Sequence record: NC_007021.1
Source of the DNA: Staphylococcus phage Twort
Reading direction: 5' to 3' (one strand)
DNA: 64,000 nt
The position numbers were made by a program, and so were the translations under genes. The notes beneath the pieces are model-generated. The model worked only from the letters and a program-made list of their open reading frames with translations. It did no database searches and had not been told where the DNA came from. Numbering within the stretch: the stretch's first letter is position 1; each line of letters opens with the position of its first letter. This document shows, piece by piece, positions 1 through 64,000 of the stretch.

Positions 1-47
1 ATACACAGACAGTGGGAACCAACCGTGCTAAATATTTAATTTAATTA

Positions 48-75
48 TTGACAAAGTAACAAGATATGATATAAT
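48..75 (+). promoter_or_regulatory. Sigma-A-like promoter TTGACA-16-TGaTATAAT inside the intron, upstream of the endonuclease ORF
   Basis: ttgaca 48-53, tgatataat 67-75. Confidence 0.4.
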
Positions 76-199
76 TAAACTAAGTTAAAAGCCTAACGAC
101 TAAATTTCTAGGTAACTTACAAAAAGGTGTAAGTGAGAACTAGATAAAAATTACTTAACATGAAAACACTACCATAAAATAACAGATAAGGAGGGGAGT

Positions 200-1165
200 A
201 CAACGACTAAAAAGAAAACCCATGAAGAATTTAAAAGTGAGTTAGATTATAAATTTAATAATGAATTTATTCTTTTAAGTAATTATAATGGTATAAATTC
301 ACGTATTAAAGTAAGACATAAACACTGTGGATACGAATTTGAACCTATAGCTAAATATTTATTAAGGGACGGAAAATGTAAAAGATGTTCAGATAACAAG
401 AAAGGTAAAAAAAGAAGAAAAACACATGAACAATTTTTAAAAGAAGTACAAGAAATTCACGGTAATAATTATCAAGTTTTAACTAAATATAAAACTAGTC
501 ATGATAAAGTAAAAGTTAAGCATTTATCTTGTGGTTCGGAGTATAATATTAGACCAGATTCATTATTAAGAGGCAGTCAATGTAAGACTTGTCTTAATAT
601 TAAGTTATCTAAGGATAACTTAAAGACAACAAAAGAGTATAAAAAAGAAATAGAATATATAACTCAAGGGGAATATATTCTTATAGGAGAATACACAGGA
701 GTTAAAAATAAGGTAAAGGTTAGACATAATTTATGTGGTAACGAGTACTTAGTTTATCCTTTTATGTTTTATCGAGGAAGAAGATGTCCTAAATGCAATT
801 ATTCTAGAGGTGAGAGATTAGTAGAGGTTGTTTTGAAATCCCTAAATATTGATTTTGAACCTCAGAAAAAATTTGAAGGATTAAAAAATATAAACCTATT
901 ATCTTATGATTTTTACTTACCTGAATATAATGTCTTGATTGAGTATCAAGGACAACAACATTATGAACCTGTAGAGCTTTTTGGAGGAGAAGATTACTTT
1001 TTAAAACAACAAAAAAATGATAAAATTAAAAAGGAATTTTCTAAAAACAACAATATTTATTTATTAGAAATACCTTATACTAAGTATACTTTTGATAGTG
1101 TTAAAGAGGAAATAGAAGTAATGTTAAGTAATGTAAAGCAAGGGACTACTAACCAAAAGAAGTAG
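200..1165 (+). CDS. Intron-encoded endonuclease: three ~45-aa Cys-rich zinc-ribbon-like repeats plus a C-terminal Vsr/DUF559-like PD-(D/E)XK nuclease domain; start codon unclear
   Basis: Frame 2 is open from 164 to the stop at 1165. The repeats ..KV(R/K)H..CG.E(Y/F)..P......G.C..C occur three times. C-terminal D..(n)..IEYQGQQH matches the Vsr/DUF559 IEvDG..H signature. RBS AAGGAGGGG at 188-196. No in-frame ATG/GTG/TTG before 764. Confidence 0.6.
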   Translation, partial: TTTKKKTHEEFKSELDYKFNNEFILLSNYNGINSRIKVRHKHCGYEFEPIAKYLLRDGKCKRCSDNKKGKKRRKTHEQFLKEVQEIHGNNYQVLTKYKTSHDKVKVKHLSCGSEYNIRPDSLLRGSQCKTCLNIKLSKDNLKTTKEYKKEIEYITQGEYILIGEYTGVKNKVKVRHNLCGNEYLVYPFMFYRGRRCPKCNYSRGERLVEVVLKSLNIDFEPQKKFEGLKNINLLSYDFYLPEYNVLIEYQGQQHYEPVELFGGEDYFLKQQKNDKIKKEFSKNNNIYLLEIPYTKYTFDSVKEEIEVMLSNVKQGTTNQKK

Positions 1166-1286
1166 TCATGATATAGTCTAAACCCTTTAAAATACTAGGA
1201 AACTAGGGGTAGTAATTGGGAGATGTCATTTTCCAAATAGAACAAAAAATAATTCTGGTATACGAGGATACTATATTTCACAAATG

Positions 1287-2144
1287 AATGCTGTCTGGAT
1301 TTCAGCTGACCAACTTGTAGAAAAAGAACTTAATACCGATTCTAAACAAGCATTTTACAATTATGTACTGGGTATGCCTTATGAAGATTTAAAAATGCGT
1401 GTATTACCAGAAGACATATTTGAAAACAAATCTAAAATTGCAAAAGAACAATTATTTGATAGAGATAGATATAAGTATATATCCTGTAGTGTTGACTGGG
1501 GTAATTTCCACTGGTGCTGTGTACATGGTATGACAGAAGATGGTCATGTAGACTTAATACGACTATTTAATGTAAAGAAAAATAGCAGACCAGATTTAGT
1601 AGAGGCAGACTTAGAAAGAATTATATTAGAGTTTTCTAAATATGACCCCGATATTATTATAGCTGACAACGGAGATTCAGGAAATAACGTTCTTAAATTA
1701 ATCAATTTCTTTGGTAGGGAACGAGTATTTGGATGTACGTATAAATCTAGTCCACGTTCTTCAGGACAATTATATGCACAATTTAATGAAAACACAAACA
1801 CCGTAACCGTAGACAAATTAATGCACAATAAGAACTATATACAGGGACTAAAAACAGGTAGAATAAGTGTGTACCAAAAACAAGATGAAGAACTTAAAAC
1901 ATACTTAAAACATTGGCAAAATGTTTTAATCATGGATGAAGAAGATGAGAAAACAGGAGAAATGTATCAAGTAATTAAGCGTAAAGGAGACGACCATTAC
2001 GCTCAGAGTGCAACGATAGGATATATTGGACTCACTCGTATTAAAGAATTACTTGAAACTTCTAAAGGAACATCTTTTGACTCTACATTTGTTTCTACTG
2101 ATTATAATCAAGGTGATGGAAATACATATTACCTTAACGATTAA
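1287..2144 (+). CDS. terL: Terminase large subunit, 3' exon (nuclease domain)
   Basis: RNase-H-like nuclease motifs (..IIADNGDSG.., ..GDDHYAQS..) typical of TerL C-termini. Frame is open back to 1191, consistent with a spliced exon rather than an independent gene. Confidence 0.75.
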   Translation, partial: NAVWISADQLVEKELNTDSKQAFYNYVLGMPYEDLKMRVLPEDIFENKSKIAKEQLFDRDRYKYISCSVDWGNFHWCCVHGMTEDGHVDLIRLFNVKKNSRPDLVEADLERIILEFSKYDPDIIIADNGDSGNNVLKLINFFGRERVFGCTYKSSPRSSGQLYAQFNENTNTVTVDKLMHNKNYIQGLKTGRISVYQKQDEELKTYLKHWQNVLIMDEEDEKTGEMYQVIKRKGDDHYAQSATIGYIGLTRIKELLETSKGTSFDSTFVSTDYNQGDGNTYYLND

Positions 2145-2156
2145 GGATGATTAATT

Positions 2157-2948
2157 ATGTTACAAAATATTATAAAAAGTAAGGACACTGATATAAATAT
2201 CGGTGTCTTACACTTTTTAACAAATAGAACTTTTACGTATGAAGAAGTAGCAAAGAATAATAAACAATTAACAAAAGACTATAATTTTATTGTTAAGTCT
2301 TATGGATTCAATGACTTTTATGATATGTTTCTTTATATTAATAGAGACACTATTATTAAAGGAGGTAATAAGGACGAATCTAAGTTAAATAAAGTAAAAC
2401 GTAAAGTTATACGTAATGGTAAAGAAATAGAAATGACGGTTTATGAAGACCCTAACGCAGGTAACCAACAACAAGATAAAAAACCCAAAGATAATGAACA
2501 ACAACCTAAAACAACATCAGCTATAGGCTCTAAATCTACAGGAACGGAAGAAGGACAAAAGGTTAATCCTAAGAGACTATCAAATACAATTAGTAAGTTA
2601 GGTAGTAACATAGACCACATAGATACTTCTTTAGTTAATATCTCTAGGGAATTTACTTCTACAGATGGTGATTTAATAGGTAATGCCTTATTCGAGGAAA
2701 CGGAAGATACTATTAAACTACATGGATATATAACAAAAGAAGATGTTACTGGCGTAGGTGTACGTTCTATTATAGAATTACTTTTATTAGGTATAAAGAA
2801 AGAAAAGAATATAGAAGTATATGACATTCAATTACCTGAGGCTATACAATATTTGAAGATGTTAGGGTTTACTAAAAAGAAAGATTCTTTTTACATGAAG
2901 AAAAAAGATGTATTATCATTTATAGGGGATTTACATGAATTTCTTTAG
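2157..2948 (+). CDS. hypothetical protein
   Basis: 263-aa ORF with RBS; no recognisable motif. Confidence 0.5.
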   Translation: MLQNIIKSKDTDINIGVLHFLTNRTFTYEEVAKNNKQLTKDYNFIVKSYGFNDFYDMFLYINRDTIIKGGNKDESKLNKVKRKVIRNGKEIEMTVYEDPNAGNQQQDKKPKDNEQQPKTTSAIGSKSTGTEEGQKVNPKRLSNTISKLGSNIDHIDTSLVNISREFTSTDGDLIGNALFEETEDTIKLHGYITKEDVTGVGVRSIIELLLLGIKKEKNIEVYDIQLPEAIQYLKMLGFTKKKDSFYMKKKDVLSFIGDLHEFL

Positions 2949-3570
2949 TATCTTGATTATATTTACAATTTGTTATATACTATATGTGTTAACACTATTA
3001 GTAGTATATTATAGAAAAGAAATTAGATTTAAAAAACTTTTATTAAATATAGAAAATTTAAAATATGAGTTTTATATAGAAAAGGAAGATGTTGAAATGG
3101 AAAATAAATTAACTTTAGAAGAATCTATTACCCCTTTAACAAAGGAAGAAAAAGAAGATGCTATTAAAGAATTTAGTAATATTTTATGTGAAATGACTAA
3201 GAAGTTATATTCTACATACAATGTGTTACGACAAGACCCAGTAGATGAGACACAAAAATTAGATGGTCATTTAATGGTTTTTCAAAGTCGTTTAGGGGAC
3301 ACACTTACTGGTGATTTACATGATAAGTTATTCAGATTAGCGTTTGATAAACGATTAAATATTTTTGAAGTAAATAAACAATATAAGAAAGATGTACAAG
3401 ACAATAAAGCTATTGAATTAGGTGACGTTGTTGTTACAGATACAGCTATTAGTAATATTTTATCTAGTAATGAATTAGGATTTAGTATTTCATTTATGTT
3501 AAAAGAAGACTGGGAAGAAAAAGAACGTATTAGAAAAGAAGAAGAAGAAAAATTAAATAAAGAAAAGTAA
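2935..3570 (+). CDS. hypothetical membrane protein (N-terminal TM helix)
   Basis: ORF with hydrophobic N-terminus and charged C-terminus. Confidence 0.45.
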   Translation: MNFFSILIIFTICYILYVLTLLVVYYRKEIRFKKLLLNIENLKYEFYIEKEDVEMENKLTLEESITPLTKEEKEDAIKEFSNILCEMTKKLYSTYNVLRQDPVDETQKLDGHLMVFQSRLGDTLTGDLHDKLFRLAFDKRLNIFEVNKQYKKDVQDNKAIELGDVVVTDTAISNILSSNELGFSISFMLKEDWEEKERIRKEEEEKLNKEK

Positions 3571-3587
3571 TGATGTTATGAGATACA

Positions 3588-4577
3588 GTGAAAGGGAAAA
3601 GTTTAATGAATAAAAAGTTAGACGTAAAAGAAGTAGCAACTGTAATTATCATAATACTAATAGGTTTTTCTATACTATTTAATCTTTTCTTTTTATCTCA
3701 ATTAGATAAAGAAAAAGAAGAGAAAGATAAATACAAAAGATTAGTTAATATTTACCAAAAAGACAATAAGATAGATACTAAAGACAAAAAAGAATATGTT
3801 AAAAGGTTAAATGATGCAGAAGAGGAACTTGATAAAGTAAAACGGGAAACTAATTATAAAGGTTACAACGATAAGTCTGATAAAGGCAAAGAGGAAATAG
3901 ATAAAGAACTTAAAGAGGCTATTTTCGGTAAACTTAGAGACGATGAGATAATTGTTAAAACTAAGATTGAATACACAGATAAGGTTAAATCACCTACTAT
4001 AGAAGTAGATAATGAGGGTGTAGGGAAAGTATTATTGCCTATAGAAACAAAACCTAAGAATGATAATACTGAAGTAAAAATAGTTGATTCTACTAACACA
4101 CCAACTACTACACCACCAGTAACAAGTGCACCAGAGGTCAATAATACACCAGTCCCCCAACAACCTCCTAGTGTATCAGATAATAACGGTAATACAGTGC
4201 CTACTGTACCTAGTGATGGTGGAAATTTAACACCAAATGTTCCAAGTAACCCAACACCACCTGTTGAAGAACCACCTATTGTGTTGCCTCCACCAGTAGA
4301 AGACCCTATAAAACCTACGGAGCCAGACAGACCTACAGAACCTTCTCAACCAGAAGAACCAAATAGTCCTGTAGAACCAGAAGACCCTAACAACCCTGAT
4401 AACCCAAACAACCCTGAGGAGCCTTCTCAACCAGAAGAACCAAGTAATCCTGATAACCCCGATGTTCCTGAAGAAACAAGTAATCCTAGTGAACCTAATA
4501 GTATACCGTGGGCACCACTAGAACCACCTTTGAGTATGCCTTTAGTTCCTCTAGAACCCGCAACACCAATAACATAA
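3588..4577 (+). CDS. membrane-anchored protein with coiled-coil and Pro/Thr/Glu-rich repetitive C-terminus
   Basis: N-terminal TM segment, Lys/Glu-rich middle, PEEPSQPEEPN-type repeats. Confidence 0.5.
   Translation: MKGKSLMNKKLDVKEVATVIIIILIGFSILFNLFFLSQLDKEKEEKDKYKRLVNIYQKDNKIDTKDKKEYVKRLNDAEEELDKVKRETNYKGYNDKSDKGKEEIDKELKEAIFGKLRDDEIIVKTKIEYTDKVKSPTIEVDNEGVGKVLLPIETKPKNDNTEVKIVDSTNTPTTTPPVTSAPEVNNTPVPQQPPSVSDNNGNTVPTVPSDGGNLTPNVPSNPTPPVEEPPIVLPPPVEDPIKPTEPDRPTEPSQPEEPNSPVEPEDPNNPDNPNNPEEPSQPEEPSNPDNPDVPEETSNPSEPNSIPWAPLEPPLSMPLVPLEPATPIT
4338..4450 (+). repeat. Direct coding repeat (~33 nt, two copies 80 nt apart) encoding EPSQPEEP(N/S)..P
   Basis: gaaccttctcaaccagaagaaccaaatagtcct at 4338-4370 versus gagccttctcaaccagaagaaccaagtaatcct at 4418-4450. 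Confidence 0.7.
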
Positions 4578-4585
4578 TTATTACT

Positions 4586-4620
4586 AAAAAAGCATAGGTA
4601 TTAAACCTATGCTTTAATTA
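4586..4620 (+). terminator. Rho-independent terminator
   Basis: aaaaagcataggt..acctatgcttt hairpin followed by a T-rich tail. Confidence 0.55.
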
Positions 4621-4665
4621 TATTATATTAATAAGAGACGCTATTATAGAAAGGATATGTAACTG

Positions 4666-5019
4666 TTGAACTTTGATTTAAATATACTAACTTCTATTTT
4701 AGTTTTAATTATAGGTACTTGTTTACTTACATTAGTAATAACAGAATGTCTAGGTTATACAAAAGAATTTAAATTGTTACATTATGCAATTTATGGTATA
4801 GTAATTATAGGAACTTATTTTTTAACAGAAATGTTTAAAAAAATATCTAGTATAATTAAAGAAGATGTTATTTTATCTGTTCAAAATACAGAAAAATATA
4901 CCGGTTTTAATGACCCAACCTTTATATTCATTATTACAACGATTGGTGCTATTATTGGACTAGGTATTTATTATACTCATAAATATATAAAAGAAATTAA
5001 TTTAAATAAGAAACGGTGA
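4666..5019 (+). CDS. small integral membrane protein (3-4 TM helices)
   Basis: hydrophobic 117-aa ORF. Confidence 0.45.
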   Translation: MNFDLNILTSILVLIIGTCLLTLVITECLGYTKEFKLLHYAIYGIVIIGTYFLTEMFKKISSIIKEDVILSVQNTEKYTGFNDPTFIFIITTIGAIIGLGIYYTHKYIKEINLNKKR

Positions 5020-5027
5020 TGTAGACT

Positions 5028-5408
5028 TTGACCTATGCTAAAGATAAAAAATGGGAAGATGCAAAGACTTTTATAAAACAACAGGGTATGAAAGATAATT
5101 GGATAGAAATAGTAGATTATTATAGGCAAATAGGTGGTACGCACGTTGCTGTATTTATTGCTCTAGAAAAAGAAAAGTATATGATACTAGAAGCAACTAC
5201 TGATAATAGGGTAATATTAGTAGATAAAAATAATAATATTGTTTTAGAAGATTATAATGTGGTTATGGAATCTAAGAAGATGTTTTATTATATAGAACAA
5301 CCCTTTAAACATAAAATAGACTTAAATAGTTCTATAAGTAGTATTACCTACAATAACACAGATACATTAACAATGTACAACCATAAGGATGGTGACACGG
5401 TTGGCTGA
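5028..5408 (+). CDS. hypothetical protein
   Basis: 126-aa ORF immediately upstream of the portal gene. Confidence 0.45.
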   Translation: MTYAKDKKWEDAKTFIKQQGMKDNWIEIVDYYRQIGGTHVAVFIALEKEKYMILEATTDNRVILVDKNNNIVLEDYNVVMESKKMFYYIEQPFKHKIDLNSSISSITYNNTDTLTMYNHKDGDTVG

Positions 5409-7119
5409 TATTTTTAAACGTCTAAGGTTAGGTAGAGATTATGAGGACATAATTGATACTGTACCTATAGATGATGGATTACAGGCAAATATTAGAAACA
5501 TAGAAGAAAAAAGTAAGGAACTTAACAAATCATTATATGGTAAACAACAAGCATATGCAGAACCATTTCTTGAAGTAATGGATACAAACCCTGAATTTAG
5601 AACAAAGAGAAGTTATATGAAAAATTCAGATAATTTACATGATGTTCTAAAACAGTTTGGGAATAACCCAATTTTAAATGCTATCATTTTAACAAGGTCA
5701 AATCAAGTAGCTATGTACTGTCAGCCCTCAAGATATAACGAAAGAGGATTAGGTTTTGAAGTACGCATGCGTGATTTAGATGCTGAACCTGGAAAAAAAG
5801 AAAAAGAAGAAATTAAACGTATAGAAAACTTTATTTTAAATACAGGAAGAGATAAAGATATAGATAGAGATTCTTTCCAGTCTTTTTGTCGTAAAATTGT
5901 ACGTGATACTTATACATACGACCAAGTAAACTTTGAAAAGGTATTTAATAAGAAAAATGCTACAACAATGGATAAGTTTATTGCCGTAGACCCTAGTACT
6001 ATTTTTTATGCTACTGATAAAAATGGTAAGATAATTAAGGGTGGAAAGCGTTTTGTTCAGGTTATAAATAAAAAGGTTGTAGCTAGCTTCACTTCTAGGG
6101 AAATGGCTATGGGTATTCGTAACCCAAGAACAGAATTATCTAGTAGTGGTTATGGATTATCCGAAGTAGAAATTGCTATGAAACAATTTATTGCCTATAA
6201 TAATACGGAAACATTTAATGATAGATTCTTTTCACATGGTGGAACAACACGAGGTATACTTCAGATTAAATCAGAACAACAGCAATCACAACGTGCATTA
6301 GAGAATTTTAAAAGAGAATGGAAGTCTAGTTTTTCTGGTATAAACGGAAGCTGGCAGGTGCCAGTTGTAATGGCTGATGATATTAAATTTGTTAATATGA
6401 CACCAACCGCAAATGATATGCAGTTTGAAAAGTGGTTAACCTATTTAATAAACATTATTTCAGCATTATATGGTATTGACCCTGCAGAGATTGGTTTCCC
6501 TAATAGAGGTGGAGCTACAGGAGGTAAGGGTGGTAATACTTTAAATGAAGCCGACCCTGGTAAGAAGCAACAACAGTCACAAAACAAAGGTCTACAACCA
6601 CTACTAAGATTTATTGAAGATTTAATAAACACACATATTATATCAGAATACAGTGACAAATACGTTTTCCAATTTGTAGGTGGAGATACTAAGTCAGAAT
6701 TAGATAAAATTAAAATCCTACAAGAAGAAGTTAAGACGTATAAGACCGTTAATGAGGCACGTAAAGAAAAAGGTCTTAAACCTATTGAGGGCGGGGACGT
6801 GTTATTAGATGGTTCATTTATTCAAAGTATGTCATTAAATACACAAAAAGAACAGTATGAAGATACAAAACAAAAAGAGCGTTTTGATATGATTCAACAA
6901 TTCTTAAATTCACCTGATGATGAAGAACCACAACAAGAGTCTACTGAAGATAAAGTTGATGGTAGGGAATCTAATGACCCAACAAAAATAGATAGTCCAG
7001 TAGGTACAGATGGTCAACTAAAAGACCAAGACAATGTTAAGAGTCAAGAAGGTTCTAACAAAGGTCAAGGTACGAAAGGTAAAGGTAACGAAAAACCTTC
7101 TGATTTTAAAAATAATTAA
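5389..7119 (+). CDS. portal protein
   Basis: 576-aa ORF in the portal position (after terL, before protease and MCP); acidic/Gly-rich C-terminus is typical. Confidence 0.75.
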   Translation: MVTRLADIFKRLRLGRDYEDIIDTVPIDDGLQANIRNIEEKSKELNKSLYGKQQAYAEPFLEVMDTNPEFRTKRSYMKNSDNLHDVLKQFGNNPILNAIILTRSNQVAMYCQPSRYNERGLGFEVRMRDLDAEPGKKEKEEIKRIENFILNTGRDKDIDRDSFQSFCRKIVRDTYTYDQVNFEKVFNKKNATTMDKFIAVDPSTIFYATDKNGKIIKGGKRFVQVINKKVVASFTSREMAMGIRNPRTELSSSGYGLSEVEIAMKQFIAYNNTETFNDRFFSHGGTTRGILQIKSEQQQSQRALENFKREWKSSFSGINGSWQVPVVMADDIKFVNMTPTANDMQFEKWLTYLINIISALYGIDPAEIGFPNRGGATGGKGGNTLNEADPGKKQQQSQNKGLQPLLRFIEDLINTHIISEYSDKYVFQFVGGDTKSELDKIKILQEEVKTYKTVNEARKEKGLKPIEGGDVLLDGSFIQSMSLNTQKEQYEDTKQKERFDMIQQFLNSPDDEEPQQESTEDKVDGRESNDPTKIDSPVGTDGQLKDQDNVKSQEGSNKGQGTKGKGNEKPSDFKNN

Positions 7120-7130
7120 ATATAATATAT

Positions 7131-7165
7131 AAGGGAGAAAATTTATTTTTCTCCCTTATTTTCTT
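7131..7165 (+). terminator. Rho-independent terminator
   Basis: aagggagaaaa..ttttctccctt followed by a T-run. Confidence 0.6.
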
Positions 7166-7279
7166 GTATGAAAATTAATTATGTGTTATAGTTTATATAT
7201 AATATTAATAGTATACACTTGATTGTTATATTATAAACGTAAAGTAAATAAATTAACAATAAGTGAGGTGTACACACCT

Positions 7280-8053
7280 TTGGAAGAAATTAAGTTTAAT
7301 GCCTTTTTAGAAGCTGATTTACAAAAGTCAGTAGATGTTAAAACTGATGAGAAAAATTACTACTTTAAAGGATACGCAAGCACACCTAGTAGGGATAGAC
7401 AAGGTGAAGTTATTAACCCTAAAGGTATGTCATTAGATATATTCAAAGCAGATGGATATGTAAACTACGAACACCAAAAAGACAAACTAATTGGTATCCC
7501 TACAGATAATTGTTACATAGACCCAGATAAAGGGTTATATATAGAAGTGCAGTTATTTAAAGGTAATAAGTATGCTGAGGAAATGGTAGAACTTGCACAG
7601 AATTTAGAAAAGTCTGGTACTGGTAGAAAAATTGGGTTTTCTATTGAAGGTATGGTTAAAAAACGTAATACCCAAGACAACACTATTATTGATGAAATGG
7701 TAGTAACTGGAGTAGCATTGACCAAGTTACCTGCTAACGAGCAAAGTAGAGCAGAGTTTGTTTTAAAATCATTTTTGACTGGTACAGGAACAACTCCAGA
7801 TACACAAGTAGATGCAGGTGCATTAAGAAGAGAATCTTTAGCTTCTAGTATCACTAATCTTACATATGTAACTAAAATTAAAGACTTAAAAGAATTTAAT
7901 AATACATGGAATCAAGTTGTAGAGCACCTTGAAAAGAATAACCTTATGGGTTATGAAGAATCCGTTGTGACCTTACAACTAGCAAAAGGTCTTTCCCGTA
8001 AAGATGCAGAGTTAGCTGTAATGGAAATCAACAAAAAACAATTGGAGGACTAA
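7280..8053 (+). CDS. prohead protease (HK97/S78 family)
   Basis: Motif ..GYASTPSRDRQGEVI.. ; probable TTG start at 7280 with RBS GTGAGGTG 9 nt upstream. The ORF-track start at 7223 lacks an RBS. Confidence 0.75.
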   Translation: MEEIKFNAFLEADLQKSVDVKTDEKNYYFKGYASTPSRDRQGEVINPKGMSLDIFKADGYVNYEHQKDKLIGIPTDNCYIDPDKGLYIEVQLFKGNKYAEEMVELAQNLEKSGTGRKIGFSIEGMVKKRNTQDNTIIDEMVVTGVALTKLPANEQSRAEFVLKSFLTGTGTTPDTQVDAGALRRESLASSITNLTYVTKIKDLKEFNNTWNQVVEHLEKNNLMGYEESVVTLQLAKGLSRKDAELAVMEINKKQLED

Positions 8054-8058
8054 TCTTA

Positions 8059-9054
8059 ATGAGTAAATTTTCAAATATTCTAGAAGAATATAATAAATTA
8101 CAATCACAAGATGTTGAAAAATCATTAGAAGAAAATAAAGATGAAGAACCTAAAGAAGAGGCTACTGTAGAATCAGTTACGGAAGAACAAGTAGTTGAAA
8201 CAGATGCACCGCAAAAAGAAGAACCACAACAAGTATCTGAAGAAGACGCTAAAAAAGCACAAGAAGAATCTAAGAAATTAGAATCAGAAAAGCAAGAAGA
8301 AGATAAAGAAGTAGAGAAGTCTGTTAAAGATTCTAAAGACCCAGTAGACCATAAAGATACTAAAACTGAAGACAAAGACAATGAGAAACGTAAAAACAAA
8401 AAAGAAGATAAAGAAGACGAGTCTAAAGAAGAAGATGAAAAAGAATCTAAGAAAGATAAAGACAAAGAAGATAAAAAGTCTGAAAACAAAAAAGATTCTG
8501 AAAAAGTTAAAAAGTCAGCTTTATCTGATGAAGATATTGTAGAAGGATTTAGTACAGTATTAAAATCTTTACAAGACTTACCTAAACAATTTGCTACTAA
8601 AGATGATGTCAAGGAAATTAAAAAATCTTTAGAAGAATTACAAGATGCTTTTGCTGAAAAAGAAAAGAAACAAGAAGAAAAAGTAGAAACTATTAAAGAA
8701 GAAGTTAACAAAGAACAAGAAGATAAAGAAGAAGAAAATACTGATGAATCAGTAGAAAAATCAGTAACAACTTCTAACACTGCACAGCAAGATGATGTTA
8801 ATTATGTTTCTAAATCAGCAGTTGTAGAAGAAGAAGTACAAGAGGAACAACCTGAGGAAGATAAGCAAGAGGTTAATACAATTACACAAGAAGACCGTGA
8901 GGCTTTCATGAATAAATTCAAATCAGAATCTCAACGTCGTGACAAACCTACACGTCAATTAAATGATGCATATTTAGCATATATGGACGTTCGTAATAAT
9001 GGTGAAAATGCAAGTCCAAGTTCTTTAAAAACTGTTAAAGATTTTATTAAGTAA
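8059..9054 (+). CDS. highly acidic Lys/Glu/Asp-rich protein, possibly scaffolding
   Basis: Low-complexity KEDKE stretches; sits between the protease and MCP. Confidence 0.45.
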   Translation: MSKFSNILEEYNKLQSQDVEKSLEENKDEEPKEEATVESVTEEQVVETDAPQKEEPQQVSEEDAKKAQEESKKLESEKQEEDKEVEKSVKDSKDPVDHKDTKTEDKDNEKRKNKKEDKEDESKEEDEKESKKDKDKEDKKSENKKDSEKVKKSALSDEDIVEGFSTVLKSLQDLPKQFATKDDVKEIKKSLEELQDAFAEKEKKQEEKVETIKEEVNKEQEDKEEENTDESVEKSVTTSNTAQQDDVNYVSKSAVVEEEVQEEQPEEDKQEVNTITQEDREAFMNKFKSESQRRDKPTRQLNDAYLAYMDVRNNGENASPSSLKTVKDFIK

Positions 9055-9145
9055 TACAAAGTAGTTGTGTTATATTATACATGAAATTAAATTAATAAAA
9101 TAAAGATACATAATTAAATTTATAAACGAAAGGTGATTCTACTAT

Positions 9146-10534
9146 ATGCATAAAGATACTAACTTGACAGCGGAACAGAATAAGTACGCTGATAAGTTCC
9201 AAGAAGAAGTAATGAAATCCTACCAAACAGGATATGGCATTACACCTGATACACAAGTAGACGCAGGCGCATTACGCCGTGAAATTTTAGATGACCAAAT
9301 TACAATGTTAACATGGACGCAAGATGACTTGATTTTCTACCGTGAAATCTCACGTCGTCCCGCTCAATCTACAGTTCAAAAATATGATGTTTACTTACGT
9401 CATGGTAATGTAGGTCATTCACGTTTTGTTCGTGAGGTTGGTGTAGCACCAGTATCTGACCCTAACATTCGTCAAAAGACCGTTGAAATGAAATACGTTT
9501 CTGATACTAAAAACTTATCAATCGCATCAACTCTTGTTAACAACATTCAAGACCCAATGCAAATCTTAACAGAAGATGCTATTGCTGTTGTTGCAAAAAC
9601 AATTGAATGGGCTTCATTCTACGGTGATGCTTCATTAACTGCAGACCCAACAGGTCAAGGTTTAGAGTTTGATGGTTTAGCAAAATTAATTGATAAAGAT
9701 AACGTAATAGACGCTAAAGGTGAATCTTTAACAGAAACATTATTAAACCGCTCAGCAGTATTAATTGGTAAATCATTCGGTACAGCAACTGACGCTTACA
9801 TGCCTATCGGTGTTCACGCTGATTTCGTAAACTCAGTATTAGGTCGTCAAATGCAATTAATGCAAGACAACAGCGGTAACGTGAATGCAGGTTACAACGT
9901 ACAAGGTTTCTATTCATCTCGTGGATTCATTAAATTACATGGTTCTACAGTAATGGAAAATGAATTAATTTTAGATGAAAGTTTACAACCTTTACCAAAT
10001 GCACCACAACCTGCTACAGTAAAAGCTACAGTTGAAACTGGTAAAAAAGGTTTATTCACTGATGAACATGACCGTGCAGAATTAACTTATAAAGTAGTAG
10101 TTAACTCTGATGATGCACAATCAGCACCTTCAGAAGCAGTAACAGCTACAGTTAACAATGCTACAGATGGTGTTAAATTAGAGATTTCTGTTAACGCTAT
10201 GTACCAACAACAACCACAATTCGTTTCTATCTACCGTCAAGGACGTAAAACAGGTGACTTCTACTTAATCAAACGTTTAGGTATGAAAGAAGTAAACGAT
10301 GAAGGTAAATTAGTATTCTATGACCTTAACGAAACAATTCCTGAAACAACAGACGTATTCGTTGGTGAAATGTCTCCACAAGTATTACACTTGTTCGAGT
10401 TACTTCCAATGATGAAATTACCATTAGCTCAAATTAACGCATCTGTTACATTTGCAGTACTATGGTATGGTGCTTTAGCATTACGTGCGCCTAAGAAATG
10501 GGTACGCATTAAAAACGTTAAGTACATCGTTTAA
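9146..10534 (+). CDS. major capsid protein
   Basis: 462-aa ORF with strong RBS in the MCP position; translationally optimal codons, few AT-rich codons. Confidence 0.85.
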   Translation: MHKDTNLTAEQNKYADKFQEEVMKSYQTGYGITPDTQVDAGALRREILDDQITMLTWTQDDLIFYREISRRPAQSTVQKYDVYLRHGNVGHSRFVREVGVAPVSDPNIRQKTVEMKYVSDTKNLSIASTLVNNIQDPMQILTEDAIAVVAKTIEWASFYGDASLTADPTGQGLEFDGLAKLIDKDNVIDAKGESLTETLLNRSAVLIGKSFGTATDAYMPIGVHADFVNSVLGRQMQLMQDNSGNVNAGYNVQGFYSSRGFIKLHGSTVMENELILDESLQPLPNAPQPATVKATVETGKKGLFTDEHDRAELTYKVVVNSDDAQSAPSEAVTATVNNATDGVKLEISVNAMYQQQPQFVSIYRQGRKTGDFYLIKRLGMKEVNDEGKLVFYDLNETIPETTDVFVGEMSPQVLHLFELLPMMKLPLAQINASVTFAVLWYGALALRAPKKWVRIKNVKYIV

Positions 10535-10568
10535 TAGAATATATAAAAAATTAAATAGAAAATTTTAT

Positions 10569-10597
10569 AGCATGGGTCACATTCCCATGCTTTTTTT
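10569..10597 (+). terminator. Rho-independent terminator after the MCP gene
   Basis: agcatggg..cccatgc followed by TTTTTTT. Confidence 0.7.
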
Positions 10598-10620
10598 ATT
10601 AAATATAAAGGAGATATAAT

Positions 10621-10890
10621 ATGTTACATTATCATAAACCTAATTTGACTATTGCAACTATCCATGGAGAAATTACAGTAGATGAGAATGGAAAAGTTAG
10701 TGGACTAACAAAAACACAAGAGAAAGATTTTAAGGACGTTGTAGGTTATACATATGCAGAGGATAAAAAACCACAACCAAAGAAAGAAGAACCAAAAGAA
10801 GAAAATAAAGAAGAAGTAAAAACAGAACCGAAAAAGAAAACAACACGAAAAACTACACGAAAAACAACAACTAAAAAAGATGAAGAGTAA
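10621..10890 (+). CDS. small protein with basic TTRK repeats at the C-terminus
   Basis: 89-aa ORF with RBS. Confidence 0.5.
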   Translation: MLHYHKPNLTIATIHGEITVDENGKVSGLTKTQEKDFKDVVGYTYAEDKKPQPKKEEPKEENKEEVKTEPKKKTTRKTTRKTTTKKDEE

Positions 10891-10901
10891 GGTGGTATTT
10901 T

Positions 10902-11813
10902 ATGGTTAATTCCATGTTTGGAGGAAATTTAGACCCTTACGAAAAATCACTAAATTATGAGTACCCTTACCACCCATCAGGTAACCCTAAACAGATAGAT
11001 AAAAAAGATATAGAAAACTTAACTTTAGCAGACTATGGGTGGACTCCAGAGGCTATTAAAAACCACTACATGTTTGGTGTTACCGTGCAAAATCCAGATA
11101 CAGGTCAACCTATGGATGACTCTTTTTATAATCATGTTTTGGAGATAGCTATAGACAAAGCTGAAAAAGCATTGGATATTATTATTCTACCCGATATTAA
11201 AAAAGAGATGCGTGACTACTATGAAACAGAATTTAATAGTTATATGTTTGTTCATGCATTTAATAAACCTATTTTACAAGTAGAAAAGTTACAATTAGGT
11301 TTTAACGGTAGAACTATTTATGACTATCCTGCTAACTGGTGGAAAGTAAGTCATGTGGGCGGACACGTGCAATTATTTCCTACAGCATTAATGCAAACAG
11401 GGCAATCTTTAGCTTATGATGCAGTATTTAATGGGTATCCACAATTAGCAGGAGTGTACCCACCTAGTGGAGCAAACTTTGCACCACAGATGATTCAATT
11501 AGAGTATGTAGCAGGTATGTTACCACGTAAACGTGCAGGAGTAACTAAACCATGGGAAGTCCCACCTAGTTTAGAACAATTAGTTATAAAATATGCTCTA
11601 AAAGAAATTTATCAAGTATGGGGAAATTTAATCATAGGTGCAGGGATTGCCAACAAATCCCTAGAAGTAGACGGCATTTCCGAAACTATTGGCACTACAC
11701 AATCTGCTATGTATGGTGGAGCATCAGCACAGATTATTCAAATTGATGCTGATATTAAAGAGCTGTTATCTGGATTACGTTCATATTATGGTCAAAATAT
11801 GGTAGGAATTTAA
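10902..11813 (+). CDS. virion morphogenesis protein (head completion / neck candidate)
   Basis: Position between MCP and tail sheath. Confidence 0.4.
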   Translation: MVNSMFGGNLDPYEKSLNYEYPYHPSGNPKQIDKKDIENLTLADYGWTPEAIKNHYMFGVTVQNPDTGQPMDDSFYNHVLEIAIDKAEKALDIIILPDIKKEMRDYYETEFNSYMFVHAFNKPILQVEKLQLGFNGRTIYDYPANWWKVSHVGGHVQLFPTALMQTGQSLAYDAVFNGYPQLAGVYPPSGANFAPQMIQLEYVAGMLPRKRAGVTKPWEVPPSLEQLVIKYALKEIYQVWGNLIIGAGIANKSLEVDGISETIGTTQSAMYGGASAQIIQIDADIKELLSGLRSYYGQNMVGI

Positions 11814-11824
11814 GGACTGATTAA

Positions 11825-12712
11825 ATGGAAAAAAGGTATATTCTGGGTTCAACTAATAATGCAGAAGTATTTAATAAATCTACACAATACTCAACAAATA
11901 CAGGTAGTATGGAGCAAGATAAAACTAAATATACTACTAGATTAGAGTTTGATACCGTTGATATGATTAGATTTATTAATGACAGAGGAATTAAAGTTTT
12001 GTGGGAAAGTGCTTACTTTTGTCCTTGTTTAAATAAACAGACAGGGCAACCTAGGATGGACTGTCCACAGTGTCATGGGAAAGGTATTGCTTATTTACCA
12101 CCTAAAGAAACAATTATGATGATACAATCCCAAGAAAAAGGCACTAACTATATGGATATAGGATTACTTGATACAGGAACAGCTATTGGTACTACACTAC
12201 TTGAAACAAGAGTTTCCTACAGAGATAGGTTTACTGTACCAGAAGTATTAATGCCTCAAGCTTCTATACACTATGTGAGTGAGGAGCGTATAGAAAAAGG
12301 AATACCTATGTACTATGATGTAAAAGAGATAGAATACATAGCTACACAAGACGGTATTGTACCTAATGATGATTATAAATTAGAAAATAACAGATTATTT
12401 TTAGATAAAAAATACCAAGGTCAAAATATTACTATTAAAATATTAATGGTACTTCGATATATTGTTTCAGATATTTTAAAAGAGTCAAGATACCAATACA
12501 CTAAATTTAATCAAGCAAGACCTAAATTTGAGAATTTACCACAAAAATTATTACTAAAAAGAGAAGACGTTATTGTTACACCTGCACCTTATAAAGTAGA
12601 AAGTGGTATAGGTAACGATATAGAGGCAAAAGTAGAAGACCCTAAAGCTACACCTAATAAGCCTAATATTAGTAATATGGGTGGATTCTTTGGAGGAGCA
12701 TTTGAATCCTAA
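11825..12712 (+). CDS. structural protein with Cys4 zinc ribbon (CPC..x14..CPQCHGKG)
   Basis: 295-aa ORF; zinc-ribbon motif is visible. Confidence 0.45.
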   Translation: MEKRYILGSTNNAEVFNKSTQYSTNTGSMEQDKTKYTTRLEFDTVDMIRFINDRGIKVLWESAYFCPCLNKQTGQPRMDCPQCHGKGIAYLPPKETIMMIQSQEKGTNYMDIGLLDTGTAIGTTLLETRVSYRDRFTVPEVLMPQASIHYVSEERIEKGIPMYYDVKEIEYIATQDGIVPNDDYKLENNRLFLDKKYQGQNITIKILMVLRYIVSDILKESRYQYTKFNQARPKFENLPQKLLLKREDVIVTPAPYKVESGIGNDIEAKVEDPKATPNKPNISNMGGFFGGAFES

Positions 12713-13356
12713 TGGGAAAAAGAGTACAAGTAAAAGGTAATAGACCTAACCTATTCAAAGGTGACCAACCACGAAAAGTAGGTAGAAAAGCTATTAATGA
12801 GATGAAAGCAGAGATTTTAGATAACCTACAAGTAGTAGCTCAATCAGCATCAGATGATGATGTCTATATTAAACGTATGCCTAACTACTTAGAGGTTACG
12901 GAAAAAAAGTTAGAAAAGCACGGTGTTATTGACCTTAAAAAAGCTTTTGCCAAATCTAGTAAACGTAGACCTAAAAAAGATGGTGGTTGGTACCTTATTG
13001 TACCTATAAGAATCAAAGCAAAAAGCCTTAATAAAAAAGCATATCATGATTTAAGAAAAGCACAAATACCTAGTGGTGCAAAATCTGTTACTAAAGTAAC
13101 TGATTACTTAGATGGTAGAAGAAAATCTGTTACTCATCCCGCACTAAAACCACAACCTATGAGTAAAAATACAACACGATTTAAAACAAAAAATAAAAAG
13201 CAATCTGGTTATGCAATATTTAGAACAGTTTCTAACACTTCCCCTGCAAATTCATGGATTTTAAATAGAGATAAAGTAACGAATAAGAATTTTTCTAAAA
13301 CAACAATTAGAAATATAGAAAGACTTATGAAATGGAAACTAGAAAATATGAAATAA
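12712..13356 (+). CDS. basic virion / neck protein candidate
   Basis: 214-aa ORF, start overlaps the upstream stop. Confidence 0.4.
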   Translation: MGKRVQVKGNRPNLFKGDQPRKVGRKAINEMKAEILDNLQVVAQSASDDDVYIKRMPNYLEVTEKKLEKHGVIDLKKAFAKSSKRRPKKDGGWYLIVPIRIKAKSLNKKAYHDLRKAQIPSGAKSVTKVTDYLDGRRKSVTHPALKPQPMSKNTTRFKTKNKKQSGYAIFRTVSNTSPANSWILNRDKVTNKNFSKTTIRNIERLMKWKLENMK

Positions 13357-13386
13357 GGTAGGTGAGTTATTATAGCTATTATTTCT

Positions 13387-14214
13387 ATGGACTCTTATTT
13401 ACGAAAAGAATTAGAGCCAAGGCTACGTACAGTATTACATAATTGTTATATTATAGATGAAGTTTTAAAAGACTTTGATGAACAAGCTCGTGATTCTTTT
13501 AAAGAATCATTTTGTGGTAAGGATGCACCTAATGAGGTTACTATAGGATATGATTTTCCTAAGTTTAAAACCAATCATGGTGCGCATTATTTAATACAAC
13601 TAGATGAGGGTAGTGAAACACAAAACTCACTAGGTAATGTACAAGGTTCTTATACAGAGGCTAACGATGATACCAAAAGGGAATTAGTCACAGCAAAAAA
13701 AGTAAATAATAGGTTAGTATTTACAGTATCCAAACCTATACATGAGGTTTTATATGTAGAGGATATAGCATTTTCCTCATCAGATGAAGTGCAGATTGAG
13801 GATAATACATTTTCTTTTAATTATGAAGGAAACGAGGACTATGAGAATTACAATGCTATTATTACTTATGTAGAGAAGACTAATAACACTAAAGGTATTG
13901 TTAAAGGTTTTACAGCTGAAGAGCGTTGTATTATTGTAGGACTATCTTACAATGTAGATGTTGCAAGATGCTTAGATGCTATTCTAAAGATGTTATTAAT
14001 ATCTATGAGGGATGGTATAGAAGAGCAACAATCCCTACAATTACAGAATCTAAGTTTTGGTACTATGGCACCTATTATAGATGATGGTGAGAGTCCTATC
14101 TTTGGTAGACCTACTACTATTAAGTATACAGTATCCCATGACTTAGATTACACAATTACACAAGATATTAATAAACTTACTTTCAAGGAAAGGAAAGATA
14201 AGAATGGCAAGTAA
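13387..14214 (+). CDS. tail completion / sheath-proximal protein candidate
   Basis: 275-aa ORF immediately before the sheath gene. Confidence 0.4.
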   Translation: MDSYLRKELEPRLRTVLHNCYIIDEVLKDFDEQARDSFKESFCGKDAPNEVTIGYDFPKFKTNHGAHYLIQLDEGSETQNSLGNVQGSYTEANDDTKRELVTAKKVNNRLVFTVSKPIHEVLYVEDIAFSSSDEVQIEDNTFSFNYEGNEDYENYNAIITYVEKTNNTKGIVKGFTAEERCIIVGLSYNVDVARCLDAILKMLLISMRDGIEEQQSLQLQNLSFGTMAPIIDDGESPIFGRPTTIKYTVSHDLDYTITQDINKLTFKERKDKNGK

Positions 14215-14413
14215 AAGAACTACACCTAAATATAAACATAATGGGTATGTTCATATTGACACTTTCTTAGACACAGCAAAAACTGTGTTTCATTTATCAG
14301 AGGGTCAATGCGAAGGATTTAAAGCCCTTATGTCTGGAAAGCATTATCAATTTCAAGAAACAGACTTCTTACCTTACTTAGAAGACTACTTAGGTAAGAA
14401 ATTAGAAGTTTAA
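14204..14413 (+). CDS. small hypothetical protein
   Basis: 69-aa ORF overlapping the upstream gene. Confidence 0.4.
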   Translation: MASKRTTPKYKHNGYVHIDTFLDTAKTVFHLSEGQCEGFKALMSGKHYQFQETDFLPYLEDYLGKKLEV

Positions 14414-14433
14414 AATAAAGGAGACTATAATAC

Positions 14434-16197
14434 ATGGCAAAAGATATATTTCCACGTAGACCTATCCAACGTCCCCATGCTTCAATCGAAGTAGATTCAT
14501 CTGGTATTGGTGGTTCAGCTAGTAACAGTGAAAAAATTCTATGTTTGATTGGTAAAGCAGAGGGCGGGGAGCCTAATACAGTCTACCAAGTACGAAATTA
14601 TGCACAAGCTAAATCAGTATTTCGTTCTGGTGAATTACTAGATGCAATTGAGTTAGCTTGGGGTTCTAACCCACAATACACAGCAGGTAAAATCCTAGCT
14701 ATGCGTGTAGAAGATGCTAAAGCATCTCAGTTAGAAAAAGGTGGACTAAGAGTAACGTCTAAAATCTTTGGTTCCGTATCTAATGACATTCAAGTAGCAT
14801 TAGAAAAAAATACAATCACAGATTCTTTACGTTTACGAGTTGTTTTCCAAAAAGATAATTATCAAGAAGTATTTGACAACTTAGGTAACATCTTCTCTAT
14901 TAACTATAAAGGTGAAGGTGAAAAAGCTACGTTCTCAGTAGAGAAAGATAAAGAAACACAAGAGGCAAAACGTTTAGTATTAAAAGTAGATGAAAAAGAA
15001 GTTAAAGCCTATGAACTAAATGGTGGTGCTTACTCTTTCACTAATGAAATCATCACTGACATTAACGAATTACCTGACTTTGAGGCAAAATTATCACCAT
15101 TTGGAGATAAAAACCTTGAGTCACGTAAGTTAGATGAGGCTACAGATGTAGATATTAAAGGTAAAGCTGTTTATGTTAAAGCCGTATTTGGTGACATTGA
15201 GAACCAAACTCAATATAACCAATATGTTAAGTTCGAACAGTTACCTGAACAAGCATCAGAACCTAGTGATGTTGAGGTACATGCTGAAACTGAATCGGCT
15301 ACGGTGACAGCTACATCTAAACCTAAAGCAATTGAACCGTTCGAATTAACTAAACTTTCTGGAGGTACTAATGGTGAACCACCAACATCTTGGTCAGCTA
15401 AGCTAGAGAAGTTTAAAAATGAAGGTGGATACTATATCGTACCTTTAACTGACCGTCAATCAGTACATTCAGAGGTAGCAACATTTGTTAAGAATCGTTC
15501 TGATGCAGGAGAGCCTATGCGTGCTATTGTAGGTGGGGGTACTTCTGAAACTAAAGAAAAGTTATTTGGACGACAAGCTATTTTAAACAACCCTCGTGTT
15601 GCTTTAGTAGCTAACTCTGGTAAGTTTGTTATGGGTAATGGTCGCATCTTACAAGCACCTGCTTACATGGTAGCTAGTGCTGTCGCAGGTTTAGTTAGTG
15701 GATTAGATATTGGTGAGTCAATCACGTTTAAACCATTATTTGTTAACAGCTTAGACAAAGTTTACGAATCAGAGGAATTAGATGAACTTAATGAAAATGG
15801 TATTATTACTATTGAGTTTGTCCGTAACCGTATGACTACAATGTTCCGTATTGTAGATGATGTTACAACATTCCCTGATAAGAATGACCCTGTTAAGTCA
15901 GAAATGGCTTTAGGGGAAGCAAATGACTTCTTAGTAAGTGAGCTTAAAATCTTACTTGAAGAACAATATATTGGTACACGAACTATCAATACAAGTGCTT
16001 CACAAATTAAAGACTTTGTTCAATCTTATTTAGGACGTAAGAAACGTGATAATGAAATTCAAGATTTCCCACCTGAAGATGTTCAAGTAATTATTGAAGG
16101 TAATGAAGCTAGAATTAGTTTAACTATCTTCCCAATTAGAGCTCTTAAGAAAATTTCAGTATCACTTGTTTATAGACAACAAACATTACAAGCCTAA
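14434..16197 (+). CDS. tail sheath protein
   Basis: 587-aa ORF with strong RBS AAGGAGA, followed by the tail-tube gene; codon usage of a highly expressed gene. Confidence 0.85.
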   Translation: MAKDIFPRRPIQRPHASIEVDSSGIGGSASNSEKILCLIGKAEGGEPNTVYQVRNYAQAKSVFRSGELLDAIELAWGSNPQYTAGKILAMRVEDAKASQLEKGGLRVTSKIFGSVSNDIQVALEKNTITDSLRLRVVFQKDNYQEVFDNLGNIFSINYKGEGEKATFSVEKDKETQEAKRLVLKVDEKEVKAYELNGGAYSFTNEIITDINELPDFEAKLSPFGDKNLESRKLDEATDVDIKGKAVYVKAVFGDIENQTQYNQYVKFEQLPEQASEPSDVEVHAETESATVTATSKPKAIEPFELTKLSGGTNGEPPTSWSAKLEKFKNEGGYYIVPLTDRQSVHSEVATFVKNRSDAGEPMRAIVGGGTSETKEKLFGRQAILNNPRVALVANSGKFVMGNGRILQAPAYMVASAVAGLVSGLDIGESITFKPLFVNSLDKVYESEELDELNENGIITIEFVRNRMTTMFRIVDDVTTFPDKNDPVKSEMALGEANDFLVSELKILLEEQYIGTRTINTSASQIKDFVQSYLGRKKRDNEIQDFPPEDVQVIIEGNEARISLTIFPIRALKKISVSLVYRQQTLQA

Positions 16198-16208
16198 TGT
16201 TTTATCTC

Positions 16209-16250
16209 TTATAGAGGGTTTAGGCTTGTAATACCCTCTATAAATATAAA
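16209..16250 (+). terminator. Hairpin / partial terminator after the sheath gene
   Basis: tatagagggt..accctctata stem; weak T tail. Confidence 0.4.
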
Positions 16251-16271
16251 TTTATGGAGAGTGAATAATTA

Positions 16272-17563
16272 ATGGCATCTCAAGCTAAACAGACAGTCCA
16301 TACTGGTAATACCGTAATGCTTATGATTAAAGGTAAACCTGTAGGTAGAGCTCAATCAGCGTCTGGTACACGTTCTTACGGTACAGAAGGGGTATATGAG
16401 ATTGGTTCTATCATGCCACAAGAACACGTTTACCTTAAGTATGAAGGTGAATTAACAGTAGAACGTCTACGAATGAAAAAAGAGAACTTTGCAAAATTAG
16501 GATATGCTTCTCTTGGTGAAGAAATCCTTAAGAAAGATATTATTGACATTGTTGTTATTGACAACTTGACTAAAGAAGTGCTTGTGTCATATCACGGTTG
16601 TAGTGCTAATAACTATGAACTTCGTAGCTTCACATAGTAATATGTGTCGAAAAACTTTTCTAAACAGGGAAGCCTAAGTCTATTAGATATGGTAATCCTG
16701 TGCTAAATCAGATTAATAATCTGTAAATGCCAAACGACTAACTGAAACCTACTTGATAATTCAAGGGGAGTAAGTGTAGAGCCAAGCGGTAGAAGTTTTA
16801 AGTAATTATTATGTAAATCTTCTTTAAATCGAAAAGAAAAGAGTCCTTTTTTAGGATTGTGATATAGTCTGAACATATATGGAAACATATAGCAGTTCCT
16901 AGAGAACGGGCAGTGAGTAGCGACCACTGTTGAACATAATGGATGAAGCATGGAACACTAATGAAATAACTACTGAAAGCATAAATAATTGTGCCTTTAT
17001 ACAGTAATGTATATCGAAAAATCCTCTAATTCAGGGAACACCTAAACAAACTAAGATGTAGGCAATCCTGAGCTAAGCTCTTAGTAATAAGAGAAAGTGC
17101 AACGACTATTCCGATAGGAAGTAGGGTCAAGTGACTCGAAATGGGGATTACCCTTCTAGGGTAGTGATATAGTCTGAACATATATGGAAACATATAGAAG
17201 GATAGGAGTAACGAACCTATTCGTAACATAATTGAACTTTTAGTTATTTATCAGCATAAAATTATCTTGTGCCTTTACACAGTAATGTGTATTGAAAACT
17301 CCTTTAATTCATGGGAAATCTTAATTAAGACAATCATGAGCCAAGCCTAGCAATAGGAAGGTGCAACGACTAGAGAAAGGGTAGCTTACTATTATAGGTA
17401 GTAAGTGAGAACCGAGTATCGTACGCTCAAGTGAGTGGAAATGGGGAGTGTCCTAGAGTAACGACTAGGATAATGATATAGTCTGAACATATATGGAAAC
17501 ATATAGAAGGATAGGAGTAACGAACCTATTCGTAACATAATTGCAGATAAAGCTTCACGATAG
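16272..17563 (+). CDS. tail tube protein gene split by three group I introns; ~139 aa when spliced
   Basis: Inferred exons: 16272-16607, 16942-16982 (41 nt), 17235-17257 (23 nt), 17544-17563. Exon 1 ORF (112 aa) follows the sheath gene. Splice sites are inferred from alignment of the intron copies, the U-before-5'SS and G-before-3'SS rules, and frame continuity (84 nt = 28 codons to TAG at 17561-17563). Confidence 0.55.
16608..16941 (+). mobile_element. Group I intron 1 of the tail-tube gene (ORF-less)
   Basis: P/Q/R/S-like core elements; 3' end ..GUUGAACAUAAUG. Confidence 0.55.
16983..17234 (+). mobile_element. Group I intron 2 of the tail-tube gene (ORF-less)
   Basis: Starts aaataattgtgcc..; R ..gcaacgacta..; 3' 75 nt identical to intron 3, ending ..cgtaacataattg. 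Confidence 0.55.
17258..17543 (+). mobile_element. Group I intron 3 of the tail-tube gene (ORF-less)
   Basis: Starts aaaattatcttgtgcc..; same conserved 3' core; ends ..cgtaacataattg. Confidence 0.55.
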
Positions 17564-17572
17564 TATCTTATT

Positions 17573-17601
17573 AGACCTAGAATATTCTAGGTCTTTTTTT
17601 A
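17573..17601 (+). terminator. Rho-independent terminator after the tail-tube gene
   Basis: agacctagaatattctaggtct followed by TTTTTTT. Confidence 0.7.
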
Positions 17602-17653
17602 TTGACTTTATGTAAAATATAGTGTAACATAAAGTATACAGGAGGCTAATATA

Positions 17654-18967
17654 ATGGATAAGAAAATATTAAAAGAAGCTAGTAGATTAGGGATAAAAAT
17701 TATTAAAGAGGATAAAATAACAAGAAATAAAACACATGTAGGAGTAATTCTTAGAGGTAAGTTTAAAGGGTGTGAATGCCATGTATCTTACGAATATTTA
17801 AAAAACAAGAATAATAACACAGAATTTGTAATTACCATTTTAACTGATAGAGGTAAGAAACAGTATTTTAATAAAGTAGCAGAAGAAAGGGGATATAAAA
17901 TACTAGAATACCCCAAAGAGTTACTAACGGTAAATAGATGTAAACTTTTATCACCCAAAGGTAATACATGGGATGTACAATGGAACTCCTTTGAAAACAA
18001 TAGGAACAGTAACTGCCCTAAAGATAAATTAAAAAGCATAGGAGAGAGAATAGTAGCAACTATATTAAGAGAAAATAATATAGATTTCACCTCTGAAAAA
18101 GGTATATATACGGGTCTTAAAGTTAGACAGAGGTTAGATTTCTATTTCATAATAGGAGGACAAAAATACGCAATAGAATACATGGGTAGACAACACACAG
18201 AAGAAGTAAAAGGAGGATGGGGAGTATCACTAGACAGAATTATATTTTTAGATAAATTAAAAGAAGAGTATTGTCGAAGTAATGGAATTAAATTACTACA
18301 GGTGTGGTACCCTATGGAAGATAAGGAAAGTATATTCACAGAAATAAAAGAATTTTTAGACATACCTTTAAAATATACCCCCGAAGTAGATTATATATCT
18401 AGGCTAAATGACAACGAAGAAGAAATTTTAGAATACTACAAAAACCATTCTGCAGAGGAAACATCAAACAAATACGGGATTACTATTAACCAAGTTAAAG
18501 GAATATTAAATAGGACTAAATTTACGAAAAGATTTAAAAGTGTGGAAGGTATTAATATTAAGTCAGGTGAAAAGTTACAGTTTAATACTTTAAAAGAAGC
18601 ACAAGAATACTTTAAAGATAGTAAAGGTGTGGACACTATAAGGGCATGCGTAATAGGAAAAAGAAAAACAGCATGTGGGTATATATGGAGATACAAAGAC
18701 GAAGATTTTTCAGAATTATCTACAAAAATAACAGATAAGAGAATAAAAGTATTTAAGGCAATAAAAGGGAGTGAAGTAATAACACTTCCATTACAAATGT
18801 TATCTATAAAGACAGGGCTTGCTATACAAACAATTACTAAATTAGCAAGAAATAAAGGAAAAACAAGCAAAGGATATGAAATTATAGAAGTAACAGGAGA
18901 AGAGAAAGGAGAGATTTTGGATAGTATAAGTTTTGTAGACTATGTGCAAAGTTTAAATAAAAAGTAA
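17654..18967 (+). CDS. Free-standing homing-endonuclease-like protein: Vsr/DUF559-type PD-(D/E)XK nuclease domain plus C-terminal helix-turn-helix DNA-binding module
   Basis: Central segment ..RLDFYFIIGGQKYAIEYMGRQH..CRSNGIKLLQVWY.. is paralogous to the C-terminus of the 200-1165 intron ORF. C-terminal ..GKRKTACGYIWRY.. is an IENR/NUMOD-like DNA-binding motif found in phage homing endonucleases. Confidence 0.6.
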   Translation: MDKKILKEASRLGIKIIKEDKITRNKTHVGVILRGKFKGCECHVSYEYLKNKNNNTEFVITILTDRGKKQYFNKVAEERGYKILEYPKELLTVNRCKLLSPKGNTWDVQWNSFENNRNSNCPKDKLKSIGERIVATILRENNIDFTSEKGIYTGLKVRQRLDFYFIIGGQKYAIEYMGRQHTEEVKGGWGVSLDRIIFLDKLKEEYCRSNGIKLLQVWYPMEDKESIFTEIKEFLDIPLKYTPEVDYISRLNDNEEEILEYYKNHSAEETSNKYGITINQVKGILNRTKFTKRFKSVEGINIKSGEKLQFNTLKEAQEYFKDSKGVDTIRACVIGKRKTACGYIWRYKDEDFSELSTKITDKRIKVFKAIKGSEVITLPLQMLSIKTGLAIQTITKLARNKGKTSKGYEIIEVTGEEKGEILDSISFVDYVQSLNKK

Positions 18968-18972
18968 CCTCA

Positions 18973-19008
18973 ATAACCCTTGACAATACTCAAGGGTTAT
19001 TTTATATT
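18973..19008 (+). promoter_or_regulatory. Terminator-like hairpin with an embedded sigma-A-type promoter (TTGACA 18980-18985, 17-nt spacer, TATATT 19003-19008)
   Basis: aataaccctt..aagggttatt stem with the -35 hexamer in the loop; T-rich tail. Confidence 0.4.
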
Positions 19009-19025
19009 ATTAGTGAGGTGAAAAG

Positions 19026-19184
19026 ATGAACAATAGACAATCTAAATTAAAAGGTCAAAACCAATTCCATTACCATGACAAACCAACAGATAAAGGTTGT
19101 TATAAACGATTAAAGAAAAGGAAAACAAGAAATGAGCTTAAAAAATATTTACAAAAAGAAAGGAAGAAATACATTGACAAATAG
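19026..19184 (+). CDS. small highly basic protein (52 aa)
   Basis: RBS GGTGA; composition ~40% K/R; below the ORF-track size cutoff. Confidence 0.35.
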   Translation: MNNRQSKLKGQNQFHYHDKPTDKGCYKRLKKRKTRNELKKYLQKERKKYIDK

Positions 19185-19311
19185 AAAAACAATAGGTAAA
19201 CTAAGTAAAACTAGAGCTACTTGGAACATTAACCCAGTAACAAGAGTAAAGAAAGATAAAACTAAATACACAAGAAAAAAGAAACATAAAAATGTTGACA
19301 GTGATTATTAG
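19132..19311 (+). CDS. small highly basic protein (59 aa) overlapping the previous ORF in another frame
   Basis: ATG 19132 with AAAGGA upstream; K/R/T-rich. Confidence 0.3.
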   Translation: MSLKNIYKKKGRNTLTNRKTIGKLSKTRATWNINPVTRVKKDKTKYTRKKKHKNVDSDY

Positions 19312-19323
19312 CCATTGTATAAT
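19295..19323 (+). promoter_or_regulatory. Consensus sigma-A promoter TTGACA-17-TATAAT
   Basis: ttgaca 19295-19300, tataat 19318-19323, TG immediately upstream of the -10. Confidence 0.55.
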
Positions 19324-19346
19324 AAGGATAAAGGAGCTGATATACT

Positions 19347-19802
19347 ATGTTTTATTCAGAAAGAAGAACAACTTGTAAGGAAAGGCAACGTAAAAAACAT
19401 TATTCACAAATGACGTTACAAGAAAAGAAAGATTGTGTTTCACTTTTACAAAATGTTTTTGAACAATGTAAATTCTTTAAGATGACACCACATTTTAAAG
19501 AAAAATCACTTACTAGGATAGATTTTGACTTACTTAAAAACTTCATACTTCATAACAACTATGCATTCTTAAATATTATAGAATACAATGAAACAAAAAC
19601 ACGGTATAATACACAAAAACGTATTGTACTTAAATATCCTGAGATTGTGAAAGTAAAAGGTATTCCTTGTTTTCAATATTTAGTTATCACAAATAATGGT
19701 AAGTTAGTTACTACATATTATAATAAGATTAACGATGTACATAAAACATTAGACTTAACTTATTATGATAAAAATTTAAAAATAAGTGTTGACATTTACT
19801 AA
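19347..19802 (+). CDS. hypothetical protein
   Basis: 151-aa ORF with RBS AAAGGAG. Confidence 0.5.
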   Translation: MFYSERRTTCKERQRKKHYSQMTLQEKKDCVSLLQNVFEQCKFFKMTPHFKEKSLTRIDFDLLKNFILHNNYAFLNIIEYNETKTRYNTQKRIVLKYPEIVKVKGIPCFQYLVITNNGKLVTTYYNKINDVHKTLDLTYYDKNLKISVDIY

Positions 19803-19839
19803 CAAATAATTTACAATAAACGTATAAATATAAAGGAGA

Positions 19840-20154
19840 TTGATTTTAATGAACAAAAAACAAGAAGTATTAGAAAGTATGAAAAAAGAATTAGGATGCT
19901 TACCCCCAAGTGTAAGTATGACAAGTAAGTATGATGCATTACATATTCACGGAGCGTTAGAGAAGTTTAAAGAGTTATCAGATACAGGAAGTAAGTTAAC
20001 AAAAAAATACTTAAATGGGTCAGAGATACTAACTATTAATTACCAAGACTTTGATTCTATGCAAGACTACTACTTATATTTATTAAGAAACTATTCAAAA
20101 ATTAAACAATGTTTAGGTGAAATTACTGAACATTTTGAACAACGAATTGCATAG
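19840..20154 (+). CDS. hypothetical protein
   Basis: 104-aa ORF with RBS AAAGGAG. Confidence 0.5.
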   Translation: MILMNKKQEVLESMKKELGCLPPSVSMTSKYDALHIHGALEKFKELSDTGSKLTKKYLNGSEILTINYQDFDSMQDYYLYLLRNYSKIKQCLGEITEHFEQRIA

Positions 20155-20236
20155 AAAGTTATTATATAGTATAATAAAAAATATACTTTGATGTTATATT
20201 AATTATGAATAGGAAAAAGGAAAGGAAGTTACGGAA

Positions 20237-20689
20237 TTGACAGAAGAAAATAAAAACGTAGAAGAAGTAAAAAAGGAAACACCTAAGGAAGAATCTAAAA
20301 AGTTAACAAAAGAAGAAATTGATAAACTTAAATATAAACAACAAGAAGAACGTGAGGAAGTTATTAATAAAGTTATTCGTGGTGTAAACGATATTTATGA
20401 AAAAGAATTTAAGTTTGATAACTTAGATGAGCCTGTAACATTTAAAATTAGATACCCTAATGCTTTAGAACAAGGTCAAATTTTAAGTGTACGTTCTTCT
20501 TACTTTAATGGTACAGATATGTACCAATCACAAGAAATTATTTATGCGTTTCATATGTTAGCTACATTAAATGTAGTAGGTATTGATGTACCTAAGGAAT
20601 TTAGAAATGCAGAGGAGATTTACCGACTAGAGCCATTACTAGAGCTTTACTACGATTGGGTGGCTTGGTTAAATACCTTTCGTTACTAG
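20237..20689 (+). CDS. putative tail assembly chaperone (G-like)
   Basis: TTG start with RBS AAAGGAAAGGAAG; located two genes upstream of the tape-measure gene. Confidence 0.45.
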   Translation: MTEENKNVEEVKKETPKEESKKLTKEEIDKLKYKQQEEREEVINKVIRGVNDIYEKEFKFDNLDEPVTFKIRYPNALEQGQILSVRSSYFNGTDMYQSQEIIYAFHMLATLNVVGIDVPKEFRNAEEIYRLEPLLELYYDWVAWLNTFRY

Positions 20690-20762
20690 AGGTGACGTTG
20701 ATGAGGTAGGGGGAATAGAGCGCCTCGTAAAAGAAAATTACTCTAGGAACTTATGGACTATT

Positions 20763-21221
20763 ATGCGTGAGTTTAATGTACTCCCTACAGACGAAAGGTT
20801 TAGAAATCTAACTGACCTTCAAATAGAATTTATATTATATAATATGGTACAAGATAATAAAGAACAAGAACTTATTGCTAAAGGTAAGAGATTTGATAGT
20901 CATTTTGAAGATGATGACAGGTCTTGGATGGAAGCTGATGAGGAAGACTTTGAAGTTGTACCAGATTATATTGACTTAGAAGATATTAATAAACAAATTG
21001 AAAATAAATTATCTGAAGAAGAAAAACAACGCAGACAAGAACGTTTTGATTCAGATGACCCTGATGAAATGGATAGGGTAGATTTAGTTTTAGAAGAGCA
21101 ACGAAGACGTATAGAAGAACTAGACAGGGAATTAGGAATAACTAGTGATAAACCTGTTGAATATAGTAAGGATACAATTGGTCAAGCCTTAGATGAGCTA
21201 GATGAAGATGATTGGATTTAG
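20763..21221 (+). CDS. acidic protein; possible T-part of a frameshifted chaperone (frame open from 20673)
   Basis: Frame 3 is open 90 nt upstream of its ATG and overlaps the last 5 codons of the 20237 ORF in the +1 frame. Confidence 0.45.
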   Translation: MREFNVLPTDERFRNLTDLQIEFILYNMVQDNKEQELIAKGKRFDSHFEDDDRSWMEADEEDFEVVPDYIDLEDINKQIENKLSEEEKQRRQERFDSDDPDEMDRVDLVLEEQRRRIEELDRELGITSDKPVEYSKDTIGQALDELDEDDWI

Positions 21222-21251
21222 GGGTAGTAGTATTTCTACTACCCTATTTTT
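21222..21251 (+). terminator. Rho-independent terminator
   Basis: gggtagtagtatttctactaccc followed by TATTTTT. Confidence 0.6.
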
Positions 21252-21271
21252 AAGTAGTAGGTGGTAGACAA

Positions 21272-24200
21272 ATGCTCAATGATAACTATAGGTTAGTATT
21301 GTCCGCTGATAGTTCTGATTTAGAAAATGGGCTTAAGGCAATACAGGCATATATGGATGCACTAGAGAAGAGTAACATAGATGCACCCTTAGATAAATTT
21401 AATGAAAAGTTAAGACAAATTGCTAAAGAGATAAAAAATGTTCAAAAGATTCAAAAAAGTGTAGAAGGAACTTCTTTTGTTAAAGCTAAAGATATGAATG
21501 AGTTAGTAAACTCATCTAAAAAAGCACACAAAGAAATTAGTGATTTACAAGACGCTTTACAAGATGTTGCTGAAACTGATAAAATAAAAGGGTTCATTGA
21601 CCCCAAGGTTCTTAAGACATTCAGTAGTTTAAATAATGCCCTTAAAGAAACAGGTAACATTGTTGATGAAGTATCAGGAAAGTCTATAGGTGTAGATGCT
21701 GATATTAAACAACGTATGCGTGACATGAAAGAGTTTGGCACACAAACTAAGAAAGCAATGGAACTACAAAAGCAGTTTGATGATATTAGTGCGCATAAAA
21801 AGAACTTATCAGCTACACAAAGACGTGTGAGCGGTACTTTAGATAGAACAAGAAGTACTAATAGAATGACATACATACAAAGTGAGAAAATGAAATCGGA
21901 CTTGTCTGTGCTTGGTAGTAGTAAGCAACGTAAAACACAAGCTGAAAACACAATGAACTCACTTAGAGATGAACAACGTAAAGCTAGACAACAGTATCAA
22001 GACATACAAGGTAGAGCTTCTAGGAATGAAATATCTGAATCAGAACGCAGGAAGTTATCCGCTGAAATACAAAATGAGATTCAGATAAGAAGTAAAGTTA
22101 TTCAAAAATATGAAGAATTATCTAAAGAGTTAGACAAAAGTATAGGTTCATACAATAAAAATAGTTCAGAGTATAGTGGACGTACAGTAGAGGCACGTAG
22201 AGGTAGTTTTGGTAGTCTCGTAGCTGACCGTGCCCCTTCTATAGTTTCACATGCTGTTATGGGGGCATTAGCACCCCTTACAGCTATGTTCTTTAACGGT
22301 CGTTCTATATCACAACAAAATAGACCTAGAAAAATAGCCCTAGGACAACAATTAGGTACTAATATTGATAATGTCGGTAACTACATGAACGAAGGGATGA
22401 AAGAAAAAGGTTTAGGCTACGATAGAGGAGCCACACTAGAAATGGCGCAAGGGGTAGCTAGTGCTACTGGTGTAACAGACCAAAGTAAAGTCAAAGGTAT
22501 GGTAGATGTTTTAGCATCTAGCTCAAGAAGTATGGGACTTAATGATGAAGAAGGATTTAGAAGTACTGTATCCGACATTCAACACACAGGTGTATATAAA
22601 GACGCATCAAGTCTAGGTCAATTTACTGATGCTGTTTACGGAGGAATTAAACAAGCAGGACTAGAAGGTCGAGCAGACGAGCAGATTAAGGCTCTTGGAC
22701 AAATAAGTGAAAGTGTCGGTAGAGGTAAAACTTTAACTGATACAGATATGAACAATATCACCGCTTTTCAATCAACATTAGCAAGCTCTGGAAGTAAAGC
22801 GTTACAAGGGCAACAAGGTGCTGACGTAATGGTTGGTTTAAATGAAGGTATTAAAGGGGCAAATAATGACCCATATCTTCGTAACATGATGGGACTTACT
22901 GATAAGTATGGTGGCGGTGTTGTTGGAATGTATAAATCACAACAACAGCTAGGTAAAGGCCTATCAGACCCAGAAAACTTAACTAGTGGATTAGATAGAA
23001 TTAAAAATAGTGGAGCTTCTAGAGAAGAACAAGAAGCTCACGCATGGGCGTATATGAGAGAACTAAACCCAGAAATATCTACAGAAGCTACTAAAAAAAT
23101 ATATGATTTATATGATAAAGGCAAACTTACTAAAGAAGAATTAAATAAAGCATTATCAGAAGACCAGAAAAAAGGTAAAGAGTCTAAAGACAATAATGCA
23201 AAAGATTACAAAGAATCTCAAGCAGGAAAAGATAACAGAAATGAAGCAAACGCTAACAACACTTCTGAAGATGCTTATGATATGACTGCGGAAATAAGAA
23301 ACTTATCTGGAACGATTACAGGACTAGGTGTAGGTGTTACTGCACTTGCAGGTGCTGTAACTGGTTTAGCAGTAGCAGTTGCTAAATCCGCAGGTATGAT
23401 GGGAGCAGGTCAGTTATTTAAGTGGGGTACAAGTAAATTCCAAAAACCTGGAACTAAAGGAGCACCCACTCCACCAGGAAACCTAACAGGCGGTGGAAAT
23501 AAAGGTGGAGGTTTCTTTGGTAAAGCTAAAGATTTAGGTAAAAGAGCTGTAGGTTGGGATTCCGAAAGAGGTTGGCAAGGAGCTAAAGGTTCTTTTAACG
23601 ACCCATTTAAAGACCAAGTAGGACGAGCTAAAGGTAGTGTCACTGATACAACTAAAAAAGCTAAAAATACAGACTGGAAAGGTAAAGGAAAAGACCTTTG
23701 GGGAACTACTAAAAACTTTGGTCAACGACTTTTTGAATCTGGAAAAGACGTAGGTAAAGGTAGTGTATTTAGTGGTTTAGGTAAAAAAGCTAAAGGACTC
23801 TTTACAAATAAAGGAAATAATGGTATAGTTGCAGGGGGAGCTTCTGCAATGGGTGACGTAGGTAGATTATCTAGAATGGGCGGTCTACTAGGAAAAATAG
23901 CCATGCCATTAGGAGTAGCGGGCTCTTTATTTAATGTAGGCAGTCAGATGAAACAAGGTTCTAGTCTTAATGATGCATTAGTAGGTGAGGCTAGTAACTG
24001 GATTGACCCTCTAGGACTAGGTTATGGTAAGTCTATTACAGGACAGTTTACTGATAAAGCAATGAACGGTAAATCACTTATAGGATGGAATACACCTAAT
24101 GGTTCAGAAGATTTTGGTTTATTAGGAAAAGCATGGAACTCATTATTTGGTGGTAAAGATAGTGAAAATAAAGCAGGTGGCGGTGGAGGCTCTTCAGATA

Positions 24201-25081
24201 CTAATGTATTGAATGGAGCAAAAGTTGATAGAAATAAAAACAAAAAAATGACTGCTGAAATGCTTAGAGAAAAGAACAATAAAACCGAAACAGAAAACCT
24301 TAAAGTATATCGTTCATTGTTAGATAGAGCTGAAAAAGTACTACAAGATGCTAAAGGATTAGATAAAGGAGATTCTGAAGGAGGTTCCTCCGATGATGGT
24401 TCTAGTGCTTCTGATGTAGGAGGAGAAGGAAAACAAAAAATTTGGAATTTCCTTAAGAAGAAAGGATTATCTGACGAGCAAGTAGCAGGTATTATGGGGA
24501 ACTTTGAACAAGAGTCTGGAATGAACCCTACAGCTACTAATCCATCTTCAGGTGCTTATGGTATAGCTCAATGGTTAGGAGGACGTAAAGCAAACTTACA
24601 AGCCTTTGCAAAATCTAAAGGCAAAAAGGCTAGTGATTTAGATGCACAATTAGATTTTCTATGGCATGAGATGCAAGGCTCTGAAAAAGGTAGCTTAGGA
24701 CGATTTAATAAAGCTAAGACTGTAGAAGAAGCTACTAAGTATTGGGCTCAAGATTTTGAGCGTATGGGAGCAGGAGAAGCAATGATGGGCAAACGTGTTT
24801 CTAATGCTAACAAGTACAAGAAAGCATATGCAGGTGGAGGTGGAGGTAACTGGGGTAATCCATTACAACAGTCTTCATTAAGTAACACACCCGTATCATC
24901 ATTTATTCCTAACTCACAAAGTAATAGTTCTTCAGTAAATAACAATAATAGTATTAATATAAATATTAATATAGAGGGTTCAGATAACCCTAAAGATACT
25001 GCTATTGCGGTTGAAGAACGATTAAATAGAACTTTAAGCAGTAACATAGATATATTTACAAATAGACACAGAAGAGTATAA
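21272..25081 (+). CDS. tail tape-measure protein with C-terminal lysozyme / lytic-transglycosylase-like domain
   Basis: 1269 aa: coiled-coil N-terminal half, Gly-rich segments, and a C-terminal ..FEQESGMNPTATNPSSGAYGIAQW.. motif (phage tail lysozyme / SLT-like). Confidence 0.75.
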   Translation: MLNDNYRLVLSADSSDLENGLKAIQAYMDALEKSNIDAPLDKFNEKLRQIAKEIKNVQKIQKSVEGTSFVKAKDMNELVNSSKKAHKEISDLQDALQDVAETDKIKGFIDPKVLKTFSSLNNALKETGNIVDEVSGKSIGVDADIKQRMRDMKEFGTQTKKAMELQKQFDDISAHKKNLSATQRRVSGTLDRTRSTNRMTYIQSEKMKSDLSVLGSSKQRKTQAENTMNSLRDEQRKARQQYQDIQGRASRNEISESERRKLSAEIQNEIQIRSKVIQKYEELSKELDKSIGSYNKNSSEYSGRTVEARRGSFGSLVADRAPSIVSHAVMGALAPLTAMFFNGRSISQQNRPRKIALGQQLGTNIDNVGNYMNEGMKEKGLGYDRGATLEMAQGVASATGVTDQSKVKGMVDVLASSSRSMGLNDEEGFRSTVSDIQHTGVYKDASSLGQFTDAVYGGIKQAGLEGRADEQIKALGQISESVGRGKTLTDTDMNNITAFQSTLASSGSKALQGQQGADVMVGLNEGIKGANNDPYLRNMMGLTDKYGGGVVGMYKSQQQLGKGLSDPENLTSGLDRIKNSGASREEQEAHAWAYMRELNPEISTEATKKIYDLYDKGKLTKEELNKALSEDQKKGKESKDNNAKDYKESQAGKDNRNEANANNTSEDAYDMTAEIRNLSGTITGLGVGVTALAGAVTGLAVAVAKSAGMMGAGQLFKWGTSKFQKPGTKGAPTPPGNLTGGGNKGGGFFGKAKDLGKRAVGWDSERGWQGAKGSFNDPFKDQVGRAKGSVTDTTKKAKNTDWKGKGKDLWGTTKNFGQRLFESGKDVGKGSVFSGLGKKAKGLFTNKGNNGIVAGGASAMGDVGRLSRMGGLLGKIAMPLGVAGSLFNVGSQMKQGSSLNDALVGEASNWIDPLGLGYGKSITGQFTDKAMNGKSLIGWNTPNGSEDFGLLGKAWNSLFGGKDSENKAGGGGGSSDTNVLNGAKVDRNKNKKMTAEMLREKNNKTETENLKVYRSLLDRAEKVLQDAKGLDKGDSEGGSSDDGSSASDVGGEGKQKIWNFLKKKGLSDEQVAGIMGNFEQESGMNPTATNPSSGAYGIAQWLGGRKANLQAFAKSKGKKASDLDAQLDFLWHEMQGSEKGSLGRFNKAKTVEEATKYWAQDFERMGAGEAMMGKRVSNANKYKKAYAGGGGGNWGNPLQQSSLSNTPVSSFIPNSQSNSSSVNNNNSINININIEGSDNPKDTAIAVEERLNRTLSSNIDIFTNRHRRV

Positions 25082-25112
25082 GGGTAGGGTAATAATACCC
25101 TTCCCTTATTTT
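25081..25112 (+). terminator. Imperfect hairpin with T tail after the tape-measure gene
   Basis: agggtagggtaataatacccttccct followed by TATTTTT. Confidence 0.35.
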
Positions 25113-25128
25113 TAAAGGAAGTGAAATT

Positions 25129-27543
25129 TTGGCTCACAAAATGCATAGATTTAGAAGACCTAAAGTAAGATTTGAGTTTCATACAGATGAAAATATATTT
25201 ACTTTAAGGTATGAAAATACAAAAGAAGTATCAGGAGGCCAATTAGGAGATAAGATTATAAATTTTGAGACTAAAAATGCAATGGCTGATGATAGTGCAG
25301 TATTTGTCCTCACACTAGCAGGAGATACTCATTGGGATAAGTTGTTAATGATAAATGATATTGTTAAGATATTTGTTAACCCTAGCATGGAGGATGACAC
25401 AGAAGGGCAAGTACTTATAGGTATGATTTCATCTGTAAACAACGTAGGTAGTTATGGCAATAACCAAAAGGCATATAGAATTACTGGTCAATCATTTTCT
25501 AAACCATTTATGAAGTTTGGATTAGGTGTTATGCGTGAGGTCAATGCATTCCTACCTATGGCAGGTTGGTTAGAAGATGGTGAAGGTGAAGGTAAAATAA
25601 AATTTACAGGGAGCTCTTCTCATGAAGTTATGAAACAGATACTAGATAGATTTGTCCCTTACATGAGATACAAATACCCTAATAAACAAGGAAAGCCTAT
25701 CAGTAATTTAACAGAATACTTTATGTGGGATAATTTAGAAAGTTGGGACGAATATGAGAATATTCGTGATGTCACACCTTTTATAAATTTTGATGGTAGC
25801 CTGTCTGATTTAATGGATTTTACCACAGCAAAGCCCTTTAACGAGAAATTTTATAGAAATAATAAAGAGCAAGGAAAAACAGAATTAGTATTAAGACGGA
25901 CACCTTTTAATCCAACCCAATGGCGTGCATTAGAATATACAGTGGTAGAAACGGAAGATTTGATAGAAGAAGACGTTGGTAAAAACGATGTAGAAACGTA
26001 TTCTATATTTAACGTAACAAATAGTATGATGTATAAACAAATAGATGCTAAAGTATTTTCTAAACCCCAGTACCATAAAGAGCTTGTAGATAGATATGGG
26101 TATTCAAGATTAGAAGTAGAGAATCCTTTTATATTTGATGAGGACAAATCTACTACTGATGAAGAAAGTAATGATAATGATACTGGACAAGAATTAGGAA
26201 GTTATGATAAAGTAGTAAATGATTTAAACAATATGGGTAGAGATAATATCTCAAGAAATACTGAAAAAATGGTATCTAAGTTAGCTAGGACTTATAGAAA
26301 TATACGTAAAGATAAAGCTAAGAAAATCGTAGACTATTACGTAGGAAATGGTAAATTACCTAAATCAGAGTATGAAAAAATAGTAGGTAGAACTATAGAA
26401 TCAGAACAAGAGCAAGACAAGAGACCTGAGGCTACTAAAGAATCTGTCTCAAAAATATTAAACGATGTTTTTAAAAATAATGAAGACTACAAAAATAAAG
26501 AAAAGAAAAATGAAGCAATAGGTAAGTTAAGTAAAGACTTTAAATACGGTAATAAAGCAAAATCTAAAAAATTAGTAGACAAATTAGAGAAAACACAAGG
26601 AGCTACCAAGGATAAAGATATTGAATCCTTCATTAAAGACTTAGCTAACTTATCTAACGTTTCCGCTGATACAGGTTCTAACCCTAGTGATTCACCATTA
26701 CTTATATTTTCTAAAATGCTTTTTAACTGGTATCATAATAACCCTAACTTTTTTTCAGGTGAAATAACAGTACTAGGTCACCCAAAATACGATTTAGGTC
26801 AAAGACTATTTGTTAAAGATAACCAACGAAATGAAATGTGGGAATTTTATGTAGAATCTGTACAACATAAATTTTCATACAAAGAGGGTTATATTACTAT
26901 TTTAGGTGTAACTAGAGGATTAAAATCCGCTACTATACCCGAAGGAAGTAAGTATAGATTTGCAGAACCATGGGGAACATCTTCTAACTTTGAAGGTGGA
27001 TTACTTGGAGAGAAAAAATCTGAGGAACTCAAAGCTCAGGGTGTGGAAGAACGTAAAAGTTCTGGTGGTGATTCTGATTCTAGTGGTGCTCATCATTCGG
27101 GTGCTTCTTTAGCTAGTTTAGATAAAAAGTATAAAGGTAAAGAGTTACCTACACCTAGAAATAAAACTGATACTAGTTGGACTGCCCCAGGGAACCCTAA
27201 CACAGGTCAATGGGCTAGGGAATGTACGTGGTACTGCTACAATAGACGTTATGAATTAGGGCTAAAAGCAGTAGCGTATGGAGATGCCGCAGACTGGATT
27301 GCAGGTGCTAGAGGTGCAGGAATTTCCACAGGTAAAGAACCTAAACGTGGTGCTGTAGCTGTTTGGGCTAGAGGTGTTCCTGGTGGTTCCGCACAATATG
27401 GTCATGTAGCTTTTGTTGAGAAGGTTACAGATGATGGTATTTATGTATCAGACTATAACTACGCATCACCTAAAACGTATGGTGAAAGGTTATATAAAAA
27501 AGGAAGCCCTGAATATAGAAATGCACAATATATTTATGATTAA
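25129..27543 (+). CDS. tail-associated murein hydrolase with C-terminal CHAP domain
   Basis: C-terminus ..CTWYCYNRRY..GAVAVW..YGHVAFVEKV.. carries the CHAP Cys/His signature; 804 aa. Confidence 0.75.
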   Translation: MAHKMHRFRRPKVRFEFHTDENIFTLRYENTKEVSGGQLGDKIINFETKNAMADDSAVFVLTLAGDTHWDKLLMINDIVKIFVNPSMEDDTEGQVLIGMISSVNNVGSYGNNQKAYRITGQSFSKPFMKFGLGVMREVNAFLPMAGWLEDGEGEGKIKFTGSSSHEVMKQILDRFVPYMRYKYPNKQGKPISNLTEYFMWDNLESWDEYENIRDVTPFINFDGSLSDLMDFTTAKPFNEKFYRNNKEQGKTELVLRRTPFNPTQWRALEYTVVETEDLIEEDVGKNDVETYSIFNVTNSMMYKQIDAKVFSKPQYHKELVDRYGYSRLEVENPFIFDEDKSTTDEESNDNDTGQELGSYDKVVNDLNNMGRDNISRNTEKMVSKLARTYRNIRKDKAKKIVDYYVGNGKLPKSEYEKIVGRTIESEQEQDKRPEATKESVSKILNDVFKNNEDYKNKEKKNEAIGKLSKDFKYGNKAKSKKLVDKLEKTQGATKDKDIESFIKDLANLSNVSADTGSNPSDSPLLIFSKMLFNWYHNNPNFFSGEITVLGHPKYDLGQRLFVKDNQRNEMWEFYVESVQHKFSYKEGYITILGVTRGLKSATIPEGSKYRFAEPWGTSSNFEGGLLGEKKSEELKAQGVEERKSSGGDSDSSGAHHSGASLASLDKKYKGKELPTPRNKTDTSWTAPGNPNTGQWARECTWYCYNRRYELGLKAVAYGDAADWIAGARGAGISTGKEPKRGAVAVWARGVPGGSAQYGHVAFVEKVTDDGIYVSDYNYASPKTYGERLYKKGSPEYRNAQYIYD

Positions 27544-27546
27544 AGG

Positions 27547-28413
27547 ATGACTGTTATGAGAATAGAGCAATTAGTAGAAATGTATATAGATAATATATAT
27601 AACTACCCTTACCCATATGATGAGGCTATGTTTAATAAAAAGAATGAAGAAATAAGACCGTATGTAGATAACTCATTGTATAAAGCAATACAACGATTAC
27701 GACCATATTATGATGTTATAGAGTATATGAATATTTCAAAAAAAGATTACAATGTAAAAGAAGTAACAACAGGACAGTATGAAGTAGACTTTGAAGTTAC
27801 GTCTGTATCTAAAACAAATTTTAATCACTATGCTGAATCAACATTTAAAGAAACAATTAAGATTCAGTTAAACCCTATTAAGATTGAAAGTTTAGATGAT
27901 AGTGCAACACAGCACTATGCAACATATCAAGATTTAGAGGATGATTACAAGTACGATTTAACTTTACCACACAAAGCGTCAGAATTAGTACAAAAAAATA
28001 TTAATAATAAAAGTATTCAATACCAATTTAAAGGGGCTCCTAAAGATAATCCTTTTGAATCCGACACTACTTCTTTACTAGATTCTTATAATATGGTATA
28101 CTGGTTATATAATGACGAGGAGACAAATTTAAACTATCCATTAGATTATAACTCTATTTTAAATAGTGGTGTTTTTAAAGACATTAGTGTTAGACATAAA
28201 TATATATCAGATATAGATTTATTAGAAGATGGTGATTTATTATTCTTTGGTAAAAATAATAATGAAGTAGGTATTTATGTGGGAGATAAGGAATATGTAA
28301 CAATTAAAGGAAAGTTTCCTAAAGACAACACAACAATACAAAAGTATAATTTAGAAAAAGATTGGGAACTATTTAATGGTAAAATATATAGACTGAAGGA
28401 TGATTACTTATGA
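27547..28413 (+). CDS. tail / baseplate protein
   Basis: 288-aa ORF in the tail module. Confidence 0.4.
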   Translation: MTVMRIEQLVEMYIDNIYNYPYPYDEAMFNKKNEEIRPYVDNSLYKAIQRLRPYYDVIEYMNISKKDYNVKEVTTGQYEVDFEVTSVSKTNFNHYAESTFKETIKIQLNPIKIESLDDSATQHYATYQDLEDDYKYDLTLPHKASELVQKNINNKSIQYQFKGAPKDNPFESDTTSLLDSYNMVYWLYNDEETNLNYPLDYNSILNSGVFKDISVRHKYISDIDLLEDGDLLFFGKNNNEVGIYVGDKEYVTIKGKFPKDNTTIQKYNLEKDWELFNGKIYRLKDDYL

Positions 28414-30224
28414 TACAACTACAATCATCTCTAGGAAAGGGATTAAAGCAGGTTGATTCTGATGATTTTAAATTACAAGAATTATTAATAGGTAAAGTAG
28501 TTAAAGTTAATTATAGAACACATACTGTAGAGGTAAATGTTAACAATAATACTTTAGGTACAAATCCAGTAAAAAAAGGGGATACGTTTTCTGTACCTTA
28601 CCCACGAAGATTTATAGGTACAACACCTGAGGGGAATACTTTTGGTAGTAATGAGCTTATTACACCTGGTTCTGTTGTTCTTGTTGGGTTTTTAGATTCT
28701 TCCTATAACAACCCAATAATTGTAAGTACATATGGAACCTCCTTACAAAATAAACTTTTAAGTACCTCCCCTATGGAGACAGGGAATTTTAAAGATAATA
28801 ATTATTTTAAATACTTTAGTGTATTACATAATATCTACCCGTCTATGACTTATGACTTTCATGACGGTGACGGGTCAATGATTAAGACCTTTAACGGTAA
28901 GACATTTTTATCTATGACATCTAATGAAGAAGAACGACCTCAAGCAACAGACTATCATGTAGGTACGGATTATTATGATTTATACCCAACTTACTATAGT
29001 AATAAAAAAGCAAAAGAGCCTAGAAACCAAAAAGCACCAAATGTTTTATTTAAACATCAAGGAATGTTTAATAATACTAATGAACCAGATAAGCATATTA
29101 CTACATTTTATATAGACCAAAACGGAACTATAAGATTTTCCGTTATGGAAAAGGATTTACAAAAACGTACTTTCTTTGAAATTGATAATGAAGGAAATCA
29201 AAAGACTGTACATCAAGGTGATAGTTTACTGTTAGGTGAGGCGCAAGTATGGGTAGAATATGGTATTAATTCTGAATCTAATACTTTTTATGTAAAGAAC
29301 GATAAGCATAAACTAGAATTTACCGATAGAGGACTAGAAATAAATGATAGACCTATACTAGATAACTTAGATAATAGTGTAGAGGACGCTCTTAGTAATC
29401 TAGAAACAGTTAGAAAAGGGTTAGAAGAAATAAACTACCTATTAGACGGTGTAGGTAAAGAGAATATTAAGGAATTAATAGATGCTACAAAAATAGCTAT
29501 AGAAAAGTCTAATAAAGCAGAATTAACTACTAAAGGATTTCAGTCTAGTATAGATGATGTAACTAGTAAGTTAAATAGTGCAATAGAGAAGTATGATAAA
29601 TTTATTAATGAGACTATGAAAAACTACATGGATAGTACCAATTCCCAACTACAAGAACTTAATCAGAACTATATTACTTTAAAAAATATTGTAGACCCCC
29701 TAAAAGGTGTATCAGAAAAGGTAACAGCATTAGAAGATACAACAACCCCTTCTAATATTTCTAAACTTGTTAGAGATAATTATATAAGTAATAAAGATGC
29801 ATTAACAATAGAACAGGTTAATACTACTACACCTACTATTATTGTTATTCCTGAATCATTAAGAAGCGCTAGTAATTTTCAACAGGACTTAAGTAATTTT
29901 TCAGTAGAGCTATTAGAGCAGTATACAGAAGAGCAAAGAATTTCTTACATAGATTCTAAATTAAAAACATTAGAGGAAACTACTTTACATAGATTAGTAG
30001 GTAAAAATGAATATCCTTTAGTAGTCACATATAAAGATAATAATGATACTGTTAAATCTTTTATGACTACAAACTATGAATTACTATATAATAAGAAATT
30101 TATCCCTTTAGATAATGCTAAGGTTCAAATATCAAATAGTGGTATTATATCTAAATTTAAATTAAGTTATAGTATTCTTAATAACCCTGTAGAAGAAAAA
30201 AGTTTTACATCAAAAGATTGGTAA
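28410..30224 (+). CDS. tail / baseplate hub-region protein with central coiled coil
   Basis: 604-aa ORF. Confidence 0.4.
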   Translation: MIQLQSSLGKGLKQVDSDDFKLQELLIGKVVKVNYRTHTVEVNVNNNTLGTNPVKKGDTFSVPYPRRFIGTTPEGNTFGSNELITPGSVVLVGFLDSSYNNPIIVSTYGTSLQNKLLSTSPMETGNFKDNNYFKYFSVLHNIYPSMTYDFHDGDGSMIKTFNGKTFLSMTSNEEERPQATDYHVGTDYYDLYPTYYSNKKAKEPRNQKAPNVLFKHQGMFNNTNEPDKHITTFYIDQNGTIRFSVMEKDLQKRTFFEIDNEGNQKTVHQGDSLLLGEAQVWVEYGINSESNTFYVKNDKHKLEFTDRGLEINDRPILDNLDNSVEDALSNLETVRKGLEEINYLLDGVGKENIKELIDATKIAIEKSNKAELTTKGFQSSIDDVTSKLNSAIEKYDKFINETMKNYMDSTNSQLQELNQNYITLKNIVDPLKGVSEKVTALEDTTTPSNISKLVRDNYISNKDALTIEQVNTTTPTIIVIPESLRSASNFQQDLSNFSVELLEQYTEEQRISYIDSKLKTLEETTLHRLVGKNEYPLVVTYKDNNDTVKSFMTTNYELLYNKKFIPLDNAKVQISNSGIISKFKLSYSILNNPVEEKSFTSKDW

Positions 30225-30245
30225 GCTAAATGCTTACCTTTTTTG
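30220..30245 (+). terminator. Rho-independent terminator
   Basis: ggtaagc..gcttacc followed by TTTTTT. Confidence 0.5.
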
Positions 30246-30313
30246 ATGTTATATTAAAATTGAATTGATATATTAAATACAATATGCTATAATAGGCTTT
30301 GAGGTGATGAATA

Positions 30314-31093
30314 ATGCCACAGTCTGATGGAAGAAACACATTAATGAGAATGAGTTTAATAATCCCAGATAGTAATGGAAATAAACATACATATAGGTTT
30401 AAAGTAAATCCAGAAAGTTATACAATAGAACACCCACAACGTTCTAATATTATTAAAACAAAATCTGATATTATTTTTGAGGATTATGGGTCTGATGTAA
30501 AAATGATAACCTTTTCTGGAACTACTGGTTTTAAATCAGCAAGAAACGTAAACGGTGTCGTGCAAACTGGTAAAGAACGTATGGATGAATTAGAAGAAAG
30601 AATCATAGAATATTCTAATATATCTAATTCAGGTAGTGTTTCTTTATCAAAAATGGAATTATATAACTGGACAGATAATAAGTATTATAAAGTACATTTA
30701 TCACCACAAGGATTAAAAATAGAACGTTCAGCTGACAAACCATTACTTTTTAACTATGAATTATCTTTAATGGTATTAGGGGATGCAGGAGAACCTGATA
30801 GAAGTTCCCAAGTAGACCCTGAATTTGGTAATGTAATTAAACCTGGTGAAGAAGATGTAAGAAATAGACTTAATAATAGTAACAGTGAGGTAACTAGAAA
30901 TAGAGATAGGAATAACCAAAAATATTCAGTACATGATAATACTAGGGAAAATATTAGAATGAAAAATGGTAATAATTTATCATCTAATGGTAAAGTAATA
31001 TATAACCCTAGGTTGACAACTAACGGATTAAGTGGTACATTAGATTCTACAGCATTACTTATAGGTTATGGAGATGGAGGAGTACAAACGTGA
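30314..31093 (+). CDS. baseplate protein
   Basis: 259-aa ORF with RBS GAGGTGA. Confidence 0.4.
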   Translation: MPQSDGRNTLMRMSLIIPDSNGNKHTYRFKVNPESYTIEHPQRSNIIKTKSDIIFEDYGSDVKMITFSGTTGFKSARNVNGVVQTGKERMDELEERIIEYSNISNSGSVSLSKMELYNWTDNKYYKVHLSPQGLKIERSADKPLLFNYELSLMVLGDAGEPDRSSQVDPEFGNVIKPGEEDVRNRLNNSNSEVTRNRDRNNQKYSVHDNTRENIRMKNGNNLSSNGKVIYNPRLTTNGLSGTLDSTALLIGYGDGGVQT

Positions 31094-31623
31094 GGCATAT
31101 AATTGAACAGCCATCTGGTCTATTATCATATTTAAATTCTATTAATAATGACACTAGACATTTAAATTTTAACATTTTAGATGAAGAGCTTATGTTTGTT
31201 TCTAGATTTTATACACCTAGATTACAGCTAAGTGAGTTAGCGTTAAAAACGTTAAAAGAAATACAAGAAGACAAGATACCAAAAAAGGAAAGATATTTTA
31301 ACACAAATACAATACCAGAAAAAGTAAAAAATTCCTCATTACAGCTACAAAACCCTAGAGTATATTATATCCTTCAAATTATAATCTTAGAGGCTTATGC
31401 TATTGTAAATTGTTTCTTAGAAAACCCAGAAAACTTAGTGTATTTAACAGACAAAGATATGGATATAGTTGTGAGAAACATTGCGTATACTATAGATTAT
31501 TTAACTGATTTTGAAGAGTATAATAGTTTAGTTTTAGATTTAAGACAATTAGAAATGAACTTAAATAATGTTAAGCTACAATTACCACTCTTAAAGAAAG
31601 AGGTGGTCACTAATGAGGTTTAA
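31090..31623 (+). CDS. baseplate protein
   Basis: 177-aa ORF overlapping its neighbours. Confidence 0.4.
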   Translation: MRHIIEQPSGLLSYLNSINNDTRHLNFNILDEELMFVSRFYTPRLQLSELALKTLKEIQEDKIPKKERYFNTNTIPEKVKNSSLQLQNPRVYYILQIIILEAYAIVNCFLENPENLVYLTDKDMDIVVRNIAYTIDYLTDFEEYNSLVLDLRQLEMNLNNVKLQLPLLKKEVVTNEV

Positions 31624-32317
31624 GAAACATGAAGTTACTTATGGTGAAACCATGCAAGCAATATCTCAAAAGTATTTTAACACTCCTAGCTATTGGATAG
31701 ACCTTATAGAACACAATAACTTAAAATACCCTTATATTGTAGAAACTGATGAGGAGAAAAAAGAAAATCCAGAGCATTTAGTTACTTACGGGGATACGCT
31801 CATCATACCTTCTGAAGAAGAATTATCTAATGTATCTTTACAGGAATTAAATAAAAAAGATATAGATACATTAGTAGAATTGTCTTTAGGTAGAGACTTA
31901 AATATTACATCAGACGAATCATATTTTAATATGCATGGAACTAGTGATGAGATTTTATCTTTTAATGACAATGGAAATGGTGATTTAGATGTTGTTAAGG
32001 GTATAAGCAATATAAAACAGCAATTACAAACAAGGTTACTCACACCACAAGGTAGTTTACTTATGCACCCAGACTATGGTTCTAATATTCATAACTTATT
32101 TACATACAATACAGTAGAAACAGCTACACTAATAGAAATGGAAGTCACAAGAACTTTAAAAGTAGATACTAGAGTCGAAAATGTAAATCTTATAGATTGG
32201 ACGATTAAAGGTAATGAATATAAAGGTGAATTTGAAGTAACTATACGTTCAGTAGAAAACTCTATTAGGTTTGTTTTAGACATGGATGATTCTGGTATTG
32301 TAGCATTATTTGAATAG
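31613..32317 (+). CDS. baseplate wedge protein, gp25/GPW-like with N-terminal LysM-like motif
   Basis: LysM-like ..HEVTYGETMQAISQKY..TYGDTLIIP.. ; gp25-like ..LLTPQGSLLMHPDYGSNIHNLF.. Confidence 0.55.
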   Translation: MRFKKHEVTYGETMQAISQKYFNTPSYWIDLIEHNNLKYPYIVETDEEKKENPEHLVTYGDTLIIPSEEELSNVSLQELNKKDIDTLVELSLGRDLNITSDESYFNMHGTSDEILSFNDNGNGDLDVVKGISNIKQQLQTRLLTPQGSLLMHPDYGSNIHNLFTYNTVETATLIEMEVTRTLKVDTRVENVNLIDWTIKGNEYKGEFEVTIRSVENSIRFVLDMDDSGIVALFE

Positions 32318-32330
32318 AAAGGAAAATTAT

Positions 32331-33377
32331 ATGGAAACAAGGAAGTTTACAAACATATTATCTAAGCTTATAGACAAAACAATGATTGCTACACATAAGA
32401 TTACTGACTTTACTCCAGGGTCTGCTGTTCGTTCTTTGTATGAGGCTATAGCACTAGAAATAGAACAATTTTATATTTTAACAAAAGAGAATATTTACTG
32501 GGGCATTCAAGAAGGTGTTATTGAGTCTTTTGATTTTAAACGTAGACAAGCTAGAAAAGCACATGGAAACGTAACACTTAGATTTTATAATCCAATTGAA
32601 GACGATTATATTATTCCTAGAGGTACAACTTTTACTTCTACCAATCAAGAATATCCTTATCAATTTGAGACATTAGTGGAATATAGAATCCCTAAAGATT
32701 CTACTGAAGCTATACTAGAAGTATTCTCTAAACAAACAGGAGCATCAAGTAATATACCTGAGAATACATTAAATGTTATGACAAGTGCACCTCCTAGTTT
32801 ACGTTCAATAAATAATGATTCCTCTTTTAATACAGGTACTGATTTAGAGTCATTAGAAGACTTTAAAAAACGATTTCAGGACTTTGTAGAAACACGAGGA
32901 CGTGCTACAAATAAATCAGTTAGGTATGGTGCTATGCAGGTTCCTGATGTTGAAGGTGTTTATGTATATGAACAAGTAGGTTTAGTTACAGCTTTTGTTC
33001 ATGATAGAAATGGGAATTTACCAGATACTGTTAAAAAGAATGTGGAGCAAGAACTAGAAGACTATAGACCTAGTGGGATTATGTTAAAAGTAGAACCTGT
33101 AATCAAAACTTTAACAGATATAAGTGTACGTGTTACTTTATCTAATAAAGACAGAATTTCAGATACCTTACAGCACCACATTGAACAAGTTATTAGAACA
33201 TATTTAAATAATTTTAAAGTTTCAGATGACTTAATTTTGAATGATTTAATTCAAGTTATTATGAATATAGATGATAGACTTATTTATGATGTAGAATTTT
33301 CTACTATTCATGGGAATACAATAACTAAACCTGAGGAAATTATTCGAGCAGGTAAAATAGATGTGACTTTAATATAG
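32331..33377 (+). CDS. baseplate J-like protein
   Basis: ..GSAVRSLYEAIALEIEQFY.. typical of the Baseplate_J family; ATG 32331 with RBS AAAGGAAA preferred over the upstream TTG. Confidence 0.55.
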   Translation: METRKFTNILSKLIDKTMIATHKITDFTPGSAVRSLYEAIALEIEQFYILTKENIYWGIQEGVIESFDFKRRQARKAHGNVTLRFYNPIEDDYIIPRGTTFTSTNQEYPYQFETLVEYRIPKDSTEAILEVFSKQTGASSNIPENTLNVMTSAPPSLRSINNDSSFNTGTDLESLEDFKKRFQDFVETRGRATNKSVRYGAMQVPDVEGVYVYEQVGLVTAFVHDRNGNLPDTVKKNVEQELEDYRPSGIMLKVEPVIKTLTDISVRVTLSNKDRISDTLQHHIEQVIRTYLNNFKVSDDLILNDLIQVIMNIDDRLIYDVEFSTIHGNTITKPEEIIRAGKIDVTLI

Positions 33378-33387
33378 GAGGGGTCTT

Positions 33388-36300
33388 GTGAGTACATTTT
33401 TAAAAAATCTACACCCATTGTTAAAACGACAAAAAGATAAACGTGATAACCAAGACCCTAACTATGCTTTGATTAAAGTTCTTAATGAGGAAATGAACCA
33501 AATAGAACAAGATGCTATTAAAAGTAAATTACAATCGTCATTGAAAACAGCTACTGGGGCATACCTTAATAAGTTTGGTGATTGGTTTGGTGTATATAGA
33601 AAATCTAATGAATCTGATGATATATATCGTGACAGAATTATAGAGTATGTTCTACTAAAACGAGGAACGAATAATTCTATTGTAAAAGCTATTAAAGATT
33701 ACTTAGAAAAAGAAGATGCTTATGTATCCGTGTATGAACCGTATAAAAATATTTTTTATACTAATAAATCTCATTTAAATGGGGATGACCATTTAATGGG
33801 ATATTACTATAGGTTTGCTGTTATTAATATTAAGATAGGTAGTTATTTCCCTACAGAAATCTTAGACATAGTAAACAAGTTTAAACCCGCAGGGGTTAAA
33901 GTATATCTAACGTATGAAGGTTGGTACACTAACACAGGTGGGTATGTAACTAAAATGTTAGAAGGACTACCTAAGATAACTAACTATACACTGTTAGATA
34001 GACTAAGTGGTTTTGGTGATACTTTTTATGGTCACTTAAACTTATCTGAGAGAAAAGAGTCTTTTGATAATTCTACATCTTTATTTAACGTAAATAGAAG
34101 TAAGACTAATAGTAAAGATGTTTTGTCTGGCTCAAGTTCTTCAGGACGTACATTTTATAATTATGCCTATTATTCTACCCATGAGTATACTTTAGAAGAC
34201 AATAGTTCTGTAACTTCTAGGGATATGTATAGTGCTAAAGAGATGCCTTTAGAGTATTATGCATATTCTAAAGAACTCGATAACTACATTGTTAGCTACA
34301 CTTTACCTAAGACACAAAGTGTTAAGTTTATACACAATAACTTTAACTTAGAAGAATACTTCTTAAAGTATAACCCTGAAATAGTAACTGGAGATAAAAA
34401 GAAAAACTTTGTTGATTTTATAGGAGAAGCAAGGTATGATTATTACATAAGTGCCTTAGTACCTCCAGAAGAGAATATTATAGTAGACCTTCAAATTTTT
34501 GACTTTGTAACAAAAACATGGAACACTATAAAAACTACCAAAGTAGGTAGTAAAGAAGTTAATGTTGGAGGTTCTATTGGATATTTAACTGATTATATCA
34601 ACAGTAGAATGGTTATTTTTACAAGACTACGTATCAGAGAGTATAAAGAAGTGGATATAAAGGTTAACTATATAGATATATCTTTCAGCAACACACAAAA
34701 AGATAAATACACGAACAATAGATTTTTACCTAATATTTATAGAGTACTGTCCTCTTCATCTAGTTATGATTATGTAGACTTAACAAAAATATCATTGCCT
34801 ACTAATGGTGACATAATTAGTAAACGTGCATATTATCCTTCTCAATTTATTAGAATAGGTGATGAATACAGTAATTCTATTAATAGAAATTTACTCAATA
34901 ATACTATTATACCTAAAGGGACATATACTAGTGAGTCTAGCTCTATTATTACTAAGCAAGATAATGAGTTAAAGATAGAGACTGGTGAAAATCAAACAAA
35001 AACTGATGTAAAATTAAGTAGTAACTTCGTGCTAACATCAGGAAGTACATATACTTTATCTTTTATGTATAAGTCAGATGATAATACTAAACCTTTAGAT
35101 TACTCATTTTTACAAGATACTTCAGGTAAAAAAGTTCCTGTAGTATTTGACAGTATTAACCAGACATCATCGTATACAAAAGTCATAAAAACTTTTACTC
35201 TTGATGGCTCTTCTGATAACTATAGTCTTATTATAGGTAAAAACAGTACCGATACTTTTTATATAAAAGAGTTTAAACTAGAGAGAGGAAGTAACGCAAC
35301 ACCATTTCAACCTAACCCATCTGATTTATATAGTGTAGACCCTAATAATTCTGTTACTATAGATTTATTTAAGGAAGATAATACACCAATAGAAAGTGTA
35401 GTACATAGGGAAAAATCCAAAAACTTACTCCAAAGTTATAAAGGGTCAATAGATATACATAGTAGTATTACTAACACAGAAATGTTCACAACCTCAGGTT
35501 TTGCTCACACATTATATTCCGCAAAATATTTATCTAGTATTTTAGAAGAAGGAAAAAAATATACTATCCACTTTGAACTTGAAATTATAGATACTGTAGA
35601 TAGTTCTTTTAAAACTTTTTCCGATTCTCACGGTATATGGTTATATAGTGCAACTACCCCTAAGGATAATATTAATATGCAAGAGAATATAATTCGAACT
35701 TCACCTAGAAAATTAGTGAAAACTGTTACTTTTACCGCACCTAAGATTACAGACCATAGGCTGTTAGTTTATTCAGGAAGATACACTACTGATGGTACCG
35801 CATACACACAACCAGTTAAACACAATACTATAAAGATTACAAATTTTATTTTACAAGAAGAGAAAACGTATAGTGGATACTCTAAGTCTAGTTATGACGA
35901 GATAACTTTCCTAGATAAGACAGTTAAAGTTAATGGTGCTAGAACGGACATAGGAAAAATCAATGTCAATTCAATAGATAATTTACCTAAAGCACGCTTA
36001 TTATATAGTACATATGGTAGTAGTTATGATGTAATTAAGAATATTAGTTTAACCCAAGGAACTAATACTATACTTAATAAATACATTGACCTTTACGGAT
36101 TAAATACTATAGACTACTCTGATATAAATCCTATGTCCGATATTGTATTACAGTCTATATGGGACATACCTATAAATAAGATTACTTCTAAAACAGGTAA
36201 ATTAGACGGATTGTACAAAGGATTCTTTAATGCAGGTTGGCAACACCTTGTAAATAATAATGAAGAAGTATATACTTTTGATACACTAACGGTTCTTAAA

Positions 36301-36519
36301 GACACTGAAGGTGGAGTATTTGATAACTCTACAGGTGATATTGTTAAAATGACCACAACGCCTGTTACTAGATTAACATCTATAAGTACATACTCTTACA
36401 GTAATTATACTTACCAGGAGCCATTATTACTAGATTCTAGTATACCACTTTCTGATAGTACAAGAACTCTAAATACCGAATCATATGAAAAAGATGTATC
36501 ATTCCTAAAAATACTGTAA
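33388..36519 (+). CDS. large baseplate / tail fibre protein
   Basis: 1043-aa Ser/Thr/Asn/Tyr-rich ORF. Confidence 0.5.
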   Translation: MSTFLKNLHPLLKRQKDKRDNQDPNYALIKVLNEEMNQIEQDAIKSKLQSSLKTATGAYLNKFGDWFGVYRKSNESDDIYRDRIIEYVLLKRGTNNSIVKAIKDYLEKEDAYVSVYEPYKNIFYTNKSHLNGDDHLMGYYYRFAVINIKIGSYFPTEILDIVNKFKPAGVKVYLTYEGWYTNTGGYVTKMLEGLPKITNYTLLDRLSGFGDTFYGHLNLSERKESFDNSTSLFNVNRSKTNSKDVLSGSSSSGRTFYNYAYYSTHEYTLEDNSSVTSRDMYSAKEMPLEYYAYSKELDNYIVSYTLPKTQSVKFIHNNFNLEEYFLKYNPEIVTGDKKKNFVDFIGEARYDYYISALVPPEENIIVDLQIFDFVTKTWNTIKTTKVGSKEVNVGGSIGYLTDYINSRMVIFTRLRIREYKEVDIKVNYIDISFSNTQKDKYTNNRFLPNIYRVLSSSSSYDYVDLTKISLPTNGDIISKRAYYPSQFIRIGDEYSNSINRNLLNNTIIPKGTYTSESSSIITKQDNELKIETGENQTKTDVKLSSNFVLTSGSTYTLSFMYKSDDNTKPLDYSFLQDTSGKKVPVVFDSINQTSSYTKVIKTFTLDGSSDNYSLIIGKNSTDTFYIKEFKLERGSNATPFQPNPSDLYSVDPNNSVTIDLFKEDNTPIESVVHREKSKNLLQSYKGSIDIHSSITNTEMFTTSGFAHTLYSAKYLSSILEEGKKYTIHFELEIIDTVDSSFKTFSDSHGIWLYSATTPKDNINMQENIIRTSPRKLVKTVTFTAPKITDHRLLVYSGRYTTDGTAYTQPVKHNTIKITNFILQEEKTYSGYSKSSYDEITFLDKTVKVNGARTDIGKINVNSIDNLPKARLLYSTYGSSYDVIKNISLTQGTNTILNKYIDLYGLNTIDYSDINPMSDIVLQSIWDIPINKITSKTGKLDGLYKGFFNAGWQHLVNNNEEVYTFDTLTVLKDTEGGVFDNSTGDIVKMTTTPVTRLTSISTYSYSNYTYQEPLLLDSSIPLSDSTRTLNTESYEKDVSFLKIL

Positions 36520-36526
36520 CATAGTA

Positions 36527-36568
36527 TTGACACGGTTCTTGTTATATGATATAATAGGAACCGTGATA
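36527..36568 (+). promoter_or_regulatory. Sigma-A-like promoter TTGACA-17-TGaTATAAT enclosed in a 10-bp hairpin
   Basis: ttgaca 36527-36532; tataat 36550-36555; stem 36531-36540 pairs with 36558-36567. Confidence 0.45.
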
Positions 36569-36603
36569 TATTAATAAATGAAATCATTAAAGGAGACTCA
36601 TAA

Positions 36604-37113
36604 ATGGCTATTGCGACAATAAATTCACATGTAGAACTAGCTAAATTTTATGCTAGTAAAGACTTTCACTTAGTATTAGGTAAAACATCACCGTGGTCTA
36701 ACGAACAGAGCCCACCACAACCTAAAGATACTACAACAACATTAGATGAGGTTATTGGTTATAAGAAAGCTAAAAAAGTAGCTTTAGTTAGACCCGCACA
36801 ACCAACTACAGATGACAGTAAAACTAAAATTCAGTATGGTAATAGAGAATGGGTAGAAGTATCCCCAGAAAATGCTATTAAAGAAGGAGCTAAATATGTT
36901 TACCTTCAAGCAGAGGTAGTTGGAGAGGAATTACCATTAGGAACATACAGACAAGTAGGATTTACTATGGGATTAAAATCTTCTACTGATAAACTAAACT
37001 TACTACCAAGTGAAGTACAAGATGCAGGAACATTAATTTTTTATGATAATAAACAATTCCAGAACCGAGTAGCTCAAACAACAGTTACTGAGTCATTTAT
37101 TATGGAATTATAA
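36604..37113 (+). CDS. tail protein
   Basis: 169-aa ORF with RBS AAAGGAGA. Confidence 0.45.
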
Positions 37114-37129
37114 GAAAGGTGATAAGTAG

Positions 37130-40100
37130 ATGGCTTTAAATTTTAGTGGTTCACCCTATTTAGATAGATTCGACCCTACTAAGAATAGAACTAGAGTATT
37201 GTTTAATCCAGATAGGCCTTTACAACAATCGGAATTAAATGAATTACAATCTATCCAAACTTACTATTTAAAGAACTTTGGGGATGCTGTTTTTAAAGAT
37301 GGAGATAAGGTATCTGGTATGGGATTTACTTTAGATACTGGGAATATACTAAAAGTGAATCCAGGTTACGTGTATTTAAATGGTAAAGTACGTTACTACG
37401 AAAGTAATAGTTCAGTTAAACTTACAAAAGTAGGTAGAGAAGAAGTAGGTATTAAGCTAACAGAACGTATTGTTACAGCAGATGAAGATAATAACTTACT
37501 AGACCAAACAAGTGGTGTACCTAGTTATTTTTCTAAGGGTGCTGACCGTGTTCAAGAAGATATGGTTCTTACTGTTAACGACCCTTCTAGTGCTACTATT
37601 TATGTATTTCAAGATGGTGAGTTATACATACAAGCTAGTAATCCAGAGTATGATAGAATTAATAAGGTACTAGCGGAACGTACGTATGAAGAATCTGGTT
37701 CATATAAAGTAGAAGGTTTTGAGATTTTTAGTGATGCTGAAGGTAAAGGCGGAGATACTGTACCTGTTACTGTAGATTCAGGTATTGCTTATGTTTTAGG
37801 TTATCGTGTCAATAAACCAGTATCTACACGTCTTAATTTACAAAAGTCTTATGACTTAGGAACAGCAGAAAATGAATCTACTATATACAACAATTCTAGT
37901 AAAATTATTACACTAGCAAATAAACCTGTTAAACAAGTTAACCGTGTAACAGGACAAGTATTAGTAGAGAAAGAATCCGTATCACGAGATAGTGTAGGAG
38001 ATACTGTAGACTATTTAGCAAATAATACAGCTTTTGAAATCGTAAAAGTATGGACTGAAACAAGCCCAGGAGTTACAACTAAAGAGTATAAACAAGGTGT
38101 AGACTATAGGCTAACAAACGGGCAGTCAGTAGACTGGTCGCTAGGAGGGGAAGAGCCTAAAGGTGGTACTACTTACTATGTTTCGTATAAATATAATAGA
38201 CGTATGGAATCAGGAAAGGACTATGCTTTAAAAACATCAGGTGAGGGTGCAAATAAATACTGGTACTTAGATTTTAATACATCAGGAACTAAACCTATTG
38301 ACCAATCAGTTGTATTAGTAGATTATAATTACTATTTAGCAAGACAAGATTTAATTGTCCTAGATAAAGATGGTAATATTAAGGCATTAAAAGGTGAACC
38401 TAATATTTTAAGAAATGTAACACCACCTTTACAACATGACCCATTTACCTTACAATTAGGGTATGTGACAGTGTTTCCTGATTCAGATGCTACCGAATGT
38501 TATACACAATCTATTGAACGATTATCAATGGAATCTTTACAAAAAATGAAGACACGTATTGATAACTTAGAATACAACCAAGCACTTAATGCATTAGATG
38601 ATGGTGCCATGGAAGGACAAAACCCACTCACATTGCGTTCAGTGTTTAGTGAAGGTTTCGTAAGTTTAGAGAAGGCAGATGTAACTCACCCAGAGTATGG
38701 TGTTGCTATGAGCTTTGAAGATTCCGAGGCTACATTGCAATATACTACTAGTGTGAATGACCCTAACTTACTAACTGATTCTAGTAATATCCATAACTGG
38801 GGTAGAATTGTTTCAGCACCATTTACGGAAGAGCGTACAATATATCAACCATTAGCAAGTGAAACACTTAACGTCAACCCTTATAATATACCTAATAAAC
38901 AAGGTAAGCTAAAACTAACACCTAGTGAAGATAACTGGATTGATGAGGAAAATGTAACTATTAATCAGTTTGGAAAATCAAAAGTAGTTAATACACGTCG
39001 TTGGTGGGTTCACCCAGAGGCATCAGCTAAGCGTAATGCAAAAGCAAGAGCAGAGCAAGCAAAAATAGAATTAGATAATGGTTTAGAGTTTGGTAGTTCG
39101 TTTGAAAAATGGCGTGCCTCAGCTACTGGGACAATGACTGAAGTAGGGCATAAAACATTAGAAGAAATGATTGAGTTCATTAGACAACGTGATGTTAAAT
39201 TTGAGGTCACTGGATTACACCCTAATGACAATAACTTAGTATTATACTTTGACGGTGTTAGAGCCCCTATTACACCAGACGCAGGATACAGAAAAGGAAC
39301 TGAAGAAGGTTCTATTATTGCTAACGCCAAAGGTACAGCAAAGGGTAAATTTACTATCCCTGCAGGTATTCGATGCGGTAACCGTGAAGTATCATTAAAG
39401 AATGAGAACTCAGTTAGTTCAACTACATACTTAGCACATGGAAGAAAGAAAATTAACCAAGAAATTATCCTACGTACACGTGTTACAGTAAATTTAATTG
39501 ACCCTCTAGCTCAATCATTCCAATATGATGAGAACCGTATTATTAGTTCTGTAGGGCTATATTTTGCTTCTAAGGGAGACGCAAACTCCAATGTAACTAT
39601 CCAAGTACGTGAAGTAGGTAACCAAGGTTTCCCTACAAAAACTATCTATGGTGAGCAAGTAGTTAACTCAAGTGATATTAAAGTTTCTAATAACGCAAGT
39701 GCCGAAACACGGGTACACTTTGATGACCCTATTATGGTAGAGGCAGGAAAAGAATACGCATTAGTTATTCTTACAGAAAATGATGAATACACAATGTGGG
39801 TAGGAACTAGAACCAAACCACGTATCGATAAACCATCGGAAACAATTTCTGGTAACCCGTATGCTCGTGGAGTATTATATAGTTCTTCAAACGCTAGTGC
39901 TTGGACTATTCACCAAAATAGTGACTTAAAATTTGGTATTTACACAGCTAAGTTTAATGATACAGCACAAATTGAGTTTGAGGAAATGACTGATGTTAAA
40001 GGTGATAGACTTGTATTAATGTCTACGTACTTAACACCAGAAAATACAGGTTGTACATGGGAAATGAAAGTAATAACTGACGCAATGAATGATGGTACAA

Positions 40101-40585
40101 CGTTTGATTCACTTAAATGGGAGCCTGTAGGTAACTACCAAGATATTGAAATTGATTCAGTTATTAAGAAAGTTAAGTTACGTGCAACATTTAATTCTAA
40201 TAGATATATTTCACCATTATTAAGCGTATCTGACTTAACATTTACAACATTCTTAACTAACCTTAAAGGTAGTTATATTGCACGTGGGGTAGATATGAGT
40301 GAAGCACCGTTTAATACTATTAGACTTAGTTATGAAGCTTTCTTACCTCAAGGAGCAACGGTAACACCTAGATATTCAGTAGATGGTGGATTAACATGGA
40401 AAGAATTTAGTAAACCTGCTACAAAGACTAAAGCTAACAATGAATTTACTAGACACGTGATTGATGAAAAAACAAACTCATTGTCTAAAGATAAAAAACT
40501 TAAAGTTAGATTAGACCTTGCAACTAAGAACAGTTTCTTACGACCACGAGTACGACGACTAATGGTTACAACTAGAGATGAGTAA
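37130..40585 (+). CDS. large tail / adsorption-associated structural protein
   Basis: 1151-aa ORF. Confidence 0.5.
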   Translation: MALNFSGSPYLDRFDPTKNRTRVLFNPDRPLQQSELNELQSIQTYYLKNFGDAVFKDGDKVSGMGFTLDTGNILKVNPGYVYLNGKVRYYESNSSVKLTKVGREEVGIKLTERIVTADEDNNLLDQTSGVPSYFSKGADRVQEDMVLTVNDPSSATIYVFQDGELYIQASNPEYDRINKVLAERTYEESGSYKVEGFEIFSDAEGKGGDTVPVTVDSGIAYVLGYRVNKPVSTRLNLQKSYDLGTAENESTIYNNSSKIITLANKPVKQVNRVTGQVLVEKESVSRDSVGDTVDYLANNTAFEIVKVWTETSPGVTTKEYKQGVDYRLTNGQSVDWSLGGEEPKGGTTYYVSYKYNRRMESGKDYALKTSGEGANKYWYLDFNTSGTKPIDQSVVLVDYNYYLARQDLIVLDKDGNIKALKGEPNILRNVTPPLQHDPFTLQLGYVTVFPDSDATECYTQSIERLSMESLQKMKTRIDNLEYNQALNALDDGAMEGQNPLTLRSVFSEGFVSLEKADVTHPEYGVAMSFEDSEATLQYTTSVNDPNLLTDSSNIHNWGRIVSAPFTEERTIYQPLASETLNVNPYNIPNKQGKLKLTPSEDNWIDEENVTINQFGKSKVVNTRRWWVHPEASAKRNAKARAEQAKIELDNGLEFGSSFEKWRASATGTMTEVGHKTLEEMIEFIRQRDVKFEVTGLHPNDNNLVLYFDGVRAPITPDAGYRKGTEEGSIIANAKGTAKGKFTIPAGIRCGNREVSLKNENSVSSTTYLAHGRKKINQEIILRTRVTVNLIDPLAQSFQYDENRIISSVGLYFASKGDANSNVTIQVREVGNQGFPTKTIYGEQVVNSSDIKVSNNASAETRVHFDDPIMVEAGKEYALVILTENDEYTMWVGTRTKPRIDKPSETISGNPYARGVLYSSSNASAWTIHQNSDLKFGIYTAKFNDTAQIEFEEMTDVKGDRLVLMSTYLTPENTGCTWEMKVITDAMNDGTTFDSLKWEPVGNYQDIEIDSVIKKVKLRATFNSNRYISPLLSVSDLTFTTFLTNLKGSYIARGVDMSEAPFNTIRLSYEAFLPQGATVTPRYSVDGGLTWKEFSKPATKTKANNEFTRHVIDEKTNSLSKDKKLKVRLDLATKNSFLRPRVRRLMVTTRDE

Positions 40586-40591
40586 TTTTAA

Positions 40592-40618
40592 GGGAAGAAT
40601 TACTCTTCCCTTTTTTTA
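40592..40618 (+). terminator. Rho-independent terminator
   Basis: gggaagaattactcttccc followed by TTTTTTT. Confidence 0.7.
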
Positions 40619-40635
40619 TAAAGGAATGATTAATT

Positions 40636-40803
40636 ATGCCTAATGAATATAGAGACCCTTATTCACAAACAAAAATATTTATCCCAACGCCCCAAGAAAA
40701 AAGTGTTTTGGAAATGCATGATAGGTTAAATAAAAAAGAAAAATTATTAGATGAGAAGTTAAAACAAATAGATGAATTAATTAGTAGAGGTGGACTAAAA
40801 TAA
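40636..40803 (+). CDS. small hypothetical protein (55 aa)
   Basis: ATG preceded by AAGGAATGATTAATT, an RBS/start arrangement reused at 61828 and 61170; stop overlaps the next start. Confidence 0.3.
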   Translation: MPNEYRDPYSQTKIFIPTPQEKSVLEMHDRLNKKEKLLDEKLKQIDELISRGGLK

Positions 40804-41852
40804 TGGCTTTCACTTTTAAACAGCTAAAGGGTACAGATTATTTAAGAGATGCTTACCCTAAAATAAATGAATTAGGTATTAATAGTGCTTCTCTTTCCCA
40901 AGAAGTAGACAAAATTAAGGAAATGTTTTCTGACATACAATCCTTTAATATCACAGATAATACAGGAAAAACACCAGAGGGCTCTCAAATAAATCAGGAT
41001 TATCTTAATAATTACATTGATGTGTATGGCTCCTTAACTTACCCACCAAGCAATACAGCTAGCAATGGTTGGGTTAATGCAAGAATAACTAATTCTGGAG
41101 AGGGAATACTTATTTTCTTACCCGATAATTCAGAAAAGATATTTAAGAAAACTAAACATAGCGGTCAATGGTCTGATTGGACTAGTTTTAGTTCTGATGC
41201 GGAACTTAACAAATTTATTCCAGGAGACATAAATAATAACGGGGATTTTGACTATAAATGGGATTCAGGTTCTGGAACACTAGAGGAAGAAATATCTAAA
41301 GTAGCACCAGGACTATCCTTATTTTATGCAAACCAACATATGAGCAACTCTAAATTTACAGAGCCAGTTAGAGGTACCATTCAAAAAGACCTAGTAAGCA
41401 ATGGATATGTAGCAATTGTTAAAGCAATTGGATATTCTGGAAAAGAATATGTAATACCTGTTATTAATGGTACAGCTAAACCATTACAGCAAACAATAAT
41501 GACGACGGACTTATGGAAGGGTAGTCAAGACCTTGCTACTAAAAGTACATTACGATTAAATGATGCAGTAAGTAATTATGACTATTTAGAATTTTACGTA
41601 GAGTTTTACGTAGGTGGGGTTAATACATTTAAAGCACCTTCAAGACTAACTACAGTATATTTCAGGGACTTTAACCTAACAAATAATGATACCAACTCAG
41701 GTTTCGATTTATTTGAAGGAGCGGTGTCTATTGATAGTTCAGGCTTAACTTTTACACCGTACTTAAGTAAAAAGGTAACAGGTAGTAGTATATGGTTTAA
41801 TCAAACAGGTTATATTACAATAAAATCTATAACGGGAATTAAGCATGTATAG
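40803..41852 (+). CDS. tail fibre / receptor-binding-region protein
   Basis: 349-aa ORF. Confidence 0.4.
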   Translation: MAFTFKQLKGTDYLRDAYPKINELGINSASLSQEVDKIKEMFSDIQSFNITDNTGKTPEGSQINQDYLNNYIDVYGSLTYPPSNTASNGWVNARITNSGEGILIFLPDNSEKIFKKTKHSGQWSDWTSFSSDAELNKFIPGDINNNGDFDYKWDSGSGTLEEEISKVAPGLSLFYANQHMSNSKFTEPVRGTIQKDLVSNGYVAIVKAIGYSGKEYVIPVINGTAKPLQQTIMTTDLWKGSQDLATKSTLRLNDAVSNYDYLEFYVEFYVGGVNTFKAPSRLTTVYFRDFNLTNNDTNSGFDLFEGAVSIDSSGLTFTPYLSKKVTGSSIWFNQTGYITIKSITGIKHV

Positions 41853-41867
41853 AAAGGAAGATAAATA

Positions 41868-42233
41868 ATGGGAAGACAAATTAATTTTGCAGTAGATGGT
41901 TATGTGTTACTTTTACTAGATAAAAATCTTATTACAGGATACGTAACTTATGGGCAAGCTGAACCAGGTATGCCACAAGTTATTGTGCATGAAGATTTAC
42001 TACCTAAAGACTTCTTTAAAGAATTTAAAGTAAATAAATACAAATATTACAGTTCACCTGAAGAAATTATTATTAATCCAGACTATAAAGACCCACAACA
42101 AGAAGAGCTCGAACAGGAAGAGAAACCCCAACAATCTACAACAGGTTCTAAATCAGTTGAGCAGTTAATGGATGAACTACAGAGTATTAAGGATATGCAA
42201 AACAAGATTTTAGAGTTACTTATGAGAAAGTAG
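41868..42233 (+). CDS. hypothetical protein (fibre chaperone candidate)
   Basis: 121-aa ORF. Confidence 0.35.
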   Translation: MGRQINFAVDGYVLLLLDKNLITGYVTYGQAEPGMPQVIVHEDLLPKDFFKEFKVNKYKYYSSPEEIIINPDYKDPQQEELEQEEKPQQSTTGSKSVEQLMDELQSIKDMQNKILELLMRK

Positions 42234-42241
42234 GGCAATAC

Positions 42242-43570
42242 ATGGCATTAATAAATTTTAAAGAAATAACAGAATCTGACACACTCAAAGCACTAACGGA
42301 GGCTGTTAATAACATAGGTACAGAGTTATCTGAGGACGGTAATATTTTTGCTAAGGTTGAAAAGTTAGAAACACAATCTGCAAGTACCCCTAAGTATTAC
42401 CTAGTTCAAGATAGTGGTAAAGCTAAACAAGTATCAAGTAGAAGCTCATTAAGTAGTATTACACAAACAGGATTCTATTATGTATCATCTAACGTATCTT
42501 TCTATATATCAGAATTACCACAAGAGCTTAGAACAGATTTACTGTTAAGTGTATATCAAACAGAAGTAGGGGTAGTTCAGTTTATTAACACTATATCAAC
42601 TGTCGAGTCGAAAAAATACTTTGCCTACCGTGTGAATTATAATGGTATGGCTGGCTCTTGGAGATTTATAGACTCAAGAATTAATAATAGAAGTACACTG
42701 GTTGTTGGTGGTTCCTATAAAGATATTATTACACCAGGTAATTACATTGTAAATAGTTTAAAAGATTTACCAGATAGTAATTCCGACGGGTATTTATCTG
42801 TAATAACGAATCAATCTGATGAACGTTCTTATATTTACATTAGTCCAGATAATAAAATGTATCATTCAGTATCTAATCAATCTAAAGACTATGAGTGGGT
42901 TAAAGAGTTTGAGACAAAAGATATTGAAAAATATTTACTTACTAATTTAGATGGTTCTTTTAATTTACTTATTTATAGTAACGAGGGTAAATCTTTTGAA
43001 ACTAAAGTATTAGAATACTTAAACTCATTAGATAAACCACGAACTTTTACATTTTATATACAAGGTGGGGTTTCTGGAAACCCATCATCTGGTAGTTGTA
43101 GAGGTCTTTTTGTAATAGATTCTATAAACTATGGTAACTACTATATGATTGATAACTATGGTAATTTATTTACAGGTTCCTTAAACAACGGAGCGTTACT
43201 TAAAGCAAAACCTTCTACGTCCTCTGATGTATTATGGACAGGTGCAAAAAACTTCACTGATAAAGGCACTGTTGAGACTCTTAAGTTCCCTATTGCTGAT
43301 TATGAATATGTAAAAATATTTGTTACAGTACCATCACAAGGACCAAATACAAGTGACATTACAAACGATTTACAAAACGGCGCTCACGAGTTTTACATTA
43401 AAGGACAATCACGAGCATCAGTGTCAGGTCTAGTTGTATCTTCAGATACTAAATTTGATTTATATCGTGTAGGTATTGCCTTTGGACAAAAGTCATGGCG
43501 TATTACAGATATGGCAAAAACAAATACTAAGAATGCTTATATTACACGTATTGTAGGTATAAACTATTAA
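42242..43570 (+). CDS. tail fibre / receptor-binding protein candidate
   Basis: 442-aa ORF, last gene of the structural block. Confidence 0.4.
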   Translation: MALINFKEITESDTLKALTEAVNNIGTELSEDGNIFAKVEKLETQSASTPKYYLVQDSGKAKQVSSRSSLSSITQTGFYYVSSNVSFYISELPQELRTDLLLSVYQTEVGVVQFINTISTVESKKYFAYRVNYNGMAGSWRFIDSRINNRSTLVVGGSYKDIITPGNYIVNSLKDLPDSNSDGYLSVITNQSDERSYIYISPDNKMYHSVSNQSKDYEWVKEFETKDIEKYLLTNLDGSFNLLIYSNEGKSFETKVLEYLNSLDKPRTFTFYIQGGVSGNPSSGSCRGLFVIDSINYGNYYMIDNYGNLFTGSLNNGALLKAKPSTSSDVLWTGAKNFTDKGTVETLKFPIADYEYVKIFVTVPSQGPNTSDITNDLQNGAHEFYIKGQSRASVSGLVVSSDTKFDLYRVGIAFGQKSWRITDMAKTNTKNAYITRIVGINY

Positions 43571-43627
43571 AACTAGGATTAATTTCCTAGTTTTTTTATT
43601 GACTTAATACTAAAAGTATGATAAAAT
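43571..43627 (+). promoter_or_regulatory. Terminator (ctagga..tcctag followed by TTTTTTT) directly followed by promoter TTGACT-17-TGaTAAAAT
   Basis: hairpin 43573-43590; T-run 43591-43597; ttgact 43599-43604; taaaat 43622-43627. Confidence 0.55.
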
Positions 43628-43658
43628 AACCCTTGTGTATAGGGGGAAGGGAGCTTTT

Positions 43659-46600
43659 ATGAAGTTACGTATAAAAAACCTTTTCACTTATGTTGAATTT
43701 GAGGAGGATGATAAGTATTTAAAGGACATATTTTTAAAACGTGTACATAAAACAATTGGCGCAAGACAACAAGGATTTCAGTTTAGTCCTGCATATAAGA
43801 GAGGTAGTTGGGATGGATACATTGATTTCTATGTTTACGAGGAGGATAAATTCCCCACAGGGCTCCTACATAGAGTAGAGTTATTACTAGGAGAATTACA
43901 ATCAAGATATAACTTCCAATATTCTAAGATTGATGAACGTTCTGAAAGTTTCTTAGCTCCTGAAGATATTGACAAAGAAATTAAATTACTTGATAATAAG
44001 ATAGGTCAGATTACTTTAAGAGAATATCAATATCAAGCTGTGTACGAAAGTTTGGTTAATTTTAATGGCGTATTAAAGATTGCGACTAATGGTGGTAAAT
44101 GTATTTCTATGGATTCTATGATTTTAACTACAGAAGGGTACAAGTCTCTTCAAGAGATTTTTGAAACTCAAGGAGTTAAAGTAGATAATAAAGAAAAAGT
44201 CATAGAATTAAAATATCCATTAATAAATCGTTATGGTGACGTTGAGTACACTAGTCACTTTACTAAGAATGGAGAAAAGCCTACAAAGAGAATAAAAACT
44301 AATAAAGGTATTGAGTTAGTTAATACTTATAATCACCCATTATTAGTTAGAGAAGGTTTTAATCTTATATGGAAAAAAAGTGAAGATATTGAAGTAGGAG
44401 ATATTTTAGTATCTAGAGTAGGAGACCATCAATTTGGTAACAACAATACTGTAGAAAATGAAGAGGAAGCCTATGCATTAGGTTGTATGGTAGCTGACAG
44501 TTATTTAGGTTCTTACAGTCGTTTATCGTTTTCTAACGATAAAAAAGAGATACTAGATAAAGTTTCTAAATTTTGGAATACTTTCAGTAATAAAGAAGTT
44601 TATTATGATACGTATAAAGAATCTAAAGGTATAACTATACACTTACATGACACAAATAAAACTAAAGAATTTCATGATAAATATAAAATTGAATACGGAG
44701 TAGCAAAAGATAAGAAAATACCTAAGTGTATTATGGAATCTCCTGAAAATATTCAATTAGCATTTGTAAGTGGTTACTTAGAATGTGAGTCTAGTATATC
44801 AGAAAAGAACTTAGAAGTTACGAGTGCTTCTAAAGATTTACTAAAAGACTTACAACTTATTCTTTCTAATATAGGGATTGTATCAACTAATAAAGAAAAA
44901 GTAGTTAAAAAATACAAACACAATAAGTATTATAGACTTATAGTTAATAGAAAAGAATTGATTAAATTATTACCTTTATTAAGATTTGAAACACAACAAA
45001 GAAAAAATCAAAAAGAGAACTTCTTATCTAATAATACAAAAATTAAAAGTTCTTATGGAAACACTATAGAAGGGTCACGTTATTTATTAAAAAAATATAG
45101 AGATTCTTTAAATATAGACAAAAAAGAATTTAGTAAGTATCTTTCAAGAGATACTATTACTATTGATAGACTTAGAGAAGTAATTTCCTTATACCCTGAC
45201 GGGGATAAGGAAATTAGAGAACTTTTTGAAAATGTAGTAAATAATAATATTTACTACCAGAAAGTAGAACAAGTATTAGAAGGGGAGATTATACCTACAT
45301 TTGATGTATGTATGCCAAAAACACATAGTTTTATTGCCAACACTATTGTTAATCATAATACAGAATGTGCCAGTGGAATTATAGACCAATTACTACCACA
45401 ACTTGAAAAAGGGGAAACAATAGCTTTTTTCACAGGTTCTACAGAAATCTTTCATCAATCAGCAGATAGATTAAAAGAACGCTTAAATATTCCTATTGGT
45501 AAAATAGGTGCAGGTAAGTTTGATGTTAAACAGGTAAACGTTGTAATGATACCTACATTGAACTCAAATATGAAAGACCCTACAGAAGGATTAAAAGTTA
45601 CACCTAAGCAAAATATTAGTAAAAAGATAGCTAAGGAAGTATTGCCTAAATTTGAAGGTGGCAAGAATCAAAAAAGGTTTATGGGTATGTACTTAAAACA
45701 GTTTGAACCTAAAACTAAAGTAGACCAAAAGGTTAAAGATGAGTTAATTAATATTTACAATACTTCTAAGTCAGACCAAGAGTTACTACTTAACCTTAGA
45801 AAACATAATGTTATCTTCCAAAATATTGCGAAGAGTAAGAATGAAAAGAAATATAATAAGTATCACCAAATGCGTGAATTCTTAGACTCAGTTGCTGTAA
45901 TGATAGTAGATGAGGCGCACCATAGTAAATCTGATTCATGGTATAATAACCTAATGACTTGTGATAATGCACTGTACAGAATAGCTTTGACAGGTTCTAT
46001 TGATACACAAGATGATTTATTGAATATGAGATTAGAAGCATTATTCGGTGAAGTTATTTCTAGAGTATCAAATGAGTTTTTAATAAGTGAAGGGCACTCT
46101 GCTAAGCCTACTATTAATACAATACCTATAATGACACCTAAAGATATAGAAAACCAAAAAGAATATAGGGACGTTTATGATGAAGGGATAACAAATAATG
46201 AATTTAGAAATAAACTTATTGCAAAACTAACAGAAAAGTGGTATAATAAGGACAAAGGTGTTTTAATCATTGTTAACTTTATTACCCATGGGGAAAATAT
46301 ATCTAAATTACTAGAAGAGTTAGGCATAGAACATTTCTTCTTACACGGTGAAGTAGATTCAGAACTACGACAACAAAAATTAAATGATATGAGAAGTGGA
46401 AAGTTAAAAGTTATGATTGCTACAAGTCTCATTGATGAGGGAGTAGACATTAGTGGTATTCATGCACTTATCTTAGGTGCAGGAGGTAAGTCACTAAGAC
46501 AAGTTCTACAGCGTATTGGTAGAGCTTTACGTAAGAAGAAGGATGATAATACAACACAGATATTTGATTTTGAGGATAGAACACATAAATTTTTATATGA

Positions 46601-46673
46601 GCATTTTAAGCAAAGATTATCTATTTATGAAGAAGAAAAGTTTGAAGTAAAAGATGTTACAAGAAAGGGATAG
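43659..46673 (+). CDS. SF2 DNA helicase (DEAH box) containing a 420-aa intein; ATG 43659 preferred as start
   Basis: P-loop ..ATNGGK|..|TEC.. is split by the insert. DEAH motif at ..MIVDEAHHSKS.. . RBS GGGGGAAGGGAG precedes ATG 43659. Confidence 0.8.
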   Translation: MKLRIKNLFTYVEFEEDDKYLKDIFLKRVHKTIGARQQGFQFSPAYKRGSWDGYIDFYVYEEDKFPTGLLHRVELLLGELQSRYNFQYSKIDERSESFLAPEDIDKEIKLLDNKIGQITLREYQYQAVYESLVNFNGVLKIATNGGKCISMDSMILTTEGYKSLQEIFETQGVKVDNKEKVIELKYPLINRYGDVEYTSHFTKNGEKPTKRIKTNKGIELVNTYNHPLLVREGFNLIWKKSEDIEVGDILVSRVGDHQFGNNNTVENEEEAYALGCMVADSYLGSYSRLSFSNDKKEILDKVSKFWNTFSNKEVYYDTYKESKGITIHLHDTNKTKEFHDKYKIEYGVAKDKKIPKCIMESPENIQLAFVSGYLECESSISEKNLEVTSASKDLLKDLQLILSNIGIVSTNKEKVVKKYKHNKYYRLIVNRKELIKLLPLLRFETQQRKNQKENFLSNNTKIKSSYGNTIEGSRYLLKKYRDSLNIDKKEFSKYLSRDTITIDRLREVISLYPDGDKEIRELFENVVNNNIYYQKVEQVLEGEIIPTFDVCMPKTHSFIANTIVNHNTECASGIIDQLLPQLEKGETIAFFTGSTEIFHQSADRLKERLNIPIGKIGAGKFDVKQVNVVMIPTLNSNMKDPTEGLKVTPKQNISKKIAKEVLPKFEGGKNQKRFMGMYLKQFEPKTKVDQKVKDELINIYNTSKSDQELLLNLRKHNVIFQNIAKSKNEKKYNKYHQMREFLDSVAVMIVDEAHHSKSDSWYNNLMTCDNALYRIALTGSIDTQDDLLNMRLEALFGEVISRVSNEFLISEGHSAKPTINTIPIMTPKDIENQKEYRDVYDEGITNNEFRNKLIAKLTEKWYNKDKGVLIIVNFITHGENISKLLEELGIEHFFLHGEVDSELRQQKLNDMRSGKLKVMIATSLIDEGVDISGIHALILGAGGKSLRQVLQRIGRALRKKKDDNTTQIFDFEDRTHKFLYEHFKQRLSIYEEEKFEVKDVTRKG
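44100..45359 (+). mobile_element. Intein with LAGLIDADG homing-endonuclease domain inserted in the helicase Walker-A motif
   Basis: Starts with Cys (CISMDSMILT, block A) and ends ..IVNHN followed by Thr (+1). TxxH block B in ..TYNHPLLV.. . Two LAGLIDADG-like motifs (..LGCMVADSY.., ..FVSGYLECES..). Excision restores GGK-T. Confidence 0.8.
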
Positions 46674-46678
46674 ATTAG

Positions 46679-48166
46679 ATGAGTAAGATAAAGAGAAGAT
46701 TATATAGTTATTTAGAACAGTATTCATTAAAGCATGAATACATAGCAACAACAAAAAAAGAATTAGCTGAAAAACTTAATATCTCTTTGTCTGCTCTTAC
46801 ATCTAACCTTAAGACCTTAGAAAATGAAGGTAAGATTGTTACTTCTACTAAACGTGGAAACAATGGTGGGTTTATTGTTACCCTTAATTTACCTAATACT
46901 GTTAATGAGGTAGAAGGTAATATAATAGAGTCTAGTAAAGACTACGCTAACTATTTAAAAGAAAAAGTATTTCCTACTTACCAATACAACTATAAAGGTA
47001 AACGTAGAACTAAAGTTGAAATGGTAAAATATAATGCTATTAAGGATAAGCAAAGAAAAGTTATATATGATATGAACTACTACTTAGATGGATTGCTATA
47101 TCCTGATAAAGAATTATTTAACTTATCTTATGACCCAGAAGGTTTTTATAAGGCATTTATTTTATATAAGCTCTATAATCAATACTCAGCTATGTTTTGT
47201 AAGCATAAGTTTGAAGAAACTAAAAAGGATTTTTATACTGCTAAAATGCAGTATTATATGAATTATCCTACACCTAAAAACTTCTTTAGTACAAAAGAGT
47301 TTACTATATTCTATAAATTACAAAAGTTAACTAAAGAATATGATATTAATGTATTTAAGTACATTCAAAATGTATTTAAGAACGTAGATTATGAATATAG
47401 GAATGGATACAAGAAAACATATTTACCACAACCTAACTACCTTATAAGTGAGAAGTATATAGATAGGTATTTAAAATATGTAAAAGGAGTAACTAAGAAT
47501 GTAAATACTACACAAAGACATGTAGGGGATTTAGAACTACTTGTAGATAGTTCTATATTTACAGAAGATTTAGTTGTTCAACAGTTACACCAACTATATA
47601 TAGAAGGTATTAATATTAGTAAGGTAGATATTAACTCTATATTTAATAGTGCTTTAGATGTAGAAGATGTAATGCTAGGACTATCTAGTAATGAAAAACA
47701 ACTAGTACTATTAAACTTTAATTATGAAGTAGAACAAAAAGTTAGTCATCTACCTGATAAAAATAAATTACTAATTACGAATTATGTAAAGCAGTTAATT
47801 ATTAATGAATATGATAGCTCTATAATCTCTAATAAGGCTTTACTTTCTATGTTTACGTTAGAACGGGAGTATTTTGTTGGTAGTAAAGTATTTAATACAC
47901 AAGAATCTTTATTTAAGTATAAGGATTTTGTAGGTACTTTAAATAACCAAGGTAATACTTTAGTAGGGTATACGTATTTAGTTTATAGAAACTTTAATAA
48001 CCTTATGTATACTATTAGAATGTATGGTGACTTGAAAGGGTATCAAACAAATTTAAAAGATTTACATAATGTGTTAGAAAAAAATAATCTAAAAGGGTTG
48101 ATTCCTTTTACTAAGTATGGTACACTTGATTATGACAAATTGAAAGGAAGATATGATAATGAGTAA
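46679..48166 (+). CDS. DNA-binding replication protein (N-terminal winged-helix HTH)
   Basis: 495 aa; N-terminal HTH-like ..LAEKLNISLSALTSNLKTLENEGKI.. Confidence 0.45.
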   Translation: MSKIKRRLYSYLEQYSLKHEYIATTKKELAEKLNISLSALTSNLKTLENEGKIVTSTKRGNNGGFIVTLNLPNTVNEVEGNIIESSKDYANYLKEKVFPTYQYNYKGKRRTKVEMVKYNAIKDKQRKVIYDMNYYLDGLLYPDKELFNLSYDPEGFYKAFILYKLYNQYSAMFCKHKFEETKKDFYTAKMQYYMNYPTPKNFFSTKEFTIFYKLQKLTKEYDINVFKYIQNVFKNVDYEYRNGYKKTYLPQPNYLISEKYIDRYLKYVKGVTKNVNTTQRHVGDLELLVDSSIFTEDLVVQQLHQLYIEGINISKVDINSIFNSALDVEDVMLGLSSNEKQLVLLNFNYEVEQKVSHLPDKNKLLITNYVKQLIINEYDSSIISNKALLSMFTLEREYFVGSKVFNTQESLFKYKDFVGTLNNQGNTLVGYTYLVYRNFNNLMYTIRMYGDLKGYQTNLKDLHNVLEKNNLKGLIPFTKYGTLDYDKLKGRYDNE

Positions 48167-49595
48167 AAAGATTAAGGAGATTATTTTACATAATTCATTA
48201 AAAGACCCTAATTTTGCTAGAGATATTCTAACACAACTACCTAAGCATTTGTTTAGTTCCGAATCCGAAAAGATGGGGTATATTTATACCGCAATTAAAA
48301 GACTCACATACACCGTTGATAATTACTCAACAGATACGGTTGCTATTAAAGTAGAGGGCTTGATGAATACAAACCAAGAGTCAGAAGAAGATGTTACGAA
48401 TGCTCTAAAATATTTAGATACTTTATACACTGTTAAAGTAGACAACAAAGACGAGTCATTGAAAACAGAAATTAATAAATACATTAAGAAAGAGTTATCT
48501 AAAGAAGCATTGGTAAAGTTCATTTCAGAAAATAAACAAGAAGATTCTGATAACTTCACGGAACTTATAGAGCAACTTAAACAAATAGAAGTTAATAACC
48601 TCGGTGATGGTGATGGTGAGTTTTTAGACTTCTTTAATGATGTAGAGAAGAAAAAAGAATTACTATCTAAACTATCTGTAAATAAATATTCTACAGGGTA
48701 TACTTCATTAGATGCACAAATTGAGGGTGGTATTGCTCGTGGAGAAGTAGGTTTAGTTATTGCACCTTCTGGTAGGGGTAAATCTTTAATGGCATCAAAC
48801 TTAGCTAGAAATTATGTTGTTAATGGTTTAAACGTATTATATATCGGTTTAGAGGAAAAGTTAGACCGTATGGTACTCAGAACTGAACAACAAATTTTAG
48901 GTGTGGATAAATCAGCATTATTAAAAGATAAATTACAACTAAATGAGCAAGTATTTGATGCTATCCAATCAAAATATAAAGAGTACCCTACACTAGGTAA
49001 CTTATATATGTCTAAGCATATGCCTGGTGAAGTGAGTCCTACTAAGTTAGAGCAAATTATTATAAACACAATGATTCGTAAAGATATTCAAATTGATGTA
49101 GTAATTATTGACTACCCTAAGTTAATGCGTAACCCTTATGAGAAGTACGCATCTGAGAGTGAATCAGGTGGAAGACTATTTGAGGATATACGTAGACTAT
49201 CACAACAATATAATTTTGTATGTTGGACTTTAGCACAAACAAACAGAAACGCTTATGGTAGTGATGTAATCACAAGTGAACACGTAGAGGGAAGTCGTAA
49301 GATTATTAATGCTGTAGAAGTAGCATTAGTATTAAATCAAAAAGATATTGAGTTTAAAAACGGATTTTTGCGTTTATATTTAGATAAAGTACGGAATAGC
49401 TCTAATACAGGGGAAAGATTTGTACATATGAAAGTAAACCCTATGAAGATGAGAATTAAAGATGAAACAGAGGAAGAGTATAAAGAACACTTAGCTTTAT
49501 TATCAGATGATGGTAGAGAAGATACAAGTAAGTTCCAAAAGAAAGAAAATAAAGTAGACCAACTAAATAATTCTTTTGGTGGGTTAGAAATTTAA
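48153..49595 (+). CDS. DnaB-like / RecA-superfamily ATPase (second helicase)
   Basis: Walker A ..GLVIAPSGRGKS.. and Walker B ..VVIIDYP.. Confidence 0.6.
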   Translation: MIMSKKIKEIILHNSLKDPNFARDILTQLPKHLFSSESEKMGYIYTAIKRLTYTVDNYSTDTVAIKVEGLMNTNQESEEDVTNALKYLDTLYTVKVDNKDESLKTEINKYIKKELSKEALVKFISENKQEDSDNFTELIEQLKQIEVNNLGDGDGEFLDFFNDVEKKKELLSKLSVNKYSTGYTSLDAQIEGGIARGEVGLVIAPSGRGKSLMASNLARNYVVNGLNVLYIGLEEKLDRMVLRTEQQILGVDKSALLKDKLQLNEQVFDAIQSKYKEYPTLGNLYMSKHMPGEVSPTKLEQIIINTMIRKDIQIDVVIIDYPKLMRNPYEKYASESESGGRLFEDIRRLSQQYNFVCWTLAQTNRNAYGSDVITSEHVEGSRKIINAVEVALVLNQKDIEFKNGFLRLYLDKVRNSSNTGERFVHMKVNPMKMRIKDETEEEYKEHLALLSDDGREDTSKFQKKENKVDQLNNSFGGLEI

Positions 49596-49600
49596 TTAAA

Positions 49601-49633
49601 AGCCTTGACAAACTAAATGTCAGGGCTTATAAT
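49601..49633 (+). promoter_or_regulatory. Promoter TTGACA-17-TATAAT whose -35 and spacer form a 10-bp hairpin
   Basis: agccttgaca..tgtcagggct stem 49601-49627; tataat 49628-49633. Confidence 0.45.
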
Positions 49634-49655
49634 TTTAGTATAAAGGAGGGTATTT

Positions 49656-50675
49656 ATGAAATTTATATTTTTTACAGATAGTCATTTTCATTTATTTACA
49701 AATTACGCAAAACCCGATGAAGAGTACGTAAATGACAGATTTAAGGAACAGATAGAGGCATTACAAGAAGTATTTAATATTGCTAGGAAAAATAAAGCAA
49801 AGGTCATCTTCGGGGGTGACCTCTTCCACAAAAGAAATGCTGTAGATACACGTGTATACAATAGAGTATTTGAAACCTTTGCTAGTAATCAAGATATACA
49901 AGTGTACATGGTTCGAGGGAATCACGATGCAGTTTCTAACTCTTTATACACAAATTCAAGTATAGATATATTTGAAACACTACCTAACGTAGGGGTAACT
50001 AAATCCTTACGTAGTGAGTCCTTATCTAGTAAAGTACAACTTACTATGTGTGCTTACGGAGATGAAACACAGGAAATTAAAGATTATATTAAAAGTAGTT
50101 ATCAAGATGGTAAGGTAAATATTTTAGTAGGTCATTTAGGTGTAGAAGGTTCTTTGACAGGTAACGGTAGCCATAGGTTAGAAGGTGCTTTCGGTTACAA
50201 GGACTTATTACCAGAGCAGTACGATTTTATTCTATTAGGGCATTACCATCGTAGACAATACTTAAATAATAACCATAATCACATGTATGGTGGTTCCCTT
50301 ATGCAACAATCATTTTCAGATGAACAAGAGTCAAATGGTGTTCATTTAATAGATACAGATAAACTAACAACAGAATTTATTCCTATTAACACAAGAAGAT
50401 TTATTACTTTAAATGAGGATTCCGAGAATATAGAAGAACAACTAAATTCTAACAACTTTATTCGTTGGGTGGGAACACCTGAGCAAGCTAAAGCTTTAGA
50501 ATTAGATGATGGATTAGAAAATGTACAGTTCCAAATTAAAAAACAATACACAATGGAAAAACGAGTAGACTCTGAAGTAACAGATTCACCATTACAAATC
50601 ACAGAAAAGTATGCTAAAGAGTATTACCCAGACTCTATTATTGAAATTAAAGAATGTTTAAAAGAAGTATTATAG
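49656..50675 (+). CDS. SbcD/Mre11-like metallophosphoesterase nuclease
   Basis: Calcineurin-like motifs ..GGDLFHKRN.., ..GNHD.., ..GHYH.. Confidence 0.75.
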   Translation: MKFIFFTDSHFHLFTNYAKPDEEYVNDRFKEQIEALQEVFNIARKNKAKVIFGGDLFHKRNAVDTRVYNRVFETFASNQDIQVYMVRGNHDAVSNSLYTNSSIDIFETLPNVGVTKSLRSESLSSKVQLTMCAYGDETQEIKDYIKSSYQDGKVNILVGHLGVEGSLTGNGSHRLEGAFGYKDLLPEQYDFILLGHYHRRQYLNNNHNHMYGGSLMQQSFSDEQESNGVHLIDTDKLTTEFIPINTRRFITLNEDSENIEEQLNSNNFIRWVGTPEQAKALELDDGLENVQFQIKKQYTMEKRVDSEVTDSPLQITEKYAKEYYPDSIIEIKECLKEVL

Positions 50676-50731
50676 GCTATTGACAAAGCATACCTAAAAT
50701 GGTATGCTTTTAGTATAGGAGGAAGATAGTA

Positions 50732-51094
50732 ATGGTATCGTATAATAACGAAGATTTTAATACTGTAGAGCTTACAGACATTCTTGATAAAGACCAACTA
50801 ATAGAGTTTTTAGTAAAAAATCAGAAAGTTAATAATTTAGATATTAGTAAAGTAAAACAAGATAAATTCGATATGAATATGGCGGTATTGCAATTTCAAG
50901 ATGATGAGAATAATTTAACAAATATTTGTAATGTAGAAAATTTAGATGAAGGTTTAGATAAAATACGTCAAATATTTAAAGATTCCGAATTAGAACATAG
51001 ACTACATTACTTTAGAGTTGTTGAGCATGAAGATTATTATTGGATTGATTACGGTTCACATCACACATTCTTTAGAGTAACAAAGAGGGGGTAG
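50732..51094 (+). CDS. hypothetical protein
   Basis: 120-aa ORF between the sbcD-like and sbcC-like genes. Confidence 0.45.
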   Translation: MVSYNNEDFNTVELTDILDKDQLIEFLVKNQKVNNLDISKVKQDKFDMNMAVLQFQDDENNLTNICNVENLDEGLDKIRQIFKDSELEHRLHYFRVVEHEDYYWIDYGSHHTFFRVTKRG

Positions 51095-51097
51095 GTT

Positions 51098-53008
51098 ATG
51101 GTTAAATTTAAAAAAGTAGAGATTAAAAACTTTATGTCTATAAAAGATGCAACACTAGAGTTAGACAACCAAGGGCTTATACTTATAGAAGGTATAAATA
51201 AGACAAACGATTCTTTTGAAGCCAATGGCGTAGGGAAATCGACACTAGTATCGGCTATCACATATTCCCTATATGGAAAAACGGAAAAAGGTCTAAAAGC
51301 CGATGATGTCATCAATAAAAAAGAAAAGAAAAACACATCTGTTAAACTTTACTTTGATATAGGTGAAGATAATTATATTATTGAGCGTTATAGAAAAGAC
51401 GAAGAAAACAAAAATAAAGTAAAACTATTCTGTAATGGTAAAGAAATTACAGGCTCTACGAATGATGTTACAGATAAACAAATACTAGATTTATTCGGTA
51501 TAGACTTTAACACATACCTCAACGCTATTGTATATGGTCAAGGTGATATGCCTATGTTCAGCCAAGCAACTGACAAAGGTAAAAAAGAAATTTTAGAGTC
51601 TATTACTAAGGTAGAAGTATACAAAAAAGCACAAGAAGTAGCTAAAGAAAAAGTAAAAGAAGTAGAAGATAAGCAAAATAAATTACAAAATAGTATTCAA
51701 CAACTAGAATATCAAATAGATTCTGTTCAATATAAAATTGAGTATGAACAAAATAATTATAAAGAGCAACTACAACGACTAGAAGCTATTAAAGAAGAGA
51801 ATACTAAAAAAGAACAACAAAAAGTAGAAGAAGAAAAGAAATTAAAAGAACAACTATATAATTTACCAGACTACAGACAAGTTCAAGACACTTTTCAATA
51901 TTCGGAACAATATAATAAAATACAACTTGCTTTACAAAAACTAGAAGAAAAGAAAAAAGAACTTTTAGATAGTTACAATAATACAAAAGTAGAATTATCT
52001 GTAGAAACTACAAAACTTAATACAGAACAAAACAAGCTAAATAGTCTAGATACTTCTGATAAATGCCCCGTATGCGGTTCGCAAATTGATAATAATCATA
52101 AATTAAAAGAACAAGAGAACATTAAGAATACAATATTATCTATTAATGAAAGAACAGACTACTTAAAAACACAAGAAGATTTATATAAACAGGCTATTCA
52201 ACAATTAGATGCTAAAGCTACTCAATTACTAGAAGTAGCAAAAAGGGAAGAAGAGCAAGAAAAGCAACACGATAAGTTAGTATATTCAACTAAAGAGTAT
52301 AATAATAGTATTGATTATAACAAAAAGTCCTTAGAACAACAATTAAGTAATTTAGATTCTAAATACCAACAGCAAGACTTATCAAAGCTAACGCCTACAG
52401 AACCAAACATAAAACAATACGAAGATGAATTAAAAGAAGTAAATATTACTATTGACAAAACAAAGGATAGTATAATACAATTAGAGAATAAGAAACAACG
52501 TTATAAAGATGCTGTAGAAGCTTTTTCTAACAAAGGTTTACGTTCTGTAGTATTAGATTTTATCACACCTTTCTTAAATGAAAAAGCAAATGAATATTTG
52601 CAGATTCTTTCTGGTTCGGATATTGAAATAGAATTTCAAACACAGGTTAAAAACAACAAAGGTGAATTAAAAGATAAGTTTGATGTTGTTGTAAACAATA
52701 AAAGTGGTGGTTCTACTTATAAATCTAATTCCGCAGGAGAACAAAAGCGCATAGACCTAGCTATTAGTTTTGCTATTCAAGACCTTGTAATGAGCCAGAA
52801 TGACTTACAGACTAACATTGCACTTTACGATGAATGTTTCGATGGGTTAGACACAATTGGTTGTGAGAACGTAGTAAGATTACTTAAAGATAGATTAAAA
52901 ACAGTATCTACTATTTTTGTAATTACACATAACCAATCACTTAAACCACTATTTGAAAAAACGATTACTATGATTAAAGAAAATGGAGAGGCAAGAATGG
53001 AGATATAG
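51098..53008 (+). CDS. SbcC/Rad50-like ATPase
   Basis: Walker A GVGKST, long coiled coil, zinc hook CPVCGS, signature SAGEQKRIDLA, D-loop LYDECFDGLD. Confidence 0.8.
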   Translation: MVKFKKVEIKNFMSIKDATLELDNQGLILIEGINKTNDSFEANGVGKSTLVSAITYSLYGKTEKGLKADDVINKKEKKNTSVKLYFDIGEDNYIIERYRKDEENKNKVKLFCNGKEITGSTNDVTDKQILDLFGIDFNTYLNAIVYGQGDMPMFSQATDKGKKEILESITKVEVYKKAQEVAKEKVKEVEDKQNKLQNSIQQLEYQIDSVQYKIEYEQNNYKEQLQRLEAIKEENTKKEQQKVEEEKKLKEQLYNLPDYRQVQDTFQYSEQYNKIQLALQKLEEKKKELLDSYNNTKVELSVETTKLNTEQNKLNSLDTSDKCPVCGSQIDNNHKLKEQENIKNTILSINERTDYLKTQEDLYKQAIQQLDAKATQLLEVAKREEEQEKQHDKLVYSTKEYNNSIDYNKKSLEQQLSNLDSKYQQQDLSKLTPTEPNIKQYEDELKEVNITIDKTKDSIIQLENKKQRYKDAVEAFSNKGLRSVVLDFITPFLNEKANEYLQILSGSDIEIEFQTQVKNNKGELKDKFDVVVNNKSGGSTYKSNSAGEQKRIDLAISFAIQDLVMSQNDLQTNIALYDECFDGLDTIGCENVVRLLKDRLKTVSTIFVITHNQSLKPLFEKTITMIKENGEARMEI

Positions 53009-53010
53009 TT

Positions 53011-53598
53011 ATGAAGTTAAAAATTAAAAATAAATTTATGGGAGTGTTAGAGGTTACTAATTCTATGGGTGTAACTAAGTTAGACGTACCCTTAAGTAAC
53101 ATACATGAATGGTATCCTTTTTCTAACGCTTATTCTTACAAGTATAATGTAAAAACAAAAGATTTAGTATTAAAACGACTACGTTCATCACTACCAGTAT
53201 CTTATGGGATTGAACGAGCGTCTAAAGAGTATGACAAAGATAAAGTATGTAACACAGTAACATGGATAAACCATTCAGTAAAAGACAGTAATTTACACAT
53301 TATTAATAAAGCTAAATCATATGGGTTACCTGTTATTACAGAAAAGTATACATATGAAGATGTGGATTATGGGTTTGCACAGTTAAATGTTATCTTTTCT
53401 GAATTAAAATCTTTGATTATTAATCGTTATTTAGAGGATAAAGATGGTAGTTTTATTGTTAAGTTTAAAAGACACAACCCAGAAACCCAATATCATTTAG
53501 CGGTACAAGATGCTGATGAGGTTATTAATAATACCTATGATGAGCTAGGTCAAATGTATAAAATGTTATTACTAATGAAGAAATTAAGTAAGTATTAA
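53011..53598 (+). CDS. hypothetical protein
   Basis: 195-aa ORF. Confidence 0.45.
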   Translation: MKLKIKNKFMGVLEVTNSMGVTKLDVPLSNIHEWYPFSNAYSYKYNVKTKDLVLKRLRSSLPVSYGIERASKEYDKDKVCNTVTWINHSVKDSNLHIINKAKSYGLPVITEKYTYEDVDYGFAQLNVIFSELKSLIINRYLEDKDGSFIVKFKRHNPETQYHLAVQDADEVINNTYDELGQMYKMLLLMKKLSKY

Positions 53599-53610
53599 AG
53601 GATTGATTCT

Positions 53611-54672
53611 ATGAGATTCCAAGACTTTTTAACGCAAGAACTAGGAACACCTAAAATAAATAATGGGGAGTATCAGTACTGCTGTCCTTTCTGTGGTGAA
53701 CAAAAGTATAAGTTCTATGTAAAAGACTCTTTACAATCCGATAACGGATTGTATCACTGTAAGAAGTGTGATGCTACAGGAAACCCGATTACATTTATGA
53801 AAGGCTATTATTCTGTATCTGCAAAACAAGCTATAGACTTATTAGAAACTAAAAATATAACTTTTGAGATAAGCCCATTAGATAACTACAGTAATGAACT
53901 TTCAGAATCAGATAAACTTATACTACACCTAAGAAAAAAGAATCATAAACAGGAAACAAGACCAACAAAACCCCCTAGATTACCTATAGGATTTAAATAC
54001 TTAAAGGATAACTTACAAAATAAGGAATCATATCCATTCCTATACTACTTAAAAAACAGGGGAATTACACTTGACCAAATTATAGAACATAACATAGCTT
54101 ATGTAACAGATGGTTACTTTTATAAAACAAATGGGGAAAAAGCATCGTTAAGAAATAGTGTTATCTTTTTCACGTATGATAATAATGGTAAATATAAGTA
54201 TTGGAATACTCGTAGTATAGAACCTAATCCTTACTTAAAATCTATTAATGCACCTTCTAAAGAACAAGAATATGCAAGGAAAAATTGTATCTTTAATTTT
54301 AATGTTGCTAGAAATGAAAGGGTAATGATTATAACTGAAGGTGTTTTCGATGCTCTTACGTTTGGTAAATCAGGTGTTGCTACTTTTGGTAAACAAGTAA
54401 CACAATCACAATTAGACCAAATTATACAACATACAAATAAAGATACTATTATATATATTATGTTAGATAGTGATGCATTAACTAACAATATTAAGTTAGC
54501 TAGAAGATTACATGAGCATTTTACTACGTTTGTTGTTCCACATGGTGTAGAAGATGCAAATGATATGGGTAAAGAAAAAGCTGTTAAAGTACTTAAAGAA
54601 AATAGAATTTTAGCAACACCAGAAAACTTACAAAATTACTTATTACAACAAAAATTAACATTTAATGCTTGA
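53611..54672 (+). CDS. DNA primase (zinc finger + TOPRIM)
   Basis: CPFCGEQ..x17..CKKCD zinc finger; TOPRIM ..ITEGVFDAL.. and ..MLDSDA.. Confidence 0.7.
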   Translation: MRFQDFLTQELGTPKINNGEYQYCCPFCGEQKYKFYVKDSLQSDNGLYHCKKCDATGNPITFMKGYYSVSAKQAIDLLETKNITFEISPLDNYSNELSESDKLILHLRKKNHKQETRPTKPPRLPIGFKYLKDNLQNKESYPFLYYLKNRGITLDQIIEHNIAYVTDGYFYKTNGEKASLRNSVIFFTYDNNGKYKYWNTRSIEPNPYLKSINAPSKEQEYARKNCIFNFNVARNERVMIITEGVFDALTFGKSGVATFGKQVTQSQLDQIIQHTNKDTIIYIMLDSDALTNNIKLARRLHEHFTTFVVPHGVEDANDMGKEKAVKVLKENRILATPENLQNYLLQQKLTFNA

Positions 54673-54726
54673 TTTAACATAAAATTTATGGTACAATAAT
54701 GAAAGACAAGTGAAGGAGGTCTATCT

Positions 54727-55035
54727 TTGGAAAAGAAAAGTATTTATACATTTGTAGATGAATACTTAATTTTAGAATCTACAAAAAATAAAGAAAAGCT
54801 AGAACAGTTAGAAGAAGAAGGTAACAGATTAACTGCTACATACACAGATGTAGCAAAGGCAATTACTAACTTAACTTACGGTATTAATGAGCAATTAACT
54901 GATGTACATAGTATGGTAGCATCCTTATTATCCATTTTAGTAGAGGCTATGTACGAGGAAAAGGTTATTGACCAAAAAGTATTAGACAAAATTGAAGAAT
55001 ATCAAAATAAATTATATGAAAAGGAAGATGAATAA
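54727..55035 (+). CDS. hypothetical protein
   Basis: TTG start with RBS AAGGAGG. Confidence 0.45.
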   Translation: MEKKSIYTFVDEYLILESTKNKEKLEQLEEEGNRLTATYTDVAKAITNLTYGINEQLTDVHSMVASLLSILVEAMYEEKVIDQKVLDKIEEYQNKLYEKEDE

Positions 55036-55466
55036 TGGAAAAAACTGTATCAACTCATGCTAAGGATATTTCGACTAATGATTTAAATAAATGGTTAGAG
55101 GCTGTTACTACTAACCGTCTTAATGGTAAAGAGATTGGAGAAAAAGAAACTAAAGAGTTACAACGTTTAGGTAATCGTGCTGTATCTTTAGAAGTAGCTA
55201 CACGTATTGCTATGTCTTTAGCAGAACACGAAGTACAAAATGTAGCATCACGTTTATTACAATCCGTAGACCTTATTCAACAAATTATGGAAGATGAATT
55301 AGGTATTGATGAAGAAAAACTTAATAAAGCGGTAGCTAAATTAAATGATAAGTATGAGGCTTACATTAAAGAGCAACAAGAAAAAATTAAAGAAGCACAA
55401 AAAAAGGAAGTAGAAACAGACAGTAATGAGAAAGTCGTTTCTATGAAACCTAAAAATGAGCAGTAA
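55035..55466 (+). CDS. hypothetical protein
   Basis: 143-aa ORF. Confidence 0.45.
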   Translation: MEKTVSTHAKDISTNDLNKWLEAVTTNRLNGKEIGEKETKELQRLGNRAVSLEVATRIAMSLAEHEVQNVASRLLQSVDLIQQIMEDELGIDEEKLNKAVAKLNDKYEAYIKEQQEKIKEAQKKEVETDSNEKVVSMKPKNEQ

Positions 55467-56055
55467 AAGTAAAGGTGATACATTCGAAAGAAAAATAGCT
55501 AAAGCACTAGGTGAGTGGTGGGGTTATAAATTTAACCGTACACCACAATCTGGTGGAGCTAGTTGGGGAGCTCAAAATAATGCAGTAGGGGATATTGTAA
55601 CACCTCCTGACGCTGAGTTTCCTTTAGTTATAGAATGTAAGCATAGAGAAAATTGGAACATGGATAATGTATTACTTAATAACAAAGAGCCTCACACATG
55701 GTGGCAACAAGTTATTAGAGATTCAGAGCATGTAGGTAAAGTGCCCTGTCTTATTTTTACTAGAAATAGAGCAAGGGATTATGTTGCATTACCTTATATA
55801 GAATCTGTATATAATGACCTTAGAGATAAAGATTATCCCGTTATGAGAACAAGTTTTATTACTACTAATCTTAAAGAAGAAAAGTTTTATTATGATGTCG
55901 TTATAACTACTATTGAAGGGTTGACCCATTTCAAACCTTGCTATATTAAATCTTGCTACAACGAATTTAAGGTAGAACCTTACAAAACAACGTCTAAAAA
56001 AACTATAACTAAAGATGAAAACAGTTTAATAGATGATATTTTAGATAATATATAA
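55456..56055 (+). CDS. Holliday-junction-resolvase-like PD-(D/E)XK nuclease
   Basis: Motifs ..GDTFERKIAKAL.., ..GDIV.., ..LVIECKHRE.. resemble Hjc/RecU-type resolvases. Confidence 0.45.
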   Translation: MSSKSKGDTFERKIAKALGEWWGYKFNRTPQSGGASWGAQNNAVGDIVTPPDAEFPLVIECKHRENWNMDNVLLNNKEPHTWWQQVIRDSEHVGKVPCLIFTRNRARDYVALPYIESVYNDLRDKDYPVMRTSFITTNLKEEKFYYDVVITTIEGLTHFKPCYIKSCYNEFKVEPYKTTSKKTITKDENSLIDDILDNI

Positions 56056-56070
56056 CAAGGACTGATATGA

Positions 56071-56463
56071 ATGACAAAAGAGGAAAGACCCATAATTGTA
56101 TACTACAGTGGTACAGGACAAACTAAAAGATTAGTAGATAAAATTAATAATGATTCATTTGAGGTAATGAGAATGAAAACAGGCAATGAGATAGTAGAGC
56201 AACCTTACATTCTTATTACCCCTACTTATATGAAAGGTGAAATTCCTAAACAAGTACAAAAATTTATTAGTAATAATCATGCACCTAAAGAAGTTATTGG
56301 CACAGGAAATAAACAGTGGGGAGAACACTTTTGCGGTGCAAGTAAAAAAATAGCTGAAATGTTTAGTATACCTCTTGTTGCTAAGATTGAACAAGCAGGT
56401 CATTTTAATGAAGTAAATACTATTAAAGAGTATTTTACAACAGAATACAAAGTTAGTTATTAG
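56071..56463 (+). CDS. nrdI: NrdI flavodoxin-like protein
   Basis: ..IVYYSGTGQTKRLV.. flavodoxin motif; immediately upstream of nrdE. Confidence 0.8.
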   Translation: MTKEERPIIVYYSGTGQTKRLVDKINNDSFEVMRMKTGNEIVEQPYILITPTYMKGEIPKQVQKFISNNHAPKEVIGTGNKQWGEHFCGASKKIAEMFSIPLVAKIEQAGHFNEVNTIKEYFTTEYKVSY

Positions 56464-56473
56464 AGGTGAAAAG

Positions 56474-57193
56474 ATGGCAACTTATGGTAAGTGGATTGAC
56501 CTTAATAATGAGGTCACTCAACTAGACGAAAATGGAAAAAATAAACTCTATAAGGACAAAGAAGCCTTAGAAGAGTACTCAAAATATATTGAAAAGAATA
56601 CACGTAATTTTGATAATGAAGTAGAGCGTGTACGTACCTTAACTAAAGAGGGTACTTATGATAAGGTGTTTGATAGTATTCCTGATACTATTATTGAAGA
56701 AATGACAAAGTTAGCTTATAGTTTTAACTTTCAATTTCAGAGCTTTATGGCATGTCAAAAGTTCTATGAATCATATGCTGTGACACAGTATGATAAAGAT
56801 GATAATCCTATTTTTGTAGAAGATTATGAACAACATAATGTACGTGTTGCGCTTTATTTATTTCAAGACGATTATGTTAAAGCTAGAGAAATGTTAATTC
56901 AATTAATGGAACAGACATTACAGCCCGCTACACCAGTATATCTTAACTCAGGGTTAGGTAAACGTGGTGAATTGTCATCTTGTTATTTATTTATTGTAGA
57001 TGATACTATCGAATCTATTAACTTTATTACAGACTCCGTACGACAAGCATCTAAAAATGCAGGAGGTTGTGCAGTAGACTTAACAAGATTACGCCCTAGA
57101 GGAACAGAGGTTAATGGTGTTCCTAATGCTAGTAAGGGTGTAATACCATTTGCAAAAAATATCGAGCAGAGCGTATCATATTTCAACCAGGGT
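56474..57193 (+). CDS. nrdE: Ribonucleotide reductase class Ib alpha subunit, exon 1
   Basis: Ends ..SYFNQG at a U; splicing to 57623 gives ..FNQGGKREGSAVCYL.. Confidence 0.75.
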
Positions 57194-57622
57194 AAACAAT
57201 TCTGCCCCCTATATTAGTAATAGTGTAGGTTAAAAAACTTCCTTAATTCATGGGAAATCTCCTTGACTTTTATTATAAATTTTGGTATAGTAAAATGAGA
57301 AGGAGATAATCATGAGCAAGATAACCAATAGCAAAGAAACCCAAAAAAGTACCTAACGCTACTAAAAGTATTTACCACCATATAAAAAGTAAAAGAAGAT
57401 GGAAGTCATTAAATCACTTAATGAATTGGTAATTATCTTGTGCAACGACTAGAGAAAAGATAGTTTATTGTTACAGGCAGTAAATGAAGACTGAGTATCG
57501 TACACTCAAGTGAGTGGAAACAGGAAGTATCCTAGAGTAACGACTAGGATAATGATATAGTCTGAACATTGTAGGTGACTACAAGAAGGTAAGGAGTAAC
57601 GAACCTTATCGTAACATAATTG
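57194..57622 (+). mobile_element. Group I intron 1 of nrdE (ORF-less)
   Basis: P ..aattcatgggaaatc..; R ..gcaacgactag..; S tgatatagtc; ends ..cgtaacataattg; 5' region matches tail-tube intron 3. Confidence 0.65.
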
Positions 57623-58648
57623 GGAAAACGTGAAGGCTCTGCAGTATGTTATTTAAATATATTCCACCCAGATATTCATGAATTTTTAAGTTCTAAAAAA
57701 ATTAATGCTAGTGATAAAGTAAGATTAGACACATTATCTATTGGTGTAACAATACCAAATAAGTTTATGGAATTACTTAAAGAAGATAAATACTACTATA
57801 CATTTAATGTATATGATGTTAAACAAAAATATGGGTTTACATTAAATGAAATAAACATGTCCGAGTATTATGATATATTTGTGAATGATGATGATATTAG
57901 AAAAGAAAAATATTATACAAGAGATATAATGACTGACATTGCAAGAACACAACTAGAGTCAGGATACCCTTATGTTTTCTACATTGATAACGCAAATGAC
58001 AATCACCCTTTGAAGAAACTAGGTAAAGTTCAAATGTCTAATTTATGCTGTGAGGTGACACAGCTACAAGAAGTATCCGACATATTCCCATATTTACAAT
58101 CACATAATGATACTATTGGGAATGATGTTGTGTGTACGTTAGGTTCATTAAATTTAGTGAATGTTGTAGAAAAAGGATTGCTTAAAGAATCCGTAGATAG
58201 TGGTATTCGTTCGTTATCTAAAGTAACGGATTTAATGAACGTTCCATTTTTACCAAGTGTTCAGAAGGCAAACGATGAGCTACGAGCTATAGGTCTTGGA
58301 GCAATGAACTGGCATGGACTTCTAGCAAAGAATATGCTTAGTTATGGTTCTAGGGAATCTCTAGACATTGCTAATAGTTTATTTAGTGCTATTAGATACT
58401 ACTCTATTAAGTCTAGTATGGAACTAGCTAAAGAAACTGGTAAAGTTTTTAAAGGTTTTAAAGAATCAGAATACTATACTGGAGAAGTGTTTAGTTCATA
58501 TATTCAAAAGTCACATGAACCTAGAACTAAAAAAGCTAAAAAAGTACTAGAAAAGGTATATATCCCTACGGAAGAAGACTGGAACTCTTTAAGCAAAGAT
58601 GTAAAAGAGTATGGTATGTACAACGGATACTTAAATAATCTTGCACCT
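57623..58648 (+). CDS. nrdE: Ribonucleotide reductase alpha subunit, exon 2
   Basis: GKREGSAVCYLNIFHPDIHEFL (active-site loop) ... ends ..NNLAP. Confidence 0.75.
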
Positions 58649-59735
58649 TATATATTAGGGCGTGTATAAGAATACATGATAACTCTTTCGAATTGCTGGA
58701 ACACCCTTAGAGCCTAATAAACTACAACGTAACTAGAAATGGTAAGCGTGAATGTTTAAAAATTATTGGGATTGGGCAATCAGCATCTAAGATTCTAAAT
58801 AATTATAATTAAAATAAAGTGTAACAAAGGAAGATATATTATAGAGGAGTTATGGAAAGAAATACCTGGGTTTAATTCATACATGATTAGTAATAAAGGT
58901 CAGGTTTACTCAAGAAAAAGAAATAAGATACTAGCTTTACGAACAGATAAAAATGGGTATAAAAGAATATCTATTTTTAACAATGAAGGTAAAAGAATTC
59001 TATTAGGAGTTCATAAGTTAGTTCTCTTAGGTTTTAAAGGTATTAATACTGAAAAGCCTATACCTCACCATAAGAATAATATTAAAGATGATAACAGATT
59101 AGAAAATTTGGAATGGGTTACAGTTAGTGAAAATACCAAGCATGCATATGATATAGGGGCTTTAAAATCACCTAGGAGAGTTACATGTACTCTTTATTAT
59201 AAAGGAGAACCTTTATCATGCTATGACTCGTTGTTTGACTTAGCTAAGGCTTTAAAAGTAAGTAGAAGTGTAATAGAGAGTCCTAGAAATGGTTTGGTGT
59301 TATCTACTTTTGAAGTAAAAAGAGAACCTACAATACAAGGACTACCTTTAAATAAAGAGATATTTGAGCATAGTTTAATTAAGGGCTTGGGTAATCCTCC
59401 TTTAAAAGTGTATAATGAAGATGAAACCTACTACTTTTTAACTTTAATGGACATAAGTAAGTACTTTAATGAATCATACTCTAAAGTACAACGAGGATAT
59501 TATAAAGGTAAGTGGAAAAGTTATATTATAGAACATATTGATTTTTATGAGTATTACAAACAAACACATTAATTATAATTACAAGAATAAAGTTCAACGA
59601 CTATCCCGTTGCTGGGAGTACACTCAAGTGAGTGGAAGTGGAAGAGGTCTTACTTAAGTAAGATGTGATATAGTCTGGACGTATATGGAAACATATAGAA
59701 GGTAAGGAGTAACGAACCTTATCGTAACATAATCG
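58649..59735 (+). mobile_element. Group I intron 2 of nrdE, carrying an HNH endonuclease ORF
   Basis: R ..caacgactatc.. at 59594; S gtgatatagtc at 59660; ends ..cgtaacataatcg; exon junction restores LAP|TQSISY. Confidence 0.65.
58838..59572 (+). CDS. Intron-encoded HNH homing endonuclease (I-HmuI-like); start uncertain (ATT/ATA ~58838-58841, or ATG 58883)
   Basis: N-terminus ..LWKEIPGFNSYMISNKGQVYS.. matches the conserved EWKDIKGYEGHYQVSNTGEVYS start of I-HmuI-type enzymes. HNH motif ..PHHKNNIKDDNRLENLEWVTVSENTKH.. . RBS AAAGGAAG at 58827-58834. Confidence 0.65.
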   Translation: MIEELWKEIPGFNSYMISNKGQVYSRKRNKILALRTDKNGYKRISIFNNEGKRILLGVHKLVLLGFKGINTEKPIPHHKNNIKDDNRLENLEWVTVSENTKHAYDIGALKSPRRVTCTLYYKGEPLSCYDSLFDLAKALKVSRSVIESPRNGLVLSTFEVKREPTIQGLPLNKEIFEHSLIKGLGNPPLKVYNEDETYYFLTLMDISKYFNESYSKVQRGYYKGKWKSYIIEHIDFYEYYKQTH

Positions 59736-60104
59736 ACACAATCCATTTCGTATGTACAAAATGCAACTTCTAGTATTATGCCAGTACCTTCACCTATTGA
59801 AAATAGACGCTATGGTAACATGGACACATACTATCCTATGCCGTTTATGTCACCAATTACACAATTTTTCTACGAGAGTGAAACAGCATATAAATTAGAT
59901 AATAAACGTATTATTAATACAAGTGCGGTGATTCAAAAACACGTAGACCAAGCTATTTCTACTATTCTTTACGTAGAGTCTGAAATACCAACTAATAAAT
60001 TAGTAAGTTTATATTATTATGCTTGGGAAAAAGGTTTAAAATCTTTATACTATACCCGTTCACAAACATTAAAAGTTATTGAGTGTGAATCTTGTAGTGT
60101 ATAA
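59736..60104 (+). CDS. nrdE: Ribonucleotide reductase alpha subunit, exon 3
   Basis: TQSISYVQNATSSIMPV.. and ..SLYYTRS.. (radical-transfer Tyr pair); C-terminal CESC. Confidence 0.75.
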   Translation, partial: TQSISYVQNATSSIMPVPSPIENRRYGNMDTYYPMPFMSPITQFFYESETAYKLDNKRIINTSAVIQKHVDQAISTILYVESEIPTNKLVSLYYYAWEKGLKSLYYTRSQTLKVIECESCSV

Positions 60105-60119
60105 GAAAGGAAATCAGTA

Positions 60120-61169
60120 ATGGAACTTAAGAGACAAGTAGATAAATACTATAAAGATAAAATTAAAAACTTAGAAGCTGTTAACTGGAACGAGGAAGAT
60201 GAAATGGCTAATAACTTTTGGGAGTTAGCCACAACTTCCTTCTGGTTACCAGAAGACTTTGATATTTCACGAGATGTAAGCTCATGGAATAAATTAACAG
60301 ATATTGAAAAAGATACTTATAAAAAAGTTTTAGCAGGTTTAACAGGGTTAGATACTAAGCAAAGTGTTGAAGGAATGTCATTAATTGCACATCATGAACC
60401 TAGAACAAGATTTGCTCAAGTATACACAGCCTTTGATTTTTATGAATCAATCCATGCTAAGTCCTATAGTCATATTTTTACTACTTTATTATTAAATAAA
60501 GAAACAAATTACTTATTAAATGAGTGGGTAGAACAAGAACCACACCTAAAGAAAAAAGCACAGTATATTGGATATTTTTATGAAAAATTAGAACAGCCTA
60601 ATCCTAGTACATTTGATAGATATATGGCTAAAGTAGCCAGTGCTTTTTTAGAAAGCGCATTATTCTATTCAGGGTTCTATTATCCTCTACTACTATCAGG
60701 TCAAGGGGTTATGGTTCAATCAGGAACTACTATCTACAAGATTACACAAGATGAGGCATATCATGGTGTAGGAGTAGGTTATACCGCACAGTTAGATTAC
60801 CAAGAACTTACAGAAGAAGAGCAGTCTAAAGCTGATGCTCTTATGTACGAATTATTAGAAGTACTATATGAAAATGAAGTATCTTACTCACATATGTTAT
60901 ATGATAAGTTAGGATTAACGGAAGATGTTATTAGATATGTTCAATATAACTTCAATAGAGCTTTAGCTAACTTAGGGTTTGATGATTACTTTAATCCAGA
61001 ACCTTTTAATCCTATTGTAAATAACCAAACTAATGTAGATAAACTTAGTAATGCAGATTTCTTTAGTACAAAAAATGATTATAAACGCTCTATGAATACT
61101 AAAGACCTTAAAGATGAAGATTTTAAGTTTGATGATAAAGAATCTACTTTAGTAGATGAATTTTTATAA
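60120..61169 (+). CDS. nrdF: Ribonucleotide reductase beta subunit
   Basis: Ferritin-like di-iron motifs ..ESIHAKSYSHIF.., ..DEAYHGV.. Confidence 0.85.
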   Translation: MELKRQVDKYYKDKIKNLEAVNWNEEDEMANNFWELATTSFWLPEDFDISRDVSSWNKLTDIEKDTYKKVLAGLTGLDTKQSVEGMSLIAHHEPRTRFAQVYTAFDFYESIHAKSYSHIFTTLLLNKETNYLLNEWVEQEPHLKKKAQYIGYFYEKLEQPNPSTFDRYMAKVASAFLESALFYSGFYYPLLLSGQGVMVQSGTTIYKITQDEAYHGVGVGYTAQLDYQELTEEEQSKADALMYELLEVLYENEVSYSHMLYDKLGLTEDVIRYVQYNFNRALANLGFDDYFNPEPFNPIVNNQTNVDKLSNADFFSTKNDYKRSMNTKDLKDEDFKFDDKESTLVDEFL

Positions 61170-61181
61170 AGGAATGATGTT

Positions 61182-61451
61182 ATGGAAAGATTAGATAGAG
61201 ATAAAGCATTAGAGATTCTTAACAAAACAAGCATTGTTTTACAAAATCAAGAAGACTTTAATGTTTCCGAAGTACGAGATGTTTATGGTGCTAAATGTGT
61301 AACTATTGGTTATGATACAGAAGATTATTTTCTTATTTATGATAACAATAAGTTAACCTTAAATTCAAAGCCTAATGATTCAGGGTTTGACAATACAGTA
61401 ACTGTAAATTCATTTGAAGATATTTTAAATACGATTGGGGAAGAAGATTAA
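61182..61451 (+). CDS. hypothetical protein
   Basis: 89-aa ORF. Confidence 0.45.
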   Translation: MERLDRDKALEILNKTSIVLQNQEDFNVSEVRDVYGAKCVTIGYDTEDYFLIYDNNKLTLNSKPNDSGFDNTVTVNSFEDILNTIGEED

Positions 61452-61452
61452 T

Positions 61453-61761
61453 ATGGAAGAAGTAAAAAGTTTATTAGACTTAAATGTACAAGTAAGACAA
61501 AAGAAAGATGCTATTGCGTTATTGACACAAAATAATTGTGGTAAATGTGAAATCTTAAAACAGGTCATTCCACATTTAAACTTAGCTAAACCGTTATTTG
61601 TTTTAAACTTAGATGGTAAGGATGCTGACCGTGAACAAATTATTAACCACTTTGACCTTATGTCTACGCCAGTACTTGTAGGATATAAAGATGGGGAACT
61701 AGTTAAGAAGTTTGAAGATGATGTTACACCACAACAATTACAAGAACTAGAAGATTTATAA
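61453..61761 (+). CDS. thioredoxin/glutaredoxin-like protein (CGKC)
   Basis: Redox CxxC motif; ATG 61453 with RBS GGGAAGAAG preferred over the upstream TTG. Confidence 0.55.
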   Translation: MEEVKSLLDLNVQVRQKKDAIALLTQNNCGKCEILKQVIPHLNLAKPLFVLNLDGKDADREQIINHFDLMSTPVLVGYKDGELVKKFEDDVTPQQLQELEDL

Positions 61762-61840
61762 TTTTGGGTTACCGCTACTTTATGTTATACTAAGGTAGCG
61801 GGTTTGTTTAGGGGTCTACTAAACAAAGGAATGATTAATT

Positions 61841-62563
61841 TTGGCAAAGAATAAGACTTTAACTATTTATAATAGTGATAGGTACTTTAATATACATACT
61901 AAAAAGAAGTCAGAATTAGATGCTATTAAAGTACTTTCTTACAATGAAAAATCTTTAGAAAATATTATGGACGATTTAGAATCAAAATCCTCTAGATATG
62001 TTATGAGAGATGACAGACACTACTTATTATTTAATGAAAAATATAATAATGATAAGTTAATAGAAAAAATCATTAAACATGGTGGTAAAGTAACGTATTA
62101 CACAGATACTGTTGTACCTTACTATGTATTTAAAGATTTAGCTAAACACCAAGATTCTACAGTAGTATATCGTATGCGTAAAGATTTTACTGATAAAGAA
62201 ATAGATAATATAGCTTTATCTTTTATGGGTACTAAAGTTGTTGTAGATATTTCTGTTGTACTCCCTAATGTAAACCCCTATGAAATTATTAGACAGCTAC
62301 ATAGTGTTAAAACCAATGTTGATGAAGTACATTTAAGTTTCCCTAGACTTAAAGATGTATCAGATAAACAGAAAAAGTTTTATGACTTTGATGGTGAGGC
62401 ATATACTATGAAACCAGAATATAAAGTAGATTTTGCTGATAGATTACGAGTATCTTTATCAGTATGGAAGATGTACATTTATATATTAACAGATGCTAGA
62501 GACCATAAAGGCGTACAGAAGGTTATAGATAAGATAAAGAAACATAGGAAAGTTAAGATATAA
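61841..62563 (+). CDS. hypothetical protein
   Basis: TTG start with AAGGAATGATTAATT upstream. Confidence 0.45.
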   Translation: MAKNKTLTIYNSDRYFNIHTKKKSELDAIKVLSYNEKSLENIMDDLESKSSRYVMRDDRHYLLFNEKYNNDKLIEKIIKHGGKVTYYTDTVVPYYVFKDLAKHQDSTVVYRMRKDFTDKEIDNIALSFMGTKVVVDISVVLPNVNPYEIIRQLHSVKTNVDEVHLSFPRLKDVSDKQKKFYDFDGEAYTMKPEYKVDFADRLRVSLSVWKMYIYILTDARDHKGVQKVIDKIKKHRKVKI

Positions 62564-62859
62564 TGGCAAATAGAAAAGACATTGTAAGAAGAATATCAGA
62601 TAAAACTGGTTATTATATGCAAGATATTGAAGAAATACTTAATGCTGAAGCAGAGTCTATATATGAACTTCTAAAAGAAGGTAATGATAAAATAAAATAC
62701 CATAAGTTTTATCAGATAGAAGTAGAAACTAGGGAACCTAAAGAAGCATGGGATGGACTAAATAAAAGGTATTTTCAAATACCAGAAAAAAAATATATTA
62801 AGTTTAGGCCTATGTCGGAACTAGAGAAGGTAATAAAAGAAATTAACGAGGAAGAGTAA
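62563..62859 (+). CDS. HU/IHF-like DNA-binding protein
   Basis: 98 aa; ..MANRKDIVRRISDKTGY..ILNAEAESIYELL.. fits the bacterial HU/IHF fold. Confidence 0.55.
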   Translation: MANRKDIVRRISDKTGYYMQDIEEILNAEAESIYELLKEGNDKIKYHKFYQIEVETREPKEAWDGLNKRYFQIPEKKYIKFRPMSELEKVIKEINEEE

Positions 62860-62905
62860 ATTCTTCCTCTTTTTTATTGACATTCTTTTATTTATGATAT
62901 ATACT
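62848..62905 (+). promoter_or_regulatory. Terminator (gaggaag..cttcctc followed by TTTTTT) directly followed by promoter TTGACA-17-TATACT
   Basis: ttgaca 62877-62882; tatact 62900-62905. Confidence 0.5.
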
Positions 62906-62938
62906 AAGTATGTACTAATAAGGAGGAGGAGGTATAAT

Positions 62939-63250
62939 ATGGAAGATTTAATTAGTTACTTTTACTCTATGGAAAGTAAGATGTTAAATGGGTGTGAGTT
63001 AAAAACCACTATGATAGAAGACAATAAGGATATTACATTATATTTTAAGGTAAATAAAAATGTAGAGATTATTTATGTAAATCAATACACAGATTCTACT
63101 TTACTAGTACTTGATGTAGAGGCAGGAGCTGAATACGTTACAACTAAAGAAGGACTAGGGGTTTGGTTACATGAGATTACTAGAAACATGTATAATAGAA
63201 ACTACCTTAAAGTCATTGATAAATTATATAGATTAGATTGGAGAGGGTAA
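62939..63250 (+). CDS. hypothetical protein
   Basis: ATG 62939 with RBS AAGGAGGAGGAGG; the ORF-track start at 62894 falls inside the promoter. Confidence 0.5.
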   Translation: MEDLISYFYSMESKMLNGCELKTTMIEDNKDITLYFKVNKNVEIIYVNQYTDSTLLVLDVEAGAEYVTTKEGLGVWLHEITRNMYNRNYLKVIDKLYRLDWRG

Positions 63251-63252
63251 GT

Positions 63253-64000
63253 ATGAAAGCATTAATATTATTCGACCATATTAGGGAAGAACATTACTCA
63301 GTGGTTAACGGTAAACCACAATTTAAGTTACTACAAACACCTAATGGTAAAATATTAAAAAGTATCTTAAGCAAATTTGCAGGTTTAGAACGAACAAAAG
63401 AAGTTAAGAATTATGATATTAATTTCCTTTATAATGCTATCCCACAGCCTATCTATAATGACTATGGTAAAATTATTAAATACAATGATGTAAAACAAAG
63501 TGAAGTTAAACCATACTATGAAAGAATGAATAATATTATTACAGAAAATAAATATGATATTATCATTCCATTAGGTAAACTAGGTGTTAAGTATCTTCTT
63601 AATGTAAGCTCTATTGGTAAAGTAAGAGGTGTACCTACTAAGGTAGATATTGGTACCCATCAAACTTGGGTACTGCCTACGTATAGTATAGAATATACTA
63701 ATGTAAACAAAAATGCGGAGAGACATGTGGTTGCTGATTTAGAACTAGTAGGTAAGTTTGTTAAAAACGGGGAAGATGCGTTTACACCTAAAGAAGTAGA
63801 TTATGAATTAGTAACTAATATTGAACGAGTAAGGGAAATATTTAATAAAGAAGTAAAAAATGACAATAATGATGGTGTAGATATTACCGCATGGGACTTA
63901 GAAACCAACTCATTATCACCAGAGAAAAAGGGAAGTAAACCTTTAGTGTTATCAATGAGTTGGAAGAATGGACAAGGTGTTACAATACCTTTGTATAAAT
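63253..64000 (+). CDS. DNA polymerase I-type, N-terminal 3'-5' exonuclease region (partial; continues beyond the window)
   Basis: Open frame to the window end; ..DITAWDLETNSL.. is a proofreading Exo I (DxE) motif. Confidence 0.65.
   Translation, partial: MKALILFDHIREEHYSVVNGKPQFKLLQTPNGKILKSILSKFAGLERTKEVKNYDINFLYNAIPQPIYNDYGKIIKYNDVKQSEVKPYYERMNNIITENKYDIIIPLGKLGVKYLLNVSSIGKVRGVPTKVDIGTHQTWVLPTYSIEYTNVNKNAERHVVADLELVGKFVKNGEDAFTPKEVDYELVTNIERVREIFNKEVKNDNNDGVDITAWDLETNSLSPEKKGSKPLVLSMSWKNGQGVTIPLYK

Follow-up and report, generated by a model that had tools for sequence, protein, structure and literature searches.

The split nrdE gene of Staphylococcus phage Twort: two group I introns, the homing endonuclease I-TwoI and the putative relic of a second endonuclease gene

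Does Staphylococcus phage Twort encode the large subunit of its ribonucleotide reductase (RNR) in one gene or in several, and what are the sequences that separate the pieces? In the window analysed here, the whole stretch of 64,000 nt taken from NC_007021.1, the list of open reading frames (ORFs) places three pieces on the plus strand at 56474-57217 (247 aa), 57620-58669 (349 aa) and 59778-60104 (108 aa), at the same positions where a preliminary description had seen consecutive RNR motifs, together with an ATG-started ORF of 229 aa (58883-59572) between the second and the third. That description regarded the pieces as a single nrdE reading through two introns, 57194-57622 and 58649-59735, and the gap-free 704-aa product and the group I folds presented below bear it out. 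The segment 56474-60104 is, with very little doubt, the Twort class Ib RNR alpha gene nrdE, part of an nrdI-nrdE-nrdF operon and split by two group I self-splicing introns. The operon genes and the exons are:

56071-56463, plus strand: nrdI (flavodoxin-like), operon gene upstream of nrdE (Pfam Flavodoxin_NdrI, E 2.3e-26)
56474-57193, plus strand: nrdE exon 1, aa 1-240, ending in CAG GGT (ORF list, spliced join, structure alignments)
57623-58648, plus strand: nrdE exon 2, aa 241-582, ending in GCA CCT (spliced join, structure alignments, motifs)
59736-60104, plus strand: nrdE exon 3, aa 583-704 and stop, beginning with ACA CAA TCC (TQS) (spliced join, structure alignments, motifs)
60120-61169, plus strand: nrdF (RNR small subunit), operon partner downstream of nrdE (Pfam Ribonuc_red_sm, E 2.8e-66)

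Joined in this way, the exons give 2115 nt and a protein of 704 aa with no internal stops, and the uninterrupted NrdE of Kayvirus has likewise 704 aa (PMC5618024). Junction 1 reads FNQG/GKREGSAVCYL (aa 240/241; slashes mark junctions) and junction 2 LAP/TQSISYVQNATSSIMP (aa 582/583). The best structural relatives of the spliced product are the NrdE entries of Bacillus subtilis (6cgl, E 1.3e-167) and Salmonella (1pem, E 1.1e-148), both aligned from end to end and without gaps at either junction, which sustains the earlier reading of the two junctions as canonical NrdE sequence and answers the proposed homology check of the conceptually spliced protein, colinear with its homologues at both points. 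Such colinearity with solved structures is far beyond chance. The Pfam domains RNR_N, Ribonuc_red_lgN and Ribonuc_red_lgC make up the full architecture, and the motif SSCYL (168-172) is followed by the active-site motifs SNLCCEV (379-385) and VVCTLGS (409-415), encoded in exon 2, and by the YY pair of SLYYTR (685-690) and the C-terminal CESC cysteines (CESCSV, 699-704), encoded in exon 3. Domains, catalytic Cys/Asn/Cys/Glu/Cys residues, YY pair, C-terminal Cys pair and nrdI/nrdF neighbours are thus all those of a class Ib NrdE.

The two intervening segments, of 429 and 1087 nt, can be described as follows:

57194-57622, plus strand: nrdE intron 1, group I with P7.1/P7.2, 429 nt, without intact ORF (helix table, RF00028, covariation)
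Intron 1, P1 57190-57194 with 57203-57207; P2 57208-57216 with 57221-57229; P3 57237-57243 with 57522-57528
Intron 1, P4 57248-57253 with 57310-57315; P5 57258-57264 with 57300-57306; P6 57318-57324 with 57433-57439
Intron 1, P7 57447-57451 with 57558-57562; P7.1 57464-57470 with 57478-57484; P7.2 57503-57507 with 57512-57516
Intron 1, P8 57530-57535 with 57544-57549; P9 57569-57574 with 57579-57584; P9.1 57588-57594 with 57604-57610
58649-59735, plus strand: nrdE intron 2, group I with P7.1/P7.2, 1087 nt (helix table, covariation, ORF-less homologue in contig L006)
Intron 2, P1 58646-58650 with 58656-58660; P2 58662-58667 with 58672-58677; P3 58683-58689 with 59640-59646
Intron 2, P4 58695-58699 with 58780-58784; P6 58792-58796 with 59584-59588; P6a 58800-58812 with 59569-59581
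Intron 2, P7 59599-59603 with 59671-59675; P7.1 59604-59607 with 59614-59617; P7.2 59621-59625 with 59630-59634
Intron 2, P8 59648-59653 with 59658-59663; P9 59682-59687 with 59692-59697; P9.1 59701-59707 with 59717-59723

For both introns, the helices from P1 to P9.1 can be drawn in canonical order, including the P3/P7 pseudoknot. The 5′ splice sites fall on the U of the P1 U.G wobble (GGGU/A opposite UGCCC in intron 1, CCU/UA opposite UAGGG in intron 2), whereas at the 3′ end the terminal G (omega-G), G57622 and G59735, takes the only position that keeps both frame and colinearity. In-frame stop codons occur 7-8 codons into each intron (8 in intron 1). A P10 of 4 bp (GGAA/UUCU) was recognised by eye for intron 1, and intron 2 showed no convincing P10. 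Hairpins P7.1 and P7.2 lie between P7 and P3′ in both introns, with covariation in P7.2, and through this insertion both introns resemble phage introns of subgroup IA2.

The pairings were followed through an alignment of seven introns in which the count covered P3, P4, P7, P7.2, P8, P9 and P9.1. In these helices 97.8% of the cells were paired, versus 34-50% in slid controls, and compensatory double changes were present in 21 of the 42 pairs; the observed values were reached by none of 500 shuffles on four of the five measures, and the fifth, the count of further pair types, was reached by 2 of the 500. P7 is invariant across the seven introns and therefore uninformative, and P1/P2, part of P4 and the P8 3′ strand, which MAFFT misaligned between intron types, were checked per sequence. 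The P3-P9 core with its P3/P7 pseudoknot is backed by covariation in both nrdE introns.

Rfam at the gathering threshold (50 bits for RF00028) reported neither nrdE intron in the whole window, because their P6 holds insertions of 110 nt and roughly 800 nt, and a search at E<=10 over 56900-60200 gave no group I match in nrdE. A narrow search against RF00028 gave a full-length match to intron 1 (57184-57585, 46.7 bits, just short of the gathering score, E 6.8e-11) in which U57193 falls on the splice-site U of the model. With the same model, three introns of the Twort gene orf142 score 64-101 bits, and an ORF-less homologue of intron 2 in a Twort-like metagenomic phage (Logan contig L006), 90-95% identical over stretches spanning ribozyme parts and adjoining exons, scores 54.4 bits, above the gathering score.

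The splicing steps are those of standard group I chemistry, applied here to nrdE on the strength of its sequence. The pre-mRNA would fold into a group I core with the P1 U.G wobble, the P3/P7 pseudoknot and, at the periphery, P7.1/P7.2 and P9.1. An external guanosine would attack intron 1 just 3′ of U57193 and intron 2 just 3′ of U58648, and each freed 5′ exon would in turn attack just 3′ of the terminal G of its intron (57622 or 59735), joining the exons in frame to yield the 704-aa NrdE. Ribosomes entering unspliced RNA would be halted by the early stops of each intron.

The large P6 insertion of intron 2 contains a gene of its own:

58841-59572, plus strand: I-TwoI, HNH homing endonuclease of 243 aa, encoded in the loop of P6a, intron 2 (AF485080 annotation, Pfam, I-HmuI, PHROG)

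The exact 243-aa sequence is that of AAX92347.1, YP_238598.1 and QIW89140.1, and its stop codon lies within the P6a 3′ strand. Pfam recognises NUMOD4 (PF07463; 4.2e-13, 49.7 bits, cut-off 23.4) and HNH_3 (PF13392; 7.9e-9, 35.5 bits, cut-off 24.8), and the protein matches the HNH endonucleases of PHROG 59 (3.4e-42). In the annotation, translation starts at a non-canonical ATA (58841), preceded by an annotated ribosome-binding site AGGA (58828-58831), and an ATT at 58838 is also in frame; a start at the first in-frame ATG (58883) would cut off the NUMOD4 motif WKEIPGF, and no canonical start codon in frame preserves the N-terminal motif. A consensus scan of 55900-61400 found no promoter-like site upstream of I-TwoI. 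The N-terminal NUMOD4 and HNH module is common with I-HmuI, from the DNA polymerase intron of SPO1 (PDB 1U3E; E 4.2e-14, aa 5-110), in an alignment that runs across HHKNN...DDNRLENLEW, whereas the C-terminal DNA-binding half shows no detectable similarity to I-HmuI. Both are reported to nick DNA in a strand-specific manner: I-TwoI cuts the coding strand at a point 5′ of where the intron inserts, and I-HmuI the template strand (PMC3428280). The nick on the coding strand would lead to the copying of intron 2 into intron-less nrdE alleles (homing).

Intron 1 would likewise be an element of this type, deprived of its endonuclease when about 550 bp were deleted from its interior. The sequences on which this proposal is based are:

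57312-57432, plus strand: putative remnant of an HNH homing-endonuclease gene, in P4′-P6 of intron 1 (tblastn with pSco10_66)
ATG at 57312, plus strand: N-terminal stub of the remnant, MSKITNSKETQK, in P4′
57346-57432, plus strand: C-terminal stub of the remnant, KVPNATKSIYHHIKSKRRWKSLNHLMNW and stop
57263-57291, plus strand: match to a sigma-70-like promoter (TTGACT-17-TATAGT with TG) within the extended P5 of intron 1 (consensus scan)

Phages pSco-10, 184DA, the EW phages vB_SauM_EW1-9 and PG-2021_35 carry nrdE introns of about 980 nt at the same site as Twort intron 1 (CAGGGT/GG...), with a homologous ribozyme, about 76% identical, and an intact HNH ORF of 222 aa, of which Twort would have lost the same 550 bp or so. 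The remnant retains the first 12 and the last 28 codons, mutually out of frame in the window, and about 183 central codons are deleted. These comparisons indicate that Twort intron 1 is a decayed mobile intron that lost its HNH gene. It is unlikely that intron 1 never had an endonuclease gene and that its likeness to the termini of the pSco-10 HNH ORF only reflects conserved P4′-P6 ribozyme sequence: the N-terminal stub does overlap P4′ and the P6 5′ strand, which are structurally conserved, but most of the 28-codon C-terminal stub falls within the P6 loop, beyond the ribozyme core, and the stub retains 71% protein identity to pSco10_66 (20/28, E 2e-11) up to a shared stop codon, whilst the blastn match between both introns breaks exactly at the interior of the pSco-10 ORF. 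Moreover, introns of Bacillus are documented in which decay has spared some tens of bases at either end of the gene (PMC2504315), and the same end-retaining pattern is seen in intron 2 of L006.

The promoter match adjoins the putative remnant, just upstream, and a similar TTGACT...TATACT precedes the intact pSco-10 HNH gene. The scan of 55900-61400 showed no enrichment (27 matches versus 29.2 in shuffles), so that the match is weak on the scan alone; it may represent a relic of the endonuclease gene's own promoter. A strong Shine-Dalgarno (GAAGGAGAT) and an AUG in P5′/P4′ are also retained ahead of a 14-codon ORF, and if the A-run at 57338-57343 is A5 this mini-ORF would be an in-frame fusion of both gene ends of about 39 codons. 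Translation of the remnant or internal transcription could be in competition with the folding of the ribozyme and in this way modulate the splicing of nrdE; alternatively, by analogy, intron 1 may still be mobile with an endonuclease supplied in trans, as with the defunct I-TevIII and mobE of T4. The AUA/AUU start of I-TwoI could likewise be a deliberate limit on endonuclease expression. Taken jointly, a remnant that is not inert, whether through splicing or mobility in trans, and a non-AUG start that limits I-TwoI make a very unlikely reading.

The variation among relatives extends to both insertion sites. In the L006 phage, intron 1 is missing from an allele that reads ...TTCAATCAGGGA/GGAAAACGT... 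(YFNQGGKR), with A where Twort has the splice-site U57193, and intron 2 is present without endonuclease; pSco-10 is intron-less at site 2, where it reads EAP/TQSISYVQNA. Conversely, the nrdE2 gene of an SPbeta-like Staphylococcus phage (NC_029119; L004 3294-4458), a temperate phage whose nrdE appears to carry, in addition, an in-frame insertion of ~1.1 kb at aa 383, has an intron with HNH ORF and a homologous ribozyme at Twort site 2 (GCACCT/ACACAATC; LAP or IAP, then TQS). This intron shows compensatory changes in P3, P8 and P9.1 with respect to Twort intron 2, an extra hairpin after P9 that Twort lacks, and a diverged HNH ORF (33% identical to I-TwoI). With the putatively decayed HNH gene, the L006 alleles and the SPbeta-like site-2 intron, one gene would show endonuclease gain, decay and loss; these three comparisons are small additions to known biology.

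In Twort itself, the ribozyme family extends to orf142, a virion structural protein gene directly downstream of the tail sheath gene. Its introns I2 (16983-17234) and I3 (17258-17543) have in common with the nrdE introns the P3-P9.1 core with P7.1/P7.2 and a nearly identical tail from P9.1 to the 3′ end, with 82% identity between the 3′ half of nrdE-I1 and orf142-I3. They differ in host gene (tail-tube-like structural), P1/P2, guide sequences and a short P6 hairpin without ORF or ORF remnant. All five nrdE and orf142 introns align on one structure and are the only matches of an nhmmer search with the family profile, which did not match the terL intron at the window start. The earlier proposal of one intron family in both late and early genes therefore holds at the level of sequence and common structure. 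A crystal structure of the orf142-I2 ribozyme is attributed to Golden et al. 2005 in the text of PMC3984707 that cites it.

Most of this locus had been described before. Over 56340-60162 the window shares 99.6% identity with GenBank AF485080.1 ('Staphylococcus phage Twort nrdE and HNH endonuclease I-TwoI'), in which nrdE is annotated as a join of three pieces and I-TwoI has a CDS of its own, and the junctions of the window transferred to that record yield a 705-aa protein that reproduces AAM00816.1 letter for letter. Twort nrdE-I1, nrdE-I2 and I-TwoI were reportedly described by Landthaler, Begley, Lau and Shub in 2002 (NAR 30:1935) at the same locus, with the same junctions, the same length of 1087 nt for intron 2 and a 243-aa I-TwoI identical to that of the window. 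The identity with the published nrdE and I-TwoI, as previously suggested, is thus confirmed, and the length of intron 2 coincides with the 1087 nt tabulated, together with the 243-aa I-TwoI, in PMC1995217. Self-splicing of both introns is reported in the passage of PMC3653736 that cites Landthaler 2002. The two-intron nrdE with I-TwoI is therefore already published biology, a textbook case of several self-splicing introns in one phage gene whose main value here is as a correctness check: gene identity, junctions, ribozyme fold, endonuclease family and endonuclease remnant come from sequence in the present analysis, and splicing in vivo and in vitro and the nicking activity from the literature. 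There are 14 nucleotide differences from AF485080, two of them single-base indels within the intron-1 remnant. Five affect the coding sequence (Y35D, V125E, an extra D after aa 174, L262S and Y615I); at all five, B. subtilis NrdE sides with the window against AF485080, for which reason they are probably sequencing errors in the 2002 record.

A truly fragmented nrdE, whose three polypeptides form a split RNR around free-standing endonuclease insertions without splicing, would have parallels in the fragment-assembled RNR genes of other phages (PMC3045599), and in NC_007021 each piece is annotated as a protein of its own, YP_238596.1 being the 247-aa unspliced exon-1 ORF with its stop at 57217. 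However, the opening codon of piece 2 is no more than a TTG, three bases ahead of the junction, the first ATG of piece 3 sits 14 codons inside conserved sequence, and both introns are reported to self-splice. The fragmented gene is extremely improbable, and was rejected on its codon-exact junctions against homologues and its covarying group I spacers. Inteins or group II introns have next to no chance of explaining the inserts: RNR genes are hot spots for inteins, as the insertion at aa 383 of the SPbeta-like nrdE may recall, but inteins are ruled out because of the early in-frame stops, group II introns are opposed by the absence of a reverse transcriptase and of any group II match, Rfam matching only the group I model, and both readings are refuted by the group I core and opposed by insert boundaries, a U and a terminal G, of the kind usual in group I introns.

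The spliced nrdE with its two group I introns also has consequences for annotation. Records of the NC_007021 type leave the gene fragmented, and the present coordinates give a 704-aa protein consistent with its homologues; in a newer Twort record, junction 1 is made a codon too late, so that QIW89139.1 reads FNQGK/GKREGS.

The observation that nrdE of phage Twort is interrupted was confirmed, and its interpretation as a gene with two group I introns is supported; this arrangement, together with the HNH homing endonuclease I-TwoI, has been described before (Landthaler et al. 2002; AF485080). Listing the ORFs of 54500-62500 returned the three gene pieces at coordinates identical to those of the preliminary description, and their position after the NrdI gene and before the NrdF gene indicates a class Ib nrdI-nrdE-nrdF operon.

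56071-56463: NrdI gene, upstream neighbour of nrdE
56474-57217 (+): ORF, nrdE piece 1, 247 aa
57620-58669 (+): ORF, nrdE piece 2, 349 aa, TTG-started
58841-59572: I-TwoI CDS as annotated, 243 aa
58883-59572 (+): ORF between nrdE pieces 2 and 3, 229 aa
59778-60104 (+): ORF, nrdE piece 3, 108 aa
60120-61169: NrdF gene, downstream neighbour of nrdE

Read directly from the DNA, exon 1 stays open through CAG GGT, whose last base is 57193, exon 2 runs from GGA AAA CGT at 57623 to GCA CCT at 58648, and exon 3 starts with ACA CAA TCC at 59736, leaving spacers of 429 nt and 1087 nt. Conceptual splicing yields a 2115-nt reading frame of 704 aa that is free of internal stops, the junctions reading FNQG/GKREGSAVCYL (aa 240/241) and LAP/TQSISYVQNATSSIMP (aa 582/583). 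As had been claimed, this product is colinear with NrdE homologs, aligning over its full length with those of B. subtilis (6cgl, E 1.3e-167) and Salmonella (1pem, E 1.1e-148) with neither junction gapped. It carries the Pfam domains RNR_N, all-alpha and barrel, and its catalytic and radical-transfer motifs are complete (SSCYL, SNLCCEV, VVCTLGS, the YY pair and the C-terminal CESC). Insertion site 1 (NQG/GKR) lies within what we take to be the specificity 'loop 2' of the RNR, and site 2 (AP/TQSIS) presumably within its substrate-phosphate-binding motif. Functionally important conserved residues close to the Twort intron positions were described by Dwivedi et al. (PMC3653736), and the NrdE of Kayviruses, which has no interruptions, is likewise of 704 aa (PMC5618024). 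Both junctions are also confirmed, with no recourse to annotation, by naturally intron-less alleles: a Twort-like phage contig from a public sequencing run (L006; SRR8132903) lacks the intron at site 1, where its DNA reads TTCAATCAGGGA/GGAAAACGT (YFNQGGKR) and the sole difference in the ten junction bases is a synonymous A for the U required by P1, and pSco-10 lacks the intron at site 2, its protein reading EAP/TQSISYVQNA.

A megablast search of the phage collection returned AF485080.1, 'Staphylococcus phage Twort nrdE and HNH endonuclease I-TwoI' (100% query coverage, 99.6% identity), whose annotation joins nrdE from three pieces and gives I-TwoI a CDS and ribosome-binding site to itself. Moving the proposed junctions onto this record gives a 705-aa translation identical to AAM00816.1 by exact look-up; they are therefore the published junctions, and the match to the described Twort locus, already proposed in the preliminary description, holds. 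The abstract of the 2002 paper on Twort nrdE reportedly gives an intron 1 length in agreement with the 429 nt measured here. An independent source tabulates the Twort nrdE intron at 1087 nt with a 243-aa I-TwoI (PMC1995217), figures that agree with 58649-59735 and 58841-59572. The window and AF485080 differ at 14 positions. Five differences are coding (Y35D, V125E, an extra D after aa 174, L262S and Y615I; at 56576, 56847-56848, 56999, 57687 and 59832-59834) and B. subtilis NrdE sides with the window at all of them, so the 2002 record was probably missequenced there. Two single-base indels, at 57343 and 57398, fall inside an endonuclease remnant of intron 1, and the window version at 57398 preserves its match to the pSco-10 protein pSco10_66. 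Two further annotations, both mapping to 56474-57625, can be corrected: YP_238596.1 (NC_007021-type annotation) is the unspliced exon-1 ORF of 247 aa, with an intron-encoded C-terminus KQFCPLY, and QIW89139.1, from a newer Twort record, places junction 1 one codon late (FNQGK/GKREGS, 705 aa), with an extra K missing from homologues. The useful outputs for this locus are exact nrdE coordinates, annotation corrections and comparative notes on endonuclease decay.

Inteins are excluded as the nrdE interruptions by in-frame stops, 8 codons into the first intron and 7 into the second, early stops being a pattern noted for phage introns (PMC3984707). At the gathering threshold, Rfam reported the three introns of orf142 at 16606-17506 (64-101 bits), but both nrdE spacers went unreported, also when 3.3 kb were searched at E<=10, because of large insertions in P6. 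The group I assignment of the spacers is based on three lines of evidence. In a narrow search, intron 1 gave a full-model match to RF00028 at 57184-57585 (46.7 bits, E 6.8e-11; gathering score 50), with U57193 at the splice-site U of the model. The intron 2 of L006, of 385 nt and without ORF, scored 54.4 bits, above the gathering score, and the identity between this contig and the window is 90-95% across stretches spanning the intron-2 ribozyme parts and adjoining exons. Finally, both introns can be written with P1 (with its U.G pair), P2, P3, P4, P5, P6, P7, P7.1, P7.2, P8, P9 and P9.1 in canonical order, and both end in G. Covariation was counted over P3/P4/P7/P7.2/P8/P9/P9.1, with P3 and P7 as a pseudoknot, in seven ORF-trimmed introns (nrdE-I1 and its pSco-10 homologue, nrdE-I2 and its L006 and SPbeta-like homologues, orf142-I2 and orf142-I3). 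Paired cells made up 97.8% of this alignment vs 34-50% with the partners slid, and compensatory double changes occurred in 21 of 42 pairs (6 of 7 within P3); on four of the five measures no shuffle out of 500 came up to the observed value, and on the fifth, the count of further pair types, 2 of 500 did. Helices and covariation bear out a group I core in the introns proposed at 57194-57622 and 58649-59735.

The HNH endonuclease claimed for the second intron was likewise recovered. I-TwoI has NUMOD4 and HNH_3 domains exceeding the Pfam cut-offs, matches PHROG 59, and has residues 5-110 in alignment with I-HmuI, a nicking endonuclease (1u3e, E 4.2e-14); it is reported to cut 5' of the intron insertion site (PMC3428280). 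P6 and a 13-bp P6a enclose the loop that holds its ORF, whose stop codon is in the P6a 3' strand. No in-frame ATG, GTG or TTG start retains the N-terminal WKEIPGF, and all three GenBank records start at ATA 58841, ~10 nt 3' of AGGA; ATT 58838 is in frame too, and the nearby ATG 58852 is out of frame. A strong Shine-Dalgarno, GAGGAG (58844-58849), stands two bases before this ATG, which opens only a 7-codon ORF (58852-58875, +; MERNTWV and stop), out of the I-TwoI frame and overlapping the region where I-TwoI would have to initiate at a non-AUG codon. The phage collection contained no close I-TwoI relatives, the best match (33% identity) being the HNH of an SPbeta-like staphylococcal phage nrdE2 intron, which has a homologous ribozyme and an insertion site identical to Twort site 2 (GCACCT/ACACAATC).

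The sequence of intron 1 reads as that of a mobile intron that has decayed. Distant blastn found site-1 nrdE introns of ~980 nt in pSco-10, 184DA, vB_SauM_EW phages and PG-2021_35, each containing an HNH gene of ~222 aa. The first 12 residues of pSco10_66 (MSKITENKEIQK) match the intron-1 stub MSKITNSKETQK, with start ATG 57312, and its last 28 residues are 71% identical to 57346-57432, up to a shared stop (tblastn E 2e-11); compared with the intact pSco-10 gene, Twort intron 1 lacks ~550 bp between the two stubs. The Shine-Dalgarno sequence and ATG of the stub form the P5' and P4' ribozyme strands. A promoter-like TTGACT-17-TATAGT in the P5 extension (57263-57291), also found upstream of the intact pSco-10 gene, may be left over from the promoter that the endonuclease gene itself once had. 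The intron 2 of L006 shows a like decay, I-TwoI being reduced there to about its last 14 codons, and Bacillus introns have been described with the same pattern (PMC2504315). The intron-1 remnant is at most a small increment over what is known.

The nrdE and orf142 introns form one sequence family, which upholds, at the level of sequence, the idea of one intron family in presumably late and early genes, here a gene for virion structure (orf142) and one for nucleotide metabolism (nrdE). The tail-tube-like orf142 matches PHROG 985, a family of virion structural proteins (E 2.3e-64), and stands directly 3' of the tail sheath gene (14434-16197), which marks it as a structural gene.

16606-17543 (+): three tandem orf142 group I introns, Rfam 63.6, 97.4 and 100.9 bits
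16983-17234 (+): orf142-I2, 252 nt
17258-17543 (+): orf142-I3, 286 nt
17654-18967 (+): free-standing 437-aa ORF immediately 3' of orf142
197-1165 and 1284-2144 (+): ORFs at the putative terL intron

Exons of only ~40 and ~23 nt separate the orf142 introns. From P9.1 to the 3' end, orf142-I2, orf142-I3 and both nrdE introns carry a near-identical tail, in which P9.1 shows compensatory AU/UA swaps.

A further apparent group I intron splits the terminase large subunit gene at 1 to ~1220 (+), the window beginning inside it. This putative intron would comprise a J6/7-like GCCTAACGACTAA at ~90-103, an endonuclease ORF of ~322 aa (PHROG 559 HNH endonuclease, 1.4e-79; also PHROG 9084 'homing endonuclease'), and a GATATAGTCTAAAC P7' core at 1170-1183 with a P9-like hairpin; the C-terminal half of TerL then follows (PHROG 675 positions 294-570, E 8.6e-106). 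The putative intron went unreported by both Rfam and the nhmmer intron-family profile; in Kayviruses, a terL intron encodes I-MsaI (PMC5618024). The 437-aa ORF next to orf142 has a match in PHROG 7140, 'intron encoded nuclease' (E 4e-168). It shares hits to PHROGs 559, 9084 and 4538 with the terL-intron endonuclease, to which it is related.

In L006 (regions 4741-5976 and 6001-8500), where nrdE has no intron 1 and its 385-nt intron 2 no endonuclease, a free-standing 411-aa RRXRR/HNH gene, absent from the window, lies between nrdI and nrdE. A third nrdE interruption site, uninterrupted in Twort, is found at the active-site motif SNLC/CE (Twort aa ~383-385): pSco-10 has there an endonuclease-containing spacer (4433-5358 of L002), and the SPbeta-like phage an insertion of ~1.1 kb (1527-2672 of L004), probably an intein, as it is in frame and annotated within one CDS.

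Follow-up and report, generated by a model that had tools for sequence, protein, structure and literature searches.

A conserved AUA codon as the probable start of I-TwoI, the homing endonuclease encoded in nrdE intron 2 of Staphylococcus phage Twort

Intron-encoded endonucleases and AUA initiation

Intron ORFs can be down-regulated by a non-AUG start or a weak ribosome-binding site (Edgell et al. 2011 review, PMC3073962, referring to Bonocora & Shub 2001 and Bechhofer et al. 1994), and ribosome occupancy of intron sequences impairs splicing of the I-TevI intron (PMC3073962). I-TevI and the other cases of that review resemble I-TwoI of Staphylococcus phage Twort in having an essential phage gene as the site of the intron, an ORF in a peripheral P6 loop (a predicted one in I-TwoI), and a presumed need for low translation if folding and splicing are to proceed. 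In I-TevI, however, the ribosome-binding site is sequestered in a hairpin, whereas the initiation region of I-TwoI is the most accessible part of its intron.

In Staphylococcus aureus, AUA is the mapped start codon of infC, ccpN, and citZ, and AUU that of cvfC1 (Kohl et al. 2026, PMC13009471). S. aureus reporters place AUA at ∼10% of AUG, with the ccpN AUA rising from ∼10% to ∼30% in rich medium (PMC13009471), and in E. coli its output varies between constructs, from 0.02 to 3% of AUG (bioRxiv 10.1101/063800). Like I-TwoI, and served by the same host ribosome, the infC, ccpN, and citZ genes have AUA in place of AUG, a Shine-Dalgarno sequence at the spacing typical of S. aureus, conservation of the codon, and presumed attenuation. 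The host cases were established by start-site profiling and reporters and carry an "extended" Shine-Dalgarno motif, whereas the I-TwoI start has a general Shine-Dalgarno sequence and is predicted from sequence.

The structural prototype of the NUMOD4-HNH nicking enzymes is I-HmuI of Bacillus phage SPO1, with which I-TwoI shares its N-terminal NUMOD4 and HNH architecture. Each enzyme comes from a group I intron in a phage that infects Gram-positive bacteria, and each nicks a single strand; the nick reportedly falls on the coding strand of exon 1 for I-TwoI and on the template strand of exon 2 for I-HmuI. I-TwoI is also cited in PMC3428280 as nicking the coding strand. Residues 5–110 of I-TwoI align with residues 3–108 of the I-HmuI chain (PDB code 1U3E; E = 3.9e-14), such that Trp5 of I-TwoI corresponds to Trp3 of I-HmuI, while the C-terminal DNA-binding parts of the two proteins are not alignable. 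The starts also differ: I-HmuI begins at an ordinary Met, two positions ahead of the Trp (native MEW), whereas I-TwoI has an ATA four codons before it.

The I-TwoI gene and its intron

We analyzed a window of 64,000 nt from the Twort genome (NC_007021.1); all coordinates below are positions in this window, and all features lie on its plus strand. The second group I intron of nrdE was placed by hand at 58649..59735 (1,087 nt) so that NrdE reads ...LAP/TQSISYV: exon 2 ends ...GCA CCT at 58648, the intron ends with the G at 59735, and exon 3 continues as ACA CAA TCC (T Q S I S Y V...). Removal of 58649–59735 restores the NrdE frame. The intron is reported to be 1,087 nt long, equal to the hand-placed length, and is said to be self-splicing. 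Neither nrdE intron was detected in an Rfam scan of the whole window at gathering thresholds, and neither matched the Intron_gpI model when 57000–60000 was scanned at E <= 1. By eye, the 3' part of intron 2 matches the core sequences of the orf142 intron, CAACGACTA ... GATATAGTCTG ... ATATGGAAACATATAG.

The ORF within this intron is that of I-TwoI, a nicking NUMOD4-HNH homing endonuclease. It spans 58841..59572 (243 codons, with the stop codon TAA at 59570–59572), and its product is 100% identical to AAX92347.1, YP_238598.1, and QIW89140.1; NCBI and RefSeq both give the 243-residue protein (MEELWK...). The NUMOD4 DNA-binding module occupies residues 3–45 (58847..58975; Pfam PF07463, E = 4.2e-13, profile positions 1–48 of 49), with position 1 of the profile falling on residue 3 of the ATA-started protein, and the HNH catalytic motif occupies residues 57–99 (59009..59137; Pfam PF13392 HNH_3, E = 7.9e-9). 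The enzyme is reportedly active as a nickase that is site-specific for the intron-less allele.

The ATA start is already known, having been in GenBank since 2002. In record AF485080 (Landthaler, Begley, Lau & Shub 2002, Nucleic Acids Res 30:1935), nrdE is annotated as a three-piece join and the I-TwoI CDS, 2505..3236 (protein AAM00817), has as its first codon the ATA at 58841..58843 (2505 + 56336), with a ribosome-binding site feature at 2492–2495 that corresponds to AGGA at 58828–58831. The gene described there is the same one, with an identical intron, the same ATA and ribosome-binding site, and no difference in sequence: AF485080 and the window are identical over all 1,137 aligned bases of 58640–59776, which span the entire intron, while the rest of nrdE shows 8 mismatches and 5 indels.

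The endonuclease gene lies in a predicted loop closed by a perfect 13-bp inverted repeat (I2, 100% complementary), with its 5' arm at 58800..58812 and its 3' arm, which contains the I-TwoI stop codon, at 59569..59581. We read this stem as a P6/P6a extension. Its pairing probability in the ensemble of the whole intron is 0.65–0.99 per position, and in three orthologous introns (see below) it is kept via compensatory changes, holding the stop codon in all four lineages.

A consensus scan of 58500–59900 for an intron-internal promoter found no sigma-70-like site upstream of the I-TwoI ORF; it returned 3 sites versus 7.7 expected from shuffles, none of them suitably placed. A perfect TATAAT at 58804–58809 lacks a −35 partner and belongs to the stem that closes the loop. 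The HNH gene of the Romulus nrdE region has an annotated upstream promoter, whereas Twort I-TwoI shows no sign of a comparable intron-internal one.

The start-less reading frame, its orthologues, and the ribosome-binding site

Direct reading of the window shows that the I-TwoI frame is opened by an in-frame stop codon, TAA, at 58796–58798, after which come the codons ATA, ATT, ATA, ATT, AAA, ATA, AAG, TGT, AAC, AAA, GGA, AGA, and TAT, then ATT (58838), ATA (58841), GAG, GAG, TTA, TGG (58853), AAA, GAA, ATA, CCT, GGG, TTT, AAT, TCA, TAC, and ATG (58883). Between the stop and this ATG there are zero in-frame ATG, GTG, or TTG codons, as an earlier note on this DNA had stated. The same note had placed the conserved N-terminus, aligned with the start of I-HmuI, 10 codons upstream of the ATG; the TGG codon of the conserved NUMOD4 Trp, the residue that aligns with Trp3 of I-HmuI, indeed lies exactly 10 codons 5' of 58883. 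By our own estimate from an AT-rich base composition, 18 random codons would lack a canonical start with a chance of ∼0.4, so the absence taken alone is unremarkable. It is meaningful because a conserved, selected protein domain begins within the start-less stretch.

Two other readings were rejected. A sequencing error that creates a false frameshift at ATGG is ruled out by the agreement of two independent Twort sequences and by the same arrangement in three orthologues. Fusion of I-TwoI to the upstream exon is ruled out as well, because the nrdE frame ends at TAA 58667–58669 and the I-TwoI frame has its stop at 58796.

Orthologues came from metagenomic Twort-like nrdE introns of three lineages (L044, L045, and L046-48) and were found only in a large protein database. 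IMG/VR contained only distant relatives (<=45% identity) and a JGI metagenome scan only relatives at <=39% identity; GTDB genomes held no I-TwoI orthologue, and INPHARED phages nothing above 40% identity besides AF485080 itself. Each of the three orthologues sits between nrdE exons, arranged as in Twort, at 54–66% amino-acid identity. [quoted passage not shown] GTG and TTG codons further upstream in L045 and L046 fall inside or 5' of the Shine-Dalgarno sequence. L044 has stop codons five and six codons 5' of the ATA, so that only an ATT, which abuts the Shine-Dalgarno sequence, or the ATA itself is left as a start. Conservation of the ATA codon is not statistically strong by itself (p ∼0.15–0.35), as there are four lineages, with L044 and L045 84% identical, and the codon-identity baseline is such that 35% of invariant degenerate columns keep an identical codon in all four, including 2 of the 6 other invariant Ile columns.

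All four ORFs are intact (243, 243, 243, and 246 residues), and the block PIPHH..NN..DNRLENL.WVT is invariant among them. Comparison of I-TwoI with the orthologues gave dN/dS of 0.11–0.26 at dS of 0.8–1.7, that is, purifying selection. Over the first 50 codons pN is well below pS, and hence the N-terminal part was translated throughout the divergence.

In the homing cycle, decay of the endonuclease gene is common after its intron has become fixed, and the start codon of I-TwoI might accordingly have been lost, leaving a gene that is not translated in vivo and has just begun to decay in a fixed intron. Two observations could be read this way. Distant relatives normally have an ATG at this place: among NUMOD4-HNH relatives, one occurs 1–6 codons before the Trp in 10 of 13 distinct Trp-bearing contexts, and the HNH gene of the Romulus nrdE region reads AAGAGGTGATAATAA-ATG-TGG. 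The terminase-intron gene of Twort, for its part, shows an apparently recent change from ATG to ACG; its ORF has ACG at 203 where orthologues carry ATG or TTG, and the earlier claim that both intron endonucleases of the window lack a canonical start therefore holds. Silence of I-TwoI is nonetheless quite improbable. The ATA is common to four lineages as diverged as the dS values indicate, ORFs that are intact, of the same length, and under such purifying selection are not expected if untranslated, the Shine-Dalgarno sequence and its spacing are retained, and the activity reported for the enzyme also speaks against it.

The same comparison bears on the first in-frame ATG, Met15 at 58883..58885, from which a truncated 229-residue product could be made. 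Being the sole in-frame canonical start, it is the one that a mechanical ORF finder reports. This codon is not conserved, however: the Met is specific to Twort, the position being Lys (AAG or AAA) in all three orthologues, and where the first downstream canonical start is codon 15 in Twort, those of the orthologues are codons 54, 91, and 62, in or beyond the HNH region. A start here would delete positions 1–12 of the 49-position NUMOD4 profile, including the invariant Trp, and the N-terminal codons are under purifying selection. The ATG also has no Shine-Dalgarno sequence, its best duplex (−3.6 kcal/mol, at an aligned spacing of 12) comparing poorly with the window mean of −9.8. We regard it as very improbable that the truncated product is the functional enzyme.

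The start-less stretch does contain a Shine-Dalgarno sequence, AAAGGAAG, which is the annotated ribosome-binding site of AF485080 and is conserved in the orthologues. The earlier note had recognized it at 58827–58834; the element stands, but its coordinates are 58826..58833. The motif AAAGGAAGAT precedes the ATG-started Twort genes at 41868, 48159, 55035, and 3097, and AAAGGAAGAT-N6-ATG is a recurring Twort start context. The AAAGGAAG duplex, at −6.7 kcal/mol, is less stable than the average for the window (−9.8±3.1). The "extended" motif as defined by Kohl et al. (AGGNAT, AGGNGT, GGGNAT, or GGGNGT; PMC13009471), a feature of four S. aureus examples and not a class definition, was absent by eye from all four 20-nt upstream regions.

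Spacing distinguishes among the codons that follow. Where the Shine-Dalgarno sequence is good, in 34 genes of the window, it stands 6–9 nt from the start codon with a mode of 7; the aligned spacing is 7 nt for the ATA at 58841 and 4 nt for the ATT at 58838..58840, and the ATG at 58883 has none. The ATT, one codon before the ATA, is in frame and 3' of the Shine-Dalgarno sequence and would yield a 244-residue protein, and AUU is a documented bacterial start, in infC and pcnB of E. coli and in cvfC1 of S. aureus (PMC13009471; bioRxiv 10.1101/063800). Initiation there is quite improbable, given that a 4-nt spacing was seen in only 1 of those 34 genes and that S. aureus favors spacers 2–3 nt longer than those of E. 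coli (PMC13009471). Moreover, the ATT is not conserved in position, shifting between lineages up to the point of abutting the Shine-Dalgarno sequence in L044, whereas the ATA is fixed relative to the Trp, and public annotation uses the ATA. The earlier proposal of a non-canonical ATT or ATA start 3' of AAAGGAAG is thus supported, and annotation, spacing, and purifying selection narrow it to the ATA at 58841.

An out-of-frame ATG at 58852 overlaps the Trp codon (A-TGG) and opens a mini-ORF, ATGGAAAGAAATACCTGGGTTTAA (58852..58875), which we judge to be incidental. Initiation here, with a later +1 move into the frame of I-TwoI, could draw on the presence of the A before TGG, hence of an ATG, in all four lineages, and on an AGGAG just upstream in Twort. 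Yet this ATG is 1 nt from the AGGAG, a spacing that no window gene shows, and a hand count puts it 18 nt from AAAGGAAG; the other lineages are without the AGGAG. The A ends a TTA or AAA codon, which AT-rich phages probably favor for Leu and Lys, and the out-of-frame peptides are unrelated and 2–10 codons long. No mechanism known to us would move initiator tRNA by +1 from AUG onto UGG, and we consider this route extremely improbable.

The initiation region is open. Its local fold is no better than that of shuffled sequence (z = +1.15), and in the ensemble of the whole intron AAAGGAAG is unpaired with p = 0.89 and the region as a whole is at the 97th percentile of accessibility. Structure that sequesters the ribosome-binding site, as in I-TevI, is therefore rejected, and any attenuation of I-TwoI would have to come from the start codon and not from RNA structure.

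AUA as a proposed brake on endonuclease output

Together, the annotation, the spacing, and the selection on the N-terminal codons make it likely that translation of I-TwoI starts at the near-cognate AUA at 58841. In infected cells, we infer, the exposed and otherwise normal Shine-Dalgarno sequence AAAGGAAG, 7 nt upstream, would guide the ribosome to the AUA, and the product would be a 243-residue protein beginning (f)Met-Glu-Glu-Leu-Trp. Since initiator tRNA reads AUA poorly and IF3 discriminates against it, the AUA is probably a built-in attenuator of endonuclease output, which by analogy with the host genes might be ∼1/10 of that from AUG. Such low output could limit the toxicity of the endonuclease and could also restrict ribosome traffic through the intron. 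Because the I-TwoI stop codon is in the loop-closing stem, beside the catalytic core, heavy translation would be expected to disturb folding and splicing of the nrdE pre-mRNA.

More tentatively, and with rather more doubt than confidence, the AUA may be no annotation oddity but a selected, ancient attenuator of the I-TwoI lineage, through which endonuclease output would follow IF3 activity and the physiology of the infected S. aureus cell. If so, homing could take place while the P6 stem and nrdE splicing are spared interference by ribosomes, and a change of ATA to ATG would measurably impair nrdE splicing or phage fitness.

The I-TwoI start reveals no new kind of system. New here is the support that the annotated start gains from its orthologues, from selection on the ORF, and from the statistics of Shine-Dalgarno spacing. 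For annotation, the 243-residue, ATA-started form of I-TwoI is worth keeping, as mechanical gene callers truncate or mis-start the gene (229 residues in Twort, 190 in L044, and an upstream GTG in L045 and L046). For biology, I-TwoI offers a clean, evolutionarily conserved phage example of predicted AUA initiation on S. aureus ribosomes, which in host genes was mapped only recently, and a tractable case in which a mobile intron may curb its own endonuclease and so spare the splicing of an essential host gene.

Identity of the ORF and of its intron

From its sequence match we identify the ORF under study, which lies in the second nrdE intron, as I-TwoI; Landthaler, Begley, Lau and Shub reportedly described this enzyme in 2002 as a nicking HNH homing endonuclease. 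The region 58600–59800 matches GenBank AF485080.1, the 2002 record of the Twort nrdE region, over its whole length in a database search, and in an alignment of positions 58640–59780 with this record 1137 of 1137 aligned bases (58640–59776) are identical, the whole intron included. Elsewhere in nrdE the record and the window differ by 8 mismatches and 5 indels, and they thus represent independent determinations that agree on the I-TwoI region. All of these differences (window 56340–60162) lie outside intron 2; among them are a 3-nt indel, located in exon 1, and paired 1-nt indels in both intron 1 and exon 3. They are probably corrections between sequencing efforts.

Excision of 58649–59735 (1087 nt) joins ...GCA CCT to ACA CAA TCC and restores NrdE as ...LAP followed by TQSISYVQNATSS. 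The abstract of Landthaler et al. 2002 is said to give the second nrdE intron a length of 1087 nt, the same as our hand-placed boundaries. Rfam Intron_gpI finds three orf142 introns (16606–16892, 16973–17197 and 17248–17506) and detects neither nrdE intron over 57000–60000, even at E ≤ 1; the nrdE introns are missed despite core sequence blocks in common with the orf142 introns.

Start region and choice of start codon

In AF485080 the I-TwoI CDS is annotated at 2505..3236 (window 58841..59572, by an offset of 56336) with ATA as its first codon, and a ribosome-binding site at 2492..2495 (window 58828..58831). The same 243-aa form, MEELWKEIPGF..., appears as AAX92347.1, YP_238598.1 and QIW89140.1; the discoverers and the later records therefore already assume an ATA start. 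The proposal of the earlier note that the nrdE-intron endonuclease uses a non-canonical initiation codon is supported and already in the public record, and what is new here is comparative evidence favoring ATA as a genuine, conserved start.

Direct reading from the in-frame stop TAA (58796–58798) gives the codons ATA ATT ATA ATT AAA ATA AAG TGT AAC AAA GGA AGA TAT ATT ATA GAG GAG, continuing to 58883 as TTA TGG AAA GAA ATA CCT GGG TTT AAT TCA TAC ATG. This bears out the note's claims that no ATG, GTG or TTG lies in frame upstream of 58883 and that the conserved Trp N-terminus begins 10 codons 5′ of that ATG (Trp codon at 58853); its ribosome-binding motif AAAGGAAG is also present, at 58826–58833 rather than one base downstream at 58827–58834. 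By our composition estimate, the chance that 18 such AT-rich codons hold no canonical start is about 0.4, so that the absence is not improbable in itself; what gives it significance is the start of a conserved domain within this stretch. Position 1 of the Pfam NUMOD4 profile falls on residue 3 of the protein started at ATA 58841 (E = 4.2e-13), and HNH_3 (Pfam) spans residues 57–99. In a comparison with solved structures, residues 5–110 align with residues 3–108 of I-HmuI (1U3E, E = 3.9e-14), which confirms the note's match between WKEIPGF and the I-HmuI start, MEWKDIKGY.

Across the window we measured Shine-Dalgarno strength and aligned spacing on 56 long plus-strand ORFs, of which 34 have a good Shine-Dalgarno sequence. 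In these 34, spacing was 4, 5 and 11 nt in one gene each, 6 nt in 7 genes, 7 nt in 11, 8 nt in 5 and 9 nt in 8. ATA 58841 has the modal spacing of 7, and AAAGGAAGAT-N6-ATG is the start context of several genuine Twort genes (41868, 48159, 55035 and 3097). By these sequence measures, only the use of ATA in place of ATG sets the I-TwoI start region apart from those of ordinary Twort genes. Translation probably starts at ATA 58841. A start at the adjacent ATT 58838 is unlikely, its spacing of 4 being short, rare (1 of 34 genes) and not conserved. ATG 58883 has no Shine-Dalgarno spacing (best duplex −3.6 kcal/mol, versus a window mean of −9.8±3.1), and the out-of-frame ATG 58852 stands at spacing 1 after AGGAG, a value found at none of the window genes.

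Orthologues, selection and other endonuclease genes

No close relatives of I-TwoI were found in the phage collection, IMG/VR, JGI metagenomes or GTDB genomes; a search of a large protein database returned three orthologues, P0003 (65% identity, on a 140-kb Twort-like contig), P0002 (65%) and P0004 (55%, on three contigs), all flanked by two nrdE exons in a Twort-like arrangement. Gene callers had mis-started all three, at an internal TTG in contig L044 (190 aa) and at upstream GTGs in L045 and L046. We read the start regions directly and aligned them: AAAGGAAG-atatatt, then ATA GAG GAG TTA TGG in Twort; AAAGGAAG-attaaa, then ATA GAA GAA AAA TGG in L044; AAAGGAAG-attatt, then ATA AAA GAA AAA TGG in L045; and AAAGGTGAT-tcaa, then ATA GAA GAA TTA TGG in L046. 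ATA is invariant in the four lineages, each time four codons 5′ of Trp. Two stops lie five and six codons 5′ of ATA in L044, leaving only ATA or an ATT that abuts the Shine-Dalgarno sequence, and in L045 and L046 the GTG and TTG codons fall within their Shine-Dalgarno sequence or 5′ of it. Because 35% of invariant degenerate columns show an identical codon in all four lineages, conservation of ATA at the codon level is only mildly unusual, and the case rests on the combined features.

The ORFs measured from ATA are 243, 243, 243 and 246 codons long. Pairwise Nei-Gojobori dN/dS among the four lineages is 0.11–0.26 at dS 0.8–1.7, and the first 50 codons have pN of 0.07–0.28 versus pS of 0.40–0.74. 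With silent sites near saturation, these low ratios indicate that the genes remained translated and under selection over the whole divergence, also in their N-terminal module. This selection contradicts a translationally dead gene, which we regard as quite improbable. A functional product truncated to ATG 58883 is very unlikely on the same grounds. The first in-frame canonical start downstream is codon 15 in Twort and codons 54, 91 and 62 in the orthologues, all three of which have Lys in place of Twort Met15. At the level of sequence comparison, selection thus argues strongly against both silencing by loss of ATG and truncation. The out-of-frame ATG over the Trp codon (A-TGG; mini-ORF 58852–58875 in Twort) is present in Twort and 3/3 orthologues, yet the short peptides it would encode are unrelated among lineages; we judge it to result incidentally from Leu and Lys codons that end in A, and initiation there followed by a +1 shift is scarcely credible.

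Distant NUMOD4-HNH relatives carry ATG one to six codons 5′ of Trp in 10 of 13 distinct Trp-containing contexts, typically as ATG GAA NNN TGG, and the HNH gene of the Romulus nrdE region begins AAGAGGTGATAATAA-ATG-TGG. The ATA of the I-TwoI clade stands at the family's usual ATG position, one G-to-A transition apart.

The earlier note was also correct that both intron endonucleases have no canonical start, since the terminase-intron ORF (164–1165) carries ACG where orthologues have ATG or TTG. This ORF is open from 164, with its first canonical start at 764 (codon 201), and has a strong Shine-Dalgarno sequence, AAGGAGG (188–194), followed by 8 nt and ACG (203–205). It encodes three Cys-rich repeats and then a C-terminal part; the annotations of close relatives of this part read homing endonuclease or group I intron-associated VSR homing endonuclease. 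The codon at 203 is ATG in phage DH2 (97% identical) and in SPJ2, and TTG in BE08. The ACG looks like the product of a recent T-to-C change specific to Twort, which would leave the gene either with a near-cognate start or newly weakened, whereas the ATA of I-TwoI is common to the whole known lineage.

In the metagenomic Twort-like contigs L044 (2192–2773) and L045 (1295–1876), nrdE coding segments 1 and 2 are separated by a GIY-YIG (SegE/I-TevI-like) endonuclease gene. The first nrdE intron of Twort (about 57218–57619) has no ORF at that place, and endonuclease occupancy of nrdE therefore differs among related phages. Separately, the adjacent, overlapping ORFs 5028–5408 and 5389–7119 match portal-protein families (phrog_1108; phrog_15361 and phrog_12), which may point to a split or mis-framed portal gene.

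RNA structure and proposed initiation at AUA

The loop containing the ORF is closed by a perfect 13-bp stem (58800–58812/59569–59581), with a probability of 0.65–0.99 per position in the whole-intron partition function. The I-TwoI stop codon (59570–59572) sits within its 3′ arm, and the core sequence CAACGACTA, common to the orf142 introns, starts about 20 nt further on. The stem (L044 about 3801–3813/4571–4583, with equivalents in L045 and a longer, 19-bp version in L046) is kept by compensatory substitutions and contains the TAA stop of the ORF in all four lineages; terminating ribosomes must therefore open it. The local fold of the initiation region is no better than that of shuffled sequence (z = +1.15). 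The whole-intron ensemble leaves the Shine-Dalgarno sequence unpaired with p = 0.89 and puts 58826–58860 at the 97th percentile of accessibility, and the initiation region is thus predicted not to be hidden by RNA structure. No sigma-70-like promoter was found just 5′ of the ORF.

Start-site mapping in S. aureus places AUA starts at infC, ccpN and citZ and an AUU start at cvfC1 (Kohl et al. 2026, PMC13009471). Reporters of these starts yield about 10% of AUG, with ccpN reaching up to 30% in rich medium, and preferred spacers are 2–3 nt longer than in E. coli (PMC13009471), where AUA output is roughly 0.02–3% of AUG, depending on the construct (bioRxiv 10.1101/063800). The host cases have an “extended” Shine-Dalgarno motif, which, judging that paper's pattern by eye, is absent from the four I-TwoI-type regions. 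A conflict between translation and splicing has been demonstrated in the case of I-TevI, which resolves it through a hidden ribosome-binding site (PMC3073962, which refers to Bonocora & Shub 2001 and Bechhofer et al. 1994 on down-regulation of intron ORFs by non-AUG codons and weak ribosome-binding sites); in I-TwoI, the solution we propose is instead the start codon itself. We infer that AUA 58841 would initiate on an exposed, ordinary Shine-Dalgarno sequence and yield the 243-aa enzyme at a low level. One plausible benefit would be less of a potentially toxic nuclease. Another would be less traffic of ribosomes, which must melt the loop-closing stem that holds the stop codon; this stem would adjoin the catalytic core, and ribonucleotide reductase would depend on splicing of the intron.
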